Position numbers and translations under genes: made by a program | Shown here: positions 1-64,000 of the stretch, piece by piece | Layout: every line of letters begins with the position of its first letter | How positions within the stretch are numbered: position 1 is the first letter of the stretch | The notes under the pieces: model-generated | Told to the model about the DNA's origin: nothing | What the model saw: only the letters and a program-made list of their open reading frames with translations | The model's database searches: none | Assembly (NCBI GenBank): GCA_007121775.1 | Contig: SKJY01000097.1 | Location: 5,138-69,137 of the forward strand | Length of the DNA stretch: 64,000 bases | Direction: 5' to 3' | From: Gemmatimonadota bacterium | GTDB taxonomy: Bacteria; Gemmatimonadota; Gemmatimonadetes; Longimicrobiales; Gaopeijiaceae

Positions 1-41
1 CTACTGTGGGCCCAAATGTGAGAATACACCGCAAAATGAGC

Positions 42-74
42 GGGGGCGGAACCGATGGATCCGGCTCCGCCCCC
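42..74 (-). terminator. Candidate intrinsic terminator downstream of gyrB
   Basis: GC-rich hairpin 42-53 / 62-74 (9 bp, one mismatch, 3 bp; 7-nt loop). It begins 35 nt past the gyrB stop. On the minus strand it is followed by gctcATTTTgc. Confidence 0.4.
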
Positions 75-109
75 GGTTGTGCCGCGCTGCCCGCCTGGAA
101 CCGTCGCCT

Positions 110-2680
<2,571 letters not shown>

Positions 2681-2779
2681 TCATGCGCCCCTGGGACGGA
2701 GTGATTGGGTCGAGCCGTGCAATTGGGTCCAACATGGTCTCCGTACCTTGAACTCTGGTCGTTGCCCCCCCGCGCACCA

Positions 2780-3928
2780 TCACCGGAGGATCCTCCCGTC
2801 GCGGATCCCCCAGCGCTCGATCCCTTCCTGTCGGAAACGGATCTCGGCCTTTCTCGGCGCGGTCAGGATCACCTGTCCCACCGCAGTACGATGGAGTAAG
2901 TCCAGCAGGCGCATGGACCGCGCCTCGTCCAACTCCGCGAAGACATCGTCCATGAGAAGAAGGGGTTCGCGCCCCCGGCGGCGGCGGATCGTCTCCGCTT
3001 CCAGAAGCCTGAGCCCCAGGGCGACACTTCGTCGCTGGCCCCCGGAGCCGAAGCGGCGCACGTCCTGGGCCCCCTCCCCCGGTGCCAGGAGGAGGAGGAG
3101 TTCGTCCCGGTGAGGCCCCACGGTGGTCGTACCGAGTCGTACGTCACGGTCCCGGGCCTCCCGCAACGCCACCTCCAATGCCTCGCTCACTCCTTCCAGC
3201 TCCAATTGCCCCTCCGGCAGGCCGGGAATACCTGAGTCCAGGGTCATCCTGGCTCCGGTCCCGCCGGAGATCTCCTCGTGGATCCGGGAGAAGGACGCGG
3301 CCATGGTGTCGATCCACCGGCTACGGAAAACAGTGACCCGGGAGCCGGCGTCCACCAGGAGTGGTTCCCACGCATGGGTCTGGGGTGAATGCCCGCCGGC
3401 CTTCAGAGCTGCGTTGCGCTGGGAGAGCACCTGCCGGTACCGCTGCAGGGCCGCCATGTAGCCAGGTTCACTGAGCGAGAGCACGATGTCCAGATACCGG
3501 CGCCGCACATGAGGTCCGTCATCCACCAGCGCCAGGTCCGCCGGCGTGAACAGGACGGCGCAGACATGACCCACCCCGTCACCGAGGCGCTCCGTCTCAA
3601 CATCGTCCAGAGTGACCTTCTTCCGCCCGCCGGATCGTTGCCAGGCAGCCGCCACGGTCCTTTCAGGACGCCCTCCCTGGAAAGGCGCGTCATTCTCCGC
3701 TGTGACGACGCGACCCTGGAGACGGAATACATCGCCGCCGAAGCGAACCAGATCCCGATCGGGCGCTCCGCGAAAGGAGCGGAGAACCTCGAGGTAGTAG
3801 ATGGCCTCCAGGAGATTACTCTTCCCCTGGGCATTGGGGCCCACTACAGCCACGCCCTCCGGTGGGAACTCCAGCGCGTCGTCCACCAGATTCCGGAAGC
3901 TCCGCAGCACCAACTGGGCAAGCCTCAA
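2780..3928 (-). CDS. recF: DNA replication/repair protein RecF
   Basis: (M)RLAQLVLRSFRNL...VVGPNAQGKSNLLEAIYYL (Walker A) ...FGSGGQRRSVALGLRL (signature) ...LLLMDDVFAELD (Walker B). I prefer the TTG at 3928, with GGAGA 9-10 nt upstream. It gives the canonical RecF N-terminus and removes the overlap with the upstream gene. The listed ORF extends to 3979. Confidence 0.93.
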   Translation of the reverse strand: MRLAQLVLRSFRNLVDDALEFPPEGVAVVGPNAQGKSNLLEAIYYLEVLRSFRGAPDRDLVRFGGDVFRLQGRVVTAENDAPFQGGRPERTVAAAWQRSGGRKKVTLDDVETERLGDGVGHVCAVLFTPADLALVDDGPHVRRRYLDIVLSLSEPGYMAALQRYRQVLSQRNAALKAGGHSPQTHAWEPLLVDAGSRVTVFRSRWIDTMAASFSRIHEEISGGTGARMTLDSGIPGLPEGQLELEGVSEALEVALREARDRDVRLGTTTVGPHRDELLLLLAPGEGAQDVRRFGSGGQRRSVALGLRLLEAETIRRRRGREPLLLMDDVFAELDEARSMRLLDLLHRTAVGQVILTAPRKAEIRFRQEGIERWGIRDGRILR

Positions 3929-3953
3929 GTGCGCTCGTCTCCGGTCCGTTGCC

Positions 3954-4739
3954 TCAGCGACCCTGGAAATCGGGGGCACGCTTCTCCAGAAAAGCCGTCA
4001 GCCCCTCCCTCATGTCGTCGGTGGCGGCCAGGAGCCCGAAGAGTGCCGCCTCATGATCCAGTGCCCGGGCCGACTCGGTCTCAACGGCGTGGTAGACCGA
4101 CTGGAGGGCCATCCGCAGCGCCACCGGTCCGTGCTTGATCACCCTACCCATGAATTCCCGGGCGCCAGCCTCCAGTTCGGCCCGGGGGACCACACCGCTC
4201 ACCAGGCCAATCCGCTCCGCCTTTCCGGCGTCCACCATCTCTCCGGTGAGGGTCATCTGGACCGCTAGCCCGAGTCCAACCAGACGGGCGAGCCGGACCG
4301 TACCGCCGTAGCCGGGGATCAGTCCCAGCCCGACCTCCGGGAGACCGAAGCGGGCATTCTCAGAGGCCAGACGAAGGTGGCACGCCAGAGCGAGTTCGCA
4401 TCCCCCCCCGAGGGCATATCCGCCTACCGCAGCGAGGACGGGCTTGGGGAAGCGTTCAATCCGGTTGAGCACTCCCTGCCCCTGCCGGCTGATCTCCACG
4501 GCCCGGGCAGGATCCATCTCCGCCAGGACGCCGATGTCCGCGCCGGCGACGAATGCCTTCTCACCGGCACCGGTGAGAATCACACCCAGAACGTCCTCGT
4601 TGGACTCCACGGAGCGGAAAGCCGAATCCAGCTCCTCCAGGACCTGGGGGTTCAGGGCGTTGAGCTTCTTTTGACGATCAATGGTAATGGTGGCGATACG
4701 ATCGTCGATCTCCACACGGACGAGTGCGTCTCCGGTCAT
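3954..4739 (-). CDS. Enoyl-CoA hydratase/isomerase (crotonase) family protein
   Basis: MTGDALVRVEIDDRIATITIDRQKKLNALN...ILTGAGEKAFVAGADI...AAVGGYALGGGCELALACHLRLASENARFGLPEVGLGLIPGYGGT is the crotonase oxyanion-hole pattern. ATG at 4737-4739. Confidence 0.9.
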   Translation of the reverse strand: MTGDALVRVEIDDRIATITIDRQKKLNALNPQVLEELDSAFRSVESNEDVLGVILTGAGEKAFVAGADIGVLAEMDPARAVEISRQGQGVLNRIERFPKPVLAAVGGYALGGGCELALACHLRLASENARFGLPEVGLGLIPGYGGTVRLARLVGLGLAVQMTLTGEMVDAGKAERIGLVSGVVPRAELEAGAREFMGRVIKHGPVALRMALQSVYHAVETESARALDHEAALFGLLAATDDMREGLTAFLEKRAPDFQGR

Positions 4740-5228
4740 GATGAACCCCGATGGCAGGTTGAAAAGGGTCAGGTTCGGTGACGGGTACGGCGGGGCCGAT
4801 CCCTTGGGGCAAGTCACCGGTGCCTCGATCCTCCGGATGGGTTGCCCCAAGCATCCGGATCTCCCCCCAATGGTACCGACCCCCGCCTCCAGGGCCAACC
4901 GGGAGCCCACCGGTCTACCCGGACCAGCTCACCCGGACCGTCTCGGCCTGGCCGACCGACGCTCGCCAGGCCAAGCCGGCCGATCCGCACTGGCCGACTC
5001 GGCTCGAACGCTCCAGGCGGGTCCAGCCGGGTCACAGCGGCCAGGCACGAATACGTGGGCCCGCTCTCCGTCCCATGCGGCCATGGTCACGACCCGGTCC
5101 CGGGTATACCTTCCCCGTATGGAAGAGGCTGGGGTACCGGTGGTGGAGCCGGTACCGGCAGTCCCTTCCCCATCCGCCCTTCCAGACCCAACCCGCGCCC
5201 CAGAGCGCGAATGGAGACAAAGCACGCC

Positions 5229-5693
5229 ATGGCTCGATCCCTCAACAAGGTCATGCTCATCGGGAACGTCGGTGCCGACCCCGAGATCCGCAGCACCGGA
5301 TCCGGCCTTCGCGTCGGTAAGGTTTCCCTGGCCACGAATCGCACCTTTCAGGACCGATCCGGCCAGCAACAGGAGCGAACCGAATGGCATCGGCTCACCT
5401 TCTTTGGTCGGCTGGCCGAGATCGTGGAACAGTACGTCACAAAGGGCGACCGCCTCTACGTGGAGGGTCGGATCGAGTACTCGCAGTCCGAGGATGACCA
5501 GGGCAATGTCCGGTACTATACGGACATCGTGGTAGGTGAGATGGTCATGCTCGGGCAGGGCGGCCCCTCCGGCACAGGTGCTGGAGGAGGCGGGTTCAGC
5601 GGAGGCGGCAGTCGTTCCGGGAGCGGTTTTGGTGGTGGAACCTCCCGTCCAGGTCCCGATATCTCCGAGCCCGACGACGACCTTCCCTTCTGA
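5229..5693 (+). CDS. ssb: Single-stranded DNA-binding protein
   Basis: MARSLNKVMLIGNVGADPEIR...TEWHRLTFFGRLAEIVEQYVTKGDRLYVEGRIEY (OB fold), a Gly-rich linker, then the acidic tip DISEPDDDLPF. Confidence 0.93.
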   Translation: MARSLNKVMLIGNVGADPEIRSTGSGLRVGKVSLATNRTFQDRSGQQQERTEWHRLTFFGRLAEIVEQYVTKGDRLYVEGRIEYSQSEDDQGNVRYYTDIVVGEMVMLGQGGPSGTGAGGGGFSGGGSRSGSGFGGGTSRPGPDISEPDDDLPF

Positions 5694-5801
5694 GCCCTCG
5701 CCCCGGCGGAGGCCTTCCGCCGCCTCATCCAGGGACTCCGGAACCGAGATCTGGCAGTCCCGGACACATTCCAGGCTCCATGCCAGGAGTCAATGGATCG
5801 A

Positions 5802-5850
5802 AACACGGCGGGTGACGGCCCGGTGAGAATGGGCCGTCACCCGCCGTGTT
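5802..5850. terminator. Perfect 20-bp stem hairpin, likely bidirectional terminator
   Basis: aacacggcgggtgacggccc (5802-5821), 9-nt loop, gggccgtcacccgccgtgtt (5831-5850), then tgttgcg on the plus strand. It lies 108 nt after the ssb stop. The right arm contains the stop codon (5837-5839) of the convergent minus-strand ORF. Confidence 0.55.
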
Positions 5851-6190
5851 TGTTGCGATCCGGTGCCAACTCCGATTCCCACAAACCGAGAAGTTCGGCC
5901 TCGAAGCGGGAAGGATCCTCCCGGTAGGCCGCCAGCCAGAGCTGGAAGGGAGGAAGGGAAAGCTGTTCGGCGATGCGTCCGGTAGCCAGCCGAACTGCGG
6001 TATCGTAGGAAAACTCCCCGGATTCCCGCCCCTGCGCCTCCGACGAGCGCACTGCCTCTTCCGCCAGGACATAGATCTGATCGGCGGACAGACGGAGAAG
6101 CCTCTCAGCCACTCTGGCCGAGCAATAATCCAGGTACTTGGCCCTGAGGACCTCCGGATCCTCAGGGGCCGGGGTGTCTCCCCCCTGCAT
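5837..6190 (-). CDS. Hypothetical protein carrying a helical 'LPPFxLW' domain
   Basis: ORF with good GC3 bias. The start is taken at the ATG giving MQGGDTPAPEDPEVLRAKYLDY.... It is clearly paralogous to the C-terminal half of the 8808..9566 product (LSLPPFQLWLAAYREDP versus LPLPPFELWVRDYLRNE). No family name recognised. Confidence 0.55.
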   Translation of the reverse strand: MQGGDTPAPEDPEVLRAKYLDYCSARVAERLLRLSADQIYVLAEEAVRSSEAQGRESGEFSYDTAVRLATGRIAEQLSLPPFQLWLAAYREDPSRFEAELLGLWESELAPDRNKHGG

Positions 6191-6494
6191 CGCTCCGGTC
6201 TGGCTCACGAATCGATCCCCGTGTGAGGGACGACCATCTGTCACACAGGGTCCGGTCGCCGAAAACCACCGAAGCCCTGTGACGAGTATGGCCAACTTCG
6301 GGCAAGGAACCGGAACTCGTCAAGTACATAAGCTGCGGAATTTACCGACGGGTGACGGCAATCGTAGGGGGGATGTCAAGGGTTGGAAGCACCAGCCGAT
6401 ACTCAGAAGTCTCGGTCAAAGGCCTTGATTATGCAAAATGATCAGCTCCACTGGAACACTTTGCGGCGCCCCACCCACCACCCTCAAGTCGCTG

Positions 6495-6749
6495 TCAGGA
6501 AATGAAGGGGGAGCCGGGATGGGCTTCTTGCCCCGCTTGGGCATCCCGAAGCTGATGGAACACGGACCTTCGAGTCAGTCCATATCGAACCAACCGACTC
6601 AAGAATTCGGGATCGGACTTCTGTACTTCGGCCACCTGCACCGCCAGGTCGCGGGGAAGGCTGACATTCAATTGAACGGAACACGTCTCCCATCTAGCTG
6701 GCTTGTTCAATGGATCGCTGGGTTCGATGTGTCGAAGCAGTGGAGGCAC
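6495..6749 (-). CDS. Possible ribbon-helix-helix (CopG/antitoxin-like) small protein
   Basis: ...KPARWETCSVQLNVSLPRDLAVQVAEVQKSDPEFLSRLVRYGLTRR matches the beta-strand/helix/helix pattern of RHH proteins. It is the only protein-like frame in an AT-richer islet. The start is uncertain: GTG at 6749, or an internal TTG giving MNKPARW.... No adjacent toxin ORF was seen. Confidence 0.4.
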   Translation of the reverse strand: MPPLLRHIEPSDPLNKPARWETCSVQLNVSLPRDLAVQVAEVQKSDPEFLSRLVRYGLTRRSVFHQLRDAQAGQEAHPGSPFIS

Positions 6750-7193
6750 GCCGCGCCCTGAATGGGGGAAATCTCCCCGACCCGGCGAAGCGAGCTCCCG
6801 TCTTGGGGACTTCGATCATACGAGATCGCCAAAGCCGGCGCAAGCGGTCCGGCACCCCCCCGAAGAAAAGGCGAGGATCCGCAAGTTGTTGCCGTAAATG
6901 GACTTACAAAAAGACCACTTGAAGCTTTCCGCAATCTTCGAGACACCCAATAAAACAAATGTTCCCAATTCCCCACACCCGGATCCATGTAGCCACAAGG
7001 ACTTCGGGAAGAGATCCTGCCGCAAGCACTCCCCGTGCGCCCGGTGCCGTTTTTGGAAAAAGGCGTTTCGAGCATCCGGCTCCGGGAGGGACTACGGCCC
7101 CGCCGGAATAGGCAGCACCCTCCATAGGCCTGCGACGTGTGAGGTCCTTGCACTGAGTGGCACCCCACCCTATCCCGCCCCGAGAGGGGTCCC

Positions 7194-7219
7194 GTTGAGG
7201 CCCCCAGGTTGAGGCCCCC
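7194..7219. repeat. Tandem direct repeat gttgaggccccc x2 (14-nt period)
   Basis: gttgaggccccc occurs at 7194-7205 and 7208-7219, read directly from the sequence in the non-coding islet. Confidence 0.6.
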
Positions 7220-7257
7220 CAAAAGGACTTGACCATGCTCGACGGCCCCAATGGAGG

Positions 7258-7305
7258 CGTGAGCAGGGGAGATGCTGCCGGAGTCGTGAGCAGGAGAGAT
7301 GCTGC
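7258..7305. repeat. Direct repeat cgtgagcagg(g/a)gagatgctgc x2 (27-nt period)
   Basis: Copies at 7258-7278 and 7285-7305 differ at one base. They sit in a purine-rich plus-strand tract (7240-7440) with further degenerate gaga(a/t)..gcgcg units. Confidence 0.6.
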
Positions 7306-7501
7306 GCGGAGATTGGGTTGAAAACGGGGAAGTGCAGGGAGAAGAGGGAAATGCGCGCAGTATGGGCGAAGCGGCGAAGGATGGGGAATCAGCGCCGGCT
7401 GGGAGAATCCGCGCGGGATAGGTGCCGGGATGGAGGGCACGGGGCGACCAGCCAATCGCGAAAGGTGTGCTACCGGATGGGCTGACCCGGCCGGGTACGG
7501 A

Positions 7502-8455
7502 TCAGTGGATCCGGGACGCCCCGGCGGCGGACCCATCTCCCCTTGAACGCCCCTTTTCAATCGCCGCCGATGGGGTTGACGAAGAGGCTCGAAGCCGGGT
7601 GGATGGAAATACCGGGAACCGCCGGGAACCACCGCCCTCCCGCACCTGCCGGAGAGAATCGCGAGCCCCGAACACGTGAACTCGCTCCGCCACCGCCCCG
7701 TGCCGTTCGGGCTCGAAGAGTGACACCAGCGACATCACCCCCGCCCGGACCCGCGCCAGGAGTTCCCGCGTCTCGGTCACGCTGTCCGGAACGGGGAGGT
7801 CCAACCGATACCTCTGCCGTCCGGAAACGTCCACGGCGCGACTCAGGGAGATCCTCTCGCCGTCCACCCAGGATCGGTCGCCTGAGTGGAATGCCATCGC
7901 CAGAGCCTCTTCCAGCGCCGGCGACGGATGATCCCAGGGGACGTCCACCAGCACCGCCGCCGAATCCGCGTCGAGTAGGAGGGAGATCACCCCATGACCT
8001 GGCACCTCGACTCGGATAGCGGCTCCCTCATGGGGGTCGATATCCTGCACGATATCCCGGAACCCGAGACGAAGGAGGAGGGGCCGGGTGAGGGCTCCGA
8101 AGCCCGTACGATTGAGCACCTTCAGAGCCATGGCGAACCCCATGCGCCGAACCGACTGAGGGTCCTGGTCCAGATTCGATCGGATCCGCTCCACGGCAGA
8201 GGCCAGAACCCACCCGAGGAGGACCACCGGTCCATCGGGATTGAAGAGTCGAACCTCTCCGCTGCCAAGATCGAGAATCCGCCCTTCCCCCCCCGGAGAT
8301 GCGGTCAGAACCACTCCCAACCCCAGGTCCTCCGCCCCTTGGGAGGGCGCCGACCCCGAAGGAGGTCGGTACCGGAGAATGGCTCGCTCCAGGGAAATCT
8401 CGCAGGCTCCGGTAAGGACGACATCTTCCGAGGAACCAGTGGAGAGGGGCGTCAT
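7502..8455 (-). CDS. Hypothetical protein (317 aa), no recognised family
   Basis: Long ORF with protein-like composition (…LLGWVLASAVERIRSNLDQDPQSVRRMGFAMALKVLNRTGFGALTRPLLLRLGFRDIV…). The ATG at 8453-8455 overlaps the upstream small ORF as ATGA. The C-terminal ~50 aa are low-complexity and may be read-through. Confidence 0.6.
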   Translation of the reverse strand: MTPLSTGSSEDVVLTGACEISLERAILRYRPPSGSAPSQGAEDLGLGVVLTASPGGEGRILDLGSGEVRLFNPDGPVVLLGWVLASAVERIRSNLDQDPQSVRRMGFAMALKVLNRTGFGALTRPLLLRLGFRDIVQDIDPHEGAAIRVEVPGHGVISLLLDADSAAVLVDVPWDHPSPALEEALAMAFHSGDRSWVDGERISLSRAVDVSGRQRYRLDLPVPDSVTETRELLARVRAGVMSLVSLFEPERHGAVAERVHVFGARDSLRQVREGGGSRRFPVFPSTRLRASSSTPSAAIEKGRSRGDGSAAGASRIH

Positions 8456-8712
8456 GGCAAGGTCTCCTGGGGCAGGTGTCTGGGGGCGTCCAGGTGTTCG
8501 GGAATCGGGTCGAGAGAGTCAGGTCGGAAAGGTCTCGACCAGGAGTCGACCTCGGCGGCGGTCCCCCTCCATTCGAAGTCGTACCCTGTCTGGAAGGGGA
8601 CGGCGACCATAACCAAGGGAGGCGTCACCGGGCAAGCGCCTCTATCCAAGACTCCGGAGGGCCATTCCACCCGCTTCCTTGATCCCGCACCCACACCCGG
8701 ACATCTTTCCAA
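8452..8712 (-). CDS. Possible small protein translationally coupled to 7502..8455
   Basis: ATGA stop/start overlap with the downstream gene. GC3 is high from the internal ATG at 8610 (MVAVPFQTGYDFEWRGTAAEVDSW...). The listed TTG start at 8712 would leave only 11 nt before the divergent ORF, so the true start is probably internal. Confidence 0.3.
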   Translation of the reverse strand: MERCPGVGAGSRKRVEWPSGVLDRGACPVTPPLVMVAVPFQTGYDFEWRGTAAEVDSWSRPFRPDSLDPIPEHLDAPRHLPQETLP

Positions 8713-8807
8713 TGCCCTGACCGTTGGAATCGTCCCCGGCGCCGCCCTCCCACTTCCCTTCTATTCTCGGCCTTCCTTTGAGTGCAGAACAGCCTCACCG
8801 TCGCTCG

Positions 8808-9566
8808 GTGGGCTTCATCGACCACGAAGGCGAATCCTGGGCCTGTTTCCTGGTCACAGGTCGAAGCCGGGCCGGACGCTGGACCGGCCACTTCTCCTTC
8901 CGTCGCCGCGACGGAAACCCGGATGAAGGCGAGGAGATCCGCACTGCCGACATCTTCGTGGAGGAATCCGAGGGCGAAATCGACCGGAAGGCCAGGGCGC
9001 TGGGGCGTCCACTTCTGGCCGGGCTTCTCGCTTCCGCCCTTCACACCCAGGAGCGGAGGGAACGAAACCCACCGCGTCTGAGACAGTGGTTCCGGGACAT
9101 CCTCCGTTCCAACGCCCGGGAGATCTCGGGCGAGTGGGAGGAGGATGACCTTCAGGTCACGGCGAGGACGGTGGGTGAACTGCGCTCCATCTATTCCTCC
9201 TACCGGATCGATCAGGTGGCTCACTTCATTTCCCTGGTGAACCCGGAGGCGTTCCAGGAGGCGGTAGAGGAGATTCTCTCAGGAGAGAGCTTCGACTTCA
9301 GTGCCCGAGACCGCCTCCAGTTCGCCATGATGGTGGTCGAGCGCATCGAAGGTATGCTCCCCCTTCCTCCATTTGAGCTCTGGGTCAGAGACTACCTTCG
9401 TAACGAACACGCCTACCGGATCTACACCCATGCGCTGCATCGCAAGGGGCCTTCCCCCGGAACGGACCCGGGAGGGGATCCACTGGATCCCTCGGAATCC
9501 CTGCCGAACCGTTCGGAAGCACCGGTCGCCGAACGGGATGTTGATGATCCGGCTTCAAATGACTAG
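8808..9566 (+). CDS. Hypothetical protein: N-terminal unknown domain plus C-terminal 'LPPFxLW' domain
   Basis: (M)GFIDHEGESWACFLVTGRSRAGRWTGHFSF... then ...ELRSIYSSYRIDQVAHFISLVNPEAFQEAVEEIL...MLPLPPFELWVRDYLRNEHAY. There is no ATG near the 5' end. Candidate starts are TTG 8724 (listed) or GTG 8808 (chosen because it leaves a plausible divergent promoter region). Confidence 0.6.
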   Translation: MGFIDHEGESWACFLVTGRSRAGRWTGHFSFRRRDGNPDEGEEIRTADIFVEESEGEIDRKARALGRPLLAGLLASALHTQERRERNPPRLRQWFRDILRSNAREISGEWEEDDLQVTARTVGELRSIYSSYRIDQVAHFISLVNPEAFQEAVEEILSGESFDFSARDRLQFAMMVVERIEGMLPLPPFELWVRDYLRNEHAYRIYTHALHRKGPSPGTDPGGDPLDPSESLPNRSEAPVAERDVDDPASND

Positions 9567-9627
9567 GTTTTAGAGCTAGTTGTCTGTCAATCCACCGTGC
9601 AGGAATCACCCGAGGAGCGTGATACTC

Positions 9628-9831
9628 TTGGAAGTTATCGTTCAGGAAGGAGAGAACCTCGAGCGGGCCCTTCGGAAGTTCAAGCGCAAGGTACAGCGTT
9701 CGGGCCTCTATTCCGAGTTGCGCAAGCGCCGCTTCTACGAGAAGCCGAGTGCCCAGCGGAAGCGGAAGCGCGAAGCAGCCATCCGGCGCGAGCGTCGCCG
9801 CCAGCGCAGGGATGGTCGGCCCCGGCGTTGA
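9628..9831 (+). CDS. rpsU: 30S ribosomal protein S21
   Basis: (M)EVIVQEGENLERALRKFKRKVQRSGLYSELRKRRFYEKPSAQRKRK. TTG at 9628 lies 10 nt after GAGGAG (9612-9617). An alternative GTG is at 9619. Confidence 0.9.
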   Translation: MEVIVQEGENLERALRKFKRKVQRSGLYSELRKRRFYEKPSAQRKRKREAAIRRERRRQRRDGRPRR

Positions 9832-9887
9832 CCAGAGCCGGGCCAGTCTCGCCGATGGTTCTCGGCGAACGATCCCATGAGGTACTT

Positions 9888-9924
9888 GGAGCGCCTCCTC
9901 CCATCATCCGGGAGGAGGCGCTTC
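9888..9924. terminator. Hairpin between convergent rpsU and the pilT-like gene
   Basis: ggagcgcctcctccc (9888-9902), 7-nt loop, gggaggaggcgcttc (9910-9924). This is a 15-bp stem including one G-U pair, with a weak U tract. Confidence 0.45.
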
Positions 9925-9934
9925 GCCGTTCCTG

Positions 9935-11008
9935 TCATGCTTCCCGTTGGGCACTGTCCAGATAGGCGCTGAACACATCCCTCTGACGAGCCCAGGCGTG
10001 TGCCTCCTCGGCATGGATCACGCCCTCCATGAGCAGATCCATGAGGTGCTGGTCCAGGAGCTGATTGCCGGACTTGCGTCCGGTCTGGATCAGCGCCGGG
10101 ATCTGATGGATGCGCTCTTCCCGGATCAACTGGGCCATAGGTCCGTTCACATTCATCAGTTCGAGCCCGAGCACGCGGCCTTCGGTGGAATCCTTCCGAA
10201 GAAGCACCTGCGCCACGACCCCCCGCAGGTTATCGGCCATCATTCCCAGGATCCTGGGCCGCTCCTCCCGAGGGAAGGCGGCGACGATCCGGGACAGCGT
10301 CTTCCGCACCGATGCGGTAGGGAGGCTTCCCAGCACCAACACGCCGGCTTCACTTGCCTCCAGCGCCAACTCGAAGACCTCCGCCCCGCGGAGTTCGTGG
10401 ACCATCAGGACATCCGGGTCTTCCCGCACGGCAGAGCGGAGGCCCGCGGCGACGGATGCCACGGTGCGACCCACCTCCCTCTGCTGGATCACGGAGCGCC
10501 CGGGCGGCAGAACGAACTCCACGGGATCTTCAAGGGTGATGATGTGCCGTGGATGATTTCGCGCAATCTGTTGGAGCAAGGAAGCCATGGTGGTTGACTT
10601 TCCCGCCCCCCGAGGCCCGGTCACAAGCACCACCCCCCGTTCCAACCGAGCGAAGTCACTCACCGCCTGAGGAAGTCCCAGATCATCCGGTTCCGGAATC
10701 CCATGGGAGACGATTCTGATGGCGGCGGCAACCCCCTGGTCATGCCGGAAGATGTGGACCCGGAAGCGGGCCACACCTGGGATCTCATGGGCGAAGGTCG
10801 CCTCGAACCCGTCCGCGAACTCCTTTCTCACCGCCTCCGGCTGGATCTCCGAAAGCATCTCCCTGATGCCTTCGGCGTCGGTCACATCCCACGAAAGCTC
10901 CCGGAGATCCCCGAACCGCCTCATCATGGGTCTTCTGTGAGGAGTCAGGTGGAGATCGGAGCCTCCCTCAGCGACCACCGTTCGCAGAAGCTCATCCATT
11001 CGGTGCAT
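9935..11008 (-). CDS. PilT-family (type IV pilus retraction-like) hexameric ATPase, non-canonical His box
   Basis: MHRMDELLRTVVAEGGSDLHL...Walker A GPRGAGKST, Asp box IITLEDPVEF, Walker B EDPDVLMVHELRG, PilT C-terminal motif MAQLIREERIHQIPALIQTG. Starts are at 11008 or 10999, and either overlaps the upstream gene (stop at 10992). Confidence 0.9.
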   Translation of the reverse strand: MHRMDELLRTVVAEGGSDLHLTPHRRPMMRRFGDLRELSWDVTDAEGIREMLSEIQPEAVRKEFADGFEATFAHEIPGVARFRVHIFRHDQGVAAAIRIVSHGIPEPDDLGLPQAVSDFARLERGVVLVTGPRGAGKSTTMASLLQQIARNHPRHIITLEDPVEFVLPPGRSVIQQREVGRTVASVAAGLRSAVREDPDVLMVHELRGAEVFELALEASEAGVLVLGSLPTASVRKTLSRIVAAFPREERPRILGMMADNLRGVVAQVLLRKDSTEGRVLGLELMNVNGPMAQLIREERIHQIPALIQTGRKSGNQLLDQHLMDLLMEGVIHAEEAHAWARQRDVFSAYLDSAQREA

Positions 11009-12356
11009 CGGTGACCTCCCTGCCTGATGCAGGCGTCGAGGATGAAGGCACCCTGGAGTCCAACGGTGCCGCTCTGCGGAGGACCCATCCTGGTGCCAGG
11101 TCGCCGTCCGACGGCCTCCAATCCAAGGTCCATCCCACCCCGGAGAGCGCAGGGGGGTAGGTCCCGGGAGCCGCTCCGGTGGATCGGGCGGCCCAGACGA
11201 AAACCGCCGACGCGAGACTCCGGGCAGCGGGCCAGGCCACGGGATTACCCAGTTCGACCTCCACGGAGACCGCATCGAAGCGGAACTCCTCAAGTTCCTT
11301 GAGGCGTCGGGCAGTTGCCCCTTCCGGGCCATCCAACGGAAGCGCCAGGACACCGGGGAGAGGCGATGACTGGACTTCCCTGCGGCTGAGATGAAGGGAC
11401 CGATGGCCCTCCCCCAGAAGAAGCCCCGGCAGTCGAGGGAGAAGCTCCCGGGACATCCGCTCGGGACGGCTGCGAAGTTGAAGGGTCAATGGACCTGCCG
11501 CCAGCAGGAGCCGTAACTCCTCAATGGTCTCCCGATCCGGCTCCGGAACCTCATTCGATTCCTGGGAAGGCGACTCTCGGGGCGTGAGGAGCAGTTCGAA
11601 TCCCAGGGAGGTGGAAATCCCCCGAACCTCCACTACCCCGGACTGCCCGCCCTGCCGGATCTGTGCCAGCCAGGCGCCTTCCCCTCTAGCGGGGAGCCTT
11701 TCCCCAGGCGAGGGGGAGAGGATGCGCTCCAGCACGGCCTCCCAATCCGGCTTGAGCCGGTAACGGCGAACCTGCCCACCATCCTCGTACCAGCCGATCC
11801 CCCTCCCTTCCCGAACCGAGATACCCCAGCGCGGAGATCGTCCCATTCTGGCCAGGGAGCCCAATTCATCCAGGGATAAGGCCCGAGCCGCCATCATGCT
11901 CCCGGCCCCAGGGCGTTCCTGAACGAAGACCGTGCGGATCACCTCTCGAATCCGGTCTGGCGGCCCCAGGGCCAGATCCACCTCGAGCCCGACCCGGGCG
12001 TTCAGTTCCCTGGCGGCCTCGGTCTTCAGGGGCGAATCCACCACCAGCGTCACCCGGTCTCCGGAGCGGGCGATGGGTAGAGCGGTGTGAGCCAGCGCCC
12101 AGTCCACCGTCACCAGTCGGGCCACATCCGGATCCACAGCCGACGCTTCCGGAAAGACGTAGGGGAGGTTGTACTGCGATGCCAACCCCCACTCCACCTC
12201 CGAGGCTCGGACCAACCCCAACGCCACCAGCGCCTCTCCGAAAAGCCCCCCCTCCCGGCGCTGATGCGTCAGGGCTCGTTCGATCTCCTCCTCGGTGATC
12301 CGTCCTGCATCGAAGAGGATCCGTCCAATGTTCTTCCCGGTGCGCTCTCGTTCCAT
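10992..12356 (-). CDS. GspE/PilB-like pseudo-ATPase with N-terminal MshEN (T2SSE_N) domain
   Basis: The N-terminus carries two 24-residue MshEN-type repeats separated by 5 aa. The middle retains GspE N2-like strands (WYEDGGQVRRYRL, VVEVRGISTSLGFELLLTP). The Walker A position reads LQLRSRPERMS instead of GPTGSGKT, and no Walker B or His box is visible. Confidence 0.8.
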   Translation of the reverse strand: MERERTGKNIGRILFDAGRITEEEIERALTHQRREGGLFGEALVALGLVRASEVEWGLASQYNLPYVFPEASAVDPDVARLVTVDWALAHTALPIARSGDRVTLVVDSPLKTEAARELNARVGLEVDLALGPPDRIREVIRTVFVQERPGAGSMMAARALSLDELGSLARMGRSPRWGISVREGRGIGWYEDGGQVRRYRLKPDWEAVLERILSPSPGERLPARGEGAWLAQIRQGGQSGVVEVRGISTSLGFELLLTPRESPSQESNEVPEPDRETIEELRLLLAAGPLTLQLRSRPERMSRELLPRLPGLLLGEGHRSLHLSRREVQSSPLPGVLALPLDGPEGATARRLKELEEFRFDAVSVEVELGNPVAWPAARSLASAVFVWAARSTGAAPGTYPPALSGVGWTLDWRPSDGDLAPGWVLRRAAPLDSRVPSSSTPASGREVTDAPNG

Positions 12357-12384
12357 CTGAATGCCTCTCCCGGATCCTTTGGGT

Positions 12385-12810
12385 TCACGGGTGCCGCACC
12401 ATGATATGCCCCGTCACGGACGGGGCGTATCCATCCATGCGATACGGATAGATCCCCTCGGGAGCCCCCTCGAAGGAGAGGACCAACCGTGCCTCCGATG
12501 CTGTCAACGGGGGGGGAGCCAGTTGCCCCGTCCTCTCCAGAAAAGCCCTTGCCTCCGCAGTCAGTTCATCGGTCTCGAAGACCACCTGATGGACTCGGTG
12601 ACCCCGGATCTGGAACTGGACCAGATCGCCGGCGGTGACCTCCAGATACGCCGGGATCAGGCGGGTGACCTCTGCCGCGCCAGTGACCATGACCCGATGG
12701 ATCTGGACTTCATCGGCAATCCCCAACTCGGCACGGAGTTCCGGATCCGACGGAGGGTCGGGCCGATCGCAACCGGCGAGGAGGAAGAGCCCGACCGCGG
12801 CCATCGCCAT
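12385..12810 (-). CDS. Lipoprotein with cupredoxin-like beta-sandwich signature (no Cys ligand)
   Basis: Signal peptide plus lipobox MAMAAVGLFLLAGC. The body ...VTAGDLVQFQIRGHRVHQVVF...PEGIYPYRMDGYAPSVTGHIMV resembles plastocyanin/amicyanin-like domains but lacks the copper-binding Cys. Confidence 0.6.
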   Translation of the reverse strand: MAMAAVGLFLLAGCDRPDPPSDPELRAELGIADEVQIHRVMVTGAAEVTRLIPAYLEVTAGDLVQFQIRGHRVHQVVFETDELTAEARAFLERTGQLAPPPLTASEARLVLSFEGAPEGIYPYRMDGYAPSVTGHIMVRHP

Positions 12811-12821
12811 CCAGCCCGATC

Positions 12822-13880
12822 TCACTCCACCGCCGTTCCGCAGGCCAGACAGTAATTCCACCCCCGCTCCAAGACCTCACCACAGGATCGGCAGGGGAGG
12901 AGGAATACATTCGTGCCACAGAACGGACAGAACCGTAGATTGTCCCGATCGGGAAGTTCCGCGTCACACTCAGGACAGGCCTCCGGTGGGACCCCCAGAT
13001 TCACGCCGCGAGGAATCTCCATGACACGGTGGCGGACCACCTGTGTCTTCTTCTCCGCAGCCACCGGCTTCACCGCTGCACTCTCACGGGCCTCGCCTCC
13101 GGAAGGGGAAGACGCCTCGGGTTCGGACGGGCGGGGATCGGGGGAAGGAGAGTCGTCGGTTCGCCTTTTCTCCGCAGGAACAGGGGCCGGCTGAACTTCC
13201 GGAGAGGCGGCGGCTGATGGAAACTCAGCCTGCTGAGGCGGCGCTTGCTTTCGCCGCTCCGGGCTTCCCGTTGCCGGTCCCTCCGCCGTATCCCGGCGGG
13301 ACCGACTCTCGACCTCCGGAGCCGAGGAACCCTTCGGCGGAGCCTCATCCTTCTTCCGGGACGATCCGGTATCCGTCCCCAGGGCCTGCCCCAAGAGAGC
13401 GTCCAACCGGAGCTCCTCATCCGCCGAATCGAGGGCGCGCCCGACAAGCGCGTCCAGTTCCTCATCGCTCACCAGCGCACCCTGCTCGAACCCCCGGCGC
13501 TCCGGAGCGTCATCTGATCTGCCGGAAGACATGGTCTCAGGGATCTTGGCCGGGTTGAGACGCACGCCCACAGCAGCGTACTCACGGTAGAGTCCGGTAT
13601 TGGGGTGGGGCAGACCGGCCTCTCGCTCGAGCCGTTGACGAGCGGCGTCGGACTCCATGGTCAGGTAGTCGCCCTCCCCGGCGAGCAACCGCAGGAGGGC
13701 ATCCTCGTAATCCCCATTCATCTCCGCTCCGATCCGGTCCCGATGGGTCCGGTAGGGAACCAGCGTCTGGTAGATCTCTGCCACCGTGAAAGACGACTTG
13801 AGATACGAAGGAACCCTGCTACGGATCTCCTGCACCAGAACATGGAAGAAGCGGTCTACCAGAGACGGGTTGGTCTTCAT
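12822..13880 (-). CDS. Zinc-ribbon domain protein with a long disordered linker
   Basis: Start at MKTNPSLVDRFFHVL... (cat at 13878-13880). A conserved-looking ~110-aa N-domain is followed by a ~170-aa Pro/Glu/Ser-rich linker. The C-terminus is CPECDAEL...RFCPFCG...LPCRSCGEVLERGWNYCLACG, a double zinc ribbon. Confidence 0.75.
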   Translation of the reverse strand: MKTNPSLVDRFFHVLVQEIRSRVPSYLKSSFTVAEIYQTLVPYRTHRDRIGAEMNGDYEDALLRLLAGEGDYLTMESDAARQRLEREAGLPHPNTGLYREYAAVGVRLNPAKIPETMSSGRSDDAPERRGFEQGALVSDEELDALVGRALDSADEELRLDALLGQALGTDTGSSRKKDEAPPKGSSAPEVESRSRRDTAEGPATGSPERRKQAPPQQAEFPSAAASPEVQPAPVPAEKRRTDDSPSPDPRPSEPEASSPSGGEARESAAVKPVAAEKKTQVVRHRVMEIPRGVNLGVPPEACPECDAELPDRDNLRFCPFCGTNVFLLPCRSCGEVLERGWNYCLACGTAVE

Positions 13881-13950
13881 GGGGCACTCTTGGGAAGGAA
13901 ACGAAACGGACCGGATCACGAACGTTGAGCCGTTCAGGGCGGAGCCACCC

Positions 13951-15075
13951 TCAACGGAGGATTTCCAGGGCCAGGATGCCGGCGCTGGCCGCCCCCCTGA
14001 TGAGGGTCTCGGCATCCAATGGAGCGATCTCCACCCCGTATTCATCCCGCCAACGGCGAGCGAGGCGCCGCACGGCCCGGGGGATGGGCTCTACGGGCAA
14101 CCCCGCTGAATCCCGGAGACATCGCACTACCTCCTCCCACCCACCCCTGAAGACCCGGCCCCCTGCGGTGCGTACCTGGACCGTCCCCGCTGGATCCCTC
14201 GGCGGAGCTTCGGCGGGCGTTTCCGTATGGAAGAGTTCCAGTTGCAATTCGTCCTTCAGGGGCCAGTCACTCTCCGGAGCGAATCGCGACTCAACCTCGG
14301 CCAGCAGGCGTTCCACCGGATCGTCCTCCATGAGCTCCAACTCCCGAAGGCGCCGTCTCCACGGTCGGATGCCCAGGTCCCGGTCATCCACGCGTCTCAA
14401 GGAGCGCTTCAACTCGATGAGCCGCCAGACGCCCAGCGGGTCCCAATGTTCCGATGGAGGCACCATTTCGAACTGGTCCAGGGCGGCATCCCACTCTCCT
14501 CGATCGTAAAGGAGGTGACCAAGGTAGACGCGTACGTCGTGGAGGGACGGGTCCACTCGCAGGGCACGCCGAAGATACCGAGCAGCCCGGACCTCGTCTC
14601 CCATTCTGTGGAGACAATAGGCGGCTCCCGCCATGGCGTCCCCCACCTCGGGCCGGGCGGCGGCCAGACGGAGGAATACGTCGAGGGCATAGGCCATGAG
14701 TCCCTCACGATAGAGAGCCCGCCCCATGGTCAGCATGAGTTCCACATCGTCCTGAAAACCGAGCTGTTGTACCCTCCGGAAGAGATCCAGCGCCCCGTCC
14801 CGGTCCCCGGTACGGAGTAGCACCTCCCCCATTCCCACCATGGCGTCCTCATGGGAGGGATCCATGGACAGCGCCCGCCGAAACGCGGCGCCGGCCCATG
14901 CCACCTCCTCCCGGGCGAGTCTGGCGTATCCCATTCCCACCATTAGTTCCACAGCGTCGGGGAAACGGGAAAGACCCTCTTTCAGGGTCTCGAGAGCACC
15001 ATCGAAATCACCCTCGTTGTAGAGGGAGTGGGCCTGCTCGTCGTACTCTTCGGAACTCCAGAACTCCTCGTGCAT
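13951..15075 (-). CDS. Tetratricopeptide-repeat protein with a non-TPR C-terminal domain
   Basis: Start at MHEEFWSSEEYDEQAHSLYNEGDFDGALETLKEGL (cat at 15073-15075). Repeated A..Y..AL..DP TPR units cover ~230 aa. A ~140-aa C-terminal region follows with no recognised motif. Confidence 0.8.
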   Translation of the reverse strand: MHEEFWSSEEYDEQAHSLYNEGDFDGALETLKEGLSRFPDAVELMVGMGYARLAREEVAWAGAAFRRALSMDPSHEDAMVGMGEVLLRTGDRDGALDLFRRVQQLGFQDDVELMLTMGRALYREGLMAYALDVFLRLAAARPEVGDAMAGAAYCLHRMGDEVRAARYLRRALRVDPSLHDVRVYLGHLLYDRGEWDAALDQFEMVPPSEHWDPLGVWRLIELKRSLRRVDDRDLGIRPWRRRLRELELMEDDPVERLLAEVESRFAPESDWPLKDELQLELFHTETPAEAPPRDPAGTVQVRTAGGRVFRGGWEEVVRCLRDSAGLPVEPIPRAVRRLARRWRDEYGVEIAPLDAETLIRGAASAGILALEILR

Positions 15076-15364
15076 CCAGGGCGATGTCCGCGATGAAGAG
15101 GATGAAGAGAAGGAACCGGGAGCTGACCCGGGGAAGGCGCACCGTACCCCCGACTCCCGCCCGATTCCCGGGAATGTAGAGAGCCGGATCGTGGGGGGAA
15201 AGTGCTCCCTGCCACGAACCCTGGATGAAACCGGGCGGATAACCAAAGGGGTGGAGGTGCTACAGCACCTCCACCCCTCGGGGAGAACCGGTGAAAAAGG
15301 CCTGACCGGGCTTCCGGTTCCGCGGTTCATTGCGGAAATCGGCCCGGGGCAGGACAGGCTTGCT

Positions 15365-15661
15365 TCAGGCCACCTCCGCCTCTTCGGATGAGGCGACCCC
15401 GGCCGGCTCCTCGTCAACGGGCTGGTTCTGGGAACCAGGCCGCCCATGGGGAATGGCGGGCCGGCAGAATCGCATTCCAACGGTGTAGAGTTCCTGAAGG
15501 TCGGTATCGCTCAGATCCGGATAACGCTCGGCCAGATACTCCATGGTCTCCTCCATCCAGTGCCGCTGATCTTCCTCCGCGGCCTGCAGGACGGCGCACC
15601 GGTTGATGTGGCTGAAAAGCTCGTCCCGAGCGCGATCCTTCAACTTGCCCTTATTGCTCAT
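15365..15661 (-). CDS. Small hypothetical protein (98 aa)
   Basis: MSNKGKLKDRARDELFSHINRCAVLQAAEEDQRHWMEETMEYLAERYPDLSDTDLQELYTVGMRFC. It has protein-like composition and is the first gene of the same-strand cluster. Confidence 0.55.
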   Translation of the reverse strand: MSNKGKLKDRARDELFSHINRCAVLQAAEEDQRHWMEETMEYLAERYPDLSDTDLQELYTVGMRFCRPAIPHGRPGSQNQPVDEEPAGVASSEEAEVA

Positions 15662-16068
15662 GAAACCTCCGTCTGGCTTGGGTTCGTCACCTCACGAAGA
15701 GCCCTACTGGACGGGGAGTGGCTGGTGCCGGTGATCCGGCCACCGCCTGGGATACTCCATCCAACGTCTCCGCCGCCGACTCCCTTATGGACTCGCACAG
15801 CGAACGGCCGCGCCCGACGATGCATTCCGTTTCCGCACCCTGTGAGGTGCCGATCTGGATGCAGGTCTTCGGGCACAGGCGAGGGGGTGAGGGGTGATGA
15901 GTAACGAACCATGATAACGAAAAACGTTTGCCCTGTGCAGGGCCGGGCGTGGATCCGATTCCCTGGGGGCCATTGCCCCCGACGCCCGCTTTCCACTTCT
16001 TCGTAGGATCCGATCGGAACCAAGTCTTCCGTTTCTGACCCCTTCGACCACCCAAACCCCTTATCCCC

Positions 16069-16488
16069 ATGTATGTTCAGCTTGCCCTCGTCTGCGACGA
16101 CGCCCGCGTCCGGGAAGACGGGAAGATGGATATCCACGGCATTTTCAATGATCTCATAGCACCAGGATTTCCTGCGAAACAGGAGCGCATGATCCTGGTG
16201 ACCACCATCTGCTGGGACCGAAGCGACGAGGGTCGAAACAAGTTCAAGGTGGATCTGGTGGGCCCGGATGGGCGCCCTTCGCTAACGGTGGACGGACACA
16301 CGGATGTGGATCCTCGGCCCGCCCATCGCCCCCCGCCGCGGACCCGCCTCGTCCTGCCTCTGGAAGAGGTAGTCTTTCCCAGGCCAGGGGAGTACAGGTT
16401 CGAGATCCGTGTGAAGGGGAAGCGGCTGGCGGGCCCGTCGCTCTTCGTGATGGAGGCTGAGTCCCAGGAGGCCTCTGCCGAAGGGTGA
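16069..16488 (+). CDS. Hypothetical protein (139 aa), beta-rich
   Basis: MYVQLALVCDDARVREDGKMDIHGIFNDLIAPGFPAKQERMILVTTICW...GEYRFEIRVKGKRLAGPSLFV. Clean ATG start and good GC3. No confident family assignment. Confidence 0.6.
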   Translation: MYVQLALVCDDARVREDGKMDIHGIFNDLIAPGFPAKQERMILVTTICWDRSDEGRNKFKVDLVGPDGRPSLTVDGHTDVDPRPAHRPPPRTRLVLPLEEVVFPRPGEYRFEIRVKGKRLAGPSLFVMEAESQEASAEG

Positions 16489-16530
16489 CCACCGAGCCCC
16501 CGCACTGGGCAGGGATGAGCGATATCAGTC

Positions 16531-17268
16531 TCAACCGGCGGCGGGCCAGGTCACACGACGCAGCGGCAGAAGAGCGCGGAGCGTGCCCCATGGCCGGAAG
16601 CGGGTCTCCCGCCGCCTTCCTTCTATCCTGGGGGTGAAGGGGATCTCCTCGATTCTTCGAGCATGGGGCGCGGTCCCTGCCAGCAGTTCCAGATTGGCGC
16701 CCCACCCATCGGAGCGTACCAGCGGTGAAGCCCCCTGACCGCCCCCCCGGAACGCCTTGCGAAGCACGATGATCCGGAAGGCCCGCGGGCCCGCGAGCGG
16801 TTCGGAGACCGGCGCCTCCTTCAAGGCACGCCCCAGGATCAGTCCGGCCAGCCACCGGGACCTGCGCTGGCCTCGGGGCAGATCATCCCTGGCCACGCAG
16901 CCGGCTACGAGATCACTCCCCCCCTCGATGCGCTTCACCATCTCCAGAATGGTCTCAGGATCCTCGGTGAAGTCGCCCTGAAGAACTACCGCCACATCCC
17001 TTTTGGGGTAGCGTGTCCGCTCCACCGATTCCCGGAGAAGGCGCTCAGTCGCCCGACCATACCCGAGACGCTGGTCGGAGCGGATGATGTGGAGTGGCAA
17101 GCGCTGCCGGTAGCGCTCCAGCACCTCGGTGGTCCGATCCGTGGAGGCGTCGTCTAGGACCTGGATCCGAAAATCCCGGCCGGCCTCCAGGAACACCTTC
17201 CGGATCTTCCAGAGGAGGAGGCCGATAGTCTCGGCCTCGTTGTGGACGGGGATGTTGACGTAGATCAC
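16531..17268 (-). CDS. Family 2 glycosyltransferase (Dpm1/polyprenol-phosphate sugar transferase-like)
   Basis: MIYVNIPVHNEAETIGLLLWKI...IQVLDDASTDRTTEVL...VVLQGDFTEDPE shows the GT-A fold DxD-type motifs. Confidence 0.85.
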   Translation of the reverse strand: MIYVNIPVHNEAETIGLLLWKIRKVFLEAGRDFRIQVLDDASTDRTTEVLERYRQRLPLHIIRSDQRLGYGRATERLLRESVERTRYPKRDVAVVLQGDFTEDPETILEMVKRIEGGSDLVAGCVARDDLPRGQRRSRWLAGLILGRALKEAPVSEPLAGPRAFRIIVLRKAFRGGGQGASPLVRSDGWGANLELLAGTAPHARRIEEIPFTPRIEGRRRETRFRPWGTLRALLPLRRVTWPAAG

Positions 17269-17349
17269 GTTTGCACGGTGTGGGTTGGGCAGTTGATGTG
17301 AATGGCGGAGACGGAGGCGGACCAGCGGGCGTCCCGGAGTACGGAACCG

Positions 17350-18309
17350 TCAGGCTTCAGGAACGGAGGCATCATGGCCCGGGCCGCCTCCACGAGGCTC
17401 CCGAGCCTCCCGGGGCGGGGTTTTCCAGCGCCGGTGGACCCAGAAATACTGCTCCGGAGTCCGGCGGACCGCTACCTCCATTCGCTTCATGTACTCCCTG
17501 GTGAAAGCCTCCACAAAGGTATCCCGATCCGGCTCCGGCCGGACCTCCATGGGCTCGAACCTCACCCGATATCTACCCCGTACCCCGGGAAGTCGCTCAC
17601 AGGTAGCCAGGAAGGTGGGGCACCCCGTCCGGGCCGCAAAGAGTCCCGGGCCCCGAGCGGTACTGGCCGGCCGGCCGAAAAAATCCACGAAGACCCCTCC
17701 CGACCGGGCATCCTGATCGGCCACCATGGCCACCGCGCGTCCGCGACGCAGGGACCGAAGCACCTCCCTTGGCGCCTGTCGCCGCTCGATGACCCGCATC
17801 CCCAGCGCCTCCCGTGACCGGGTGAGCCGGCGATCCACCAAGGGATTGCGCTGCGCCTTGACCACCACATCCAGGGGAAGGCCCCGAGCCGCAGCGGCCC
17901 CACCGCCGACTTCCCAGTTCCCCAGGTGCCCTGTGAGGATCAGGACCCCCTGCCCCCCTTCGGCCGCCTCGGTCACCGCGTCGAAGCCCTCCATGACCGT
18001 TCTTGAGCGGACTTCCCCGGCAGACATTCCCAACAGGCGGAGGAGCATGACCGCCTCCCGGCCGATGTGGGGAAAGACCCGGCGAGCCACCCGGCGACGC
18101 CACTTCACGCTCCGGTCAGGAAAGGCCACAGCCAGATTCCCGTCCACGGTGGATCTGCGGATCCGCAGGATGGAACCCACAAACCACCCCAGGCCCCACC
18201 CCAACGCCAGTGCCAGGGGCTCCGGGAGGCTCCGAATGGTGAAGTGGACTGTGGCCACGAGGACGTCCTGGATCCGGTGCGCCAGGGTAGGTGAGGGGGA
18301 GGGCATCAC
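17350..18309 (-). CDS. Lipid A biosynthesis (LpxL/HtrB-family) lysophospholipid acyltransferase
   Basis: ...GVLILTGHLGNWEVGG...VADQDARSGGVFVDFFGRPASTARGPGLFAARTGCP...PEQYFWVHRRWK carries the HX4D-equivalent HLGNWE motif. The start overlaps the upstream msbA-like stop. Confidence 0.85.
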   Translation of the reverse strand: MMPSPSPTLAHRIQDVLVATVHFTIRSLPEPLALALGWGLGWFVGSILRIRRSTVDGNLAVAFPDRSVKWRRRVARRVFPHIGREAVMLLRLLGMSAGEVRSRTVMEGFDAVTEAAEGGQGVLILTGHLGNWEVGGGAAAARGLPLDVVVKAQRNPLVDRRLTRSREALGMRVIERRQAPREVLRSLRRGRAVAMVADQDARSGGVFVDFFGRPASTARGPGLFAARTGCPTFLATCERLPGVRGRYRVRFEPMEVRPEPDRDTFVEAFTREYMKRMEVAVRRTPEQYFWVHRRWKTPPREAREPRGGGPGHDASVPEA

Positions 18310-20222
18310 GGCGTGCGTGGCTCTGGGCCCTCATGTCGGGACTCCGGGGCACTTGGCCCGACCAGCTCCGCGGCGGCCTGTTCCCCGCTCAGTTGCAGGT
18401 CATGCAGATGCCGGTACAGCCCCCCACGGGCTAGGAGTTCATCGTGGGTGCCCCGCTGGACGATCCTCCCCTCGGACATGACCAGGATCTGGTCCGCCTG
18501 CTGGACAGTGGAGAGACGGTGGGCGATGACAAAGACGGTGCGGCCCTGGAGGAGCCGCTCCATGGCCACCTGCACCAGCCGCTCCGACTCCGAATCCAGC
18601 GCCGAGGTGGCCTCGTCGAGGATCAGGATGGGCGGATCCCGGAGGATGGCCCGGGCGATGGCGATGCGCTGCCGCTGGCCACCGGAGAGTTGGGTGCCCC
18701 GCTCGCCCACCACGGTGTCGTAACCCTGGGGAAGCCGCTGCACGAAGCCGTCTGCGTGGGCAGCCCGTGCCGCCCGCCGGAGGTCCTCTTCCGACACATC
18801 CTCCATCCCGTAGGCGATGTTGGCCCTGACCGTGTCGTGGAAGAGCACCGTCTCCTGGGAGACGATCCCCAGCTTGTCGCGAAGCGATGCCAGGCTGAAA
18901 TCCCGTATGTCCACACCATCGATCCGCACAGCGCCGTCGGTCACCTCATAGAACCTACCCAGAAGATCGACCAGGGTCGTCTTCCCGGCGCCGCTGGGGC
19001 CCACCAGCGCCGTGACACTCCCCGCCGGAGCCCGGAAGTCGATCTCGCGGAGCACCGGCTCACCGGGTCGGTACTCGAAGGATACCCCATGGAACTCAAC
19101 GCCCTCCCGGATCTCCTCAAGGGTCCGGGCGCCGGGTTGATCGCGAATCTCCACGGGTGCGTCCAGAAACTCGAATACCCGCTCGGAGGCCACGAGACCG
19201 GGCTGGATGATGGCGGGGAGCTTCCCGAGATACTTCACCGGCGAGTAGAGCTTCATGGAAAGGGCCAGGAATCCGATGAACTCCTCGCCTCCGATCTCAC
19301 CCCCGGTAAGGACCAACCGGGTCCCATACCAGAGGAGGATCACGGTCCCCAGCGCCCCCACCATCTCCGTGATGGGGTGGGAGAGGGCCCTGAATCGCTC
19401 GGTGCGGATGAAGGCCTTGAAGTAGGACCAGGTCAGCCCGCGGAATCGCTTCCGCTCGTGACCCTCTGCCGCCGAGGCCTTCACCAGCCGGATCCCTGAG
19501 AGGGTCTCCTGGATGTGGCTGTTCACCTCGCCGGCCAGATTCAGGATGGTCCGATCACCGCGCCGGACCCGCCTGAGGAGCGGCCCCCAGATGAGGAAGA
19601 CACCGGGGAGCACAATGAAGGCGGCCAGCGTCAGCTTCCACGAAATGATGAGCATGAGCGCCAGTGCCGCCAGGAGCTCGAAGACCGAAGAGAGGATCTT
19701 GGCCAACTCCTTGGTCACCAGCGTTCGAAGTTGCTCTACGTCATGGGTGAGCCTGGAGATGATCTGCCCGACCCGGGTGCGCCCGAAGAAGACCAGATCC
19801 AGATCGACCAGATGGTCGTAGACCTGATTGCGGAGATCCCGGGTCACCGCCTGCTCGATCCACGCCACCAGATACTTCCGCAGGAAGTCGAAGACGTTCT
19901 TCACCAGGAAGATCGCTAGGAGGAAGATAATGATCCCCTGGATGGCCTGATCCGGTGGGGCGCCCAGGTCCACGAAGCGTCCCAGGGTCCCATCCATCAG
20001 GGACTGGAGGAGATCGCTGCCGCCGACCGGCTCGTCAGCGGGGAGGTCCGCCGTCCCTGCCGCCGCCCCCTCCGGATCGGCGAAGAGGGTCCGGAGGAAG
20101 GGGATCAGCAGCGCCAGGGAGAAGGCATCCAGCGCCGCAAATGCCGAGGTGGCCACCACCGCCAGGAGAAAGACGGGGAGGTATGGGCGCAGGTACGAAA
20201 GGATCCGGAGGTAGAGACTCAC
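18306..20222 (-). CDS. ABC transporter permease/ATPase, MsbA-like lipid exporter
   Basis: A six-TM N-half is followed by Walker A GPSGAGKTT, signature LSGGQRQRIAIARA and Walker B ILILDEATSALD. It is adjacent to the lpxL-like gene. Confidence 0.92.
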   Translation of the reverse strand: MSLYLRILSYLRPYLPVFLLAVVATSAFAALDAFSLALLIPFLRTLFADPEGAAAGTADLPADEPVGGSDLLQSLMDGTLGRFVDLGAPPDQAIQGIIIFLLAIFLVKNVFDFLRKYLVAWIEQAVTRDLRNQVYDHLVDLDLVFFGRTRVGQIISRLTHDVEQLRTLVTKELAKILSSVFELLAALALMLIISWKLTLAAFIVLPGVFLIWGPLLRRVRRGDRTILNLAGEVNSHIQETLSGIRLVKASAAEGHERKRFRGLTWSYFKAFIRTERFRALSHPITEMVGALGTVILLWYGTRLVLTGGEIGGEEFIGFLALSMKLYSPVKYLGKLPAIIQPGLVASERVFEFLDAPVEIRDQPGARTLEEIREGVEFHGVSFEYRPGEPVLREIDFRAPAGSVTALVGPSGAGKTTLVDLLGRFYEVTDGAVRIDGVDIRDFSLASLRDKLGIVSQETVLFHDTVRANIAYGMEDVSEEDLRRAARAAHADGFVQRLPQGYDTVVGERGTQLSGGQRQRIAIARAILRDPPILILDEATSALDSESERLVQVAMERLLQGRTVFVIAHRLSTVQQADQILVMSEGRIVQRGTHDELLARGGLYRHLHDLQLSGEQAAAELVGPSAPESRHEGPEPRTP

Positions 20223-20258
20223 CGTTCAGCCGGCCAAGGGGCGGAGGACCCGGGACCG

Positions 20259-21827
20259 TCAGCGGATCCGGGGCTTCAGCGTGGCCACCGGGACGATCAT
20301 CTCCTCCGGGGAGATCCCCCCATGCAGGAAGGACTCCCGGTAGCGGTTCTGGTACTCCCTGAGCTTCGTGGGATACACCATGAAGTAATCTTCCACCCCG
20401 ATGACATAACTCAAGCCCAGACGCCCCGGTGGGAGGCGCAGGTCAGCCGGGTCTCGGGTGCGCAGGACAGTACGGGCGTCCTCGGCCCGGAGATCCTGCC
20501 CGAACTTGTAACGCAGGTTTGAGGTGGCGTCCCTGCGGGCGAAGACGGTTGTGGGCCGACGGCAGAGGATGGAGCCATGGTCCGTGGTGAGGACCACATT
20601 CAGCCCCTCTCGCGCCGCCTCCCGGAGAATCTGAAGGACCCCGCTCCGCTCGAACCACGCCCGGGTCAACTCCCGGAGTGAGATCTCGTCCCGAGCCATC
20701 TCCATGAACACGGGGGAGTCGGACCGGGAGTGGATGAGGGTGTCCATGAAGTTGAAGACCAGGGCAATGACCCCGACCCGGTTCCGCACGGCCGACAGGA
20801 TCCGGGCGCGGGTCTGCTCCGCGTCCCGGTCCGAGAAGACCTTCTCATAGTGGACGGGAACATCCCGGCCGGTGAGTCGCCTCAGTTGTGCCTCCAGGAG
20901 CCGGTCCTCGAAAGCGTTCAGGCTCCCCTCATCGTCCTGGCGCTCCCACCACCCCGGGTTGGATCGGGCGATCTCGTTAGGGAACTGACCGGAGAAGATG
21001 GCGTTCCGGGCGTAGGGCGTGGCGGTGGGGAGGATTGAGAAGTGCAGTTCCTCGTCCACGTCGAAGTCCGATGTCAGCAGGGGGGCAAGGACCCGCCACT
21101 GATCCAGGCGCATGCAGTCCAGGACCACCAGGAAGACCGGATCATCGCCCAGGAGGGGGAGGACGAAAAGCTCCACCAGATCGGTGGAGAGGACTGGAGC
21201 CTCCTCGGCACCCCGCATCCACTGGGGGTAGACCCGCCGCACCCAGTCCCCGAAGTCCCGGCGGAGCTCCTGCATGAGGGAGTCCACCGTGGCCAGAAGG
21301 CCGTCCTCTCCGGCGGCCCGGAGGCGAATGTGCCAGTCCACCAACTCGCTGTAGAGGGAGGCATAGTCGTCGGGACGCTCCGCATCCTGGCGGAGCCACC
21401 CAAGCTGGGGAAAGCGTTGGGCAAAGTCCTGGGCCACCTGCTGCTGGCGGATGGATGACCCCTCCAGGATCCGTGTCACCACCGAGAGGAGCTGGAGCGG
21501 ACTTGTGGGCTTCACCAGGTAGTCGTCCACCCGCCGCCCAATGGCCTCGGTCATGGTCCGATCCTCTTCGGACTTGGTGATCATGACCACCCGGGCGTTG
21601 GGATCGTGTCGGCGAAGCTCTTCCAGCACCTCGAGTCCGCGGCGCCCGGGCATCTGTTCGTCCAGGAGCACCAAGTCGTAGGGCTGTTCCGCCAGAAGAG
21701 CGAGGGCGTCGTCCCCGTTGGCGATCCCATCCACCTGATAGCCCCGTTCTTCCAGGAAGAGGCAGTGGGGCCGGAGGAGGTCGATCTCATCATCGACCCA
21801 GAGGATGCGGCGGGATGGTCTGGTCAT
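20259..21827 (-). CDS. Response regulator with C-terminal PglZ (alkaline-phosphatase-superfamily) domain, PorX-like
   Basis: REC domain: RILWVDDEIDLL...DLVLLDEQMPGRRG...VVMITKSEE...DDYLVKP. PglZ-like: ...FLVVLDCMRLDQW...SILPTATPYARNAIFSG...VLTTDHGS. Start at MTRPSRR (cat at 21825-21827). Confidence 0.87.
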   Translation of the reverse strand: MTRPSRRILWVDDEIDLLRPHCLFLEERGYQVDGIANGDDALALLAEQPYDLVLLDEQMPGRRGLEVLEELRRHDPNARVVMITKSEEDRTMTEAIGRRVDDYLVKPTSPLQLLSVVTRILEGSSIRQQQVAQDFAQRFPQLGWLRQDAERPDDYASLYSELVDWHIRLRAAGEDGLLATVDSLMQELRRDFGDWVRRVYPQWMRGAEEAPVLSTDLVELFVLPLLGDDPVFLVVLDCMRLDQWRVLAPLLTSDFDVDEELHFSILPTATPYARNAIFSGQFPNEIARSNPGWWERQDDEGSLNAFEDRLLEAQLRRLTGRDVPVHYEKVFSDRDAEQTRARILSAVRNRVGVIALVFNFMDTLIHSRSDSPVFMEMARDEISLRELTRAWFERSGVLQILREAAREGLNVVLTTDHGSILCRRPTTVFARRDATSNLRYKFGQDLRAEDARTVLRTRDPADLRLPPGRLGLSYVIGVEDYFMVYPTKLREYQNRYRESFLHGGISPEEMIVPVATLKPRIR

Positions 21828-21891
21828 GGAGTCCAAGCTACCGGGTGGGGGCCACCGGGCCAAGGCGAAAGTCCACCACGCCCCGCCGGGT

Positions 21892-22542
21892 TCAGGGGAC
21901 CCTCACGCGGATCGAGGCGTCGGGAGCCACCTCCACCCGGTCCAGGAGCCCCTGGAATCCCCTGAGTCGTTCCCGGCTCTGCAGGTAGGCCACCAGGTCC
22001 AGGACCAGGAGGCCGAATCCCTGCACAACGACCGCGGTCCCATGGCCCCGCCTCTCGTCCCAGCCCTCCTGGTCCCGCCCCACCACCGCCAGGGTCGTAC
22101 CTACACCCATATAGCCTGCATTGAGACCCAGGTTGACCAGAAGGATGTGGGCGTAGCGACTCTCCGCCGCCAGGGCGGCGCCAGGCTGATCTGGAGGGTC
22201 GCCCCCACCCCAGCGAAGGCCGGCCAGGGCGATGGCTCCATTCACCAGCCCCCACCCGGCGGTCTGCATCCCGAAGGCACCCCGACCGGGCTCATCCTCG
22301 GAGGCAGATGCCCAGAGAGCGGCGCCGCCGACGAGATTCATCAGCCCCCACCACCCGACCCGGTGCAGGTGCGCCCGCTCCGCCTCCATGCGGGCCAGTA
22401 CCAGTTCGTTCACCTGCGGCACCGGCGCCGGGGCCTCCGCACCTGGCCCGCGGTTTTCCGGCTCCTGGGCCCCCACCTGCCGGGCCGCCAGGGCCATGGT
22501 CAGCACGGCCGCGCCGGCGGCCACCCATCGCCACGCTCCCAC
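21892..22542 (-). CDS. Hypothetical secreted/membrane protein
   Basis: Signal-like N-terminus MGAWRWVAAGAAVLTMALAARQVGAQE, followed by several Gly/Ala/Leu-rich hydrophobic segments. No family recognised. Confidence 0.55.
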   Translation of the reverse strand: MGAWRWVAAGAAVLTMALAARQVGAQEPENRGPGAEAPAPVPQVNELVLARMEAERAHLHRVGWWGLMNLVGGAALWASASEDEPGRGAFGMQTAGWGLVNGAIALAGLRWGGGDPPDQPGAALAAESRYAHILLVNLGLNAGYMGVGTTLAVVGRDQEGWDERRGHGTAVVVQGFGLLVLDLVAYLQSRERLRGFQGLLDRVEVAPDASIRVRVP

Positions 22543-22545
22543 GCT

Positions 22546-25377
22546 TCATCCTCCTTCAGCGGTACGCACCTCTGGGGCGCGCCCCTTGCGACGGCCCCAC
22601 GCCTTCTCAACCTCCACCACTGTGAACAACCCCAGACCCACCAGGAGGATCGGTCCCCAACTGGCGGCGGCAATGGATTCGGTTCCAAAGAGGAGGTGGA
22701 AGACGGGGAGATAGGTGAAGGCCAGCTGGAAGAGGACCAGTAGGCCCGCTGCAATGAGTACGGCCCGGTTCCCCAGGAATGCCTGGCGGCCCAGCGACGA
22801 CAGCCACTGGAATCGGCAGTTGAAGAGATACCAGGCCTGCGCCGCCACCAGGGCGTTCACCACCACCGTCTGGCTGTAGGCCAACCCCACCCCCCGACCC
22901 ATCTGCCAGTGGAAGAGGACGAGACACCCCACCGAAACCAGCACGGCAACGTACAGGATCCGTCTGAGGAGGAAGCGGGAGAGCATGGGGTCATCCGGAT
23001 CCCGGGGGGGGCGCTCCATGATCCCGGGCTCCGTGGGCTCGAAAGCCAGGGCCAGCGCCAGGGTCACGGCGGTGATCATGTTCACCCAGAGGATCTGGGC
23101 CGGTGTGATGGGCAGGTCCGAGAGGGCCAGCGCCACCGCCGCAAGGACGATGAGGGCCTCGGCCCCGTTGGTGGGGAGGATGAAGAGGATCGTCTTCTTC
23201 AGGTTGTCGTAGACGGTGCGCCCCTCCTCCACCGCCCTGGCGATGGAGGCGAAGTTGTCATCAGCCAGGACCATGTCCGAGGCCCCCTTCGACGCCTCGC
23301 TCCCCTTGATTCCCATGGCCACACCGATGTCCGCCTGCTTCAGGGCCGGGGCGTCGTTCACCCCGTCGCCGGTCATGGCACACACCTGTCCCTTCTGCTG
23401 GAGAAGCTGGACGATCCGCAGCTTGTGGGCCGGGCTGGCCCGAGCGATGACGTCCTCCCTTAGCAGCGCCTCCCGGAGTTCGGCATCGTCCATCTCCTCG
23501 ATCCGGTCGCCCACAAGGGCGCCGGTCCCGTCGCCGATCCCCATGCGCTCCCCGATGCTCCGGGCGGTGACGGCGTGGTCACCGGTGATCATGATGACCC
23601 GGATTCCGGCGGCGCGGCACTGCTCCACCGCCTCCACCGCCTCGGGGCGGGGGGGATCCATCAGGGCCACCACCCCCACCAGGAGGGCGCCGCCCTCAAC
23701 GCTCCCTTCCTTCACCTCATGGACTTCTCCCTCCACCTCCTTCACCGCCAACGCCAGAAGGCGATACCCCCTGCCTGCCACCTCCTCCATGCGCTCCTCC
23801 CAGCGCTTCCGGTCCAACGGCTCCGTTCCAGTGGGGGTTCGGACCTGGTCGCACATGGCCAGCACCCGCTCGGGCCCTCCCTTGACCAGGATCACCGATC
23901 CGCCGTGGGGGGACCGGTGGAGGCTCGCCATCCAGCGCCGCTCCGACTCGAAGGGAAGCACATCCACCCTGGGCCAAGCCTCCTCTTCTCCCCGCCTGGT
24001 GAGGCCGGCCTTCTCGGCCAGCACCAGGAGGGCACCCTCAGTGGGATCACCGTGGAGCACCCGCTCGCCACCGCCAGTACCGGCGCCGGCCCAACCGCCG
24101 GGCTCCGCCGCGTCGAACTCCGCCTCGTTGCAGAGGAGGCCGATGCGAATGGCCTCCACCACCAGCGGATCCTGGCGGGGATCCTGCTCCACGCCGTCCA
24201 CCATGAAGCGGCCTTCCGGGATGAATCCGGAACCGGTGATCTCCCAGTCCGCTTCGGCCAGGAGGAGCTGCTCCACCGACATCTCATTGCGGGTGAGGGT
24301 TCCGGTCTTGTCAGTGCAGATGACGGTGACCGAGCCCAGCGTCTCTACGGCGGGGAGTCGGCGGATGATGGCCTTCCGGCGTGCCATGCGCTGCACACCC
24401 AGCGCCAGGGTAATGGTGAGAATGGCAGGGAGTCCTTCAGGGATGGCCGCCACCGCCAGCGCCACCACGGCCAGAAAGGCGTCGGCGGGCTCGAACCCCC
24501 TCAGGCGCCAGGCCAGGAAGAAGATGGCTACGGCTGCAGTCACGATGGCCACCGAAAGCTGCTTTCCGAACCGGTCGATCTGCCGGAGGAGAGGGGTGGT
24601 GACGCCTTCCACCCGGGACACCATCTCGCCGATCCGGCCGATTTGGGTGGCGATCCCCGTCTCCACCACGACCCCGGTGATCCGTCCCGTGGTCACCAGT
24701 GTACCGGAGAAGACCATGGAGGTCCGGTCGCCCAGCCCCGACTTCCCGGCCACAGGATCAGGCGCCTTGGACACCGGCTGGGATTCACCGGTTAGGATGG
24801 CCTCTTCGGCCCGGGCATCCCGGGCATAGAGGATCCGGAGATCGGCGGGCACCCGGTCACCGCTTTCCAGCCGGACCACGTCACCTCGCACCAGTTCCTC
24901 GGCAGGGATGGTCCGCCGACTCCCTCCTCGCACCACCTCCGCCTCCGGAGACAGGAGGCTGCGGATCCCCGCCAACGCTTCCTCCGCCTTCCCTTCCTGG
25001 ATAAAGCCGATGATGGCGTTCACCACCACCACGGCGATAATGACGCCGGTATCGATCCACTCGCCCAGGAATGCGGTAAAGAGGGCCGCCACCAGGAGCA
25101 CGTAGATGAGGACGTTGTGGAACTGCTTCAGGAAACGGACGAGGGCTGAATCCCCCACCTCCTCCGGGAGTCGGTTCGGGCCGTCACGGCGAAGGCGGGC
25201 CTCCGCTTCTTCCGGGTCCAGCCCCGTCTCAGGGTGGCTCTCCACCGCCGCGACGCACTCGTCCACCGGGAGGGCGTGCCAGAGACAGTGTCCGGTTTCG
25301 TCCAACTCCGGAGAACGTCCGGCTACCCTGGAGGCGTCGGCGACATAGGGAGAGGAATCGGCGTGCTGGGAAGCCAT
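22546..25377 (-). CDS. Cation-translocating P-type ATPase (type II, Ca2+/Mg2+-like)
   Basis: TGES (ILTGESQPV), phosphorylation site ICTDKTGTLT, MITGDH, hinge MTGDGVNDAPALKQADIGVAMG, and ~10 TM segments. Confidence 0.95.
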   Translation of the reverse strand: MASQHADSSPYVADASRVAGRSPELDETGHCLWHALPVDECVAAVESHPETGLDPEEAEARLRRDGPNRLPEEVGDSALVRFLKQFHNVLIYVLLVAALFTAFLGEWIDTGVIIAVVVVNAIIGFIQEGKAEEALAGIRSLLSPEAEVVRGGSRRTIPAEELVRGDVVRLESGDRVPADLRILYARDARAEEAILTGESQPVSKAPDPVAGKSGLGDRTSMVFSGTLVTTGRITGVVVETGIATQIGRIGEMVSRVEGVTTPLLRQIDRFGKQLSVAIVTAAVAIFFLAWRLRGFEPADAFLAVVALAVAAIPEGLPAILTITLALGVQRMARRKAIIRRLPAVETLGSVTVICTDKTGTLTRNEMSVEQLLLAEADWEITGSGFIPEGRFMVDGVEQDPRQDPLVVEAIRIGLLCNEAEFDAAEPGGWAGAGTGGGERVLHGDPTEGALLVLAEKAGLTRRGEEEAWPRVDVLPFESERRWMASLHRSPHGGSVILVKGGPERVLAMCDQVRTPTGTEPLDRKRWEERMEEVAGRGYRLLALAVKEVEGEVHEVKEGSVEGGALLVGVVALMDPPRPEAVEAVEQCRAAGIRVIMITGDHAVTARSIGERMGIGDGTGALVGDRIEEMDDAELREALLREDVIARASPAHKLRIVQLLQQKGQVCAMTGDGVNDAPALKQADIGVAMGIKGSEASKGASDMVLADDNFASIARAVEEGRTVYDNLKKTILFILPTNGAEALIVLAAVALALSDLPITPAQILWVNMITAVTLALALAFEPTEPGIMERPPRDPDDPMLSRFLLRRILYVAVLVSVGCLVLFHWQMGRGVGLAYSQTVVVNALVAAQAWYLFNCRFQWLSSLGRQAFLGNRAVLIAAGLLVLFQLAFTYLPVFHLLFGTESIAAASWGPILLVGLGLFTVVEVEKAWGRRKGRAPEVRTAEGG

Positions 25378-25572
25378 GAAACCGTTTGGCCGGGATGGAT
25401 GATGGAGTTCAGGATCCGGGGCGGGTCGTCGCCCCGGATCGACGGTCAGCCCCTGGGCAGAAGACCCCGGTCCTCGGGGGCAATCACGCCTTGTGAACCC
25501 TGGGTGCCTCCGGTACCATCAAGATACCCCGGGTGGCTGCACGCGACATCTTCCCCCGAACCCGGCCATCTC

Positions 25573-26628
25573 ATGCCCGGCCCCCTCCCAATCAGAACCA
25601 AGGGACTCCTCACCCTGGTCCTTGCGGCCTTCGTGGTGACCGGTTGCGCCCGGGGGACGGCGGCTCATGGCTCGCCGTCGCCTCAGGCTTTCTACCAGAC
25701 TGCCTTCCCGTCTACCGACACCTCCGGGGAACTGGAGGAGGTTCTGGCATCCCTGGTCCGGATCCGGGTCTCCTGGAGCTACCGGACCCACATCTTCCAC
25801 GAGGATTCCGCTCCCTTCGAGTCGGAGGTGGGTCGGTCCGACGTGATGGACCGGGCCGAAGAGATCGTGGACAGCGAGCAGACCCGTGCCGCCACGGCGG
25901 TTCTGATGGCCCATGATGAGGGGCGCTCTGTGCTCCTTACGGCGGCCCACGCCGTGCACCTCCCGGATACCCTGGTGCAGTTCTACGGCGAGCGGGAATC
26001 CCCCCCCGGCACCCTCCGAAGAGTCCGAAGCGTCTCCGTTCTCACCCAACGGGCCGACTGGGTGGTTGGGCTCCCGGGGCTGGAGCCATTTCAGGTGCTC
26101 GCTGTGGACGAAGTCAACGACCTGGCCATACTGGGGGTCCATGGCCCGCCGACCCCGCTGCCCCAGGGTACCAGCCCGCTCCCTGCCCAGGCAGGCGAAC
26201 CCGGACGGCTTTCCTGGGGCTCCTTCGTCTACGTTCTCGGCTTCCCTGCTGGTTACCCCATGGTGACCAGGGGAATCGTCAGCGACCCCGGCGGAGGACA
26301 TACTGGAGCCTTCGTGGTGGATGGACTCTGGAATGAAGGGATGAGCGGAGGCGTCATCCTGGCCATCCGTGGAGACGGATCCGGGATGGAGTGGGTGGGG
26401 ATGGCCAGAGCGGCTGCGGCCCGCACCGAGCCCCGTTTGCGTCCCGCCGAGGACGCCATGGATCGCCGGGAGCCATGGGCCCCCTACGAGGGCCCCATCT
26501 TCCTGGAGGAGGTTCGCCACATCCAATACGGGATCACCCTGGCCGTCCCCATGGACGCGATCCGGCGGTTTCTGGATCGGCACCGGAGTCGCCTGCGGGC
26601 GGAGGACTGGAGCGTACCCAGCCCCTGA
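25573..26628 (+). CDS. Trypsin-like (S1-family) serine protease lipoprotein
   Basis: Lipobox LAAFVVTGC. Catalytic triad context: LLTAAHAVH, NDLAILGV, NEGMSGGVIL. ATG at 25573, in frame inside the listed ORF. Confidence 0.8.
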   Translation: MPGPLPIRTKGLLTLVLAAFVVTGCARGTAAHGSPSPQAFYQTAFPSTDTSGELEEVLASLVRIRVSWSYRTHIFHEDSAPFESEVGRSDVMDRAEEIVDSEQTRAATAVLMAHDEGRSVLLTAAHAVHLPDTLVQFYGERESPPGTLRRVRSVSVLTQRADWVVGLPGLEPFQVLAVDEVNDLAILGVHGPPTPLPQGTSPLPAQAGEPGRLSWGSFVYVLGFPAGYPMVTRGIVSDPGGGHTGAFVVDGLWNEGMSGGVILAIRGDGSGMEWVGMARAAAARTEPRLRPAEDAMDRREPWAPYEGPIFLEEVRHIQYGITLAVPMDAIRRFLDRHRSRLRAEDWSVPSP

Positions 26629-26667
26629 GCCACCCCCGTTTCCTGAAGGCTGACGCTACCGCACCCC

Positions 26668-26703
26668 ACCGGTGCCGCCGACCTGACGGCCGACGGCACC
26701 GGT
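26668..26703. terminator. Hairpin between convergent protease and phosphorylase genes
   Basis: accggtgccg (26668-26677) pairs with cggcaccggt (26694-26703), with extra ccg/cgg pairing inside. No U tract, so terminator function is uncertain. Confidence 0.3.
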
Positions 26704-26709
26704 CCGACC

Positions 26710-28416
26710 TCAGACCAGGAAGGCGTGGTCCACGTACTCCTGAAGCATCCGGCGGCAGTGGAAGTGCGCGCCGTTCAGAGCGATACAGGAGCGCATGATC
26801 CTTGCCCATCCATCGGGATCACGGTGGAAGATGGGAAGGATGGTGTCCTCCAGCTTCCGCACCATTGAGTCGAACTCCCGTTCATCATCCACCGGTGACT
26901 GCCAGCTCTCGTCCACTGACCAGCCGGTCACCCCTTCCACGTGGCCCTCGATCCACCAGCCATCGAGAATACTGAGGGAAGGTATTCCGTTCATGGCCGC
27001 CTTCATCCCGCTGGTCCCCGACGCCTCCAGCGGCTTTCTGGGCATGTTGAGCCAGAGGTCACTCCCGGCAGTGAGCAGCCCTCCAAGCTTCATGTCGTAG
27101 TCCTCCAGGTAGACCAGGGAGAGATCGTCTCCCAGATCGTGACCGGTACGCACCACTTGGCGGATGAGCTCCTTGCCGGGTTCATCTCGGGGATGGGCCT
27201 TCCCGGCATAGATGATCTGGAGGGGTCCGCCCCGCCGGACCACCTCTCGTAGACGGTCCGGTCTGGACACCACCAGGGCCGCCCGCTTGTAAGGTGCAGC
27301 CCGTCGTGCGAACACCATGGTGAGGCGGTCTGGCCGCAGCTCACGGCCCGTCCGCCGCTGAACCTCACGAAAGAGGGCATCCCGGGATTCGGCGTGGGCA
27401 GCGCGGAGTTCATCGGTGGGGATGGCCACGGCGTGGCGAAGGATGAAGGGATTCTTCCGCCAGCCGGGGAGGTGGCGGTCGAAGAGAGCCCCCTGCGCTT
27501 CCCCGATCCAGGTGTTGGCGTGGACCCCGTTGGTGATGGGGTGGATGGCATGGCCCGGGAACATCCCCTGGGACACACCGGCGTGTCGGAGGGCCACGCC
27601 GTTGGTGAAGCGAGCGAACCGAAGTGCCAGGTGGGTCATGTTCACCTGCTTGTCTTCCACCGCTCCGCTTGCCTTCAGGAGGCGCCCCATTTCGTCACCC
27701 AGGACCTCCCGAACCATCTTGAAACGGAAACGGTCGTGCCCGGCGGCCACGGGGGTGTGGGTGGTGAAGACACAGACCTTCCGGACCGCCTCCACCGCCG
27801 ACTCCAGTGCGGCCGGCTCGGAATCGGCCACGACACCCTGCTCCCGCAGTAGCTCAACGGCCAGAAGGGCCGCATGCCCTTCATTCATGTGGAAGGTACC
27901 GATCTGATCACGCCCGAGGGCTCTCAGGAGCCGTACCCCCCCGATCCCCAGGATCGCCTCCTGGCGCAGGCGCAGACGCTCATCCCCACCGTACAGATGG
28001 TTCGTGATGGCCCGGTCGTCGTCTCGGTTCTCCGGCAGATCCGTGTCCAGGAAGTAGACGGGAACCTGGTGGTTGTGAACGCCCTGGATGGTGTAGCGCC
28101 AGGCCCGAACCCGGACCGGGCGCCCCTCCAGGGTCACCTCCACCACAGGTTCCACCGGCTCGAGTTTTCGATCCGGGTCCCAGGGCGCGGGAGACTCACT
28201 CTGACGGCCGTCCGCTCCAATGGCCTGGCGGAAGTACCCCAGTCGATGGACCAGCGTGATCACGCTGAAGGGGAGGCCCATATCGGCGGCCCCCTTGGCG
28301 GTGTCGCCGGCCAGAACCCCCAGACCTCCGCTGTAGGTGGGGATCTCCGACTCGAGCCCGATCTCCATGGTGAAGGCGGCGATCTCGGGCATATGCTTGG
28401 CGGATCCAGACTCCAT
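26710..28416 (-). CDS. glgP: Alpha-glucan family phosphorylase (GT35)
   Basis: MESGSAKHMPEIAAFTMEIGLESEIPTYSGGLGVLAGDTAKGAADMGLP...NHLYGGD...FHMNEGHAA...FTTHTPVAAGHD...ASGTSGMKAAMNG is the short-form GlgP signature with the PLP-Lys region. An alternative ATG is at 28392. Confidence 0.92.
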   Translation of the reverse strand: MESGSAKHMPEIAAFTMEIGLESEIPTYSGGLGVLAGDTAKGAADMGLPFSVITLVHRLGYFRQAIGADGRQSESPAPWDPDRKLEPVEPVVEVTLEGRPVRVRAWRYTIQGVHNHQVPVYFLDTDLPENRDDDRAITNHLYGGDERLRLRQEAILGIGGVRLLRALGRDQIGTFHMNEGHAALLAVELLREQGVVADSEPAALESAVEAVRKVCVFTTHTPVAAGHDRFRFKMVREVLGDEMGRLLKASGAVEDKQVNMTHLALRFARFTNGVALRHAGVSQGMFPGHAIHPITNGVHANTWIGEAQGALFDRHLPGWRKNPFILRHAVAIPTDELRAAHAESRDALFREVQRRTGRELRPDRLTMVFARRAAPYKRAALVVSRPDRLREVVRRGGPLQIIYAGKAHPRDEPGKELIRQVVRTGHDLGDDLSLVYLEDYDMKLGGLLTAGSDLWLNMPRKPLEASGTSGMKAAMNGIPSLSILDGWWIEGHVEGVTGWSVDESWQSPVDDEREFDSMVRKLEDTILPIFHRDPDGWARIMRSCIALNGAHFHCRRMLQEYVDHAFLV

Positions 28417-28622
28417 GGTCCAGCACTCCGATAAAGGATTCGTGGGTCGGACCCATGAGGAAGGGTCCGGCCGTCCATGCGGGGTCTTAGTCACACTCCC
28501 CGGCGTCCCCGAGGTTTCGGTCGGATCCACCGGTTCAGGAGCCCCCCCACTTCACTCTCCGGGAGGAACCTCCGAGATTCGTGTGGCTCCGGGTCCCCGA
28601 GAGAACACCTGTCGCCACCTCC

Positions 28623-30731
28623 ATGATCCCGCACTCCCAAAGAAAGGAATCCACTGCAGTGAGTCCACCTTCTTCTTCGTCCGCCTCCGCGACCCCCAAG
28701 CCCAAGGAAGGCAGACTGCGGGTCCGCATCGAGAACATTCAGCCCCAGATCGACGGCGGCAGCTTCCCTGCCCGGGGGATCGTGGGCGACCGGTTCCATG
28801 TCGAAGCCGACATCTTCGCAGATGGCCACGATCGAATCGAGGCCCGCCTCCTCTATCGTCGCCTGGGCGCCCGGCGTTGGAGCGAAGCGCCCATGGAATT
28901 GCTGGGCAACGACCACTGGGTGGGCTCGTTCGATCTGGAGGAGTTGGGCGTCTACCAGTTCATGGTGGAGGGGTGGGTCGACCCCGTCACCACCTGGTGC
29001 TCGGAGCTGGAGCGATGGATCGAGGCCGGTGCCGACATCTCCCTGGAACTCCAGGAGGGGGCGGTACTTCTGGAGCGGGCGGCAGGGCGCGCCAAGGGTG
29101 ATGCCTCCCGGGAGTTGATGGGATGGGTGGAGAAGCTGAAGGGTTGGTCCCAGGATCCTGCCGTCCTCGCCGATCCGGAGGTCCTCCTCCAGGATCCCAT
29201 CCGCCTCACCGAGGCCGTCCTCCCTCTCTATCTCCCTTGGGCCGATCGCTCCTGGTCGACTCGGCCCCGACGGAGCCTGTCGGTGCGGGTGGACCGGGAG
29301 AGAGCCCGCTTCAGCTCTTGGTATGAGTTCTTCCCCCGGTCCACATCGGCTGAGGCGGGGGTGCACGGGACCTTTGCCGATGCCGCCCAGGCGCTACCTC
29401 GAATTCGGGACATGGGCTTCGACGTGGTCTACCTCCCCCCCATCCACCCGGTGGGTCATACGAACCGGAAGGGGCCGAACAACCGGGTCGTCTCGGCCCC
29501 TGGGGACCCGGGGAGCCCCTGGGCTATCGGCGGACCGGAGGGAGGGCATACCGCCGTCCACCCCGACCTGGGCACTCTGGATGACTTCCGCTCCTTCCGG
29601 GAGAGAGCCGAGGAACTGGGGATGGAGGTAGCGCTGGATGTGGCCTTCCAGTGCTCTCCCGACCATCCCTGGGTCAAGGAGCACCCCCAGTGGTTCCGGC
29701 ACCGGACGGACGGATCGATCCGCTACGCTGAGAACCCTCCCAAGAAGTACGAGGACATCTACCCAATCGACTTCGAGACCGACGACTGGGAGGCGCTCTG
29801 GGACGGGCTCCGGGATGTCTTCCTCTTCTGGATGGATCAGGGGGTGCGGATCTTCCGGGTGGACAATCCCCACACCAAGGCCTTCCCCTTCTGGGAGTGG
29901 TTGATCCAGGAACTCCTGGCTGCGGATCCCGGGGTCATCCTCCTCTCGGAGGCCTTCACCCGGCCCCGGCGCATGTATCATCTGGCCAAGGTAGGCTTCC
30001 ACCAGTCCTACACCTACTTCGCCTGGCGTGACACCGGCCCGGAGCTTGCTGAGTACATGCGGGAACTCCAGAGCCAGGGTGTGCGAGAGTTCTTCCGACC
30101 CAATTTCTGGCCCAACACGCCGGATATCCTCACGGAGACGCTCCAGACCGGAGGGCGCCCCGCCTTCATGGTGCGGCTGGTGCTGGCCGCTACCCTCACC
30201 GCCAACTACGGGATCTACGGCCCCACCTTCGAACTCCTGGAGCACATCCCGCGGGAAGAGGGGAGCGAGGAGTATCTGGATTCAGAGAAGTACCAGCTCC
30301 GGAGTTGGGACCTGGACAGACCCGGAAACCTCACCGAGTTCATAGCCCGGGTGAACCGGATCCGACGAGAGAACGCTCCCCTCCAGCGGAACGACGGGAT
30401 CCGGTTCCATCCCTCGGACAACGAGACGCTCCTGGTGTTCAGCAAGTCGGCCCCGGAGGTCGAGGATCGCATCGTGGTGGTGGTGAACACGGACCACCGA
30501 TTCGTTCAGAGTGGGTGGATCGACCTGGACCTGGCTGCGTTGGGGCTTGAGGGAGTGGGGGAATACCAGGTTCACGACCTGCTGGCCGGTGGCCGCTACA
30601 CTTGGAGTGCCGGGCCCAACTTCGTCCGACTGGACCCCGGTGTGTGTCCGGCTCATATCTTCAGGATCGAAGCTCCGGCCACCGGGATCGGGACCGCCCC
30701 GGGAGCGCCGGCCTCGGAACCCCACGCCTGA
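28623..30731 (+). CDS. glgE: Alpha-1,4-glucan:maltose-1-phosphate maltosyltransferase
   Basis: ...[36 protein letters not shown]...[13 protein letters not shown]...[13 protein letters not shown]...GSPWAIG...[10 protein letters not shown]...[14 protein letters not shown] are hallmark GlgE motifs. Confidence 0.93.
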
Positions 30732-30831
30732 ACTCACTGTTGAAATAACCCGGGATGTGCCGACTCCACGGCCATCCTCATCGCAACCCGCCCCTCACCA
30801 AGGGGCTTTTCACCCCCGGAGACCTTACTCC

Positions 30832-33800
30832 ATGCCCCGTAGATTCGGCTCCGCTGCCCGGGCCATCGATACCGAAGCCCCCGTCCTCTCCGATGATCCC
30901 CAGTGGTACCGGGACGCCGTCATCTACGAACTCCACGTTCGCTCATTCAAGGACTCGAACGGCGACGGGATCGGCGATTTCAAGGGCCTCACCAGCAAGC
31001 TGGACTATTTGGAGGAGTTAGGGGTGACGGCGCTCTGGATCCTCCCCTTCTACCCGTCTCCCCTCCGGGACGACGGGTACGACATCGCCAGCTACCGGGA
31101 GGTAAACCCGGATTACGGCACCCTGGAAGATTTCCAGCACTTCCTCTCCGAGGCCCATCGGCGGGGACTGCGGGTCATCACCGAGTTGGTCATCAACCAC
31201 ACATCGGACCAACACCCCTGGTTCCAGCGGGCCCGCCGGGCGCCCAGAGGGAGCGCGGAGCGGGACTTCTACGTCTGGAGCGACGACCCCGAAAAGTATG
31301 GGGACACCCGGATCATCTTCCAGGACTTCGAGCCCTCCAACTGGAGTTGGGATCCGGTGGCGGGCCAGTACTACTGGCACCGCTTCTACCATCATCAGCC
31401 CGACCTGAACTTCGAAAATCCCCGGGTCCAGGAGGAACTCTTCTCCATCCTGGATTTCTGGCTCGAGATGGGGGTCGATGGGCTCCGCCTCGACGCCATC
31501 CCGTACCTGTACGAACGGGAGGGGACAAACTGCGAGAACCTCCCGGAGACCCACGACTTCCTGAAGAAGCTCCGGGCCCACGTGGATGCGCACTTCCCGA
31601 ATCGGATGCTCCTGGCGGAAGCGAACCAGTGGCCCGAGGACGCCGCCTCCTACTTCGGCGACGGGGACGAGTGCCACATGAACTTCCACTTCCCCCTCAT
31701 GCCGCGGCTCTTCATGGCGGCGAGGATGGAAGACCGCTTCCCCATCCGGGACATCCTGGACCAGACGCCGGAGATTCCCGAGGGGTGCCAGTGGGGCCTC
31801 TTCCTGCGGAATCACGACGAACTGACGCTGGAGATGGTGACCGACGAGGAGCGGGACTACATGTACCGGGTCTATGCCGAAGACACCACGGCCCGGATCA
31901 ACCTGGGGATCCGCCGGCGCCTGGCCCCACTCCTTCAGAACAACCGCAGGCAGATCGAGCTCCTGAACTCCCTTCTCCTCTCCCTTCCCGGAACTCCCAT
32001 CCTGTACTACGGGGACGAGATCGGGATGGGCGACAATTTCTACCTGGGAGACCGGCATGGAGTACGGACCCCCATGCAGTGGGTGGGAGACCGCAATGCG
32101 GGCTTCTCGGTAGCCAACCCCCAGCGCCTCTTCCTCCCGGTCATCATCGACCCGGAGTACCACTACGAGGCGGTGAATGTGGAGGCCCAGCAGCGCAACC
32201 CCACCTCCCTGTTGTGGTGGATGCGTCGGATCATCGCCCTCCGCAAGCGCCACCAGGCCTTCGGACGGGGGTCCCTGGAGTGGGTGGAACACGACAACGG
32301 GAAGGTGGTGGCCTACCTTCGCCGCCATGAGGAGGAGACCATCCTGGTGGTGGCCAACCTCTCCCGCTTCGCCCAGCCCGTGGCGCTGGAGCTCGGGGCC
32401 CATGCCGGCCGGGTGCCCCTGGAACTCTTCGGTCACACCGCCTTCCCGGAGATTGAGGACGACGAGCCGTATGCCCTGACCCTGCCGCCCCACGGCTTCC
32501 TCTGGTTTGCCCTGGAAACGGAAGAAGCGCTCCGGGATCGCCGGGAGGTCCCCCCTGCGGCGGAGCGCGATCCCGGTCGCCTCGTGGCCGTCCGTTCGCG
32601 GCGGCGGTGGGATGATGTTCTGGAGGGCCGTCGGCGCCGGAAGGTGGAACCGCTCCTGGTGGAGTTCCTCCGGGGGCAGCGCTGGTTCGCCGGAAAGGGC
32701 CGGGTGATCCGGAAGGGTGAGATCCTGGACGCCATACCGGTGGGCCCCGACGGAGTGGTTGGTAGCCTGGTGCTCCTGGAGGTGGAGTACGTGGCGCAGG
32801 ACCCGGAGATCTATCTGATCCCCCTGGCCCACGCCCAGGGCGATGAGGCGGTGGAGGTGGTGGAAGAGCGCCCCGGGAGCGTGGTCTGGCGAGCCGTGGT
32901 GGGCGAGGGTGACGGAGAGGAGGGGGTGGTCTTCGACGGATCTTTCGATGCCGACTTCTCCCGGCACCTCCTGGACACGGTGGCCCAAGGGACTCAGCTC
33001 GCGGGAGATCGGGTGGGGCTCCGTGGCATTCCCCTGATTCCCGCCCAGGAGATCCTTGGCCAGGGAGACGGGGACCGGACTCCGGTCCCTGGCAGGGCAG
33101 AACAGAGCAACACCTCGGTGGTCTTCGACCGGGAACTCATCCTGAAGCTCTTCCGGCGCATCGAAACCGGAATCAACCCGGACCGGGAGATCGGGCAGCT
33201 TCTGCAGGAGGTGGGCTTCGACGGTACCCCCGAGATGGTGGGGGCCCTGGAGTTCGAGGGAAGGGAGCGGGCCCGGGCCGCCTGCGCGGTGGTGCACCGC
33301 TTCGTGCCAAACCAGGGCGATGCGTGGGAGTACACCCGAGACGCCCTGGGGCGGTACTTCGAGACGGCGCTGGCCTCGGACTCGGAGTTGGAGGAACTCC
33401 CCCTGGCCGGGGACATCCTGGCGCTGGCCAGGGAGCGGCTGGCCGGCTCTGAACTCCCCGAAGAGACCTACCGCCTCATCGGCGGCCCCTATCTGGATTC
33501 GGCCCGGCGAATCGGAGCCCGAACCGCCGAACTCCACGTGGCGCTGGCATCTCGCCCGGACAACGAGGCCTTCCGCCCCGAGCCCTTCTCCACCCTCTAC
33601 CAGCGGTCCCTCTATCAGTCCATCCGGAATCTGCTGGGCACGTCGCTACAGGGGTTGGCCTCCCGGATCAGCGCGCTGGGCGAGGAGGAAGCGGAGATGG
33701 CCGGGATGATCCTCCGTTCCCGCCCCCGACTCCTCGAGCGCTTCCAGGCCCTCCTGGAGCGGAAGTTCGATGGGCGGCGGATCCGGGTCCACGGGGATTA

Positions 33801-34350
33801 TCACCTTGGCCAGGTCCTCTTCACCGGGAAGGACTTCCAGATCATCGACTTCGAGGGCGAGCCGGACCGCCCCATCGGTGAGCGCCGCATCAAGCGGTCG
33901 CCCTTGAGGGATGTGGGTGGGATGCTCCGCTCCTTTGACTACGCCGCCTGGGCCATCCTCCGAGACCTCCCGGAACAGGGGCTCATCTCCGACGCAGCCG
34001 ACCCCCGGGCCCGGCGTCTCGCCCGTTTCTGGAGCGGGTGGGTGTCGGTGGAGTTCCTGGCCGGATATCTGGGGACGGAGGGGATCCAGGCGCTCCTGCC
34101 GGTGCGCTCCCGGGCCCAGCGTCGCCTGCTGGATCTGTTCATTCTGGAGAAGGCCCTCTACGAGCTCCGCTACGAGTTGAACAATCGGCCGGACTGGGCC
34201 TGGATCCCCCTCTCGGGAATTGTGGGCCTCCTGGAGGAGGGCGAACTGGCCGCAGACGCTGATGTGTCCACCATCCCGGGAGACAGGAGGTCCGCCCATG
34301 GCGGGCCCACCGGCTCCGGAGACGAGGGGGAGGGCCAGGTTGACTCCTGA
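30832..34350 (+). CDS. treS: Fused trehalose synthase / maltokinase (TreS-Pep2)
   Basis: The N-terminal ~560 aa are a GH13 TreS domain: [26 protein letters not shown]...[12 protein letters not shown]...[10 protein letters not shown]...[11 protein letters not shown]...[11 protein letters not shown]. The C-terminal ~550 aa are a maltokinase-type kinase: ...[20 protein letters not shown]...[15 protein letters not shown]...[11 protein letters not shown] at 30832. Confidence 0.93.
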
Positions 34351-37300
34351 CCCAGGAGCGCGCCATCCCCCGTCCGCCCCCCCCCGGAATGCCCTCCAGG
34401 CCCTGGCGCTGGAGCGTGGGATTCAGCTCCGGCACCAAGATGGGTTCGAGAAGGAGGTTGAGCCCGACGATGAGACCCTTCGGGCCATCCTCCGCGCCAT
34501 GGGCGATGCGGTTCCGGACGAGGAGACGGCGCGACGCCTCCTGAGGGACAGCCTGGCAGATGGGGCCGGGACGCTACTGGAACCTATGCAGGTGCTCTGG
34601 GAGGGAGCCCCCGCCAGGATCCGCGTCGGGGAGGGGCTCCAGGAAGAGATCCCTCTGGAGGTGCGGCTGGAGCTCCAGATGGACGAGGAGGTGCAGGTCG
34701 TCGAGTTCAAGGCCCAGGTCCGGAACCGCAGCGTGCCCCTCCCGGTGATTCCAGGGCCGGGCTACCATGGGATCCAGATCCGCCGCCGCACGGCGAGGAC
34801 GGACCGGTGGGAGTCGGAGGGGATGCTGGTGGTCGCCCCACCCCGGGTGTACGGAGCCGGGGGGGAGGTTTCTCCGGAGTGGAGCGCCTTTCTCCCCCTG
34901 TACGCCCTGGGTTCCCAGCGGAACCGGGGTGTGGGTGACCTCACCGACCTGGAGCGGCTTCTCCGGTGGGTGGAGGGGTTGGGGGGGGGTTCGGTGGCCA
35001 CCCTACCCCTCATGGCGGCCTTCCTGGATGACCCGCTGGAGCCCAGTCCGTATGCGCCGGTAAGCCGGACCTTCTGGAACGAGCTCTACCTGGATCCCAC
35101 CCGGGTCCCCGAGTGGGAGGCGTCCCCCGAAGCCCGCCGTATCCTGGAATCCGCCCAGGCCGAGGGTCTCCTCACCCGGCTCCGGAAGGGCGACCAGGTA
35201 CCGTACCGAGAAGTCTGGGAACTTCAGCGCCTGCTCCTGGATCAGCTGTCGGCGGTCTGGGCCCGAACCCTTCCCGAGGCCTCGCGTCTGGAGGAGTTGC
35301 AGGAGGGTGGGTTTCGTCGCTTCCTCAAGCAGTATCCCGATGCTCCCCGCTACGCCGCCTTTCGGGGCGTCGTTGAGGCGGGGGCGGGGGATTGGCGATC
35401 GTGGCCGGAGGTGTGGCGACGTGACGGGATCCCCGACACGATCCCGGACGCCGTGGCATTCCGTCGCCACCTCTATGCCCAGTTCCGCTTCGTCCACCAG
35501 TTGGAAGAGGTTCTCCCCAGGTCGGGGGACCGGGCAGGGCTCTACCTGGACCTTCCCCTTGGGGCTCACCCATCGGGCTACGATCTCTGGGCGAACCCGG
35601 ACCTTTTCGCCGAAGGGGCCGCCCTCGGGGCTCCACCGGACGGATTCCACGAGGAGGGACAGAGTTGGGGTCTTCCGCCCATCCTCCCCCAGGCAGCACG
35701 ACACGAAGGCTATCGGCATCTCCGGAGGATCCTCAATCGGCTGCTCCCCCACGCCAGGATCCTCCGGATCGATCACGTCATGGGGCTTCACCGGCTCTAC
35801 TGGGTACCAGATGGGAAGACGGCGGTGGACGGCGCATATGTGGGCTACCCGGCGGAGGAGCTCTACGCCATCCTCGCCGTGGAATCGCACCGCCACCAAA
35901 CGATCCTGGTGGGGGAGGACCTGGGAACGGTGCCTCCGGAGGTGCGGGCCGGGATGGATCGGCGGGGACTCCGCCGCATGTATGTGGTTCCCTTCGAATT
36001 CTCCCGCCGGCGGCCCGGGGCCCTCCGGTCGGTGCCACCAGGCTCTGTGGCCGGCGTCGGCACCCACGATACCCCCCCCTTCGCCGCCCTCTGGCGTGAG
36101 GACGGGATCCGGGAGGGGCTCCAGGCCTTCTGCAGTGAGTCCGGCCCCGCCGACGCCTCCCAGGAAGACCCCCTGGCCGTCCTTCGCCGCGTCCTGGCCT
36201 GGCTCGGCAAAGGCCCTGCCGGCGTGGTGGTGGTGAACCTGGAAGACCTATGGCTCGAAGAGCGGCCACAGAACCGGCCCGGCACGACCGGCGAGTGGAA
36301 CTGGAGCCGCCGGGCCCGGTTCCCGCTGGAGGCCTTCACCACGGCGGCCTCCGTGGAATCGTCGCTTCGAGCCCTCGACAGGGCCCGCCGATTGGCCCCG
36401 TCCCCCACGGGACTGCCCCGCCCCGGCACCACCCCTTCGGAACCCGTTGTCCCAGAAGAAAGGAGTCCAGACGTGACAGAGCCCACCCCCCCCGCACGGC
36501 CGGGCGTCAAGGCCGACGTCAGAGCGTCCATGCTCACGGAAGAGGACCTTTACCTCTTCAACGAGGGCTCCCATCTCCAGCTTCATCGAAAGCTCGGTGC
36601 CCAGCTCTCCAAGGACCCCGACCGCCCTGGCGTGAACTTCGCCGTCTGGGCCCCCAATGCCGAGAGTGTCTCGGTGGTGGGCGACTTCAATGACTGGACT
36701 GCCGGCCACCACCCCCTTGAGCCCCGGGGCAGCTCCGGGATCTGGGAGGGCTTCATCCCGGAGGCCGGGCGGGGCAGCGTCTACAAGTACCACATCCGCT
36801 CCACGGTGGGAGGCTACACCGTCCAGAAGGCGGATCCCTACGGATTCCGCCACGAGACCCCGCCCGCCACCGCATCCGTGGTCTGGGACCTGCACTACGA
36901 TTGGGGTGATGAGGACTGGATGGCGCGTCGCGGCCGGGAAGCCGGAGCCCAGGCACCCGTCTCCGTCTACGAGGTTCACCTGGCCTCGTGGCGGAGAGAC
37001 CCCTCGGACCCCCGTCGTTTCCGTAGCTACCGGGAGTTGGCGGTGGAGCTGGCGGAGTACGTGAAGGAGATGGGATTCACCCACGTTGAGCTCCTCCCCA
37101 TCATGGAACACCCGTTCTACGGCTCCTGGGGGTACCAGACCACCGGATACTTTGCTCCATCCAGCCGCCAGGGGTCACCCCAGGACCTCATGTTCCTCAT
37201 CGACACCCTCCACCAGGCGGGAGTGGGCGTGATCCTGGACTGGGTGCCCTCCCACTTCCCCACCGATGAGCACGGCCTGGCCTTCTTCGATGGGACCCAC

Positions 37301-38419
37301 CTCTTCGAGCACTCGGACCCGCGTCAGGGTTTCCACCCGGATTGGGAGAGCGCCATCTTCAACTATGGTCGGAACGAGGTTCGTTCCTTCCTCCTCAGCA
37401 GCGCCCTCTTCTGGCTTGAGCACTACCATGTGGATGGAATCCGGGTGGATGCAGTGGCTTCCATGCTCTACCTGGACTACTCCCGCAAGGAAGGGGAGTG
37501 GATCCCGAATCGGTTCGGAGGAAGGGAGAATCTGGAGGCCATCGACTTCCTTCGCCGACTGAACACCGAGATCTACGCCGCCTATCCCGACGTCCACACC
37601 ATTGCCGAGGAATCCACCGCCTGGCCCATGGTCTCCCGCCCCACCTACGTGGGAGGCCTGGGGTTCGGGATGAAGTGGGACATGGGGTGGATGCACGATT
37701 CCCTCCAGTACATCTCCAGAGATCCGATTCACCGCCGACACCATCATGAGGAGCTGACCTTCCGGGGGATCTACGCCTTCAACGAGAACTTCATGCTCCC
37801 CCTCTCGCACGACGAGGTGGTCCATGGGAAGGGGTCTCTCCTGGGTCGGATGCCTGGCAACGACTGGGAGAAGCGGGCCAACCTGCGGCTGCTCCTGGGG
37901 TGGCAGTACCTGCAGCCCGGGAAGAAGCTACTCTTCATGGGCGGTGAGATCGGTCAGTGGAAGGAGTGGAATCATGAGAGCGGGTTGGACTGGCACCTGC
38001 TGGACGATCCTGGCCACCGGGGCCTCCAGCGTCTGGTCCGGGACCTGAATCGGTTGTACCGTGGAGAGCCTTCTCTCCACAGCTCGGACTTCGAACCGGA
38101 CGGTTTCCAATGGATCGATGCCAGCGATCGGGACCAGAGTGTCCTGGCTTTCCTCCGAAAGGAGCCGAGCGGGGATGCGCCTCCGGTCCTGGCCGTCTTC
38201 AACTTCACTCCGGTTCCCCGGCAGAATCACCGGATCGGGGTGCCGAAGGGGGGGCGGTGGGCCGAGGTGCTGAATACCGACGCCGCGGCCTACGGTGGCG
38301 GTGGGTGGGGGAACCTGGGGGGAGTGGATGCCGTGCCTATCCCCTTTCATGCCCAGGATCACTCGGTGGTCCTGACGCTGCCCCCCCTCTCCATGTTGGT
38401 GCTGAGGACAAAGGGCTGA
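34298..38419 (+). CDS. Single ORF encoding 4-alpha-glucanotransferase (GH77 MalQ) fused to 1,4-alpha-glucan branching enzyme (GH13_9 GlgB)
   Basis: ATG at 34298 with AGGAGG at 34285-34290. MalQ part: ...[20 protein letters not shown]...[18 protein letters not shown]...[15 protein letters not shown]...GEDLGTVP...THDTPP. A Pro-rich linker follows (~36400-36530). GlgB part, from [24 protein letters not shown]: ...[10 protein letters not shown]...[12 protein letters not shown]...[15 protein letters not shown]...IAEESTAWP...[10 protein letters not shown]. There is no in-frame stop between the two halves. Confidence 0.85.
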
Positions 38420-38477
38420 TCCGGGGCTACCTCCCCGGACTGGGAACTCCCCTGGAACGAGCAATGAGTCGGGAATC

Positions 38478-40979
38478 GTGAGCGAACGCTACGTCTGCAT
38501 CCACGGTCACTTCTATCAGCCGCCCCGAGAGAACCCCTGGCTCGAGGAGATCCTCCGCCAGGAATCGGCGCACCCCTACCATGACTGGAATGAGCGGATA
38601 GACAAGGAGTCCTATGCCCCCAACGCCTTCTCCCGGATCCTCAACGAGCGGGGTCTGATTTCCCGCATCGTCAACAACTACGCCCGGATCAGCTTCAACT
38701 TCGGCCCCACCCTCCTGCAGTGGATGGAGAAGGCGGCGCCGGATACCTATCAGGCGATCCTGGAGGCGGATCGCAGGAGCGCCGAACACTTCAGCGGACA
38801 TGGATCGGCCATTGCCCAGGCCTACAACCACATGATCCTCCCGCTGGCGAACCGCCGTGACAAGCAGACCCAGATCCTCTGGGGGATCCGGGACTTCGAG
38901 AACCGCTTCCGCCGCTTTCCGCAGGGTATGTGGCTCCCTGAGACCGCAGTGGATGTGGAGTCGCTGGAGCTCATGGCCGAGGCGGGAATCCGCTTCACCA
39001 TCCTGGCCCCGCGGCAGGCAGAGGCGGTCCGGCCTCCGGACCACGACGGTTGGATCGATGTGCGGGGTGAGCGCGTCGATCCGTCCCGGGCATACCGGGT
39101 ACCGCTGCCGTCAGGGCGAAGCATTGCGGTCTTCTTCTACGATGGGGGGCTCTCCCGGGCGGTGGCCTTTGAGCGGCTTCTGAGCGACGGGCACACCCTG
39201 GCGCGTCGCCTCATGGATGCTGGTGGCAGCGCCCGGGGTCCCGGATCCCTGAACCATATCGCCACCGACGGTGAGACCTACGGGCACCACCATCGACACG
39301 GCGAGATGGCGCTTTCCTACGCCCTCAAGATCATTGAAGACAGCCGGAATGTTCGGCTGACCAACTACGCCGAATATCTGGAACGGCAGCCCCCGACCTG
39401 GGAGGCCAGGATCCTGGAAGACTCGTCGTGGAGCTGCGTCCACGGGGTCGAGCGCTGGCGCTCCGACTGCGGGTGCAGCGACGGGAGCAATGCCGAGTGG
39501 CGACAGAGCTGGCGGAAGCCCCTCCGGGAGGCCCTGGACCAACTGAGGGACCGCCTGAATCCCGCCTATGAACAGGCGTGCAAGGGTCTTCTGAACGACC
39601 CTTGGGGGGCGAGGGACCGCTACATCGATGTGGTCCTGGATCGGGATCATGGAAATGTGGCCGGGTTCCTGGAGCGTGAGGCCGGGCGCCCCCTGGATCA
39701 AGGGGAGACCGTCCGGGCGCTTAAGCTCCTGGAGCTCCAGCGCAACGCCATGCTCATGTATACCAGTTGCGGCTGGTTCTTCGACGATCTGGGGCGCATT
39801 GAGACGCTCCAGGTACTCCGGTATGCTGCCCGGGCCATCCAACTCTACGACGTCCTCTTCACCGAGGATGTGGAGGAGGAATTCCTGGGGCTCCTGGCCC
39901 GAGCCCGGAGCAGCGTCACCGGCCTGGGGTCCGGAGCGGACCTCTACCGCACGCGGATCGCACCGGAGCGGATGGGGCTTGACCGGGTGGGAGCCCACCA
40001 CGCGGTCTCGTCCATCTTCAGGAACGGCGATAACGGGGTGGGCACCGAGCACCGGATCTACTGCTACTCGGTGAGGGTGGACGAACACCAGCGCCTGACG
40101 GCGGGAGGGATTCGCTTTGAGCTGGGGCGACTTCGGGTGACCTCCGTGATCACTCGCTCAACGGAACGGTTCAGCTACGGCGTGCTCCACATGGGCGATC
40201 ACCACCTGGTGGGGGGGGTGCGACCTCTGGGGAGCATGCCGGGCCACAGGGACCGGGTCGCCGACCTGGTGGACGCCTTCGAGAAAGGCTCCACGCTGGA
40301 CATCATTCGGTTCCTGGACCGGGACTTCAGCGCCTCCACCTACTCCCTCAACTCCCTGTTCCGGGACGAGCAGGAGCGTGTGGTCCACCGGATCCTTGAA
40401 ACGTCCCTCGGGGATGCGGAGCAGACCCTCGGCTCGCTGTATGAGAGTCGCATGCCCCTCATGAGATTCCTGGCGGACCTGAGCATCCCCCAGCCTCGTC
40501 CATTCCGGGCCGCCGGGGAGTTCGTGCTCAATACCCGGCTCGAACGGGCACTGAATGAGGATGAGCCCGATCCCGTCCGCCTGGAGAGTCTCTTCCATGA
40601 GGCGAAGCTCACCGGTCTCCGGGTGGATCGGGAAGTCCTGGGGCTTGCCGCCGGTGCCGCAGTGGAGCGCCTCCTTGTGAAGTTGGCCGAGGCGCCGGAT
40701 GATGCGGAACAGATGATCCGGACACGGCGCGTCCTGGACTTCATCCGCTCCCTGCCTTTCGCCACCGACCTCTGGAGGGCCCAGAACGTCTACTTCCGAC
40801 TCCTGGAAGATGAGTACCCGTACCGGATGGGGCGAGCCCAGGAGGGGGAAGGGGACGCCCGCTGGTGGCTGAAGGAGTGGGATGCCCTGGGCAGCGCCCT
40901 TGGGGTCGCCCTTCCGGCACTGGACCCGGAGGTCCTGGAGGCAGCCCCGCGCCGCCGCTCCTCCGACGTGGCGGGTTGA
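38478..40979 (+). CDS. GH57-family glycoside hydrolase with DUF3536-like C-terminal region
   Basis: GTG start. (M)SERYVCIHGHFYQPPRENPW...ISFNFGPTLLQWM...HMILPLAN...GMWLPETAV...ATDGETYGHHH are GH57 conserved regions. A ~400-aa helical C-terminal extension follows. Confidence 0.9.
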   Translation: MSERYVCIHGHFYQPPRENPWLEEILRQESAHPYHDWNERIDKESYAPNAFSRILNERGLISRIVNNYARISFNFGPTLLQWMEKAAPDTYQAILEADRRSAEHFSGHGSAIAQAYNHMILPLANRRDKQTQILWGIRDFENRFRRFPQGMWLPETAVDVESLELMAEAGIRFTILAPRQAEAVRPPDHDGWIDVRGERVDPSRAYRVPLPSGRSIAVFFYDGGLSRAVAFERLLSDGHTLARRLMDAGGSARGPGSLNHIATDGETYGHHHRHGEMALSYALKIIEDSRNVRLTNYAEYLERQPPTWEARILEDSSWSCVHGVERWRSDCGCSDGSNAEWRQSWRKPLREALDQLRDRLNPAYEQACKGLLNDPWGARDRYIDVVLDRDHGNVAGFLEREAGRPLDQGETVRALKLLELQRNAMLMYTSCGWFFDDLGRIETLQVLRYAARAIQLYDVLFTEDVEEEFLGLLARARSSVTGLGSGADLYRTRIAPERMGLDRVGAHHAVSSIFRNGDNGVGTEHRIYCYSVRVDEHQRLTAGGIRFELGRLRVTSVITRSTERFSYGVLHMGDHHLVGGVRPLGSMPGHRDRVADLVDAFEKGSTLDIIRFLDRDFSASTYSLNSLFRDEQERVVHRILETSLGDAEQTLGSLYESRMPLMRFLADLSIPQPRPFRAAGEFVLNTRLERALNEDEPDPVRLESLFHEAKLTGLRVDREVLGLAAGAAVERLLVKLAEAPDDAEQMIRTRRVLDFIRSLPFATDLWRAQNVYFRLLEDEYPYRMGRAQEGEGDARWWLKEWDALGSALGVALPALDPEVLEAAPRRRSSDVAG

Positions 40980-41072
40980 CCTGCGCGGCTCTGGAAGTTG
41001 TACTGAGTGAGCCGGACCACCGGCCTCACCACCTCCACCCTTTCCAATCCACCACCTGCTTCCGGGAGATCC

Positions 41073-42653
41073 ATGAGCCGAGAGTTCCAATTCCAAGCCG
41101 CCATCTTTGACATGGACGGAGTCATCACCGACACCGCCCGCGTCCACGCAGAGGCGTGGAAGCAACTCATCGACAGCTATCTGGAGGAGTTGCGTGAACG
41201 CTCCCCCGACCCGGGGGCCGAATTGGCTCCTTTCCGACTCCCGGACGACTACCGCAACCATGTGGACGGAAAGCCCCGCTACCAGGGACTGGATGCCTTC
41301 CTCCAGCATCGGGGCATCGAACTCCCCTTCGGAACGCCGGAGGATGAGCCGGGAATAGAGACCGTCTGCGGACTGGCCAACGGAAAGGACCGGCTGTTCA
41401 ACGAGATCCTGGACCGGGAAGGGGCCGAGATCATCGAGGGGACCCTGGCCCTGATCCGAAATCTGAAGAACGCCGGGCTACGGGTCGCGGTGGCTTCATC
41501 GAGCCGGAACTGCCGGAGGATCCTGGAGCGAGCCGGGGTCCTGGACCTCTTCGAGGCCCGGGTGGATGGGGAGACACTCCGGGAACTGGGCCTCTCCGGC
41601 AAGCCGGACCCCGACATGTTCGTGGAAGCGGCCAGGAGGGTCGATTCAGGGCCGGCACAGAGCATCGTCTTCGAGGATGCCGGCTCAGGCGTGGAGGCTG
41701 GACGCCGGGGTGAATTCGGACTGGTGGTGGGCGTCGCCGAGAGCGACGAGCACCGTATCGCCCTCCGGGATGCCGGGGCGCACCTTGCTGTCACCCGTGC
41801 GGGCATGGGCGACCTGACCCTCGACCTGCTGGATCGGTGGTTCTCGGAAGCCAGCGAACGCCGCCCCTCGGCGCTGGAGCACTGGCCTGCCCTGGCCGAG
41901 CGTTTCCGCACCTTTCAGCCGGCGATCTTCCTGGACTATGACGGGACCCTCACCCCCATTGTATCCCGACCGGACCAGGCCGTGATCCCCCCGGAGACCC
42001 AGGAGGTCGTGCGGACGCTGGCCACTCGCTACCCCACGACGGTGGTGAGCGGTCGCGGTCGGGACGATGTGGCTCGGCTCGTCGGTGTGGATGGCCTGAA
42101 CTACGCCGGGAGTCATGGCTACGACATCGAAGCCGCCTCCACGGGTGAGGATGACGGCTCCGAGCCCATCCGGCATGAGGTTGCCGCCGAGGTCCTCCCC
42201 CTGATCGAGGAACTCACCGACCATCTGGAGGGCGAACTGGCGGATGTAGAGGGAACGGTGGTGGAGCCGAAGCGCTTCACCGTGGCGGTCCACTACCGGA
42301 TGGTGGCAGAGGACGAGGTGGGCCGGGTAGAGGAGGCCGTCACCGCGGCGGTGGCCAACCACCCGGAGCTTCGGGTCGCTGATGGCAAGAAGGTCTTCGA
42401 GATCCGTCCAGACCTGGATTGGGACAAGGGGAAGGCGATCCTCTGGCTCCGGGAAGCGCTGGGGCTGGATGGTGACGAGGTGATGCCCCTGTACGTGGGG
42501 GACGACACCACCGACGAAGACGCCTTCCGGATCCTGGGAGAACAGGGGCTCGGAGTGGTGGTGACCGACGTCCCCCGCCCCACCCACGCCGGATATCAAC
42601 TCCAGGACACGGTGGAGGTCCGGGAGTTCCTCAGGCGGATCGCCGAGCTCTAG
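41073..42653 (+). CDS. Two-HAD-domain protein: beta-phosphoglucomutase-like hydrolase fused to trehalose-6-phosphate phosphatase (OtsB-like)
   Basis: N-half: [13 protein letters not shown]...VASSSRN...GKPDPDMF...[12 protein letters not shown] (HAD-IA). C-half: [13 protein letters not shown]...VVSGRGRDD...KGKA...[13 protein letters not shown] (T6PP motifs). ATG at 41073. Confidence 0.85.
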
Positions 42654-43141
42654 GGAGCCTGCTCCGGTACCGTCCGCAGGTGGATGGTAGCCAGGGTGAA
42701 GCCTGCCACCACTTCGAACCGCACGTCGCCCAGGTGACCGTGGCCCGCGAAGGCCACGGTGGGAGTCCCGGGACGGGAGCCGTCGTTGGTGAGAGCCTCA
42801 TCGATCTCCCACCCGGCCTCTGCCAGGGCGTTCCGATAGGCTCGGTGGGCCTCGCCTGCGTCCATGTCCAGGGCCACTGTGACAATGTGGTAGGGCCCCT
42901 CGATCCTCCCTGAGAGGAACTCCCGGGGCACTTCCGTGACACCGGCGAGGCGCCCACCCGCCGGTAGGTGAGGGAACGCCTCGGGCCATCCCGCGGGCAA
43001 ACGCAGGGTATCCGGCGCGGCATTCGCCAAGGCCCAGCCCTCAACCACCGGTGAGGGAGAGGAGTGGACAGTAGGCGAGGCCACCGCCTCCGCCGTCACA
43101 CCGGCAAGGCCCAGTGTCAGGGCCGTCCAAAGCACGATCAT
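42650..43141 (-). CDS. Hypothetical secreted protein
   Basis: MIVLWTALTLGLAGVTAEAVA signal-like N-terminus. The start overlaps the upstream ABC-F stop as ATGA. No family recognised. Confidence 0.55.
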   Translation of the reverse strand: MIVLWTALTLGLAGVTAEAVASPTVHSSPSPVVEGWALANAAPDTLRLPAGWPEAFPHLPAGGRLAGVTEVPREFLSGRIEGPYHIVTVALDMDAGEAHRAYRNALAEAGWEIDEALTNDGSRPGTPTVAFAGHGHLGDVRFEVVAGFTLATIHLRTVPEQAP

Positions 43142-45081
43142 CTGGCCTCCTCCAGTGCGCGTTCCACCTCTTCCCACTCTTCCATAAGCTCGTCTACCTC
43201 CCGGGAGATTCGCTCCCGTTCTGCCTCCAGCACCCGGACCTCTTCCGGGTCGGCAGTCTGGAAGTAGCCGGGATCCGCAAAGGCCCCGTCGATCTCACCG
43301 AGACGCTCCTCCGCCTTCTCGATGCGTGCCGTCACGGTCCGGGACCGATCCCGTAGGCGGCTGACCCGGGCGGCGGCATCCCGCCCGCGGCGCCGAGCGT
43401 CCGGGGCACCCTTCCCATTGGATCCACTTCGCCTCCGGTCAGCTTCGTCCCGTCGCTCCTTCAGCACCACCTTATCGGCGTCCAGGTGGTCATGGCCCCG
43501 CCGCTCCACATACTCCTGGTAGCGCCCACGATAGTCCCTGAAACCCTCAGGGGTGATCTCCAGGATCCGGGTCGCCAGCTGTTCCACGAACCACCGATCG
43601 TGGGAGACGAAGAGGAGCGTGCCCTCAAAGCTGTCCAGCCCCTCCACCAGGGCTTCGATGGCCTCCATGTCCAGATGGTTGGTGGGCTCATCCAGCACCA
43701 GGACGTTGGGCCGATCCAGCGCCAGTCGACTGAAGACCAGGCGCGCCGCCTCTCCCCCTGACAGGGTCCCGACCTTGCGGAGAGCGTCATCCCCGGAGAA
43801 GAGCATGAGGGCCATGTGTCCCCGGACGAACCCCCGATCCCGACCGGGGCAGTGTCGCCAGATCCAGTCCTCGGCGGTCTGGTCCGGCTCCCCGAACCGC
43901 TCCCTGATGTTCTGGGAGAAGTAGCCGGGGTGGGTCTCATAGCCCCACTCCACCTCGCCGTCATCCGGATCCAGGTCCCCCACCAGGATCTTGAGGAGCG
44001 TCGACTTGCCGATCCCGTTGGGTCCCAGGATGGCCAGGCGATCGCCCCGGGCCACCTCCAGATCCACCCCGGGGAGCACCTCCCGATCGCCGAAGGACTT
44101 ACGGATTCCTCGTACCTTCAGGACGTCCTTCCCACTGGGACGTTGCGATTCGAACCGGAAGTTGGGATAGCGGCGGGAGCTCTCCGGAAGGTCTTCCAGC
44201 GCCTCGGATCGCTTCTCGATGAGCTTGAGCTTACTCTGAGCCTGTCGGGCCTTGCTGGCCTTGGCCCGGAACCGGTCCACGAAGCGCTGGTGGTGGGCGA
44301 TCTCCTTCTCCCGCCCGGCGATCTCCTTCCGGCGACGCTCCCGCTCCTCGGACTTCGCCGTGACGAAGTCCGAATACCCACCGGGGTAGAGCTGGACGGT
44401 CTCGTAGTCCACGTCCAGGATGTGGGTCGCCACATTGTCCAGGAACTGGTGGTCGTGGGAGATGACCACCAAAGGGCCCCGGACCTGACCCAGGAACTCC
44501 TCGAGCCAGCGGATGGAGAGAATATCCAGATGGTTGGTGGGCTCGTCCAGAAGCAGCACGTCCGGATTGCCGGCCAGAACCTGCGCCAGGAGAACCCTGA
44601 GCTTGAAGCCGCCTGAGAGGGTGGAGATGGGGTTCCGATGCACCTCGGACGGGATCCCGAGCCCTTCCAGGATAGTGGAGGCCCGTGCCTCGGCAGTGTA
44701 GCCATCGTGGAGCTGCACCACCTCTTCCACCCGAGCGTAGGCCTCGGCGTCGAAGCTCTCCTCGGCACGGGCCAGGATCCGCTCACGCTCCACCAATGCC
44801 TCCCAGAGCTCCTGGTTCCCCATGAGTGCCACATCCAGAATCGACTCCTCCTGGAAGGTGAAGTGATCCTGACGCAGGGTTCCCACCCGAAGTCGGGAAG
44901 GGATGGAGACTGCCCCCTCCGATGGGGCCATCTCGCCGGCCAGGATTTTCAGGAGCGTCGTCTTGCCGGAACCGTTGGCGCCCACAAGGCCGTACCGCTC
45001 TCCCGGATTCAACTGGAAGGACGCTCCGGAGAATAGGCTGCGGCCACCGAACCCCATGGCTAGATTGGAAACCGAGATCAT
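43138..45081 (-). CDS. ABC-F family ATPase (two ABC domains, C-terminal coiled coil)
   Basis: MISVSNLAMGFGGRSLF...GANGSGKTTLLK...LSGGFKLRVLLAQ...LLLDEPTNHLD; second domain GPNGIGKSTLL...LSGGEAARL...LVLDEPTNHLD. No TM region. Start at cat 45079-45081. Confidence 0.93.
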   Translation of the reverse strand: MISVSNLAMGFGGRSLFSGASFQLNPGERYGLVGANGSGKTTLLKILAGEMAPSEGAVSIPSRLRVGTLRQDHFTFQEESILDVALMGNQELWEALVERERILARAEESFDAEAYARVEEVVQLHDGYTAEARASTILEGLGIPSEVHRNPISTLSGGFKLRVLLAQVLAGNPDVLLLDEPTNHLDILSIRWLEEFLGQVRGPLVVISHDHQFLDNVATHILDVDYETVQLYPGGYSDFVTAKSEERERRRKEIAGREKEIAHHQRFVDRFRAKASKARQAQSKLKLIEKRSEALEDLPESSRRYPNFRFESQRPSGKDVLKVRGIRKSFGDREVLPGVDLEVARGDRLAILGPNGIGKSTLLKILVGDLDPDDGEVEWGYETHPGYFSQNIRERFGEPDQTAEDWIWRHCPGRDRGFVRGHMALMLFSGDDALRKVGTLSGGEAARLVFSRLALDRPNVLVLDEPTNHLDMEAIEALVEGLDSFEGTLLFVSHDRWFVEQLATRILEITPEGFRDYRGRYQEYVERRGHDHLDADKVVLKERRDEADRRRSGSNGKGAPDARRRGRDAAARVSRLRDRSRTVTARIEKAEERLGEIDGAFADPGYFQTADPEEVRVLEAERERISREVDELMEEWEEVERALEEAR

Positions 45082-45100
45082 CGCTTCGGTATTGCCCGGT

Positions 45101-45859
45101 CTACATGCTGATGGTATAGGGGAACCAGGAGGCCACGGTGTCGCTGCCACGCCTGGCGGGTTGGAAGAGCCACTGGGCGGCCTCCCGAATGAGTTGCTCG
45201 TTGAAGCGTCGGTCCGAGGTAGGCGGCTCGAGTCGGGTGGAGTCGGGAACCACCCGTCCCGCCTCATCCACGAAGACCCAGACCTCCACCTGCGTGCCCC
45301 GAAGACTCCGGTTCGTCGGCGGGATGATCATGCCACGGGGGGTGGGTGGAATAAGGCGGGTCAGCCCCTCGTCTCCAGTCCCCGCATCGCCGGCTCCGGT
45401 CGCGCCTGGGAGTCCGGTGGGCTCGTCGTCATCGTCTGAACCCACGGTGGCGCCGCCGGCCGGGTCCGGGACCTCCGGTTCCTCCAAGGCGATCTCCGGC
45501 GTTGCATCCGGCTCGGTCTCCGGGGGCTCGGGCACATCGAGCTCGAAGGTGGGGACCGGCGGCGGCTGGATGGGATCGGCGGGCGCCGCACTGAGCGCCA
45601 CCGCCCGCATGATCCCCTCCGCCGGATCTTCGTCCTGCTCCCTGGCTCCTGCGGCTGAGAAGGGTGAATCGGGCAACCCGCCCGAGGGCCAGAGGAGCAC
45701 CGCCAGGACATGCAGGATCAGAGAGGCAGCCCCGGCCCGGAACCAGACCCGCCTCTCCCCCTTCCGGCGCTCCCCAAGGTCAGGGCGCTCCTGGAGGGCG
45801 TTCCCGGGGGGGGGCTCTGTACCGTCGCCCCGTCGCCCCCCGATGGGCTCCCCTGCCAT
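45101..45859 (-). CDS. TonB-family energy-transducer-like protein
   Basis: One N-terminal TM helix (AGAASLILHVLAVLLW), a Pro/Glu-rich spacer (PPPVPTFELDVPEPPETEPD...), then a C-terminal ~80-aa domain ...VEVWVFVDEAGRVV...FNEQLIREAAQWLFQPARRGSDTVASWF typical of TonB_C. Confidence 0.7.
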   Translation of the reverse strand: MAGEPIGGRRGDGTEPPPGNALQERPDLGERRKGERRVWFRAGAASLILHVLAVLLWPSGGLPDSPFSAAGAREQDEDPAEGIMRAVALSAAPADPIQPPPVPTFELDVPEPPETEPDATPEIALEEPEVPDPAGGATVGSDDDDEPTGLPGATGAGDAGTGDEGLTRLIPPTPRGMIIPPTNRSLRGTQVEVWVFVDEAGRVVPDSTRLEPPTSDRRFNEQLIREAAQWLFQPARRGSDTVASWFPYTISM

Positions 45860-45882
45860 CTCACCTCACTGCTTGAAGGAAT

Positions 45883-45909
45883 CCGGGGGGTGGAAACTCC
45901 ACCCCCCGG
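45883..45909 (-). terminator. Hairpin downstream of the ba3 oxidase operon
   Basis: ccggggggtgga-aac-tccaccccccgg is a perfect 12-bp inverted repeat. It lies 64 nt past the cbaA stop, and a weak T-rich tail follows on the minus strand. Confidence 0.5.
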
Positions 45910-45972
45910 CCTTCTAATACGATCCGGGACCCCGGATGGTTTCCCACTCCGACGAGGAGCGGAAACCGAGGA

Positions 45973-47655
45973 TCAGAAGAACCGATAAGGCGGCGAAGTG
46001 AAGGCCCCCGGCAGGTACGATGCGAAGAAGGGTCCGTAGGCGATGAGGACCAGGACCACCGCCGCGATGATCCAGTAGCGGAACCGGTCCAGCTTCACCT
46101 CCCAGCCAGTCTCCGCCGGCGCCTCATGCGTGACGGTGAAGGGGATGTCCGGCTCCCCTTCCGTCTTCTTTCCAAAGAGCACCGTTCCCGCCAACACGGC
46201 GAAAAAGAGAACCCCGCCGATGAACATGAGGGTCCCGCCCAGCCCGGTGAGAAGGCCCGCCAGCTCCCATCCTTCCTTGGTGTACGGAGCTTCCATGATG
46301 AGCGTGCGCCGGGGCATTCCGTCGAGACCTCCGGAGATGAGCCCCCTGGCCATCACCAGGACCCCGATGAAGTACACCCACGATGACAGCAGCGCCATCC
46401 CCTTCCCCACCAGCTCCCTGCGGGTCAGATACGGAATCAGCCAGTACGCGATACCGAAGAAGGACATGGTGACCGCCGAGCCCACCGTCATGTGGAAGTG
46501 ACCCGGCACCCAGGCCGTGTTGTGGATGGCCTGGTTCAGATTGTAGGAGGCGTTGATGAGACCGGTGGCTCCGCCCAGGGTGAAGCTGAGCATGGCCAGT
46601 AGCTGTGCCACCAGCGCCGGGTTCTTCCAGTCCAGCCGAGCGAACCAGTTCACGAGGCCGGAGCCCCCCCGGCGACGCCCTCCGATCTCCAGGGCGTACA
46701 TGACCGAGAAGGCCGTGACCAGAGAAGGGAAGAAGACGCCGAAGGTCAGACCGGCGTGGATGGCCTTCATCCCACCACTGATCCCCGGATCCGTGTACTG
46801 ATGGTGAAAGCCGGTGGGGATGGAGAGGAGGAGGAACATGATGAACACGACCCGCGTTAGGGGGTCGCTGAAGAGCTTGCCTCCGGCATGCCGGGGGACC
46901 ATCACGTACCAGGACACGTAGGCCGGCAGGAGCCAGAAGTACACGATGGGGTGGCCGCTGAACCAGAAGAGGGTCCGGGTCAGGAGGGGGTCCACCGTGG
47001 CCACCAGGCCCAGTGACCAGGGTAGGAGGATGCCCACTACCGAAACGGCGATTCCCAGCGACGCCAGTACCCACATCCCGTAGGTAGCCACCGAGATGTA
47101 GGCCATGAGGGGAATCCGCTTGCCGGGATTCTCCCTCCGCCACCCCGCCAGGGCGACAAAGAGGATCCCCGCCGTCACCCAGGTGCTGACGACCAGGAGT
47201 ACGAGCCCCAGGTAGAAGCTCCAGTGGGCCTGCAATGGGGAGTAGAAGGTGTACAGGACAGAGGCCCGTCCCGTGCCGATGGAGAACCCCGCCAGCGCGA
47301 ACCCCGCCACCATGAGGCCAAACACCACCCACAGCGCCGCTAGGGGGAGCTGCCTGGCCAGTGCCCGGGAAGTGGTGAGGGCCAGGAAGCCGTTGGTGAA
47401 GGCGAAGGTGAAGACGATGGCGTTCACCACCCCGTGGACCGTCAGCCCCTGGTAGTAGTCGCGCATCCCCGGGAAGTACTGGAGGATGTCGATGCGGGCG
47501 TAGTTGAGCGCCTGACCGAGACCGTTGATGATCCCGATGGCCAGGGCCGCGAACCCCAGGTAGATCATCCAGGCGATGACACGACGGTGACCGTCGCCCA
47601 GGTGGAACCCGTCGGGGCTCTCCACCACAGGAGCATTGAAGGTTGAGGTATTCAT
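45973..47655 (-). CDS. cbaA: Cytochrome c oxidase subunit I, B-family (ba3-type)
   Basis: ~13 TM helices. ...LTVHGVVNAIVF...WFSGHPIVYFWLLPAY...IPTGFHHQY...VPGHFHMTVG are heme/CuB His ligand contexts of ba3-type oxidases. ATGA overlap with subunit II. Confidence 0.93.
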   Translation of the reverse strand: MNTSTFNAPVVESPDGFHLGDGHRRVIAWMIYLGFAALAIGIINGLGQALNYARIDILQYFPGMRDYYQGLTVHGVVNAIVFTFAFTNGFLALTTSRALARQLPLAALWVVFGLMVAGFALAGFSIGTGRASVLYTFYSPLQAHWSFYLGLVLLVVSTWVTAGILFVALAGWRRENPGKRIPLMAYISVATYGMWVLASLGIAVSVVGILLPWSLGLVATVDPLLTRTLFWFSGHPIVYFWLLPAYVSWYVMVPRHAGGKLFSDPLTRVVFIMFLLLSIPTGFHHQYTDPGISGGMKAIHAGLTFGVFFPSLVTAFSVMYALEIGGRRRGGSGLVNWFARLDWKNPALVAQLLAMLSFTLGGATGLINASYNLNQAIHNTAWVPGHFHMTVGSAVTMSFFGIAYWLIPYLTRRELVGKGMALLSSWVYFIGVLVMARGLISGGLDGMPRRTLIMEAPYTKEGWELAGLLTGLGGTLMFIGGVLFFAVLAGTVLFGKKTEGEPDIPFTVTHEAPAETGWEVKLDRFRYWIIAAVVLVLIAYGPFFASYLPGAFTSPPYRFF

Positions 47656-48119
47656 TCGACGATCACCCTGGCATACATGAGATGGTGTCCGGCACCACAG
47701 AATTCATGACAGATGATGAGGTGTTCCCCAGGTTCCCGGAACGTGTAGCTCTGGCGGGCCACCTGGCCGGGAATGAGCATGAAGTTCACGCGAGTCCCCT
47801 CCACATGGAATCCGTGGATCACATCGGTGGCCGTGGCGATGAAGGTCACCTCCGAGCCTGCCGGCACCGTGATCTCCCGGGGCTGGAAGCCCCAGGCAAA
47901 CCCCAGGAAGACCGCCTCATACTGTCCCTCACCCACCTCCCGGAGCCCCGGTTCGTCGAAGGGGGCGGTTTGCCTTACCTCGCGGGGATCCACCGTTGCC
48001 TCCACCCCGGGCAGGTGCATCCCCATCCCATAGGCCGAATAGAAGAGCGCCAGGAGGAAGACCAGGAGCATGGAGGCGCAGAGGGAGAGGAACACCATCT
48101 CCACTTTCTTGACGTTCAT
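47652..48119 (-). CDS. cbaB: Cytochrome c oxidase subunit II, ba3-type (CuA)
   Basis: One TM helix plus a cupredoxin domain: ...TDVIHGFHVEGT...ICHEFCGAGHHLM (CuA ligands H, CxxxC, H, M). Confidence 0.92.
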   Translation of the reverse strand: MNVKKVEMVFLSLCASMLLVFLLALFYSAYGMGMHLPGVEATVDPREVRQTAPFDEPGLREVGEGQYEAVFLGFAWGFQPREITVPAGSEVTFIATATDVIHGFHVEGTRVNFMLIPGQVARQSYTFREPGEHLIICHEFCGAGHHLMYARVIVE

Positions 48120-48123
48120 CCCA

Positions 48124-48276
48124 TTACCTCCCGATGAACTCGAAGTAGATGGAAAGCCACATCCCGGCCATGGCCATGATGTAGAGCATGAGGAGGAAGA
48201 GGGTGCCGGTGGGCGGAGGGAGCGTCTCGTCCTGCTCCCCCTGCGGCTGGCTTCCGGTGGAAGACTCGGGGGTCAT
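48124..48276 (-). CDS. Unlisted 50-aa single-TM micro-ORF, candidate ba3 oxidase subunit IIa-like
   Basis: Hand translation gives MTPESSTGSQPQGEQDETLPPPTGTLFLLMLYIMAMAGMWLSIYFEFIGR*. Its stop lies 4 nt before the subunit II start, and its last codons supply the GGGAGG SD for subunit II. It is below the 60-aa cutoff of the ORF track. Confidence 0.5.
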   Translation of the reverse strand: MTPESSTGSQPQGEQDETLPPPTGTLFLLMLYIMAMAGMWLSIYFEFIGR

Positions 48277-48319
48277 GAATACGCACTCTGATGGGGAATC
48301 GTGAAGGGAGTGGGACGTC

Positions 48320-48565
48320 TCACTCCCAGGGCAGGCGGCTCTGGAGATACCGGGCCATCAGCCAGGCAAAACCAACGAAGACGCCCAGCACAGCAAGGGC
48401 CAGGAGGAAGAGGCCTCCCTCAACCGGGCGCCCCGCCATGAAGTCGCTGAGGGTGCCCCAGATCAGCAGGCTCATGGCCGATCCGGCGACGAAGAAGACG
48501 GTGAGCACAAGGGCAAACCCCAGGGGGGAAAACGAGGAACCGTTGGGGCTGGACGAAGAGGCCAT
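48320..48565 (-). CDS. Small two-TM membrane protein at the head of the oxidase operon
   Basis: MASSSSPNGSSFSPLGFALVLTVFFVAGSAMSLLIWGTLSDFMAGRPVEGGLFLLALAVLGVFVGFAWLMARYL. Start taken at the internal ATG (cat at 48563-48565). Confidence 0.5.
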   Translation of the reverse strand: MASSSSPNGSSFSPLGFALVLTVFFVAGSAMSLLIWGTLSDFMAGRPVEGGLFLLALAVLGVFVGFAWLMARYLQSRLPWE

Positions 48566-48851
48566 GGGATGGGAGGTCGGGTCAGGATGGAAGACTCGGG
48601 GAACTTTGATCACGCAGGATCCGCCCCCCGATCAGGGATGGTCGGGACCGACTCCGGAACCGGGTTCCCCCCCGAAAGTAAGACCAATTCCTGTTGGCGC
48701 AAGGAAGAATTCCTGCCAGGATCGCACCGCTTGCGCCCCCTCCCACCTCCCACGAACTTTCCCAGGCCCCGGAGCTGTCCCGCCCCGCCTTCGGGTGAGC
48801 CGGGCAACCCCCGGCGCCGCCCCGACCCCCCCTCCCAGAACCCCCTCGGTC

Positions 48852-49793
48852 ATGGCATCCGCTGACGCCTCCCCCACCGAAGCGCCCTCCCCGGGCGCCG
48901 ACAGCACAGCCACTTCGGTGGTGTCGGAGAGTGGTCGCGTCCGGGCATTCTATGAACTGACCAAGCCCGGGATCGCCGGCTTCGTCATGATGACGGCGGG
49001 GGTCTCCTACTTCGTGGCCGCAGGGGGGGAGGCGGCGCTGCTTCCGGTGCTCCACACCCTTCTGGGAACAGTGCTGGCCACCGGGGGAGCTCTGGCCCTC
49101 AATCAGTATCTGGAGCGGGATCTGGACCGCCTCATGTTCCGGACCCGGCGTCGACCCATCCCTTCCGGACGCGTCTCCCCCACGGAAGCCCTGCTCTTCG
49201 GGGGCCTCCTCCTGATCCTGGGAACGGGATACCTACTGGGAACGCTAGGCTGGCTCCCGGCGGCGCTGACCCTCTTTTCGGCGGCGGCTTACAACCTAGC
49301 GTATACCCCGCTCAAATCACGCTCCTACTCGGCGACGCTGGTGGGAGCGATTCCAGGCGCCATGCCCGCTCTCATCGGGTGGAGCGCTGCAACCGGGACC
49401 GTTACCCTGGGCGGTCTCGTGCTCTTCGCCATCGCCTTTCTCTGGCAGCTCCCCCACGTTCTGGCCCTGGCATGGCTCCTTCGGGAAGACTACGCCCGGG
49501 CCGGTTTCTACCTGACGCCGCCGGCCGACCGCGACGGGCGAATCATCGCCCGCCAGATGGTGCTCTACACGGCTGCCCTTCTTCCTGTGAGCCTGGTGCC
49601 CACCCTCATCCAGCTCACCGGGTGGATCTACTTCACCGGAGCTCTGGTGCTGGGCGCCATTCTGCTGGTCTGGACACTCCAGGCCGCACGGACCATGGAG
49701 AGGGTCGCCCTGAGGAAGGTCTTCCTGGGATCCCTGGGCTACCAGCCCGTGCTCCTGGGGTTCATGCTTATCGATACCCTCCCCCGGGGCTGA
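48852..49793 (+). CDS. ctaB: Protoheme IX farnesyltransferase (heme O synthase)
   Basis: ...AFYELTKPGIAGFVMMTA...ALNQYLERDLDRLMFRTRRRPIPSGR...YTPLKSRS...GAIPGAMPALIGW is the UbiA-family pattern. It is divergent from the oxidase operon. ATG at 48852. Confidence 0.92.
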   Translation: MASADASPTEAPSPGADSTATSVVSESGRVRAFYELTKPGIAGFVMMTAGVSYFVAAGGEAALLPVLHTLLGTVLATGGALALNQYLERDLDRLMFRTRRRPIPSGRVSPTEALLFGGLLLILGTGYLLGTLGWLPAALTLFSAAAYNLAYTPLKSRSYSATLVGAIPGAMPALIGWSAATGTVTLGGLVLFAIAFLWQLPHVLALAWLLREDYARAGFYLTPPADRDGRIIARQMVLYTAALLPVSLVPTLIQLTGWIYFTGALVLGAILLVWTLQAARTMERVALRKVFLGSLGYQPVLLGFMLIDTLPRG

Positions 49794-49855
49794 GGGCCGC
49801 GGTTGGCCATGGAACGCCCCGGGAACCCCAATCCAGATCCGGAGCCTCCCGATCC

Positions 49856-51154
49856 ATGCGCACAGAAGCCACCTACCAACGGACCGTGGACCTTGACCAG
49901 AGCGCCCGAGGGGCCACCCCCCTCCCCATTCTCCGGGTCCCCATCGTCTCCGGCCTCGTTCGCGGTCCCCTCGTGGTGGCCCTCCTTCCTCTCCTCATCA
50001 TGGGAGGCACGGTCGTTCTGGACGCACCCCACCTCCACGCCCAGGCCCAGACAGAGGTACAGATGGCGGAGATGAGCGGCGAGGATCGCCCCCGCGCCCG
50101 GGACCTGGGCCTCTCCATCGGCATCTTCTCGCCCGGTGAGGCCAACGCCATCACGGATGTGGAGGGCGTGCTGGTGGGACAGACCACCGTGGTCGAAGGG
50201 GACTCGGTCCGCACTGGAGTCACAGCCATCCTTCCCCACTCCGGCGACCTCTTCCGGGAACGCGTCCCCGCCGCCATCCATGTGGGCAACGGGTTCGGGA
50301 AGCTGGTGGGGGTGACCCAGGTCCGGGAGCTTGGAGAGCTGGAGACTCCCATCCTCCTCACCTGTACCCTCTGCGTGTGGCAGGCCGCCGACGCCATGGT
50401 AGAGTGGCTCCTGGCCCGTCCCGGGATGGAGGGGGTTCGCTCCATCAACCCTCTGGTGGGCGAAACCAACGACGGAGGACTGAATGATATCCGGGCGCGC
50501 CCCATCCGCGCTGAGCACGTGGTTGCGGCGCTGGAGGGGGCCACCACCGGTGCGGTGGAGGAAGGGTCGGTGGGGGCCGGCACGGGAACCCGGGCCTTCG
50601 GATGGAAGGGGGGGATCGGCACATCTTCCCGGGTCCTCCCCGAGTCCCTCGGGGGCTACCGGGTGGGAGTCCTGGTTCAGTCCAACTTCGGAGGGCTCCT
50701 CACCGTGGACGGAGTACGGGTTGGAGAAGCGCTGGGTCGCTACTCATTCCGGGGCGATGTGGAGGCCGACGAGGGTGACGGGTCCATCATGATCGTCATC
50801 GCCACCGACGCCCCCCTCTCGGACCGGAATCTGGAACGCCTTGCGTCAAGGGCCATGATGGGGCTCGCTCGGACCGGATCCTTCGCCGGAAACGGCTCCG
50901 GAGACTACATCGTGGCCTTCTCCACGGCCCCGGAGGTACGGCGAACCCCGGGAGAGGCGCTTCCCACGGTGGCGGACCTGGCCAATTCTGCCACCTCACC
51001 CCTATTCCAGGCGGTGGTGGAGGCCACAGAGGAGGCGGTCCTCAATTCGGTCCTGAAGGCCGAAACCGTCCAGGGCGTCGGAGGTAGCACGGCGGAGGGA
51101 ATCCCCATCACCGAGGTGGTTCGCCTTCTCAGGGAAGCCGGCCGGATCCCCTGA
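49856..51154 (+). CDS. P1 family (DmpA/S58-type) aminopeptidase
   Basis: ...GEANAITDVEGVLVGQTTV...TGVTAILP...GETNDGGLNDI...GSVGAGTGTRAFGWKGGIGTSSR...IVIATDAPL is the Ntn-type self-processing GTxxxG/GGIGT context. Confidence 0.87.
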   Translation: MRTEATYQRTVDLDQSARGATPLPILRVPIVSGLVRGPLVVALLPLLIMGGTVVLDAPHLHAQAQTEVQMAEMSGEDRPRARDLGLSIGIFSPGEANAITDVEGVLVGQTTVVEGDSVRTGVTAILPHSGDLFRERVPAAIHVGNGFGKLVGVTQVRELGELETPILLTCTLCVWQAADAMVEWLLARPGMEGVRSINPLVGETNDGGLNDIRARPIRAEHVVAALEGATTGAVEEGSVGAGTGTRAFGWKGGIGTSSRVLPESLGGYRVGVLVQSNFGGLLTVDGVRVGEALGRYSFRGDVEADEGDGSIMIVIATDAPLSDRNLERLASRAMMGLARTGSFAGNGSGDYIVAFSTAPEVRRTPGEALPTVADLANSATSPLFQAVVEATEEAVLNSVLKAETVQGVGGSTAEGIPITEVVRLLREAGRIP

Positions 51155-51188
51155 CCCACCACCAGTCATGCATGGTGGGCTCGCCCTG

Positions 51189-51734
51189 TCAGCGCCGACC
51201 CGCTCCCGCGGGTGTCCCCAGGAGCGAGAGGATCTCCTCCACGGTGCTTCGGCCCCGGTCCCGGGCGTACCAGCGCCGGACCTCCAGGTAGCGCTCGTCC
51301 ACCGGGAGCTTGAGACCCTCCTCCTTGACCCACCGCTGGAGTTCGGTGGGACGGGGACCCCACCAGCCCACCTCCCGGAAGTCGTCGGTATAGGCAATGA
51401 CCACCGGAATGGACCGAGCCGTCCCATCGGTGAGATGGGCGTCCATGAGATCCGGATTCCCGTCCCGGGAGAAGACGCGGAGTTCCACCTCCGGCATCAT
51501 CTCCGCCAACCTAGCCACCCAGACCAGTGAGTTCACCGCGTCGCCGCACCAGTCTTCCGTAAGCACCGCCAGCTTCCAACTTCCCTCCACGGTCCGGACC
51601 TGCTCCAGAAGATCCATAGGGAGCGCGGCGCGCTCGAAGAGACCGTGCCAGAGGTCCCTGTTCGCCTTCACCTCCCGGAGATATTGGGGGAAGGTGGGGG
51701 CGGCGGCATATCGCTCAGCGGTCATCATGGTCAA
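51189..51734 (-). CDS. Thioredoxin-fold family protein
   Basis: ...WKLAVLTEDWCGDAVNSLVWVARLAE...RSIPVVIAY is a thioredoxin-like fold with WCGD in place of WCxxC. Confidence 0.75.
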   Translation of the reverse strand: MTMMTAERYAAAPTFPQYLREVKANRDLWHGLFERAALPMDLLEQVRTVEGSWKLAVLTEDWCGDAVNSLVWVARLAEMMPEVELRVFSRDGNPDLMDAHLTDGTARSIPVVIAYTDDFREVGWWGPRPTELQRWVKEEGLKLPVDERYLEVRRWYARDRGRSTVEEILSLLGTPAGAGRR

Positions 51735-51777
51735 TCAACTCCATCTGTTCGCAACGAATCCGGGCCAGGAGGCGACC

Positions 51778-53619
51778 TCAACCGGCGGCGGCCTGGGCCT
51801 TCTGTGCCTTCTTCCGGCGATTGGCGTCCAACTCCTTCTTTCGGAGACGGATAGCGTCCGGGGTCACCTCAATGAGCTCGTCATCGTCGATGAATTCGAG
51901 GGCCAGCTCCAACGTCAGGACCCGGGGCGGCTCCAGACGGATGTTGTCGTCGGAGCCGGCGGCCCGCATGTTGGTGAGCTTCTTCCCCTTCCCCACATTC
52001 ACATCCAGATCGCCGGGGCGCACGTGCTCCCCCACGATCATCCCGGTGTAGACCCGGGCTGCCGGACCGATGAACATGCTACCCCGTTCCTGTAGGTTGA
52101 ACAGGGCATAGGCCAGTGCCTCCGTCTCCCGGTCCGCCACCAGCACCCCCTTCCTGCGGCCCTGGATCGGGCCCGCGTGGGGGGCATACTCCAGGAAGTG
52201 GTGGTTCAGAACCCCCTCCCCACGGGTGTCGGTGAGGAATTCGGAACGGTACCCGAAGAGTCCCCGGGCCGGGATACGGAATACAAGGCGGGTGGTGCCG
52301 GTGCCGGTGGCCCGCATGTCTCGCATCTCTCCCCGCCGGGGCCCGAGGCGCTCCATCACGGTCCCGACCATATCATCAGGGACATCGATGAGTACCTCCT
52401 CGTAGGGCTCCAAGCGGGTGCCGTCCGGCCCCCGCTTCTCGATCACCCGGGGCCGCGACACCTGGAACTCGTATCCCTCTCGGCGCATGGTCTCCATGAG
52501 GATGGAGAGGTGGAGTTCGCCCCGCCCCGATACCGAAAAGGTGTCGGTCTGGTCGGTGTCCTCAACCCGGAGTGCCACATTCCGCTCCAACTCCCGCATG
52601 AGGCGGTCTCGGAGCTGGCGGGTTGTGACGAACTTCCCCACCTGCCCGGCAAAGGGGGAGTTGTTCACGGTGAAATCCACCGAAAGGGTGGGCTCTTCCA
52701 CCTGGATCCCCCGAAGTCGCTCCCGGTGCAGGGGATCGGTGAGGGTCTGGCCGATCTCCACCTCCTCGATCCCGGAGAGGGCCACAATGTCCCCGGCTTC
52801 GACCTCGTTGACCTCAACCCGCTCGAGCCCCTGGAAGGAAAAGAGCTTGGTCACCCGGGCCCGACGGCTCTCCGCCTCCGCCACCGGTCCCGGCTCGCCG
52901 AAGGGGAGGAGCGCGACGGAATCGCCCTTGGCGACGCGCCCCCGCTCCACCCGACCGATGGCAATCCGCCCCACATAGCTGGAGTGATCCAGGGTGGAGA
53001 CCAGCATCTGGAACGGGCCGGCAGCATCTGCAGTGGGAGCGGGAACGTACTCCAGAATAGCGTCGAACAGGGGACCCAGCGAATCACCCCTCACCCCCGG
53101 CTCTGTCGCCGCCCACCCGTCCAGCCCCGAGGCATACAGGAAGGGGGCGTCAAGCTGCCGGTCCGAGGCCTCAAGCTCCATGAAGAGCTCCAGAACCTCA
53201 TCGTAGACCTCCTGGGGACGACTGGCGTCCCGGTCCACCTTGTTGATGACCACCACTGGCATGTGGCCCAGCTCCAGCGCCTTCCGGGTGACGAACCGGG
53301 TCTGGGGCATGGGCCCCTCAACGGCGTCCACCAACAGGAGAACGCCGTCGACCATCCGGAGAATTCGCTCTACCTCGCCACCGAAGTCAGCGTGTCCCGG
53401 AGTATCGACGATGTTGATCTTCACGTCGCCCCACCGAACCGCCGTATTCTTGGACAGGATGGTGATCCCCCGCTCCCGCTCAAGGGGATTGGAGTCCATG
53501 ATCCGCTCCTGGACCTCCTGGTTGTCCCGGAAGACCCCGGCTTGGCGGAGCATCTTGTCCACCAGAGTGGTCTTGCCGTGGTCCACGTGGGCGATGATGG
53601 CGATGTTTCGAATATCCAT
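51778..53619 (-). CDS. typA: Translational GTPase TypA/BipA
   Basis: [28 protein letters not shown]...[18 protein letters not shown]...VVINKVDR, followed by EF-G-like domains and the BipA C-terminal domain. Start at cat 53617-53619. Confidence 0.96.
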
Positions 53620-53913
53620 ATGACTAACAGGCGCGGCGCGGGCCGGGGGAGGTGGACTCGGAGCCAAAAAGCGTCCGGAGCGTAGCCATTTATAGTAACC
53701 CCGAAGAACCAAAAAAGGCACCCGATCTACACCGGCCGGCCCACGGGAGCGAACCCATCGCCAGGTCCATGGATACCAGGCATTGGACTCCGCCCTCTAC
53801 CTCTGTCATCTTTGGTGCCAGCGGCGGAAGGGCTCCGGACGGCCCCACCGCCTCGGCGGGACGGTGGCTCAGCCTCCGGGTCCCGGTCTCATCCGTCCGG
53901 GCAAGGACGCACC

Positions 53914-54249
53914 ATGGCCATCAGTGACAATCCCATGCCGCCCCAACTCCTCGAGATGGTGGCAGATCGCTTCAAGGCCCTCTCGGAACCGGCCAGGCTC
54001 TGTATCCTGGACACGCTCCGGCGAGGCGAATCCACCGTGGGGGAACTGGCTGAGCGAACCGGACTCCACCCGGCCAATGTGTCCAAGCATCTCCAGCTCC
54101 TGCACCAGAACGGCTTCGTGGAGCGGCGCAAGGAGGGTCTCTACGTCCACTACAGCCTCTCCGATGAGCGGGTGAATGCCCTCTGCGACATGATGTGCGG
54201 GAAGATCCAGGAGGAAGCCGAAGCCCAGCGGAAGGTGTTCGAGGGCTGA
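53914..54249 (+). CDS. ArsR/SmtB-family transcriptional regulator
   Basis: ...FKALSEPARLCILDTLRRGESTVGELAERTGLHPANVSKHLQLLHQNGFVERRKEGLYVHYSL is a winged HTH. Monocistronic, with a convergent downstream gene. Confidence 0.9.
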   Translation: MAISDNPMPPQLLEMVADRFKALSEPARLCILDTLRRGESTVGELAERTGLHPANVSKHLQLLHQNGFVERRKEGLYVHYSLSDERVNALCDMMCGKIQEEAEAQRKVFEG

Positions 54250-54360
54250 TCGTACGCCTCGGGCCGGCCGGCTGCGAGGAGTTGGAACCGCTTAGGAGTC
54301 TCGGGTCCAGAGGCTGTTGGGGGCAAGGCGGATCCGGACACCGCCCCGCCCCCGGCCACC

Positions 54361-55521
54361 TCAGCGAGCCGCGGTGGACCCTTCGTGGCCCCAGGGAGCC
54401 AGCGGCTCCGACACCGGAGTGGTTAGGTCGAAGTCGATCCGGTAGTTCCACTGGCCATCCCGGATCGTGCCGTAGGTGTAGCGCTCTCCCGGTACGATCT
54501 CAATGGCCCATCCCGAGGGGACCTCCCCGTCTCCGGCCCGGATGAACTCCTGGCGGTTGGCCGTGCCGGTACCAGGGGTATGGGCGCCGTACCAGGTGCT
54601 GGGCTCCGGCGATCCGTCCTCGTGACGATGGTCGTGGCGCAGATCGATCCCCGCGGTGGTGCGTGTCAGGAGCCAGGTTCTGGACCGGTTGTCATCCACA
54701 TGGAAGGGAAGTGCGAGTCGGTTCTCCCCACACCCCCGGAAGTGCACGGTCATGACCTCGTCCCCCTCGAAGATCTGGTCCGGATCCGGCCGCTCCACCA
54801 GGCGTCCCTCGAAGGCCTGTCCACAGTGGGCGGCGAGATTCGCCCAGAACTCCTCCTGAGCCGGGGCCAGCGAGGCCACCTCGCCCAGGGACGGGTGCCC
54901 CCAGGGCTCCAGATCCCACTGGACCGGCTCCGTCAGATCGAAGTCGAACCGGTGCCGCCACTCCCCGTCGCGCTGGGTGCCGTACGTGTACCGCTCGCCC
55001 GGGATGATCTCCACCCGCCAACCGGTCACCAGGCCATCGTCACGGACCCGCTTGAACTCGTGGGCATTGGCTGAGGGCGCCTCCACGGCCACCGGTGGGG
55101 CAGCCACGAAGGACCCGTAGAAGGTGTTGGGCTCCGGCGTCCCATCCGGGTAGCGGTGGTCGTGGCGCAGATCCACCCCTTCCCCCGTGCGGGTGAAGAT
55201 CCACGTACGGGACGCATTGTCCCCTGCGTAGACCGGTACCCGGACCTCTTCCTCAGAACACTCCCGGAAGGTGAGGGTGAGTTCGAGCCCGGGGGAGAAG
55301 TACGGATCTCCATCGGGCGCCGCATTCACCACTCCGGGAAAGGACTCGCCGCAGTGGACCGACAGGTTGGCCAGGAAGGCGGCGTGCACATCCGCCTCCC
55401 CGACGGCACCCGCCGTTTCCGAGCCGGCCGCACCATTGGACTCCCCCGCCGGATCGCATCCGGCCAGGGCGGCAAGGGCCAATGCACCGGTAAACAGGAC
55501 TCCCCCCTTTGAATTCACCAC
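54361..55521 (-). CDS. Lipoprotein built from two tandem copies of an uncharacterised ~170-aa domain
   Basis: GTG start at 55521, 7 nt after GGAGG. Lipobox ALAALAGC. Both halves share HCG..F.G, F(R)xC, SRTW, DLRHDHR..DG.PEP, GW..EI.PGERYTYGT.RDG.W..R.DFDLT.PV....PWGH. Confidence 0.7.
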   Translation of the reverse strand: MVNSKGGVLFTGALALAALAGCDPAGESNGAAGSETAGAVGEADVHAAFLANLSVHCGESFPGVVNAAPDGDPYFSPGLELTLTFRECSEEEVRVPVYAGDNASRTWIFTRTGEGVDLRHDHRYPDGTPEPNTFYGSFVAAPPVAVEAPSANAHEFKRVRDDGLVTGWRVEIIPGERYTYGTQRDGEWRHRFDFDLTEPVQWDLEPWGHPSLGEVASLAPAQEEFWANLAAHCGQAFEGRLVERPDPDQIFEGDEVMTVHFRGCGENRLALPFHVDDNRSRTWLLTRTTAGIDLRHDHRHEDGSPEPSTWYGAHTPGTGTANRQEFIRAGDGEVPSGWAIEIVPGERYTYGTIRDGQWNYRIDFDLTTPVSEPLAPWGHEGSTAAR

Positions 55522-55654
55522 TCTCCAACCTCCTTCCTGCTCAGGAAACTTGTTGGAGGGTCCGGGGAAACTGCTCCATCGATGGAACAGGTCCCTCAGC
55601 CCCCCGTGTGGGCACCTCGCCTGCACCTACACCCCTTGTCGGACCCGGCGGGAA

Positions 55655-57289
55655 TCAGGACCCAGTCCAGCGATCCGGGGCCTCGTCACGCCAATCCCGG
55701 GGGTTGCCGAATGGGTAGAAATCCGAGGCCCGGGTATTCCGGTAGTCCAGCGCCTCCAGCCGAGTGGTCCCGAACCAATCCCCGGGGCCGTCCACGATGA
55801 TGATGGTGGGCGCATAACCCGTCTCATCGAAGCCTCGCCGGAAGTGCACCCGGGTCTTGAGGACGAACACATCGAAGTCATCGGGTTCGATGGGTCCGAA
55901 ACGCATCTGACCGGGAGCCGTATTCTGCTGATAGGCCGGAGCCAGGATGAGAACGCTCCCATATCCGTGGGCGATGGCCGCCACCCGGTCGTAGCCGAAG
56001 CGCTGGCCCCTCCAGATCAGCTCACCCTGGATGCGGACCGGCTCCCCCGCCTGTTCCCCCGTGTATCCACCAACCTCTCGATCGAAGGGGGCGCCAGGCT
56101 GGAGATCCTCTTCCCAGATCCAGTCCAGGGCCGGCTCGTCGGTCAGGGCGGAGTAGAGCACCCGGGGTACATTCCGGTCCACCAACTCCCGCAGGGTCCA
56201 GGTAGCGTCTCCCGGACGATCCCAGTAATCCGCCAGCACCACCGGAGTCGCGCCGGTCCGGATGGCCTCTTCCGCCATGGCCACCGCCTCCGCCGGCAGA
56301 GGGAACTCCCCTGTGGCCCAATCCGAGCGGACCCGCCAGATGAATTCCGCCATGTCGTCGGCAATGGCGTCGGCCAACTCCTGATCATCGTTGGTCATGA
56401 CGTGGATGGAGGTGCCCAGGTTCGGCACATCCGACCAGGGGAACCCCAGGAACACATTGACCACCGCGCCCGGCTCCCGGTCTTCCCAGCGTCGCGCCCG
56501 CTCCATCACATCCATGAGCGGAGACTGCCCGGTCCACTGCAGGACGGTGGCGGTGAGGATGGGAGGGCGCCGCACCGCCGTGGTGGGGCGGTACGTTCCC
56601 CGGATCACGGACCGGATGTAGCGGGCGGCTCGCTCTCCCTGGAGCCAAGCGTCATAGTGGGGGAAGCGCTTGGTGACGAAGGAGCCGTCGGCCCACCGGA
56701 GAAACTCTCCGTCCTCATTCCCGTGGAGGTCGAAGGTGGCCACGATGGGCACGTCGGGCCCCACCACCTCTCGGAAGCGGCGAGCCATCTCCGCCTCCGG
56801 CCTGGGAATGTTCCGAACCGCCATGGCTCCATGCACAGAGAGGAAGACCCCGTCCACGGGAAGTGCCGCCTCCAACTCCTCCAGCATCTGGCCTACGAAG
56901 TGATCGAAAACCTCCTCCTGGTTCCAGGTCCGGGAGGTACCACCGAAGACGCCCCGGGGTGAGGTCAGCCCTACGAGTTCCACGTCACCGAATTCCCGGG
57001 CCTGGTCCACGAATCCACCGACGTACCCCCCGGTATCGAGGAGCTCGTCACCGGTCAGGGGCGGTCCCATCCGAGTCCAGTCCTCGATCCCAGGATCTTC
57101 GCCAGGGCAGAAGGTGCAGGTTTCGTGGGAGAACCTTGCCACGGCAATCCGCATGGTCCCTTCCCCGTCACCGCCTCCAAGAGCCGGGGGTGAATTTGCT
57201 TCAGCGGAGGGCTCGCAACCCAGAAGAGCAGGGATCAAAAAGAGGAGGGAGAACGCCGTGATTACGGCGGGGCGGCGTGGACGCATCAC
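55655..57289 (-). CDS. M81-family metallopeptidase (MlrC-like), lipoprotein
   Basis: Lipobox IPALLGC. The body RIAVARFSHETCTF...VDGVFLSVHGAMAV...FDLHGNE... carries MlrC N- and C-domain signatures. Confidence 0.87.
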   Translation of the reverse strand: MMRPRRPAVITAFSLLFLIPALLGCEPSAEANSPPALGGGDGEGTMRIAVARFSHETCTFCPGEDPGIEDWTRMGPPLTGDELLDTGGYVGGFVDQAREFGDVELVGLTSPRGVFGGTSRTWNQEEVFDHFVGQMLEELEAALPVDGVFLSVHGAMAVRNIPRPEAEMARRFREVVGPDVPIVATFDLHGNEDGEFLRWADGSFVTKRFPHYDAWLQGERAARYIRSVIRGTYRPTTAVRRPPILTATVLQWTGQSPLMDVMERARRWEDREPGAVVNVFLGFPWSDVPNLGTSIHVMTNDDQELADAIADDMAEFIWRVRSDWATGEFPLPAEAVAMAEEAIRTGATPVVLADYWDRPGDATWTLRELVDRNVPRVLYSALTDEPALDWIWEEDLQPGAPFDREVGGYTGEQAGEPVRIQGELIWRGQRFGYDRVAAIAHGYGSVLILAPAYQQNTAPGQMRFGPIEPDDFDVFVLKTRVHFRRGFDETGYAPTIIIVDGPGDWFGTTRLEALDYRNTRASDFYPFGNPRDWRDEAPDRWTGS

Positions 57290-57369
57290 AGACTCCGGGC
57301 TCCAGGGGGAAACGTAAGAAGTCGGGGATCAAGGTCCCAATGGACGGTGCCCATGGTCTTCTGGCAAGT

Positions 57370-58338
57370 TCACGCTTGGAGGGCCTCCCGGATCCACTTC
57401 GCCGCCTCCCCCTCCGCCCGCGCTTCCCCACCATATCCCAGGACGTGGCGGATCAACCAATCCCGGTTCACCACCGGGTGCACCACCCGGTAGCTACCGT
57501 CGGCGAGGCTCTCCCCCGGGTACCTCTCCTCGATCCAACGAGCGATCCTGGGTGAGTAGACCACCCCAACAGGCTCGGGAGGCGCCTCATCCGGACCCTG
57601 GAAGAAGAGACGGGCCTCGCGGGCGTAATCCTGGGGGTCGAAATCCTCGGGGACCTGAAACCGCTCGTCGGTAATCGCGATCCGAAGGATTCTGTCCATA
57701 CGGAAGGCTCGCATCCCGTCCGCGTCCGGGTCCCGTCCCAGGAGATACCACGATCCCTCCGCATGAACGGTGGCGTAGGGCGCCAGCCGGCGGTACTCGG
57801 GTGCCTCGGCTTCAGGCTTGAGGTAATCCAGATCTAGGGCCCGACCCTGGGCCATGGCATCCAGGGCCAGATCCCGGAACTCCACATCCGGCTCGGAAAG
57901 GGAGGCATCGAAGACCGGGGGCGGCTCCGCCGACTCCGGGGCAGACTCCATGAGGATGCCATGGATTCGCTCCAGAACCCGGTGGAATCTCTCCTCGTCC
58001 AACTCCCCGGGCGCTGCAGCACGACTTCGTATGCCCAGCACGACGGCCGCCGCCTCCGCCCGGGACAGCCTGGGTGGCCGGCGGAATGGGCCGGGGGTCC
58101 AGATCCGGAGCCGATCCTGCCCCGGCTGCCACTCCACCTGAAGCGACCCCGGGGTTCCGGCCGTGAGATTCATCTCACGCTCCGTCAGAAGCTGTATGTC
58201 ACGCTGCAGGGTTCGCGGTGCCACCTCCAGGATCCGGCAGAGTTCGGAGATCCGGACGCCCTCCGGTCGTTGCGCCGCCGGGATCAGGTAGAGCAGGCGT
58301 TCCAGTCGCGTCCGGGCGCCCTCGGCCCCGCGGCTCAC
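57370..58338 (-). CDS. HTH-WYL-WCX transcriptional regulator (PafC-like)
   Basis: N-terminal wHTH (RLERLLYLIPAAQRPEGVRISELCRILEVAPRTLQRDIQLL) and WYL core (RRLAPYATVHAEGSWYLLGRDPDADGMRAFRMDRI). The GTG start overlaps the upstream paralog's stop as GTGA. Confidence 0.85.
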   Translation of the reverse strand: MSRGAEGARTRLERLLYLIPAAQRPEGVRISELCRILEVAPRTLQRDIQLLTEREMNLTAGTPGSLQVEWQPGQDRLRIWTPGPFRRPPRLSRAEAAAVVLGIRSRAAAPGELDEERFHRVLERIHGILMESAPESAEPPPVFDASLSEPDVEFRDLALDAMAQGRALDLDYLKPEAEAPEYRRLAPYATVHAEGSWYLLGRDPDADGMRAFRMDRILRIAITDERFQVPEDFDPQDYAREARLFFQGPDEAPPEPVGVVYSPRIARWIEERYPGESLADGSYRVVHPVVNRDWLIRHVLGYGGEARAEGEAAKWIREALQA

Positions 58339-59468
58339 CGGTGCACCTCGAGAACCCGTTGCCGCATGGCCTCAGCCGCCTCGGTGAGAGATCTAGGGGC
58401 CACGATACGAGCACGCCCTCCATGACTCAGGATCCAGCGCAGGAAGGGACCTGGGCTCCGCACCTGGAAGCGCCGCAGAGCGAACGCTCTGGCACCGGCA
58501 CCCTCGGAGAGCACCCCGGGCAGGTTGTCTCGGGAAGCCGTCTCGTACCCCTCGCCGGATTCCACAGGCTCACCCCACCGGTTCCGCTCCGCCAGCAGGG
58601 AGAGGGGCGCGCGGAACAGCACATCCACCTCTTCCACCTCGGCCTCTCCCAGTTCCCAAGGGTCTCTCCGCCGAAGATGGTCCATGGAGTAGTCCGCCGG
58701 GATCTCGAAAGCCGGAACCGGCGAGGATCCATCCCGGTGCACCTGGGACATCCGGTCAACCCGAAAGAGACGCTCCGCCCCACGCGACGGATCCCATGCC
58801 ACCAGATACCACCGGGACCCCTGGTAAAGCAGACCTCGCGGGTGGACGGACCGCTCCTCCCGGCGATCGGCGCCGATGGTGTAGTACTCGAAACCCAGCG
58901 GACGCCGCTCTTCCAGTGACGCGGTGATCTCCTCCAGCGTCTCCCGGACATGGTGTGGGTCGAAGGGAGGCAGGTGCACAACGCGGTACTCATCGTCCCC
59001 GGTCGCCTCCGCCAGATCGAACGTCAACTTCCGGAGAGCGGCTCGGGCTTCACGACGAAGGGGAAACCCCGGAAGCTCCACGACGCTCCTGAGGCCGTCC
59101 ACCACCATGCGCAGATCAGCAGGAGAGAACCAGATGGATGAAGTCCGCTGCGTAGACACAGCCTCGGTTCCCTCCACGATTTCCAGTACCGGCAGGTAGA
59201 AATCCCGGTCCCGGAGAGAGTAGAGGGACTCCTCACTCGCGTCTTTCGTCTCCACCTTCAGGGGAACGCCCAAGCTCCGGAGTTCCCTCTTGTCCCGCTC
59301 GAACTTCCTGCGAACCGAGTCCCTGTCCAACGGCGTGCCGTCGACCCAGGAGTCCCTGTAGCCCGGGAGTTGCGATAGAAGCTCGGCCCCGGAGACGGGA
59401 AAGCGGCGGGTGGACAGAAACGCCAGGAGATCCAGTAAACGCGCCACCTTGGAGGGTTGCGAACTCAT
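58335..59468 (-). CDS. HTH-WYL-WCX transcriptional regulator (PafB-like)
   Basis: MSSQPSKVARLLDLLAFLSTRRFPVSGAELLSQLP... and WYL core (RSVHPRGLLYQGSRWYLVAWDPSRGAERLFRVDRM). Start at cat 59466-59468. Confidence 0.85.
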   Translation of the reverse strand: MSSQPSKVARLLDLLAFLSTRRFPVSGAELLSQLPGYRDSWVDGTPLDRDSVRRKFERDKRELRSLGVPLKVETKDASEESLYSLRDRDFYLPVLEIVEGTEAVSTQRTSSIWFSPADLRMVVDGLRSVVELPGFPLRREARAALRKLTFDLAEATGDDEYRVVHLPPFDPHHVRETLEEITASLEERRPLGFEYYTIGADRREERSVHPRGLLYQGSRWYLVAWDPSRGAERLFRVDRMSQVHRDGSSPVPAFEIPADYSMDHLRRRDPWELGEAEVEEVDVLFRAPLSLLAERNRWGEPVESGEGYETASRDNLPGVLSEGAGARAFALRRFQVRSPGPFLRWILSHGGRARIVAPRSLTEAAEAMRQRVLEVHR

Positions 59469-59858
59469 GGAGTGTACCGGGTTCGTGGGGATGGCTCCAA
59501 CTCCGCTGCGGGGAACCTGCGGCCAAGTATAGAGACTCGGTTTCCCCACGTCACCCCGCGTTCCAAGGCGAATTCTGCAGAGTGGCGGACCAGCGCTCAC
59601 CCGACGGGACATTCTGTCCTGCCCGGGGACGGTTTGCGATAATGCGCTCGTCGGAATATCCTGTAACGCCTTGAGGATCCCTACTCGGACAGCCATTATG
59701 GCCAATCGCGTGGGGGTTCGTCTTCAGGCACGGAACTGGCAGAAGGGTGTTCGTCATCAAAGTCGCTTTTGGAACCGGCACCGATCATCCGCCTAAGCTA
59801 TCCATGCCCCTTATCCCCACAAGTTCACCCCATCCGCCTTCATCATCGAGGTAACTTC

Positions 59859-60734
59859 ATGTTCGAGCGCGTTCTGGTGGCCATGGACCTCTCCCCGGCA
59901 ACGGAGGCCCTGGTCTCAACGCTTCCGGGCCTCCGGGAGTTTGGAACCCGAGAGATCATTCTCGCCCACGTGGCCCGACCGATCCGGGAACCGGTCTCCA
60001 ACTCGCTCCGGGAGATCGGAGAGTTGAGGGAACGCCTGAACGAGTTGGCGGACAGGCTGAGGGAGGATGACCTGAAGGTGACTGTCGAGGTCCCCAACGG
60101 AAGTCCTGCCAGTGAGCTCATCAAGGTGGCAGATGCCAAGGACCCCGATGTGATCGTGGTGGGCTCCCGGAGCCACACCCGGATCCGGGAGGCCTTCGTT
60201 GGGAGTGTGGCGTGGGAGTTGGTACGACGCGCCAACCGCCCCATCATGCTGAAGCGGATCCAGGCAACGGCGGGCCAGGACGCCGAGGCGGCTCTCAAGG
60301 CTAGAAGGCAGGGTCTGCCGGACCGGGTGGTCCACCCGACGGACTTCTCCACCACGGCGCAGCGGTCTCTGCCCTGGCTCCAGGCTCTGGCTGCACGTGG
60401 CGTCCGAAGCTTCACCCTCCTTCACGTACTCCCGGTGGAGGCTCAGGACGGTCGCCAAGAAGCCATGGCTCAGTTGGAGAAGCTTGCGGCGGAGATGGAT
60501 CCAACGGGGAACGCGGAGATCTCCTGCAAGGTGCGGCTGGGGACTCCTCATGAAGAGATCTTCTCCGAGGGAGGAAAGTCCCGGCACAACATGGTGGTCA
60601 TGGGGACACATGGGCGCGGGGTGCTCCCTGAGATCGTCATGGGGAGTGAGAGCAGGCAGGTGGTTCGCCGAGCCAACGCCACCGTCCTTCTCATCCCCAC
60701 CGAGGTGGCCAAGCCGCCTGAGGTCGAAGGCTGA
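59859..60734 (+). CDS. Universal stress protein, tandem UspA domains
   Basis: MFERVLVAMDLSP...ILAHV...VVGSRSHTRIREAFVGSVAWELVRRANRPIML, with a second copy ...VVHPTDFS...LLHV...VMGTHGRGVLPEIVMGSESRQVVRRANATVLLIP. Confidence 0.9.
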   Translation: MFERVLVAMDLSPATEALVSTLPGLREFGTREIILAHVARPIREPVSNSLREIGELRERLNELADRLREDDLKVTVEVPNGSPASELIKVADAKDPDVIVVGSRSHTRIREAFVGSVAWELVRRANRPIMLKRIQATAGQDAEAALKARRQGLPDRVVHPTDFSTTAQRSLPWLQALAARGVRSFTLLHVLPVEAQDGRQEAMAQLEKLAAEMDPTGNAEISCKVRLGTPHEEIFSEGGKSRHNMVVMGTHGRGVLPEIVMGSESRQVVRRANATVLLIPTEVAKPPEVEG

Positions 60735-60810
60735 TTACGCCTCTGTAAGGAGGCGGGTGAAGGGGCGGCCGGGTTCTCCCGGTCGCCCCTCTTCCTTTTC
60801 CCCCAAATCC

Positions 60811-62400
60811 ATGTCCCACTGGACACCCATGAGCCACCCCCCATCCGCTCGACGCCTCTTCCGATACCGGGAGGTAGTGGACGACTGGCAAGCCTTTCTC
60901 CAAGCCAACCATGCGCCGGAACCCACCTCCCTGCGGATTCGCCGGACGCTCACCGATCCCGCCGATGTGACTCTGCGGTTGGAGCGGCAGGGCTTCAGGT
61001 TAACGCCTGTGCCGGGGCTTGCCGACTACCTCCAGGTGGAGACAGGCCCCCATTCGGTGGCCCAGACCCTGGAGCACTGGACCGGACTCGTCCACATCCA
61101 GCAATCCGTCATGGCTCTCCCTTCCCTGGCCCTGGCACCCCGCCCGGGAGACCGGGTCCTGGACCTCTGCGCCGCCCCAGGGGGGAAGACGGCCCATCTT
61201 GCGGAACTCATGGGTGAACGTGGTCCCCTCGTCGCAGTGGACCCCAAGGAGAAGCGCCTGCGGGGGCTCATGAGCAATATCTTCCGTCTGGGATGCACCA
61301 ACGTGCTGGTGGTGGCCGCCGACGGGAGGGAGCTTCCGGGCGGCGCCCTCTTCGACGCGGTGCTGGTGGACGCTCCCTGCTCCGCTGAAGGGAACTACCG
61401 GAAGCAGGGTGGGCGGCTCCCGGATCGCACCCGGGAATTCCAGGTCTACGTCACCGGACTCCAGGATGCGCTACTGCGCCGTGGGATCGAACTGACCCGC
61501 CCGGGTGGCTCCGTCGTCTACTCTACCTGTACCTTCGCACCGGAAGAGAACGAGTTGGTGGTGCAGCGCATTCTCGACTCGTGCCCGGTCATCCTGGAAG
61601 AGATCGACCTGAATCTCCCCCACCAGCCCGGGTTGACCCGCTGGGACGGCGTGGAGTTGTCGCCCGAACTGGCCAAGACGTGGCGAGTCTACCCTCACCA
61701 CCTGGATTCGGGGGGGCTGTTCATGGCCCGCTTCCGGAAGGTATCGGGGTCCCGAGTCCACCCGGTGTCATCCTCCACTCCCGGGCCCCGACCGACCTCC
61801 GAGCCGGCCCACCCATCTCGGCAGGAAGACACGGGTAGAACCGAGTCTGCGTGGTCACCGGTTCCCCCCGCCTTCCCCGATGAGGACCAAGTGGCGGCCA
61901 CCGCGCGTATCGAGGGAGCAGTAAGGCTTCTCACGGAGGAGTACGGGATCTCCCCCAAGGCACTGGAGGCATTCGGCTGGATGGTTCGAAAGGACAACAT
62001 CTGGGTCCAGACCGCCGGGGAATGGCCGGTGGAGAGGTGGCGAGATCACGGCGGTTGGCGCGTGGTATCCCTGGGCCTCAGAGCGTTTCGGGCCGCCGGC
62101 TCCGGAAAGGAAACCCCGTCCAATCACCTTCTTGGGAGGCTGGCGTCACACCTTCCCACCCCTGAGGATCCGAGGGCAGGACCGCGTCACCGGACACTCT
62201 CTGACGGAGAGCTGCGCCACCTCCTGGAGGGAGGTGCGCTTGAAGACCCGACCCTCCCCCCAGGTCCTGTGGTGCTCCACCACGACGGGACCCTATTGGG
62301 ACGGGGAATGGTGGGGAGAGGGGGCCTTCGTCACGAGATCCCCACCGCTCAGGCCCGGAGACTCGGTGCCATCCTGGAGGGCGCGAAGCCAGAGGGATGA
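60811..62400 (+). CDS. RsmB/RsmF (NOL1/NOP2/Sun)-family RNA cytosine-C5 methyltransferase with C-terminal extension
   Basis: ...VHIQQSVMALPSLAL...VLDLCAAPGGKTAHL...DAVLVDAPCSAEGNYRK...GGSVVYSTCTFAPEENE (SAM-binding motif and both catalytic Cys motifs). A ~230-aa RsmF-like C-terminal region follows. Confidence 0.87.
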   Translation: MSHWTPMSHPPSARRLFRYREVVDDWQAFLQANHAPEPTSLRIRRTLTDPADVTLRLERQGFRLTPVPGLADYLQVETGPHSVAQTLEHWTGLVHIQQSVMALPSLALAPRPGDRVLDLCAAPGGKTAHLAELMGERGPLVAVDPKEKRLRGLMSNIFRLGCTNVLVVAADGRELPGGALFDAVLVDAPCSAEGNYRKQGGRLPDRTREFQVYVTGLQDALLRRGIELTRPGGSVVYSTCTFAPEENELVVQRILDSCPVILEEIDLNLPHQPGLTRWDGVELSPELAKTWRVYPHHLDSGGLFMARFRKVSGSRVHPVSSSTPGPRPTSEPAHPSRQEDTGRTESAWSPVPPAFPDEDQVAATARIEGAVRLLTEEYGISPKALEAFGWMVRKDNIWVQTAGEWPVERWRDHGGWRVVSLGLRAFRAAGSGKETPSNHLLGRLASHLPTPEDPRAGPRHRTLSDGELRHLLEGGALEDPTLPPGPVVLHHDGTLLGRGMVGRGGLRHEIPTAQARRLGAILEGAKPEG

Positions 62401-62478
62401 CCCGCAGGCGTCCGGGGTGGCGGAGGCGTCCATAGCATGCCGTTGTCGGCTGGATGCGCGGGCCTCCCCGGACCCTGC

Positions 62479-63456
62479 TCAGTCCCCCAGGACGTAGGCA
62501 AAGATGAGAGGGGCGACGATACTGGCATCGGACATGATGTGGAACTTCGGAGTGTCCGCAGCAAGTTTGCCCCAGGTGATCTTCTCGTTGGGGGGCGCAC
62601 CGGAGTAGCCGCCGTAGGAGGCGTCGGCGTCGGTGATCTGGCAGAAGTATCCCCAGAAGGGAACCTCCTGCTGCATGTCCTGGATGATGCTGGGGACGGT
62701 GCAGATGGCGAAGTCCCCGGCGATCCCGCCACCGATCTGGAAGAAGCCCACCGAGGGCCTCCCCTCCGCCGCACCGTTGTTGGCCAGGTACCACTGGATC
62801 AGGTGGGCGAACTGCTCCGTCCCCGTCTTGCAACACTGATGGTGGGGAAGCTCCCCCGTCAGAACGTTGGCGGCGAACATGTTCCCGGTGGTGGAGTCTT
62901 CCCAGCCGGGGGAATACACCGGGATATCCTGCTCCAGAGCCGCCAGGAGCCATGAGTTGGCCGGGTCTATCTGATAGTACTGGTCCAGTTCGCCTGAGCG
63001 GAGGATGTCGTAGAGGTACTCGAAGGGAAACTTCCGGACACCCTCCTCACAGGCCTGCTTCCAGCGAGCCACCAGGCGGGCCTCCAGGTGCCGCATGATG
63101 TCCTCGGGGATGCAGGTGTCCGTGACCCGGTTCATCCCCCGCTCGTAGAGAGCCACCTCGTCTTCGGCGGAGAGGGCACGCCAATTGGGAATCACCTCAT
63201 ACTCGTTGTGCCCCAGGAGGTTGAAGACATCTTCCTCCAGATTCGCTCCGGTGCAGGAAATGGCGTGGACCTTCCCCTCCCGGATCATCCTGGAGAGGAT
63301 GATGCCCAGCTCGCCGGTGGACATTGCGCCGGCCAGGGTGACCAGCATCTTGCCGCCGGCCTCCAGGTGGGCCTCCCAGGCACGGGCGGCGGCCACCGCC
63401 TCCCTGGCGTTGAAGTGGCGGTAGTGCTTGTCCATGAACTGGCGGACGGAACTCAT
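62479..63456 (-). CDS. Deoxyhypusine synthase-like protein
   Basis: ...MLVTLAGAMSTGELG...ISCTGANLEEDVF...GWEDSTTGNMF...FFQIGGGIAGDF...ITDADASYGGYSGAPPNEKITWGK is the DS-family NAD/spermidine pocket pattern. Confidence 0.9.
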   Translation of the reverse strand: MSSVRQFMDKHYRHFNAREAVAAARAWEAHLEAGGKMLVTLAGAMSTGELGIILSRMIREGKVHAISCTGANLEEDVFNLLGHNEYEVIPNWRALSAEDEVALYERGMNRVTDTCIPEDIMRHLEARLVARWKQACEEGVRKFPFEYLYDILRSGELDQYYQIDPANSWLLAALEQDIPVYSPGWEDSTTGNMFAANVLTGELPHHQCCKTGTEQFAHLIQWYLANNGAAEGRPSVGFFQIGGGIAGDFAICTVPSIIQDMQQEVPFWGYFCQITDADASYGGYSGAPPNEKITWGKLAADTPKFHIMSDASIVAPLIFAYVLGD

Positions 63457-63551
63457 GGTTCGCTCCTGGTTCGGATCCGGGACGGGGCCAAAACCTGAAA
63501 ACTAGGCTCGCCGCCGGAAGGATTCCAGGGCTTGGTGGCGGTGCGGCGTTC

Positions 63552-64000
63552 TCAACTTCCTGCCCGCGGCACCTCCATCCTGAGGACACGTCCCAGGCGC
63601 TGGCCGGTGAACTCCCCATCCCGGATGGCGGCCCCACCGTTCACGAACACATGGATCATCCCATGGGAAAGCTGATGGGGTTCGGTGAAGGTGGCCCGGT
63701 CCTCGACCCGGTCCAGGTCGAAGACTACGATGTCGGCGGCTGCTCCGGCACGCAGCACTCCCCGATCCTCCATCCGATGCACCAGTGCCGGGAGCGATGT
63801 CATCTTCCGGACCGCGTCTTCCAGAGTGAGGATGCCGTCTTCCACCACGTATTTCCGGAGCACTCGGGGGAAGGCCCCATAGGAGCGGGGATGGGGAACC
63901 CCCTCACCCCAGCGGGGGAAGGAACCGTCTGAGGCAATCATATTCCAGGGCTGGCGCATGAAGGCATGGACGTCGGCGTCGTCCATGTTGAACGAGACGA
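63552..64000 (-). CDS. N-acyl-D-amino-acid deacylase-family amidohydrolase (C-terminal part; 5' end outside the window)
   Basis: ...MIASDGSFPRWGEGVPHPRSYGAFPRVLRKYVVEDGILTLEDAVRKMTSLPA...ADIVVFD...ATFTEP is the typical D-aminoacylase C-terminus. The ORF runs off the window edge. Confidence 0.8.
   Translation of the reverse strand, partial: VSFNMDDADVHAFMRQPWNMIASDGSFPRWGEGVPHPRSYGAFPRVLRKYVVEDGILTLEDAVRKMTSLPALVHRMEDRGVLRAGAAADIVVFDLDRVEDRATFTEPHQLSHGMIHVFVNGGAAIRDGEFTGQRLGRVLRMEVPRAGS

Follow-up and report, generated by a model that had tools for sequence, protein, structure and literature searches.

An MshEN-containing pseudo-ATPase encoded beside pilT in Gemmatimonadota, a candidate c-di-GMP receptor

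The ATPases MshE (V. cholerae), PilB (M. xanthus) and PilF (T. thermophilus) possess an N1 domain in which two 24-residue motifs are separated by a 5-residue spacer, and this arrangement recurs in a 454-aa protein encoded in the window (the whole 64-kb stretch of Gemmatimonadota DNA that was analysed), which combines an MshEN domain with a pseudo-ATPase and is labelled MshENp in this analysis. The order N1, N2D, CTD is likewise common to MshENp by predicted fold, and the three proteins are its best structural matches. Unlike them, MshENp does not contain Walker A, Asp box, His box, catalytic Glu or the Cys4 zinc motif, is ~150 residues shorter and has no detectable sequence similarity to them past residue 150. 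In the archaellum, a RecA-like protein with impaired catalysis (FlaH) partners a secretion-superfamily hexameric ATPase (FlaI); FlaH is KaiC-like, keeps Walker A, binds ATP and has no second-messenger domain. A separate, non-catalytic c-di-GMP receptor on a type IV pilus (T4P) ATPase is described for the FimX-PilZ-PilB systems of Xanthomonas and Pseudomonas, as reported in PMC8389850 and PMC5595344, and the logic proposed for MshENp would be alike. In those systems the receptor folds are degenerate EAL and PilZ, the target is the extension ATPase PilB and not PilT, and the receptor has its origin outside the motor family, unlike MshENp. PilU, a motor-family paralogue whose gene neighbours pilT, works only with PilT, as reported in PMC6762196; it belongs to the PilT clade, is an active ATPase and lacks MshEN, whereas MshENp is PilB-like and inactive and carries a ligand-binding domain. 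Finally, NfrB and other fusions present MshEN as a portable c-di-GMP input module (PMC5013675; NF008411 partially matches MshENp), with a glycosyltransferase or similar as output in place of the dead ATPase core of MshENp.

The N-terminus of MshENp is an MshEN domain, by sequence as well as by predicted fold. It matches Pfam MshEN (PF05157) at E 1.7e-15 and 57.2 bits (cut-off 23.1), residues 10-60 match the NCBIfam model NF053729 'c-di-GMP_motif' with 44 bits (cut-off 38), and phmmer against the PDB recovered PilF GSPII domains, MshE-N and PilB-N over residues 7-150. Both 24-residue motifs (hLGxxhhxxGhhxxxxhxxxLxxQ) and the 5-residue spacer are present. Residues 10-145 have an AF2 pLDDT of ~90, and the domain model, a four-helix bundle plus an alpha/beta subdomain, aligns with 5htl, 8pdk and 8pfa at a Foldseek TM of 0.80-0.83; the targets include c-di-GMP-bound MshE and PilF GSPII-B. 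The MshEN architecture and fold that the original prediction had read from ORF 10992..12356 are borne out by these matches, and all of the strings it quoted (NIGRILFDAGRITEEEIERALTHQ, RREGG, LFGEALVALGLVRASEVEWGLASQ, WYEDGGQVRRYRL, ERLPARGEG, VVEVRGISTSLGFELLLTP and LQLRSRPERMS) lie where it had placed them.

Table 1 Features of the MshENp-pilT locus in the window.
Feature	Position	Strand	Basis
MshENp gene (MshEN + pseudo-ATPase, 454 aa)	10992..12356	(-)	ORF, Pfam, homologues
GGGAGAGG, ~7 nt 5' of MshENp ATG	upstream of 10992..12356	(-)	
c-di-GMP motif I NIGRILFDAGRITEEEIERALTHQ, residues 9-32	12261..12332	(-)	NF053729, family alignment
Spacer RREGG, residues 33-37	12246..12260	(-)	
c-di-GMP motif II LFGEALVALGLVRASEVEWGLASQ, residues 38-61	12174..12245	(-)	family alignment
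MshEN C-terminal alpha/beta subdomain, residues 62-147	11916..12173	(-)	Pfam PF05157, Foldseek
N2D-like domain, ~residues 160-260; invariant G178, S180, R182, W189, R198	11577..11879	(-)	alignment, AF model, Foldseek
Degenerate RecA/P-loop-like CTD, ~residues 273-430	11067..11540	(-)	AF model, Foldseek
Putative Walker A site equivalent (strand-loop-helix) LTLQLR-SRP-ERMSRELLPRLP	11415..11489	(-)	secondary-structure order, inferred
Possible Walker-B relic FRFDAVSVEV, invariant D361	11256..11294	(-)	secondary-structure order, inferred
MshENp stop / PilT-like start overlap, 17 nt	10992..11008	(-)	start scan, NCBI gene calls
Divergent PilT-family gene, 357 aa	9935..11008	(-)	Pfam, PDB, TIGR01420
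PilT-like Walker A GPRGAGKST	10592..10618	(-)	
PilT-like Asp box ITLEDPVEF	10514..10540	(-)	
PilT-like Walker B DPDVLMVHELRG	10385..10420	(-)	
PilT-like His-box remnant EAGVLVLGSLPTAS	10310..10351	(-)	
Cupredoxin-like lipoprotein gene (LLAGC lipobox), 28 nt upstream of MshENp	12385..12810	(-)	syntenic; most relatives with gene in between
Double-zinc-ribbon protein gene	12822..13880	(-)	syntenic in 71/80 loci
Cytoplasmic TPR protein gene	13951..15075	(-)	syntenic in 70/80 loci

Among 72 family sequences with an overall identity of ~36-53%, positions 2 (I/L), 3 (G), 6 (L), 10 (G), 21 (L) and 24 (Q) of motif I are 97-100% conserved and F2, G3, L6 and Q24 of motif II are 100% conserved. Gln24 and Gly3 are 100% conserved in both motifs, likewise the Leu clusters that stack on guanine. 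Judged from this alignment, the c-di-GMP-contacting positions are under very strong constraint, and MshENp would be expected to bind c-di-GMP. Position 1 of motif I is N in the window protein and T/N/S family-wide, with R/K at position -1 in 59/72 sequences, and position 11 is Arg where a hydrophobic residue is expected. In motif II, position 1 is L in the window protein and Y/F/L family-wide, which appears compatible with the extended consensus R/K/L. The missing leading Arg, already remarked upon in the original prediction, is a family-wide trait that probably does not disqualify the domain, since position 1, which stacks on guanine, tolerates K or L besides R (PMC11731258). The relaxed MshEN search motif, with [RKPN] at position 1, is the only form that admits N (PMC5013675).

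Past the MshEN domain, the AlphaFold model of residues 156-432 (pLDDT 89.4) matches the PilF, PilB and GspE cores over ~282 columns in Foldseek (E 2e-11 to 1e-9), and all of the top-50 PDB matches are secretion-superfamily ATPases; TM reaches only ~0.35 because the domain orientation differs. Searches by sequence covered the same region in several ways. Residues 150-454 gave no T2SSE (PF00437) match in Pfam even at E<=1, a PDB profile search with MshENp returned MshEN matches only and no T2SSE, hhalign (global and local) of residues 150-454 against a 71-sequence PilT alignment gave a probability of 0.1%, and a profile of residues 156-432 run against 1.84 billion representatives found the family itself and no real ATPase. 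As these sequence bridges to ATPases all failed, the C-terminal homology of MshENp is a matter of predicted structure alone. Walker A ([GA]xxxxGK[ST]) occurs in 0/146 family sequences, and the tetracysteine zinc motif of the PilB/GspE clade is absent from MshENp, which has no cysteine. An N2-subdomain-like middle and a lost Walker A had both been proposed, in agreement with the predicted fold and this count, and the profile searches revealed no intact P-loop that might have been mis-aligned. In the case of Pfam, the anticipated MshEN match was obtained, but the degenerate T2SSE match anticipated with it was not. Residues ~156-432 are supported as the N2D+CTD core of an ATPase of the PilB/GspE type, still recognisable in structure but catalytically dead, and as far as can be told from its sequence MshENp cannot be an ATPase.

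The 76 full-length homologues are all ~420 aa long with MshEN as sole Pfam domain, and the architecture is repeated in 127 representative clusters in a profile search of the 1.84 billion representatives. Given this distribution, a dN/dS of 0.04-0.22 and invariant residues spread along the whole length of the family alignment, MshENp is by all sequence measures not a pseudogene. Several members are named 'type IV pilus assembly protein PilB' by JGI pipelines.

The neighbouring gene encodes a divergent PilT-family protein that matches PDB 3jvu at E 9e-73 and TIGR01420 with 333.8 bits, marginally over the cut-off of 319.1, compared to 482.6 for the canonical neighbour at locus L012. The Asp-box Glu, the catalytic Glu and two Arg fingers (RFRVH, AIRIV) are present. 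The partner had been described as an intact motor; Walker A and B are indeed kept, but the His box reads EAGVLVLGSLPT instead of the ETGHLVFGTLHT of PilT, and the loss of both histidines had been missed. The role of the His box, with its gamma-phosphate-coordinating histidine, is described in PMC5424180. This remodelling is clade-specific. The window belongs to a small soda-lake clade of ~5 sequence clusters whose PilT evolves fast, is down to 43-46% identity and lacks both histidines of the His box; two sister genomes, L001 and L081, have in addition Asp in place of the catalytic Glu of PilT. Outside the clade, MshENp is partnered by a canonical PilT with 77-93% identity between genomes, and the His box is kept in ~70 orthologues. 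The rate shift concerns PilT: its clade-to-rest identity is 44.3% vs a sister-to-rest identity of 75.5%, while the corresponding values for MshENp are 35.8% and 37.6%. Purifying selection still acts on the window-clade pilT. An origin of its divergent product as a displaced paralogue was rejected, as its nearest non-clade relatives are the syntenic Gemmatimonadota PilTs (44-47% identity), with which it also shares the C-terminal signature IHQIP..IQTG.K.G.QLLDQH.

MshENp and pilT form a conserved, undescribed Gemmatimonadota gene pair. A survey of gene neighbourhoods in related genomes, as had been suggested, found the two adjacent in 74/74 loci reaching far enough to be read, including the most divergent members (L083 and L084), while the flanks are shuffled. 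An intervening gene separates MshENp from its upstream neighbour in 46/69 loci; most relatives carry an inserted isopropylmalate/isocitrate dehydrogenase gene ahead of MshENp. Downstream, the S21 gene lies >2 kb away in 43/54 loci. This dehydrogenase gene is also the reason why a five-gene system of TPR, zinc-ribbon, cupredoxin, MshENp and PilT was rejected as unproven. The proposed stop/start overlap of 8-17 nt was confirmed in the window, where the MshENp stop TGA (10992-10994) overlaps a PilT-like start at either ATG 11008 (17 nt) or ATG 10999 (8 nt). A GGAGG at ~11015-11019 stands 6 nt 5' of ATG 11008, and NCBI gene calls on the identical contig PULT01000133.1 give the 17-nt overlap. Translational coupling had been claimed on this basis and would be largely confined to the window clade: the overlap itself is found there and at a few other loci, and most orthologous pairs are separated by 20-100 nt. 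Among the additional scans of the locus, Rfam gave no c-di-GMP riboswitch or other RNA family, the tRNA scan added nothing, and promoter and terminator signals were not above shuffled expectation.

All long ORFs of the 64-kb window were scanned with Pfam, which gave no pil or gsp gene, and no pilC/gspF, pilMNOPQ/gspCDL or prepilin genes neighbour the pair there; nor did the 1.37 Mb of the 85 related loci contain a prepilin motif or a second T2SSE ATPase. The reported lack of pilus and T2SS genes nearby therefore extends to all loci examined. The claim that the locus does not fit a T4P or T2SS locus stands in this respect, but is weaker than it sounds because pilT is set apart from other pil genes in several well-studied bacteria. 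The first 150 aa, used alone as a query for homologues, returned just 7 fragments and no genuine PilBs of the phylum, a search unsuited to judging PilB presence, and a literature search on pili in Gemmatimonadota found nothing usable.

The reading favoured here, held at about even confidence, is that MshENp descends from a PilB/MshE/GspE-type extension ATPase, is catalytically dead, and serves as a c-di-GMP receptor that controls or partners PilT. It keeps the three-part plan of MshEN N1 domain, N2D and RecA-like CTD, has lost Walker A, the zinc motif and both the Asp box and the His box, and is genetically locked to pilT across Gemmatimonadota. As a receptor it would most likely act on the PilT hexamer, possibly by binding PilT directly, or alternatively by occupying the PilC/PilM docking site contested by PilB and PilT; either route could couple pilus retraction to the second-messenger level. 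In the window clade, where the partner is remodelled (His box lost, faster evolution, overlapping genes) next to an unchanged sensor, the pair probably forms a tight complex with altered or slowed ATPase chemistry. Opposed to this reading is the strong divergence of PilT without one of MshENp, which suggests that MshENp function is only loosely tied to the surface or chemistry of a canonical PilT. The adjacency could also have been left over, fixed in place, from an ancestral pilB-pilT operon. A c-di-GMP receptor with an output unrelated to PilT, e.g. exopolysaccharide, and an adjacency inherited from such an operon would likewise explain why MshENp is equally constrained beside canonical or remodelled PilT. 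Such an output would also match the many unrelated ones to which MshEN domains are fused (PMC5013675) and the role of PilB as an EPS signalling protein in M. xanthus, as reported in PMC5544727. This is nevertheless considered unlikely, if by no means negligible: adjacency persists in 74/74 loci across ~36% protein identity with both flanks rearranged, at an intergenic distance that is short or negative, which would be surprising if co-expression were not selected for.

Other readings concern the protein itself. The T/N/S at position 1 of motif I, in place of a stacking Arg, Lys or Leu, and the Arg at position 11 speak against a c-di-GMP receptor. They would rather suit a pilus-motor subunit with a structural or adaptor role, one that has lost ligand binding and whose motif positions simply hold the four-helix bundle, and non-binding degenerate MshEN domains do exist in PilF GSPII-A and XpsE (PMC11731258; PMC12943098). 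Full conservation of both Gln24, both Gly3 and the guanine-stacking Leu clusters, the passing of NCBI's curated c-di-GMP-motif model and the R/K that directly precedes motif I in 59/72 sequences make this adaptor improbable. Hardly credible is an ordinary active PilB/GspE with a mis-aligned P-loop or a decaying pilB pseudogene: apart from the PilB label given by JGI pipelines, Walker A is found in 0/146 sequences, T2SSE profile match and cysteines are lacking, the protein is ~150 aa shorter than PilB, and purifying selection with invariant residues over the whole length rules out decay. More speculative, and itself a long shot, is the thought that these Gemmatimonadota have no catalytic PilB and run T4P by PilT alone. 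A c-di-GMP-loaded pseudo-PilB would then decide on the engagement of PilT or on its direction (extension or retraction), as a clutch or gear made from an inactive version of the opposing motor, and the His-box-less PilT of the window clade would hydrolyse slowly and be a nucleotide-dependent switch, not a motor.

For the favoured receptor of PilT, a physical MshENp-PilT interaction and a regulatory output may be supposed. What is new is the adjacency of the pair amid shuffled flanks, the canonical PilT partner elsewhere and the clade-specific remodelling of PilT. The 'PilB' label on MshENp proteins would wrongly credit these genomes with an extension ATPase, an annotation corrected here. Genomes with a canonical PilT and the His-box-less clade offer a ready-made natural comparison for the function of the pair. 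So far, c-di-GMP control of type IV pili has been understood mainly via the extension ATPase, either through the MshEN domain of active PilB/MshE or through FimX/PilZ. A dead PilB with a sensor, locked to pilT phylum-wide, suggests a second-messenger route to retraction, and if this is true, a paralogue of one motor would have become the regulator of the motor that opposes it.

The two genes lie in a stretch of 63-69% G+C that begins with gyrB and recF. One encodes a protein with an MshEN domain and a putative pseudo-ATPase core (hereafter MshENp), and the other a PilT-like protein with a 100% identical copy on NCBI contig PULT01000133.1 (assembly GCA_003551025.1). Their reading frames share 17 nt, or 8 nt if the PilT-like gene starts at the alternative ATG 10999, and the NCBI gene calls on the identical contig match the 17-nt model.

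Features of the window and segments of MshENp
Feature	Coordinates	Strand	Description
MshENp gene	10992..12356	-	454 aa
PilT-like gene	9935..11008	-	357 aa; most likely start ATG 11008, GGAGG 6 nt upstream
Would-be Walker A of MshENp			strand-loop-helix in Rossmann-like domain, LTLQLR-SRP-ERMSRELLPRLP
Would-be Walker B of MshENp			FRFDAVSVEV, invariant D361
Cupredoxin-like lipoprotein, double-zinc-ribbon and cytoplasmic TPR genes	12385..15075	-	upstream of the pair, head-to-tail; zinc-ribbon protein with conserved N-domain and Pro/Ala/Glu-rich linker
Two proteins without Pfam or NCBIfam match	7502..9566	-, +	317 aa (-), 280 aa (+)
Receiver-PglZ gene	20259..21863	-	response-regulator receiver domain fused to PglZ domain (PorX-type regulator architecture); adjoins MsbA-like ABC transporter, lipid A acyltransferase and GT2 genes
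Large alpha-glucan/trehalose cluster	26710..42653		unusual fusions; includes GlgE-like; 1279-aa alpha-amylase/TreS-type protein with maltokinase N-cap; 1399-aa 4-alpha-glucanotransferase fused to branching-enzyme-like part; GH57+DUF3536; HAD + trehalose-phosphatase fusion
Two overlapping ORFs	30511..34350, 34220..38419		131-nt overlap; start sites provisional
Two adjacent WYL-domain genes	57370..59705	-	HTH_PafC-WYL-WCX and 456-aa WYL protein; resembles PafB/PafC-type pair
Deoxyhypusine synthase homologue in a bacterium	62479..63456	-	PF01916, E 2e-39

All peptides quoted in the original prediction are present in the window, and the 24+5+24 repeat layout it described is exact (MshENp residues 9-32, 33-37 and 38-61). 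NCBIfam NF053729 (c-di-GMP_motif, 53 positions) matches residues 10-60 with 44 bits (cut-off 38) and Pfam PF05157 (MshEN) residues 62-147 with 57.2 bits (cut-off 23.1), the latter match being limited to this range since it is the C-terminal subdomain that the Pfam model describes. Sequence searches of the PDB matched PilF GSPII domains, MshE-N and PilB-N over residues 7-150 only, and the MshEN part of the AlphaFold2 model reached a target-normalised TM of 0.80-0.83 against c-di-GMP-bound MshE (5htl) and PilF GSPII-B (8pdk/8pfa). In MshE and PilF, c-di-GMP is contacted by the backbone of motif positions h2, G3 and x4, by Leu clusters and by Gln24 (PMC11731258), and the positions that contact the ligand there are the most conserved part of MshENp. 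Among 72 family members, both motifs show 100% conservation of G3, L6 and Q24, position h2 is I/L or F in 100%, and G10 (99% and 85% in the two motifs) and L21 (97% and 96%) follow closely. Position 1 is never Arg in the family, being T/N/S in motif I and Y/F/L in motif II, and R/K directly precedes position 1 of motif I in 59 of the 72 sequences. Neissner et al. (PMC11731258) showed that binding tolerates Leu or Lys here, residues that even promote high affinity, and widened the consensus to R/K/L; Asn is covered only by the relaxed pattern [RKPN] with which Wang et al. (PMC5013675) searched. Based on the conservation of the motif positions and the position-1 pattern, c-di-GMP binding by MshENp is therefore likely but unproven, and the motifs show what appears to be a preserved second-messenger pocket.

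In the C-terminal two-thirds of the protein, Pfam gave zero matches to residues 150-454 even at E<=1, the motif [GA]xxxxGK[ST] is absent from all 146 family sequences, and MshENp, having no cysteine, lacks the Cys4 zinc motif that typifies PilB/GspE. A sequence link between this region and real ATPases was found neither by a PDB profile search, nor by profile-profile comparison of MshENp with PilT, nor by an exhaustive HMM search in which the C-terminal profile was run against 1.84 billion representatives. In Foldseek, the full-length AlphaFold2 model (built from 46 family sequences; mean pLDDT 81.7) also aligned with PilB, PilF and GspE chains that lack MshEN, over ~288 columns. A separate AlphaFold model of residues 156-432 (pLDDT 89.4) had secretion-superfamily ATPases exclusively among its top 50 PDB matches, with PilF, PilB and GspE cores ranked best (E 2e-11 to 1e-9; ~282 columns, the whole query) and PilT, PilU, BfpD, FlaI, CpaF and VirB11 after them. 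The TM of these matches is low (~0.35; rmsd ~12 A), as would be expected from a differing orientation of the two domains, and what is claimed is therefore a shared set of domain folds in matching order rather than an identical conformation. An alpha/beta N2D-like domain (160-260) is followed by a beta-alpha-beta Rossmann-like domain, and from this order of elements we infer the positional equivalents of Walker A, where the family consensus reads RFxVTxxPxxLGxELLPHLP, and of Walker B. The AlphaFold models and Foldseek matches thus support a probable homology of the region to PilB/GspE-type ATPases. Predicted structure and the loss of motifs support the earlier reading as a pseudo-ATPase, whereas sequence homology does not; MshENp is a presumed PilB/MshE-derived protein unable to hydrolyse ATP.

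MshENp belongs to a genuine family under constraint. Searching with the full-length sequence returned 76 homologues, all ~420 aa and with MshEN as sole Pfam domain. A search of the whole 1.84-billion library with the C-terminal profile retrieved only 127 representative clusters, and its full-length matches are nearly all 400-425 aa with the domain beginning near residue 150. Invariant or near-invariant residues are spread over the full length of the family alignment, and dN/dS is 0.04-0.22. All named homologues stem from MAGs of Gemmatimonadota that carry the label Gemmatimonadales or Longimicrobiales, and soda-lake sediments are the source of many of them.

Scanning a single genome for each GTDB species yielded 80 loci. 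The only one outside Gemmatimonadota is a 2.9-kb contig binned as Planctomycetota. In 74 loci, tblastn with the window proteins located a same-strand pilT gene immediately downstream of MshENp, and the remaining six contigs stop short of its position. Intergenic gaps are mostly 20-100 nt, with overlapping or near-abutting ORFs in few loci only, and even the most divergent members keep the adjacency (14-nt overlap in L083, 3-nt gap in L084). The flanks of the pair are not fixed: an extra gene, which in L012, L083 and L084 is an isopropylmalate/isocitrate dehydrogenase, separates the cupredoxin-like gene from MshENp in 46 of 69 loci, and the S21 gene lies >2 kb from pilT in 43 of 54. Neither a prepilin-type signal nor a second T2SSE-type ATPase was found in 1.37 Mb from 85 loci, and there are no pil/gsp genes among the long ORFs in the 64-kb window; the pair is therefore not the constant neighbour of a pilus locus, in agreement with the original prediction. 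Elsewhere around the pair, the cupredoxin-like, zinc-ribbon and TPR genes are syntenic in 69-71 of the 80 loci, with a cytochrome c gene also present in this region of relatives, and the 317-aa and 280-aa proteins are conserved beside the S21 gene in ~50 of the 80.

About 70 loci carry a textbook PilT partner with GPTGSGKS, TIEDPIE, DPDVILVGEMR and ETGHLVFGTLHT, and these canonical partners are 77-93% mutually identical even where MshENp identity is only 30-40%. A PilT without His box is a lineage-specific twist of the clade formed by the window and the related loci L082, L001 and L081. Both His-box histidines are lost in all four members (EAGV[LV]V[LM]G[SA]LPT), Walker A reads GP[RQK]G[AT]GKS, and the catalytic Glu is kept in the window and L082 (VHELR) and replaced by Asp in L001 and L081 (ISDLR). 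In PilB, the second of these histidines coordinates the gamma-phosphate and mediates inter-subunit cooperativity (PMC5424180). The window protein barely clears the PilT/PilU family cut-off (333.8 vs 319.1 bits); it is 88% identical to its counterpart in L082 and 65-68% to those in L001 and L081, while clade PilTs share only 43-46% with all other loci. Among 5.8 billion proteins, five clusters have at least 66% identity to it before a drop to 47%. Decay of the clade PilT was rejected, as dN/dS is 0.12-0.17 and the C-terminal IHQIPALIQTGRK.G..LLDQH signature, common to canonical Gemmatimonadota PilTs, is intact. Within the clade, dN of PilT exceeds that of MshENp (0.062 vs 0.033; 0.26 vs 0.17), an inversion of the relative rate outside it, where dN of PilT is roughly half. 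MshENp itself is not accelerated: its clade-to-rest identity is 35.8% vs 37.6% for sister group to rest, compared to 44.3% vs 75.5% for PilT. The motor was thus remodelled next to an unchanged sensor, a change that the tight 17-nt overlap accompanies.

The order of MshENp and pilT is like the pilB-pilT(-pilC) arrangement of Myxococcus and cyanobacteria, and this match suggests that a pilB in an operon of this type was the ancestor of the pseudo-ATPase. The original prediction is confirmed as an observation, and its interpretation is partly supported. The pair would consist of an MshEN receptor, joined to the dead core of a motor ATPase, and PilT as its partner. As the most economical function, with roughly even chances of being correct, MshENp would regulate PilT, or serve as its adaptor, in a c-di-GMP-dependent way. 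Possible mechanisms are direct contact with PilT and competition for the PilC/PilM socket, a site believed to be contested by PilB and PilT (review PMC11656802). The chief alternative holds that MshENp is a c-di-GMP receptor with a different output and lies beside pilT for historical reasons. The indifference of MshENp to the remodelling of PilT in the window clade fits such a receptor, but the invariant MshENp-pilT junction speaks against it. A more radical, less likely alternative is a single-motor model, in which the pilus would run on PilT alone. The papers that mention MshEN, the PilB-cofactor review and papers on 'pseudo-ATPase' with type IV pili gave no description of a pair like this.

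Across a radiation at the level of a phylum, MshENp and pilT have remained genetically linked. JGI pipelines annotate several proteins of the pseudo-ATPase family as 'type IV pilus assembly protein PilB'. In automated metabolic or motility reconstructions, this 'PilB' label would falsely credit the genomes with an extension ATPase.
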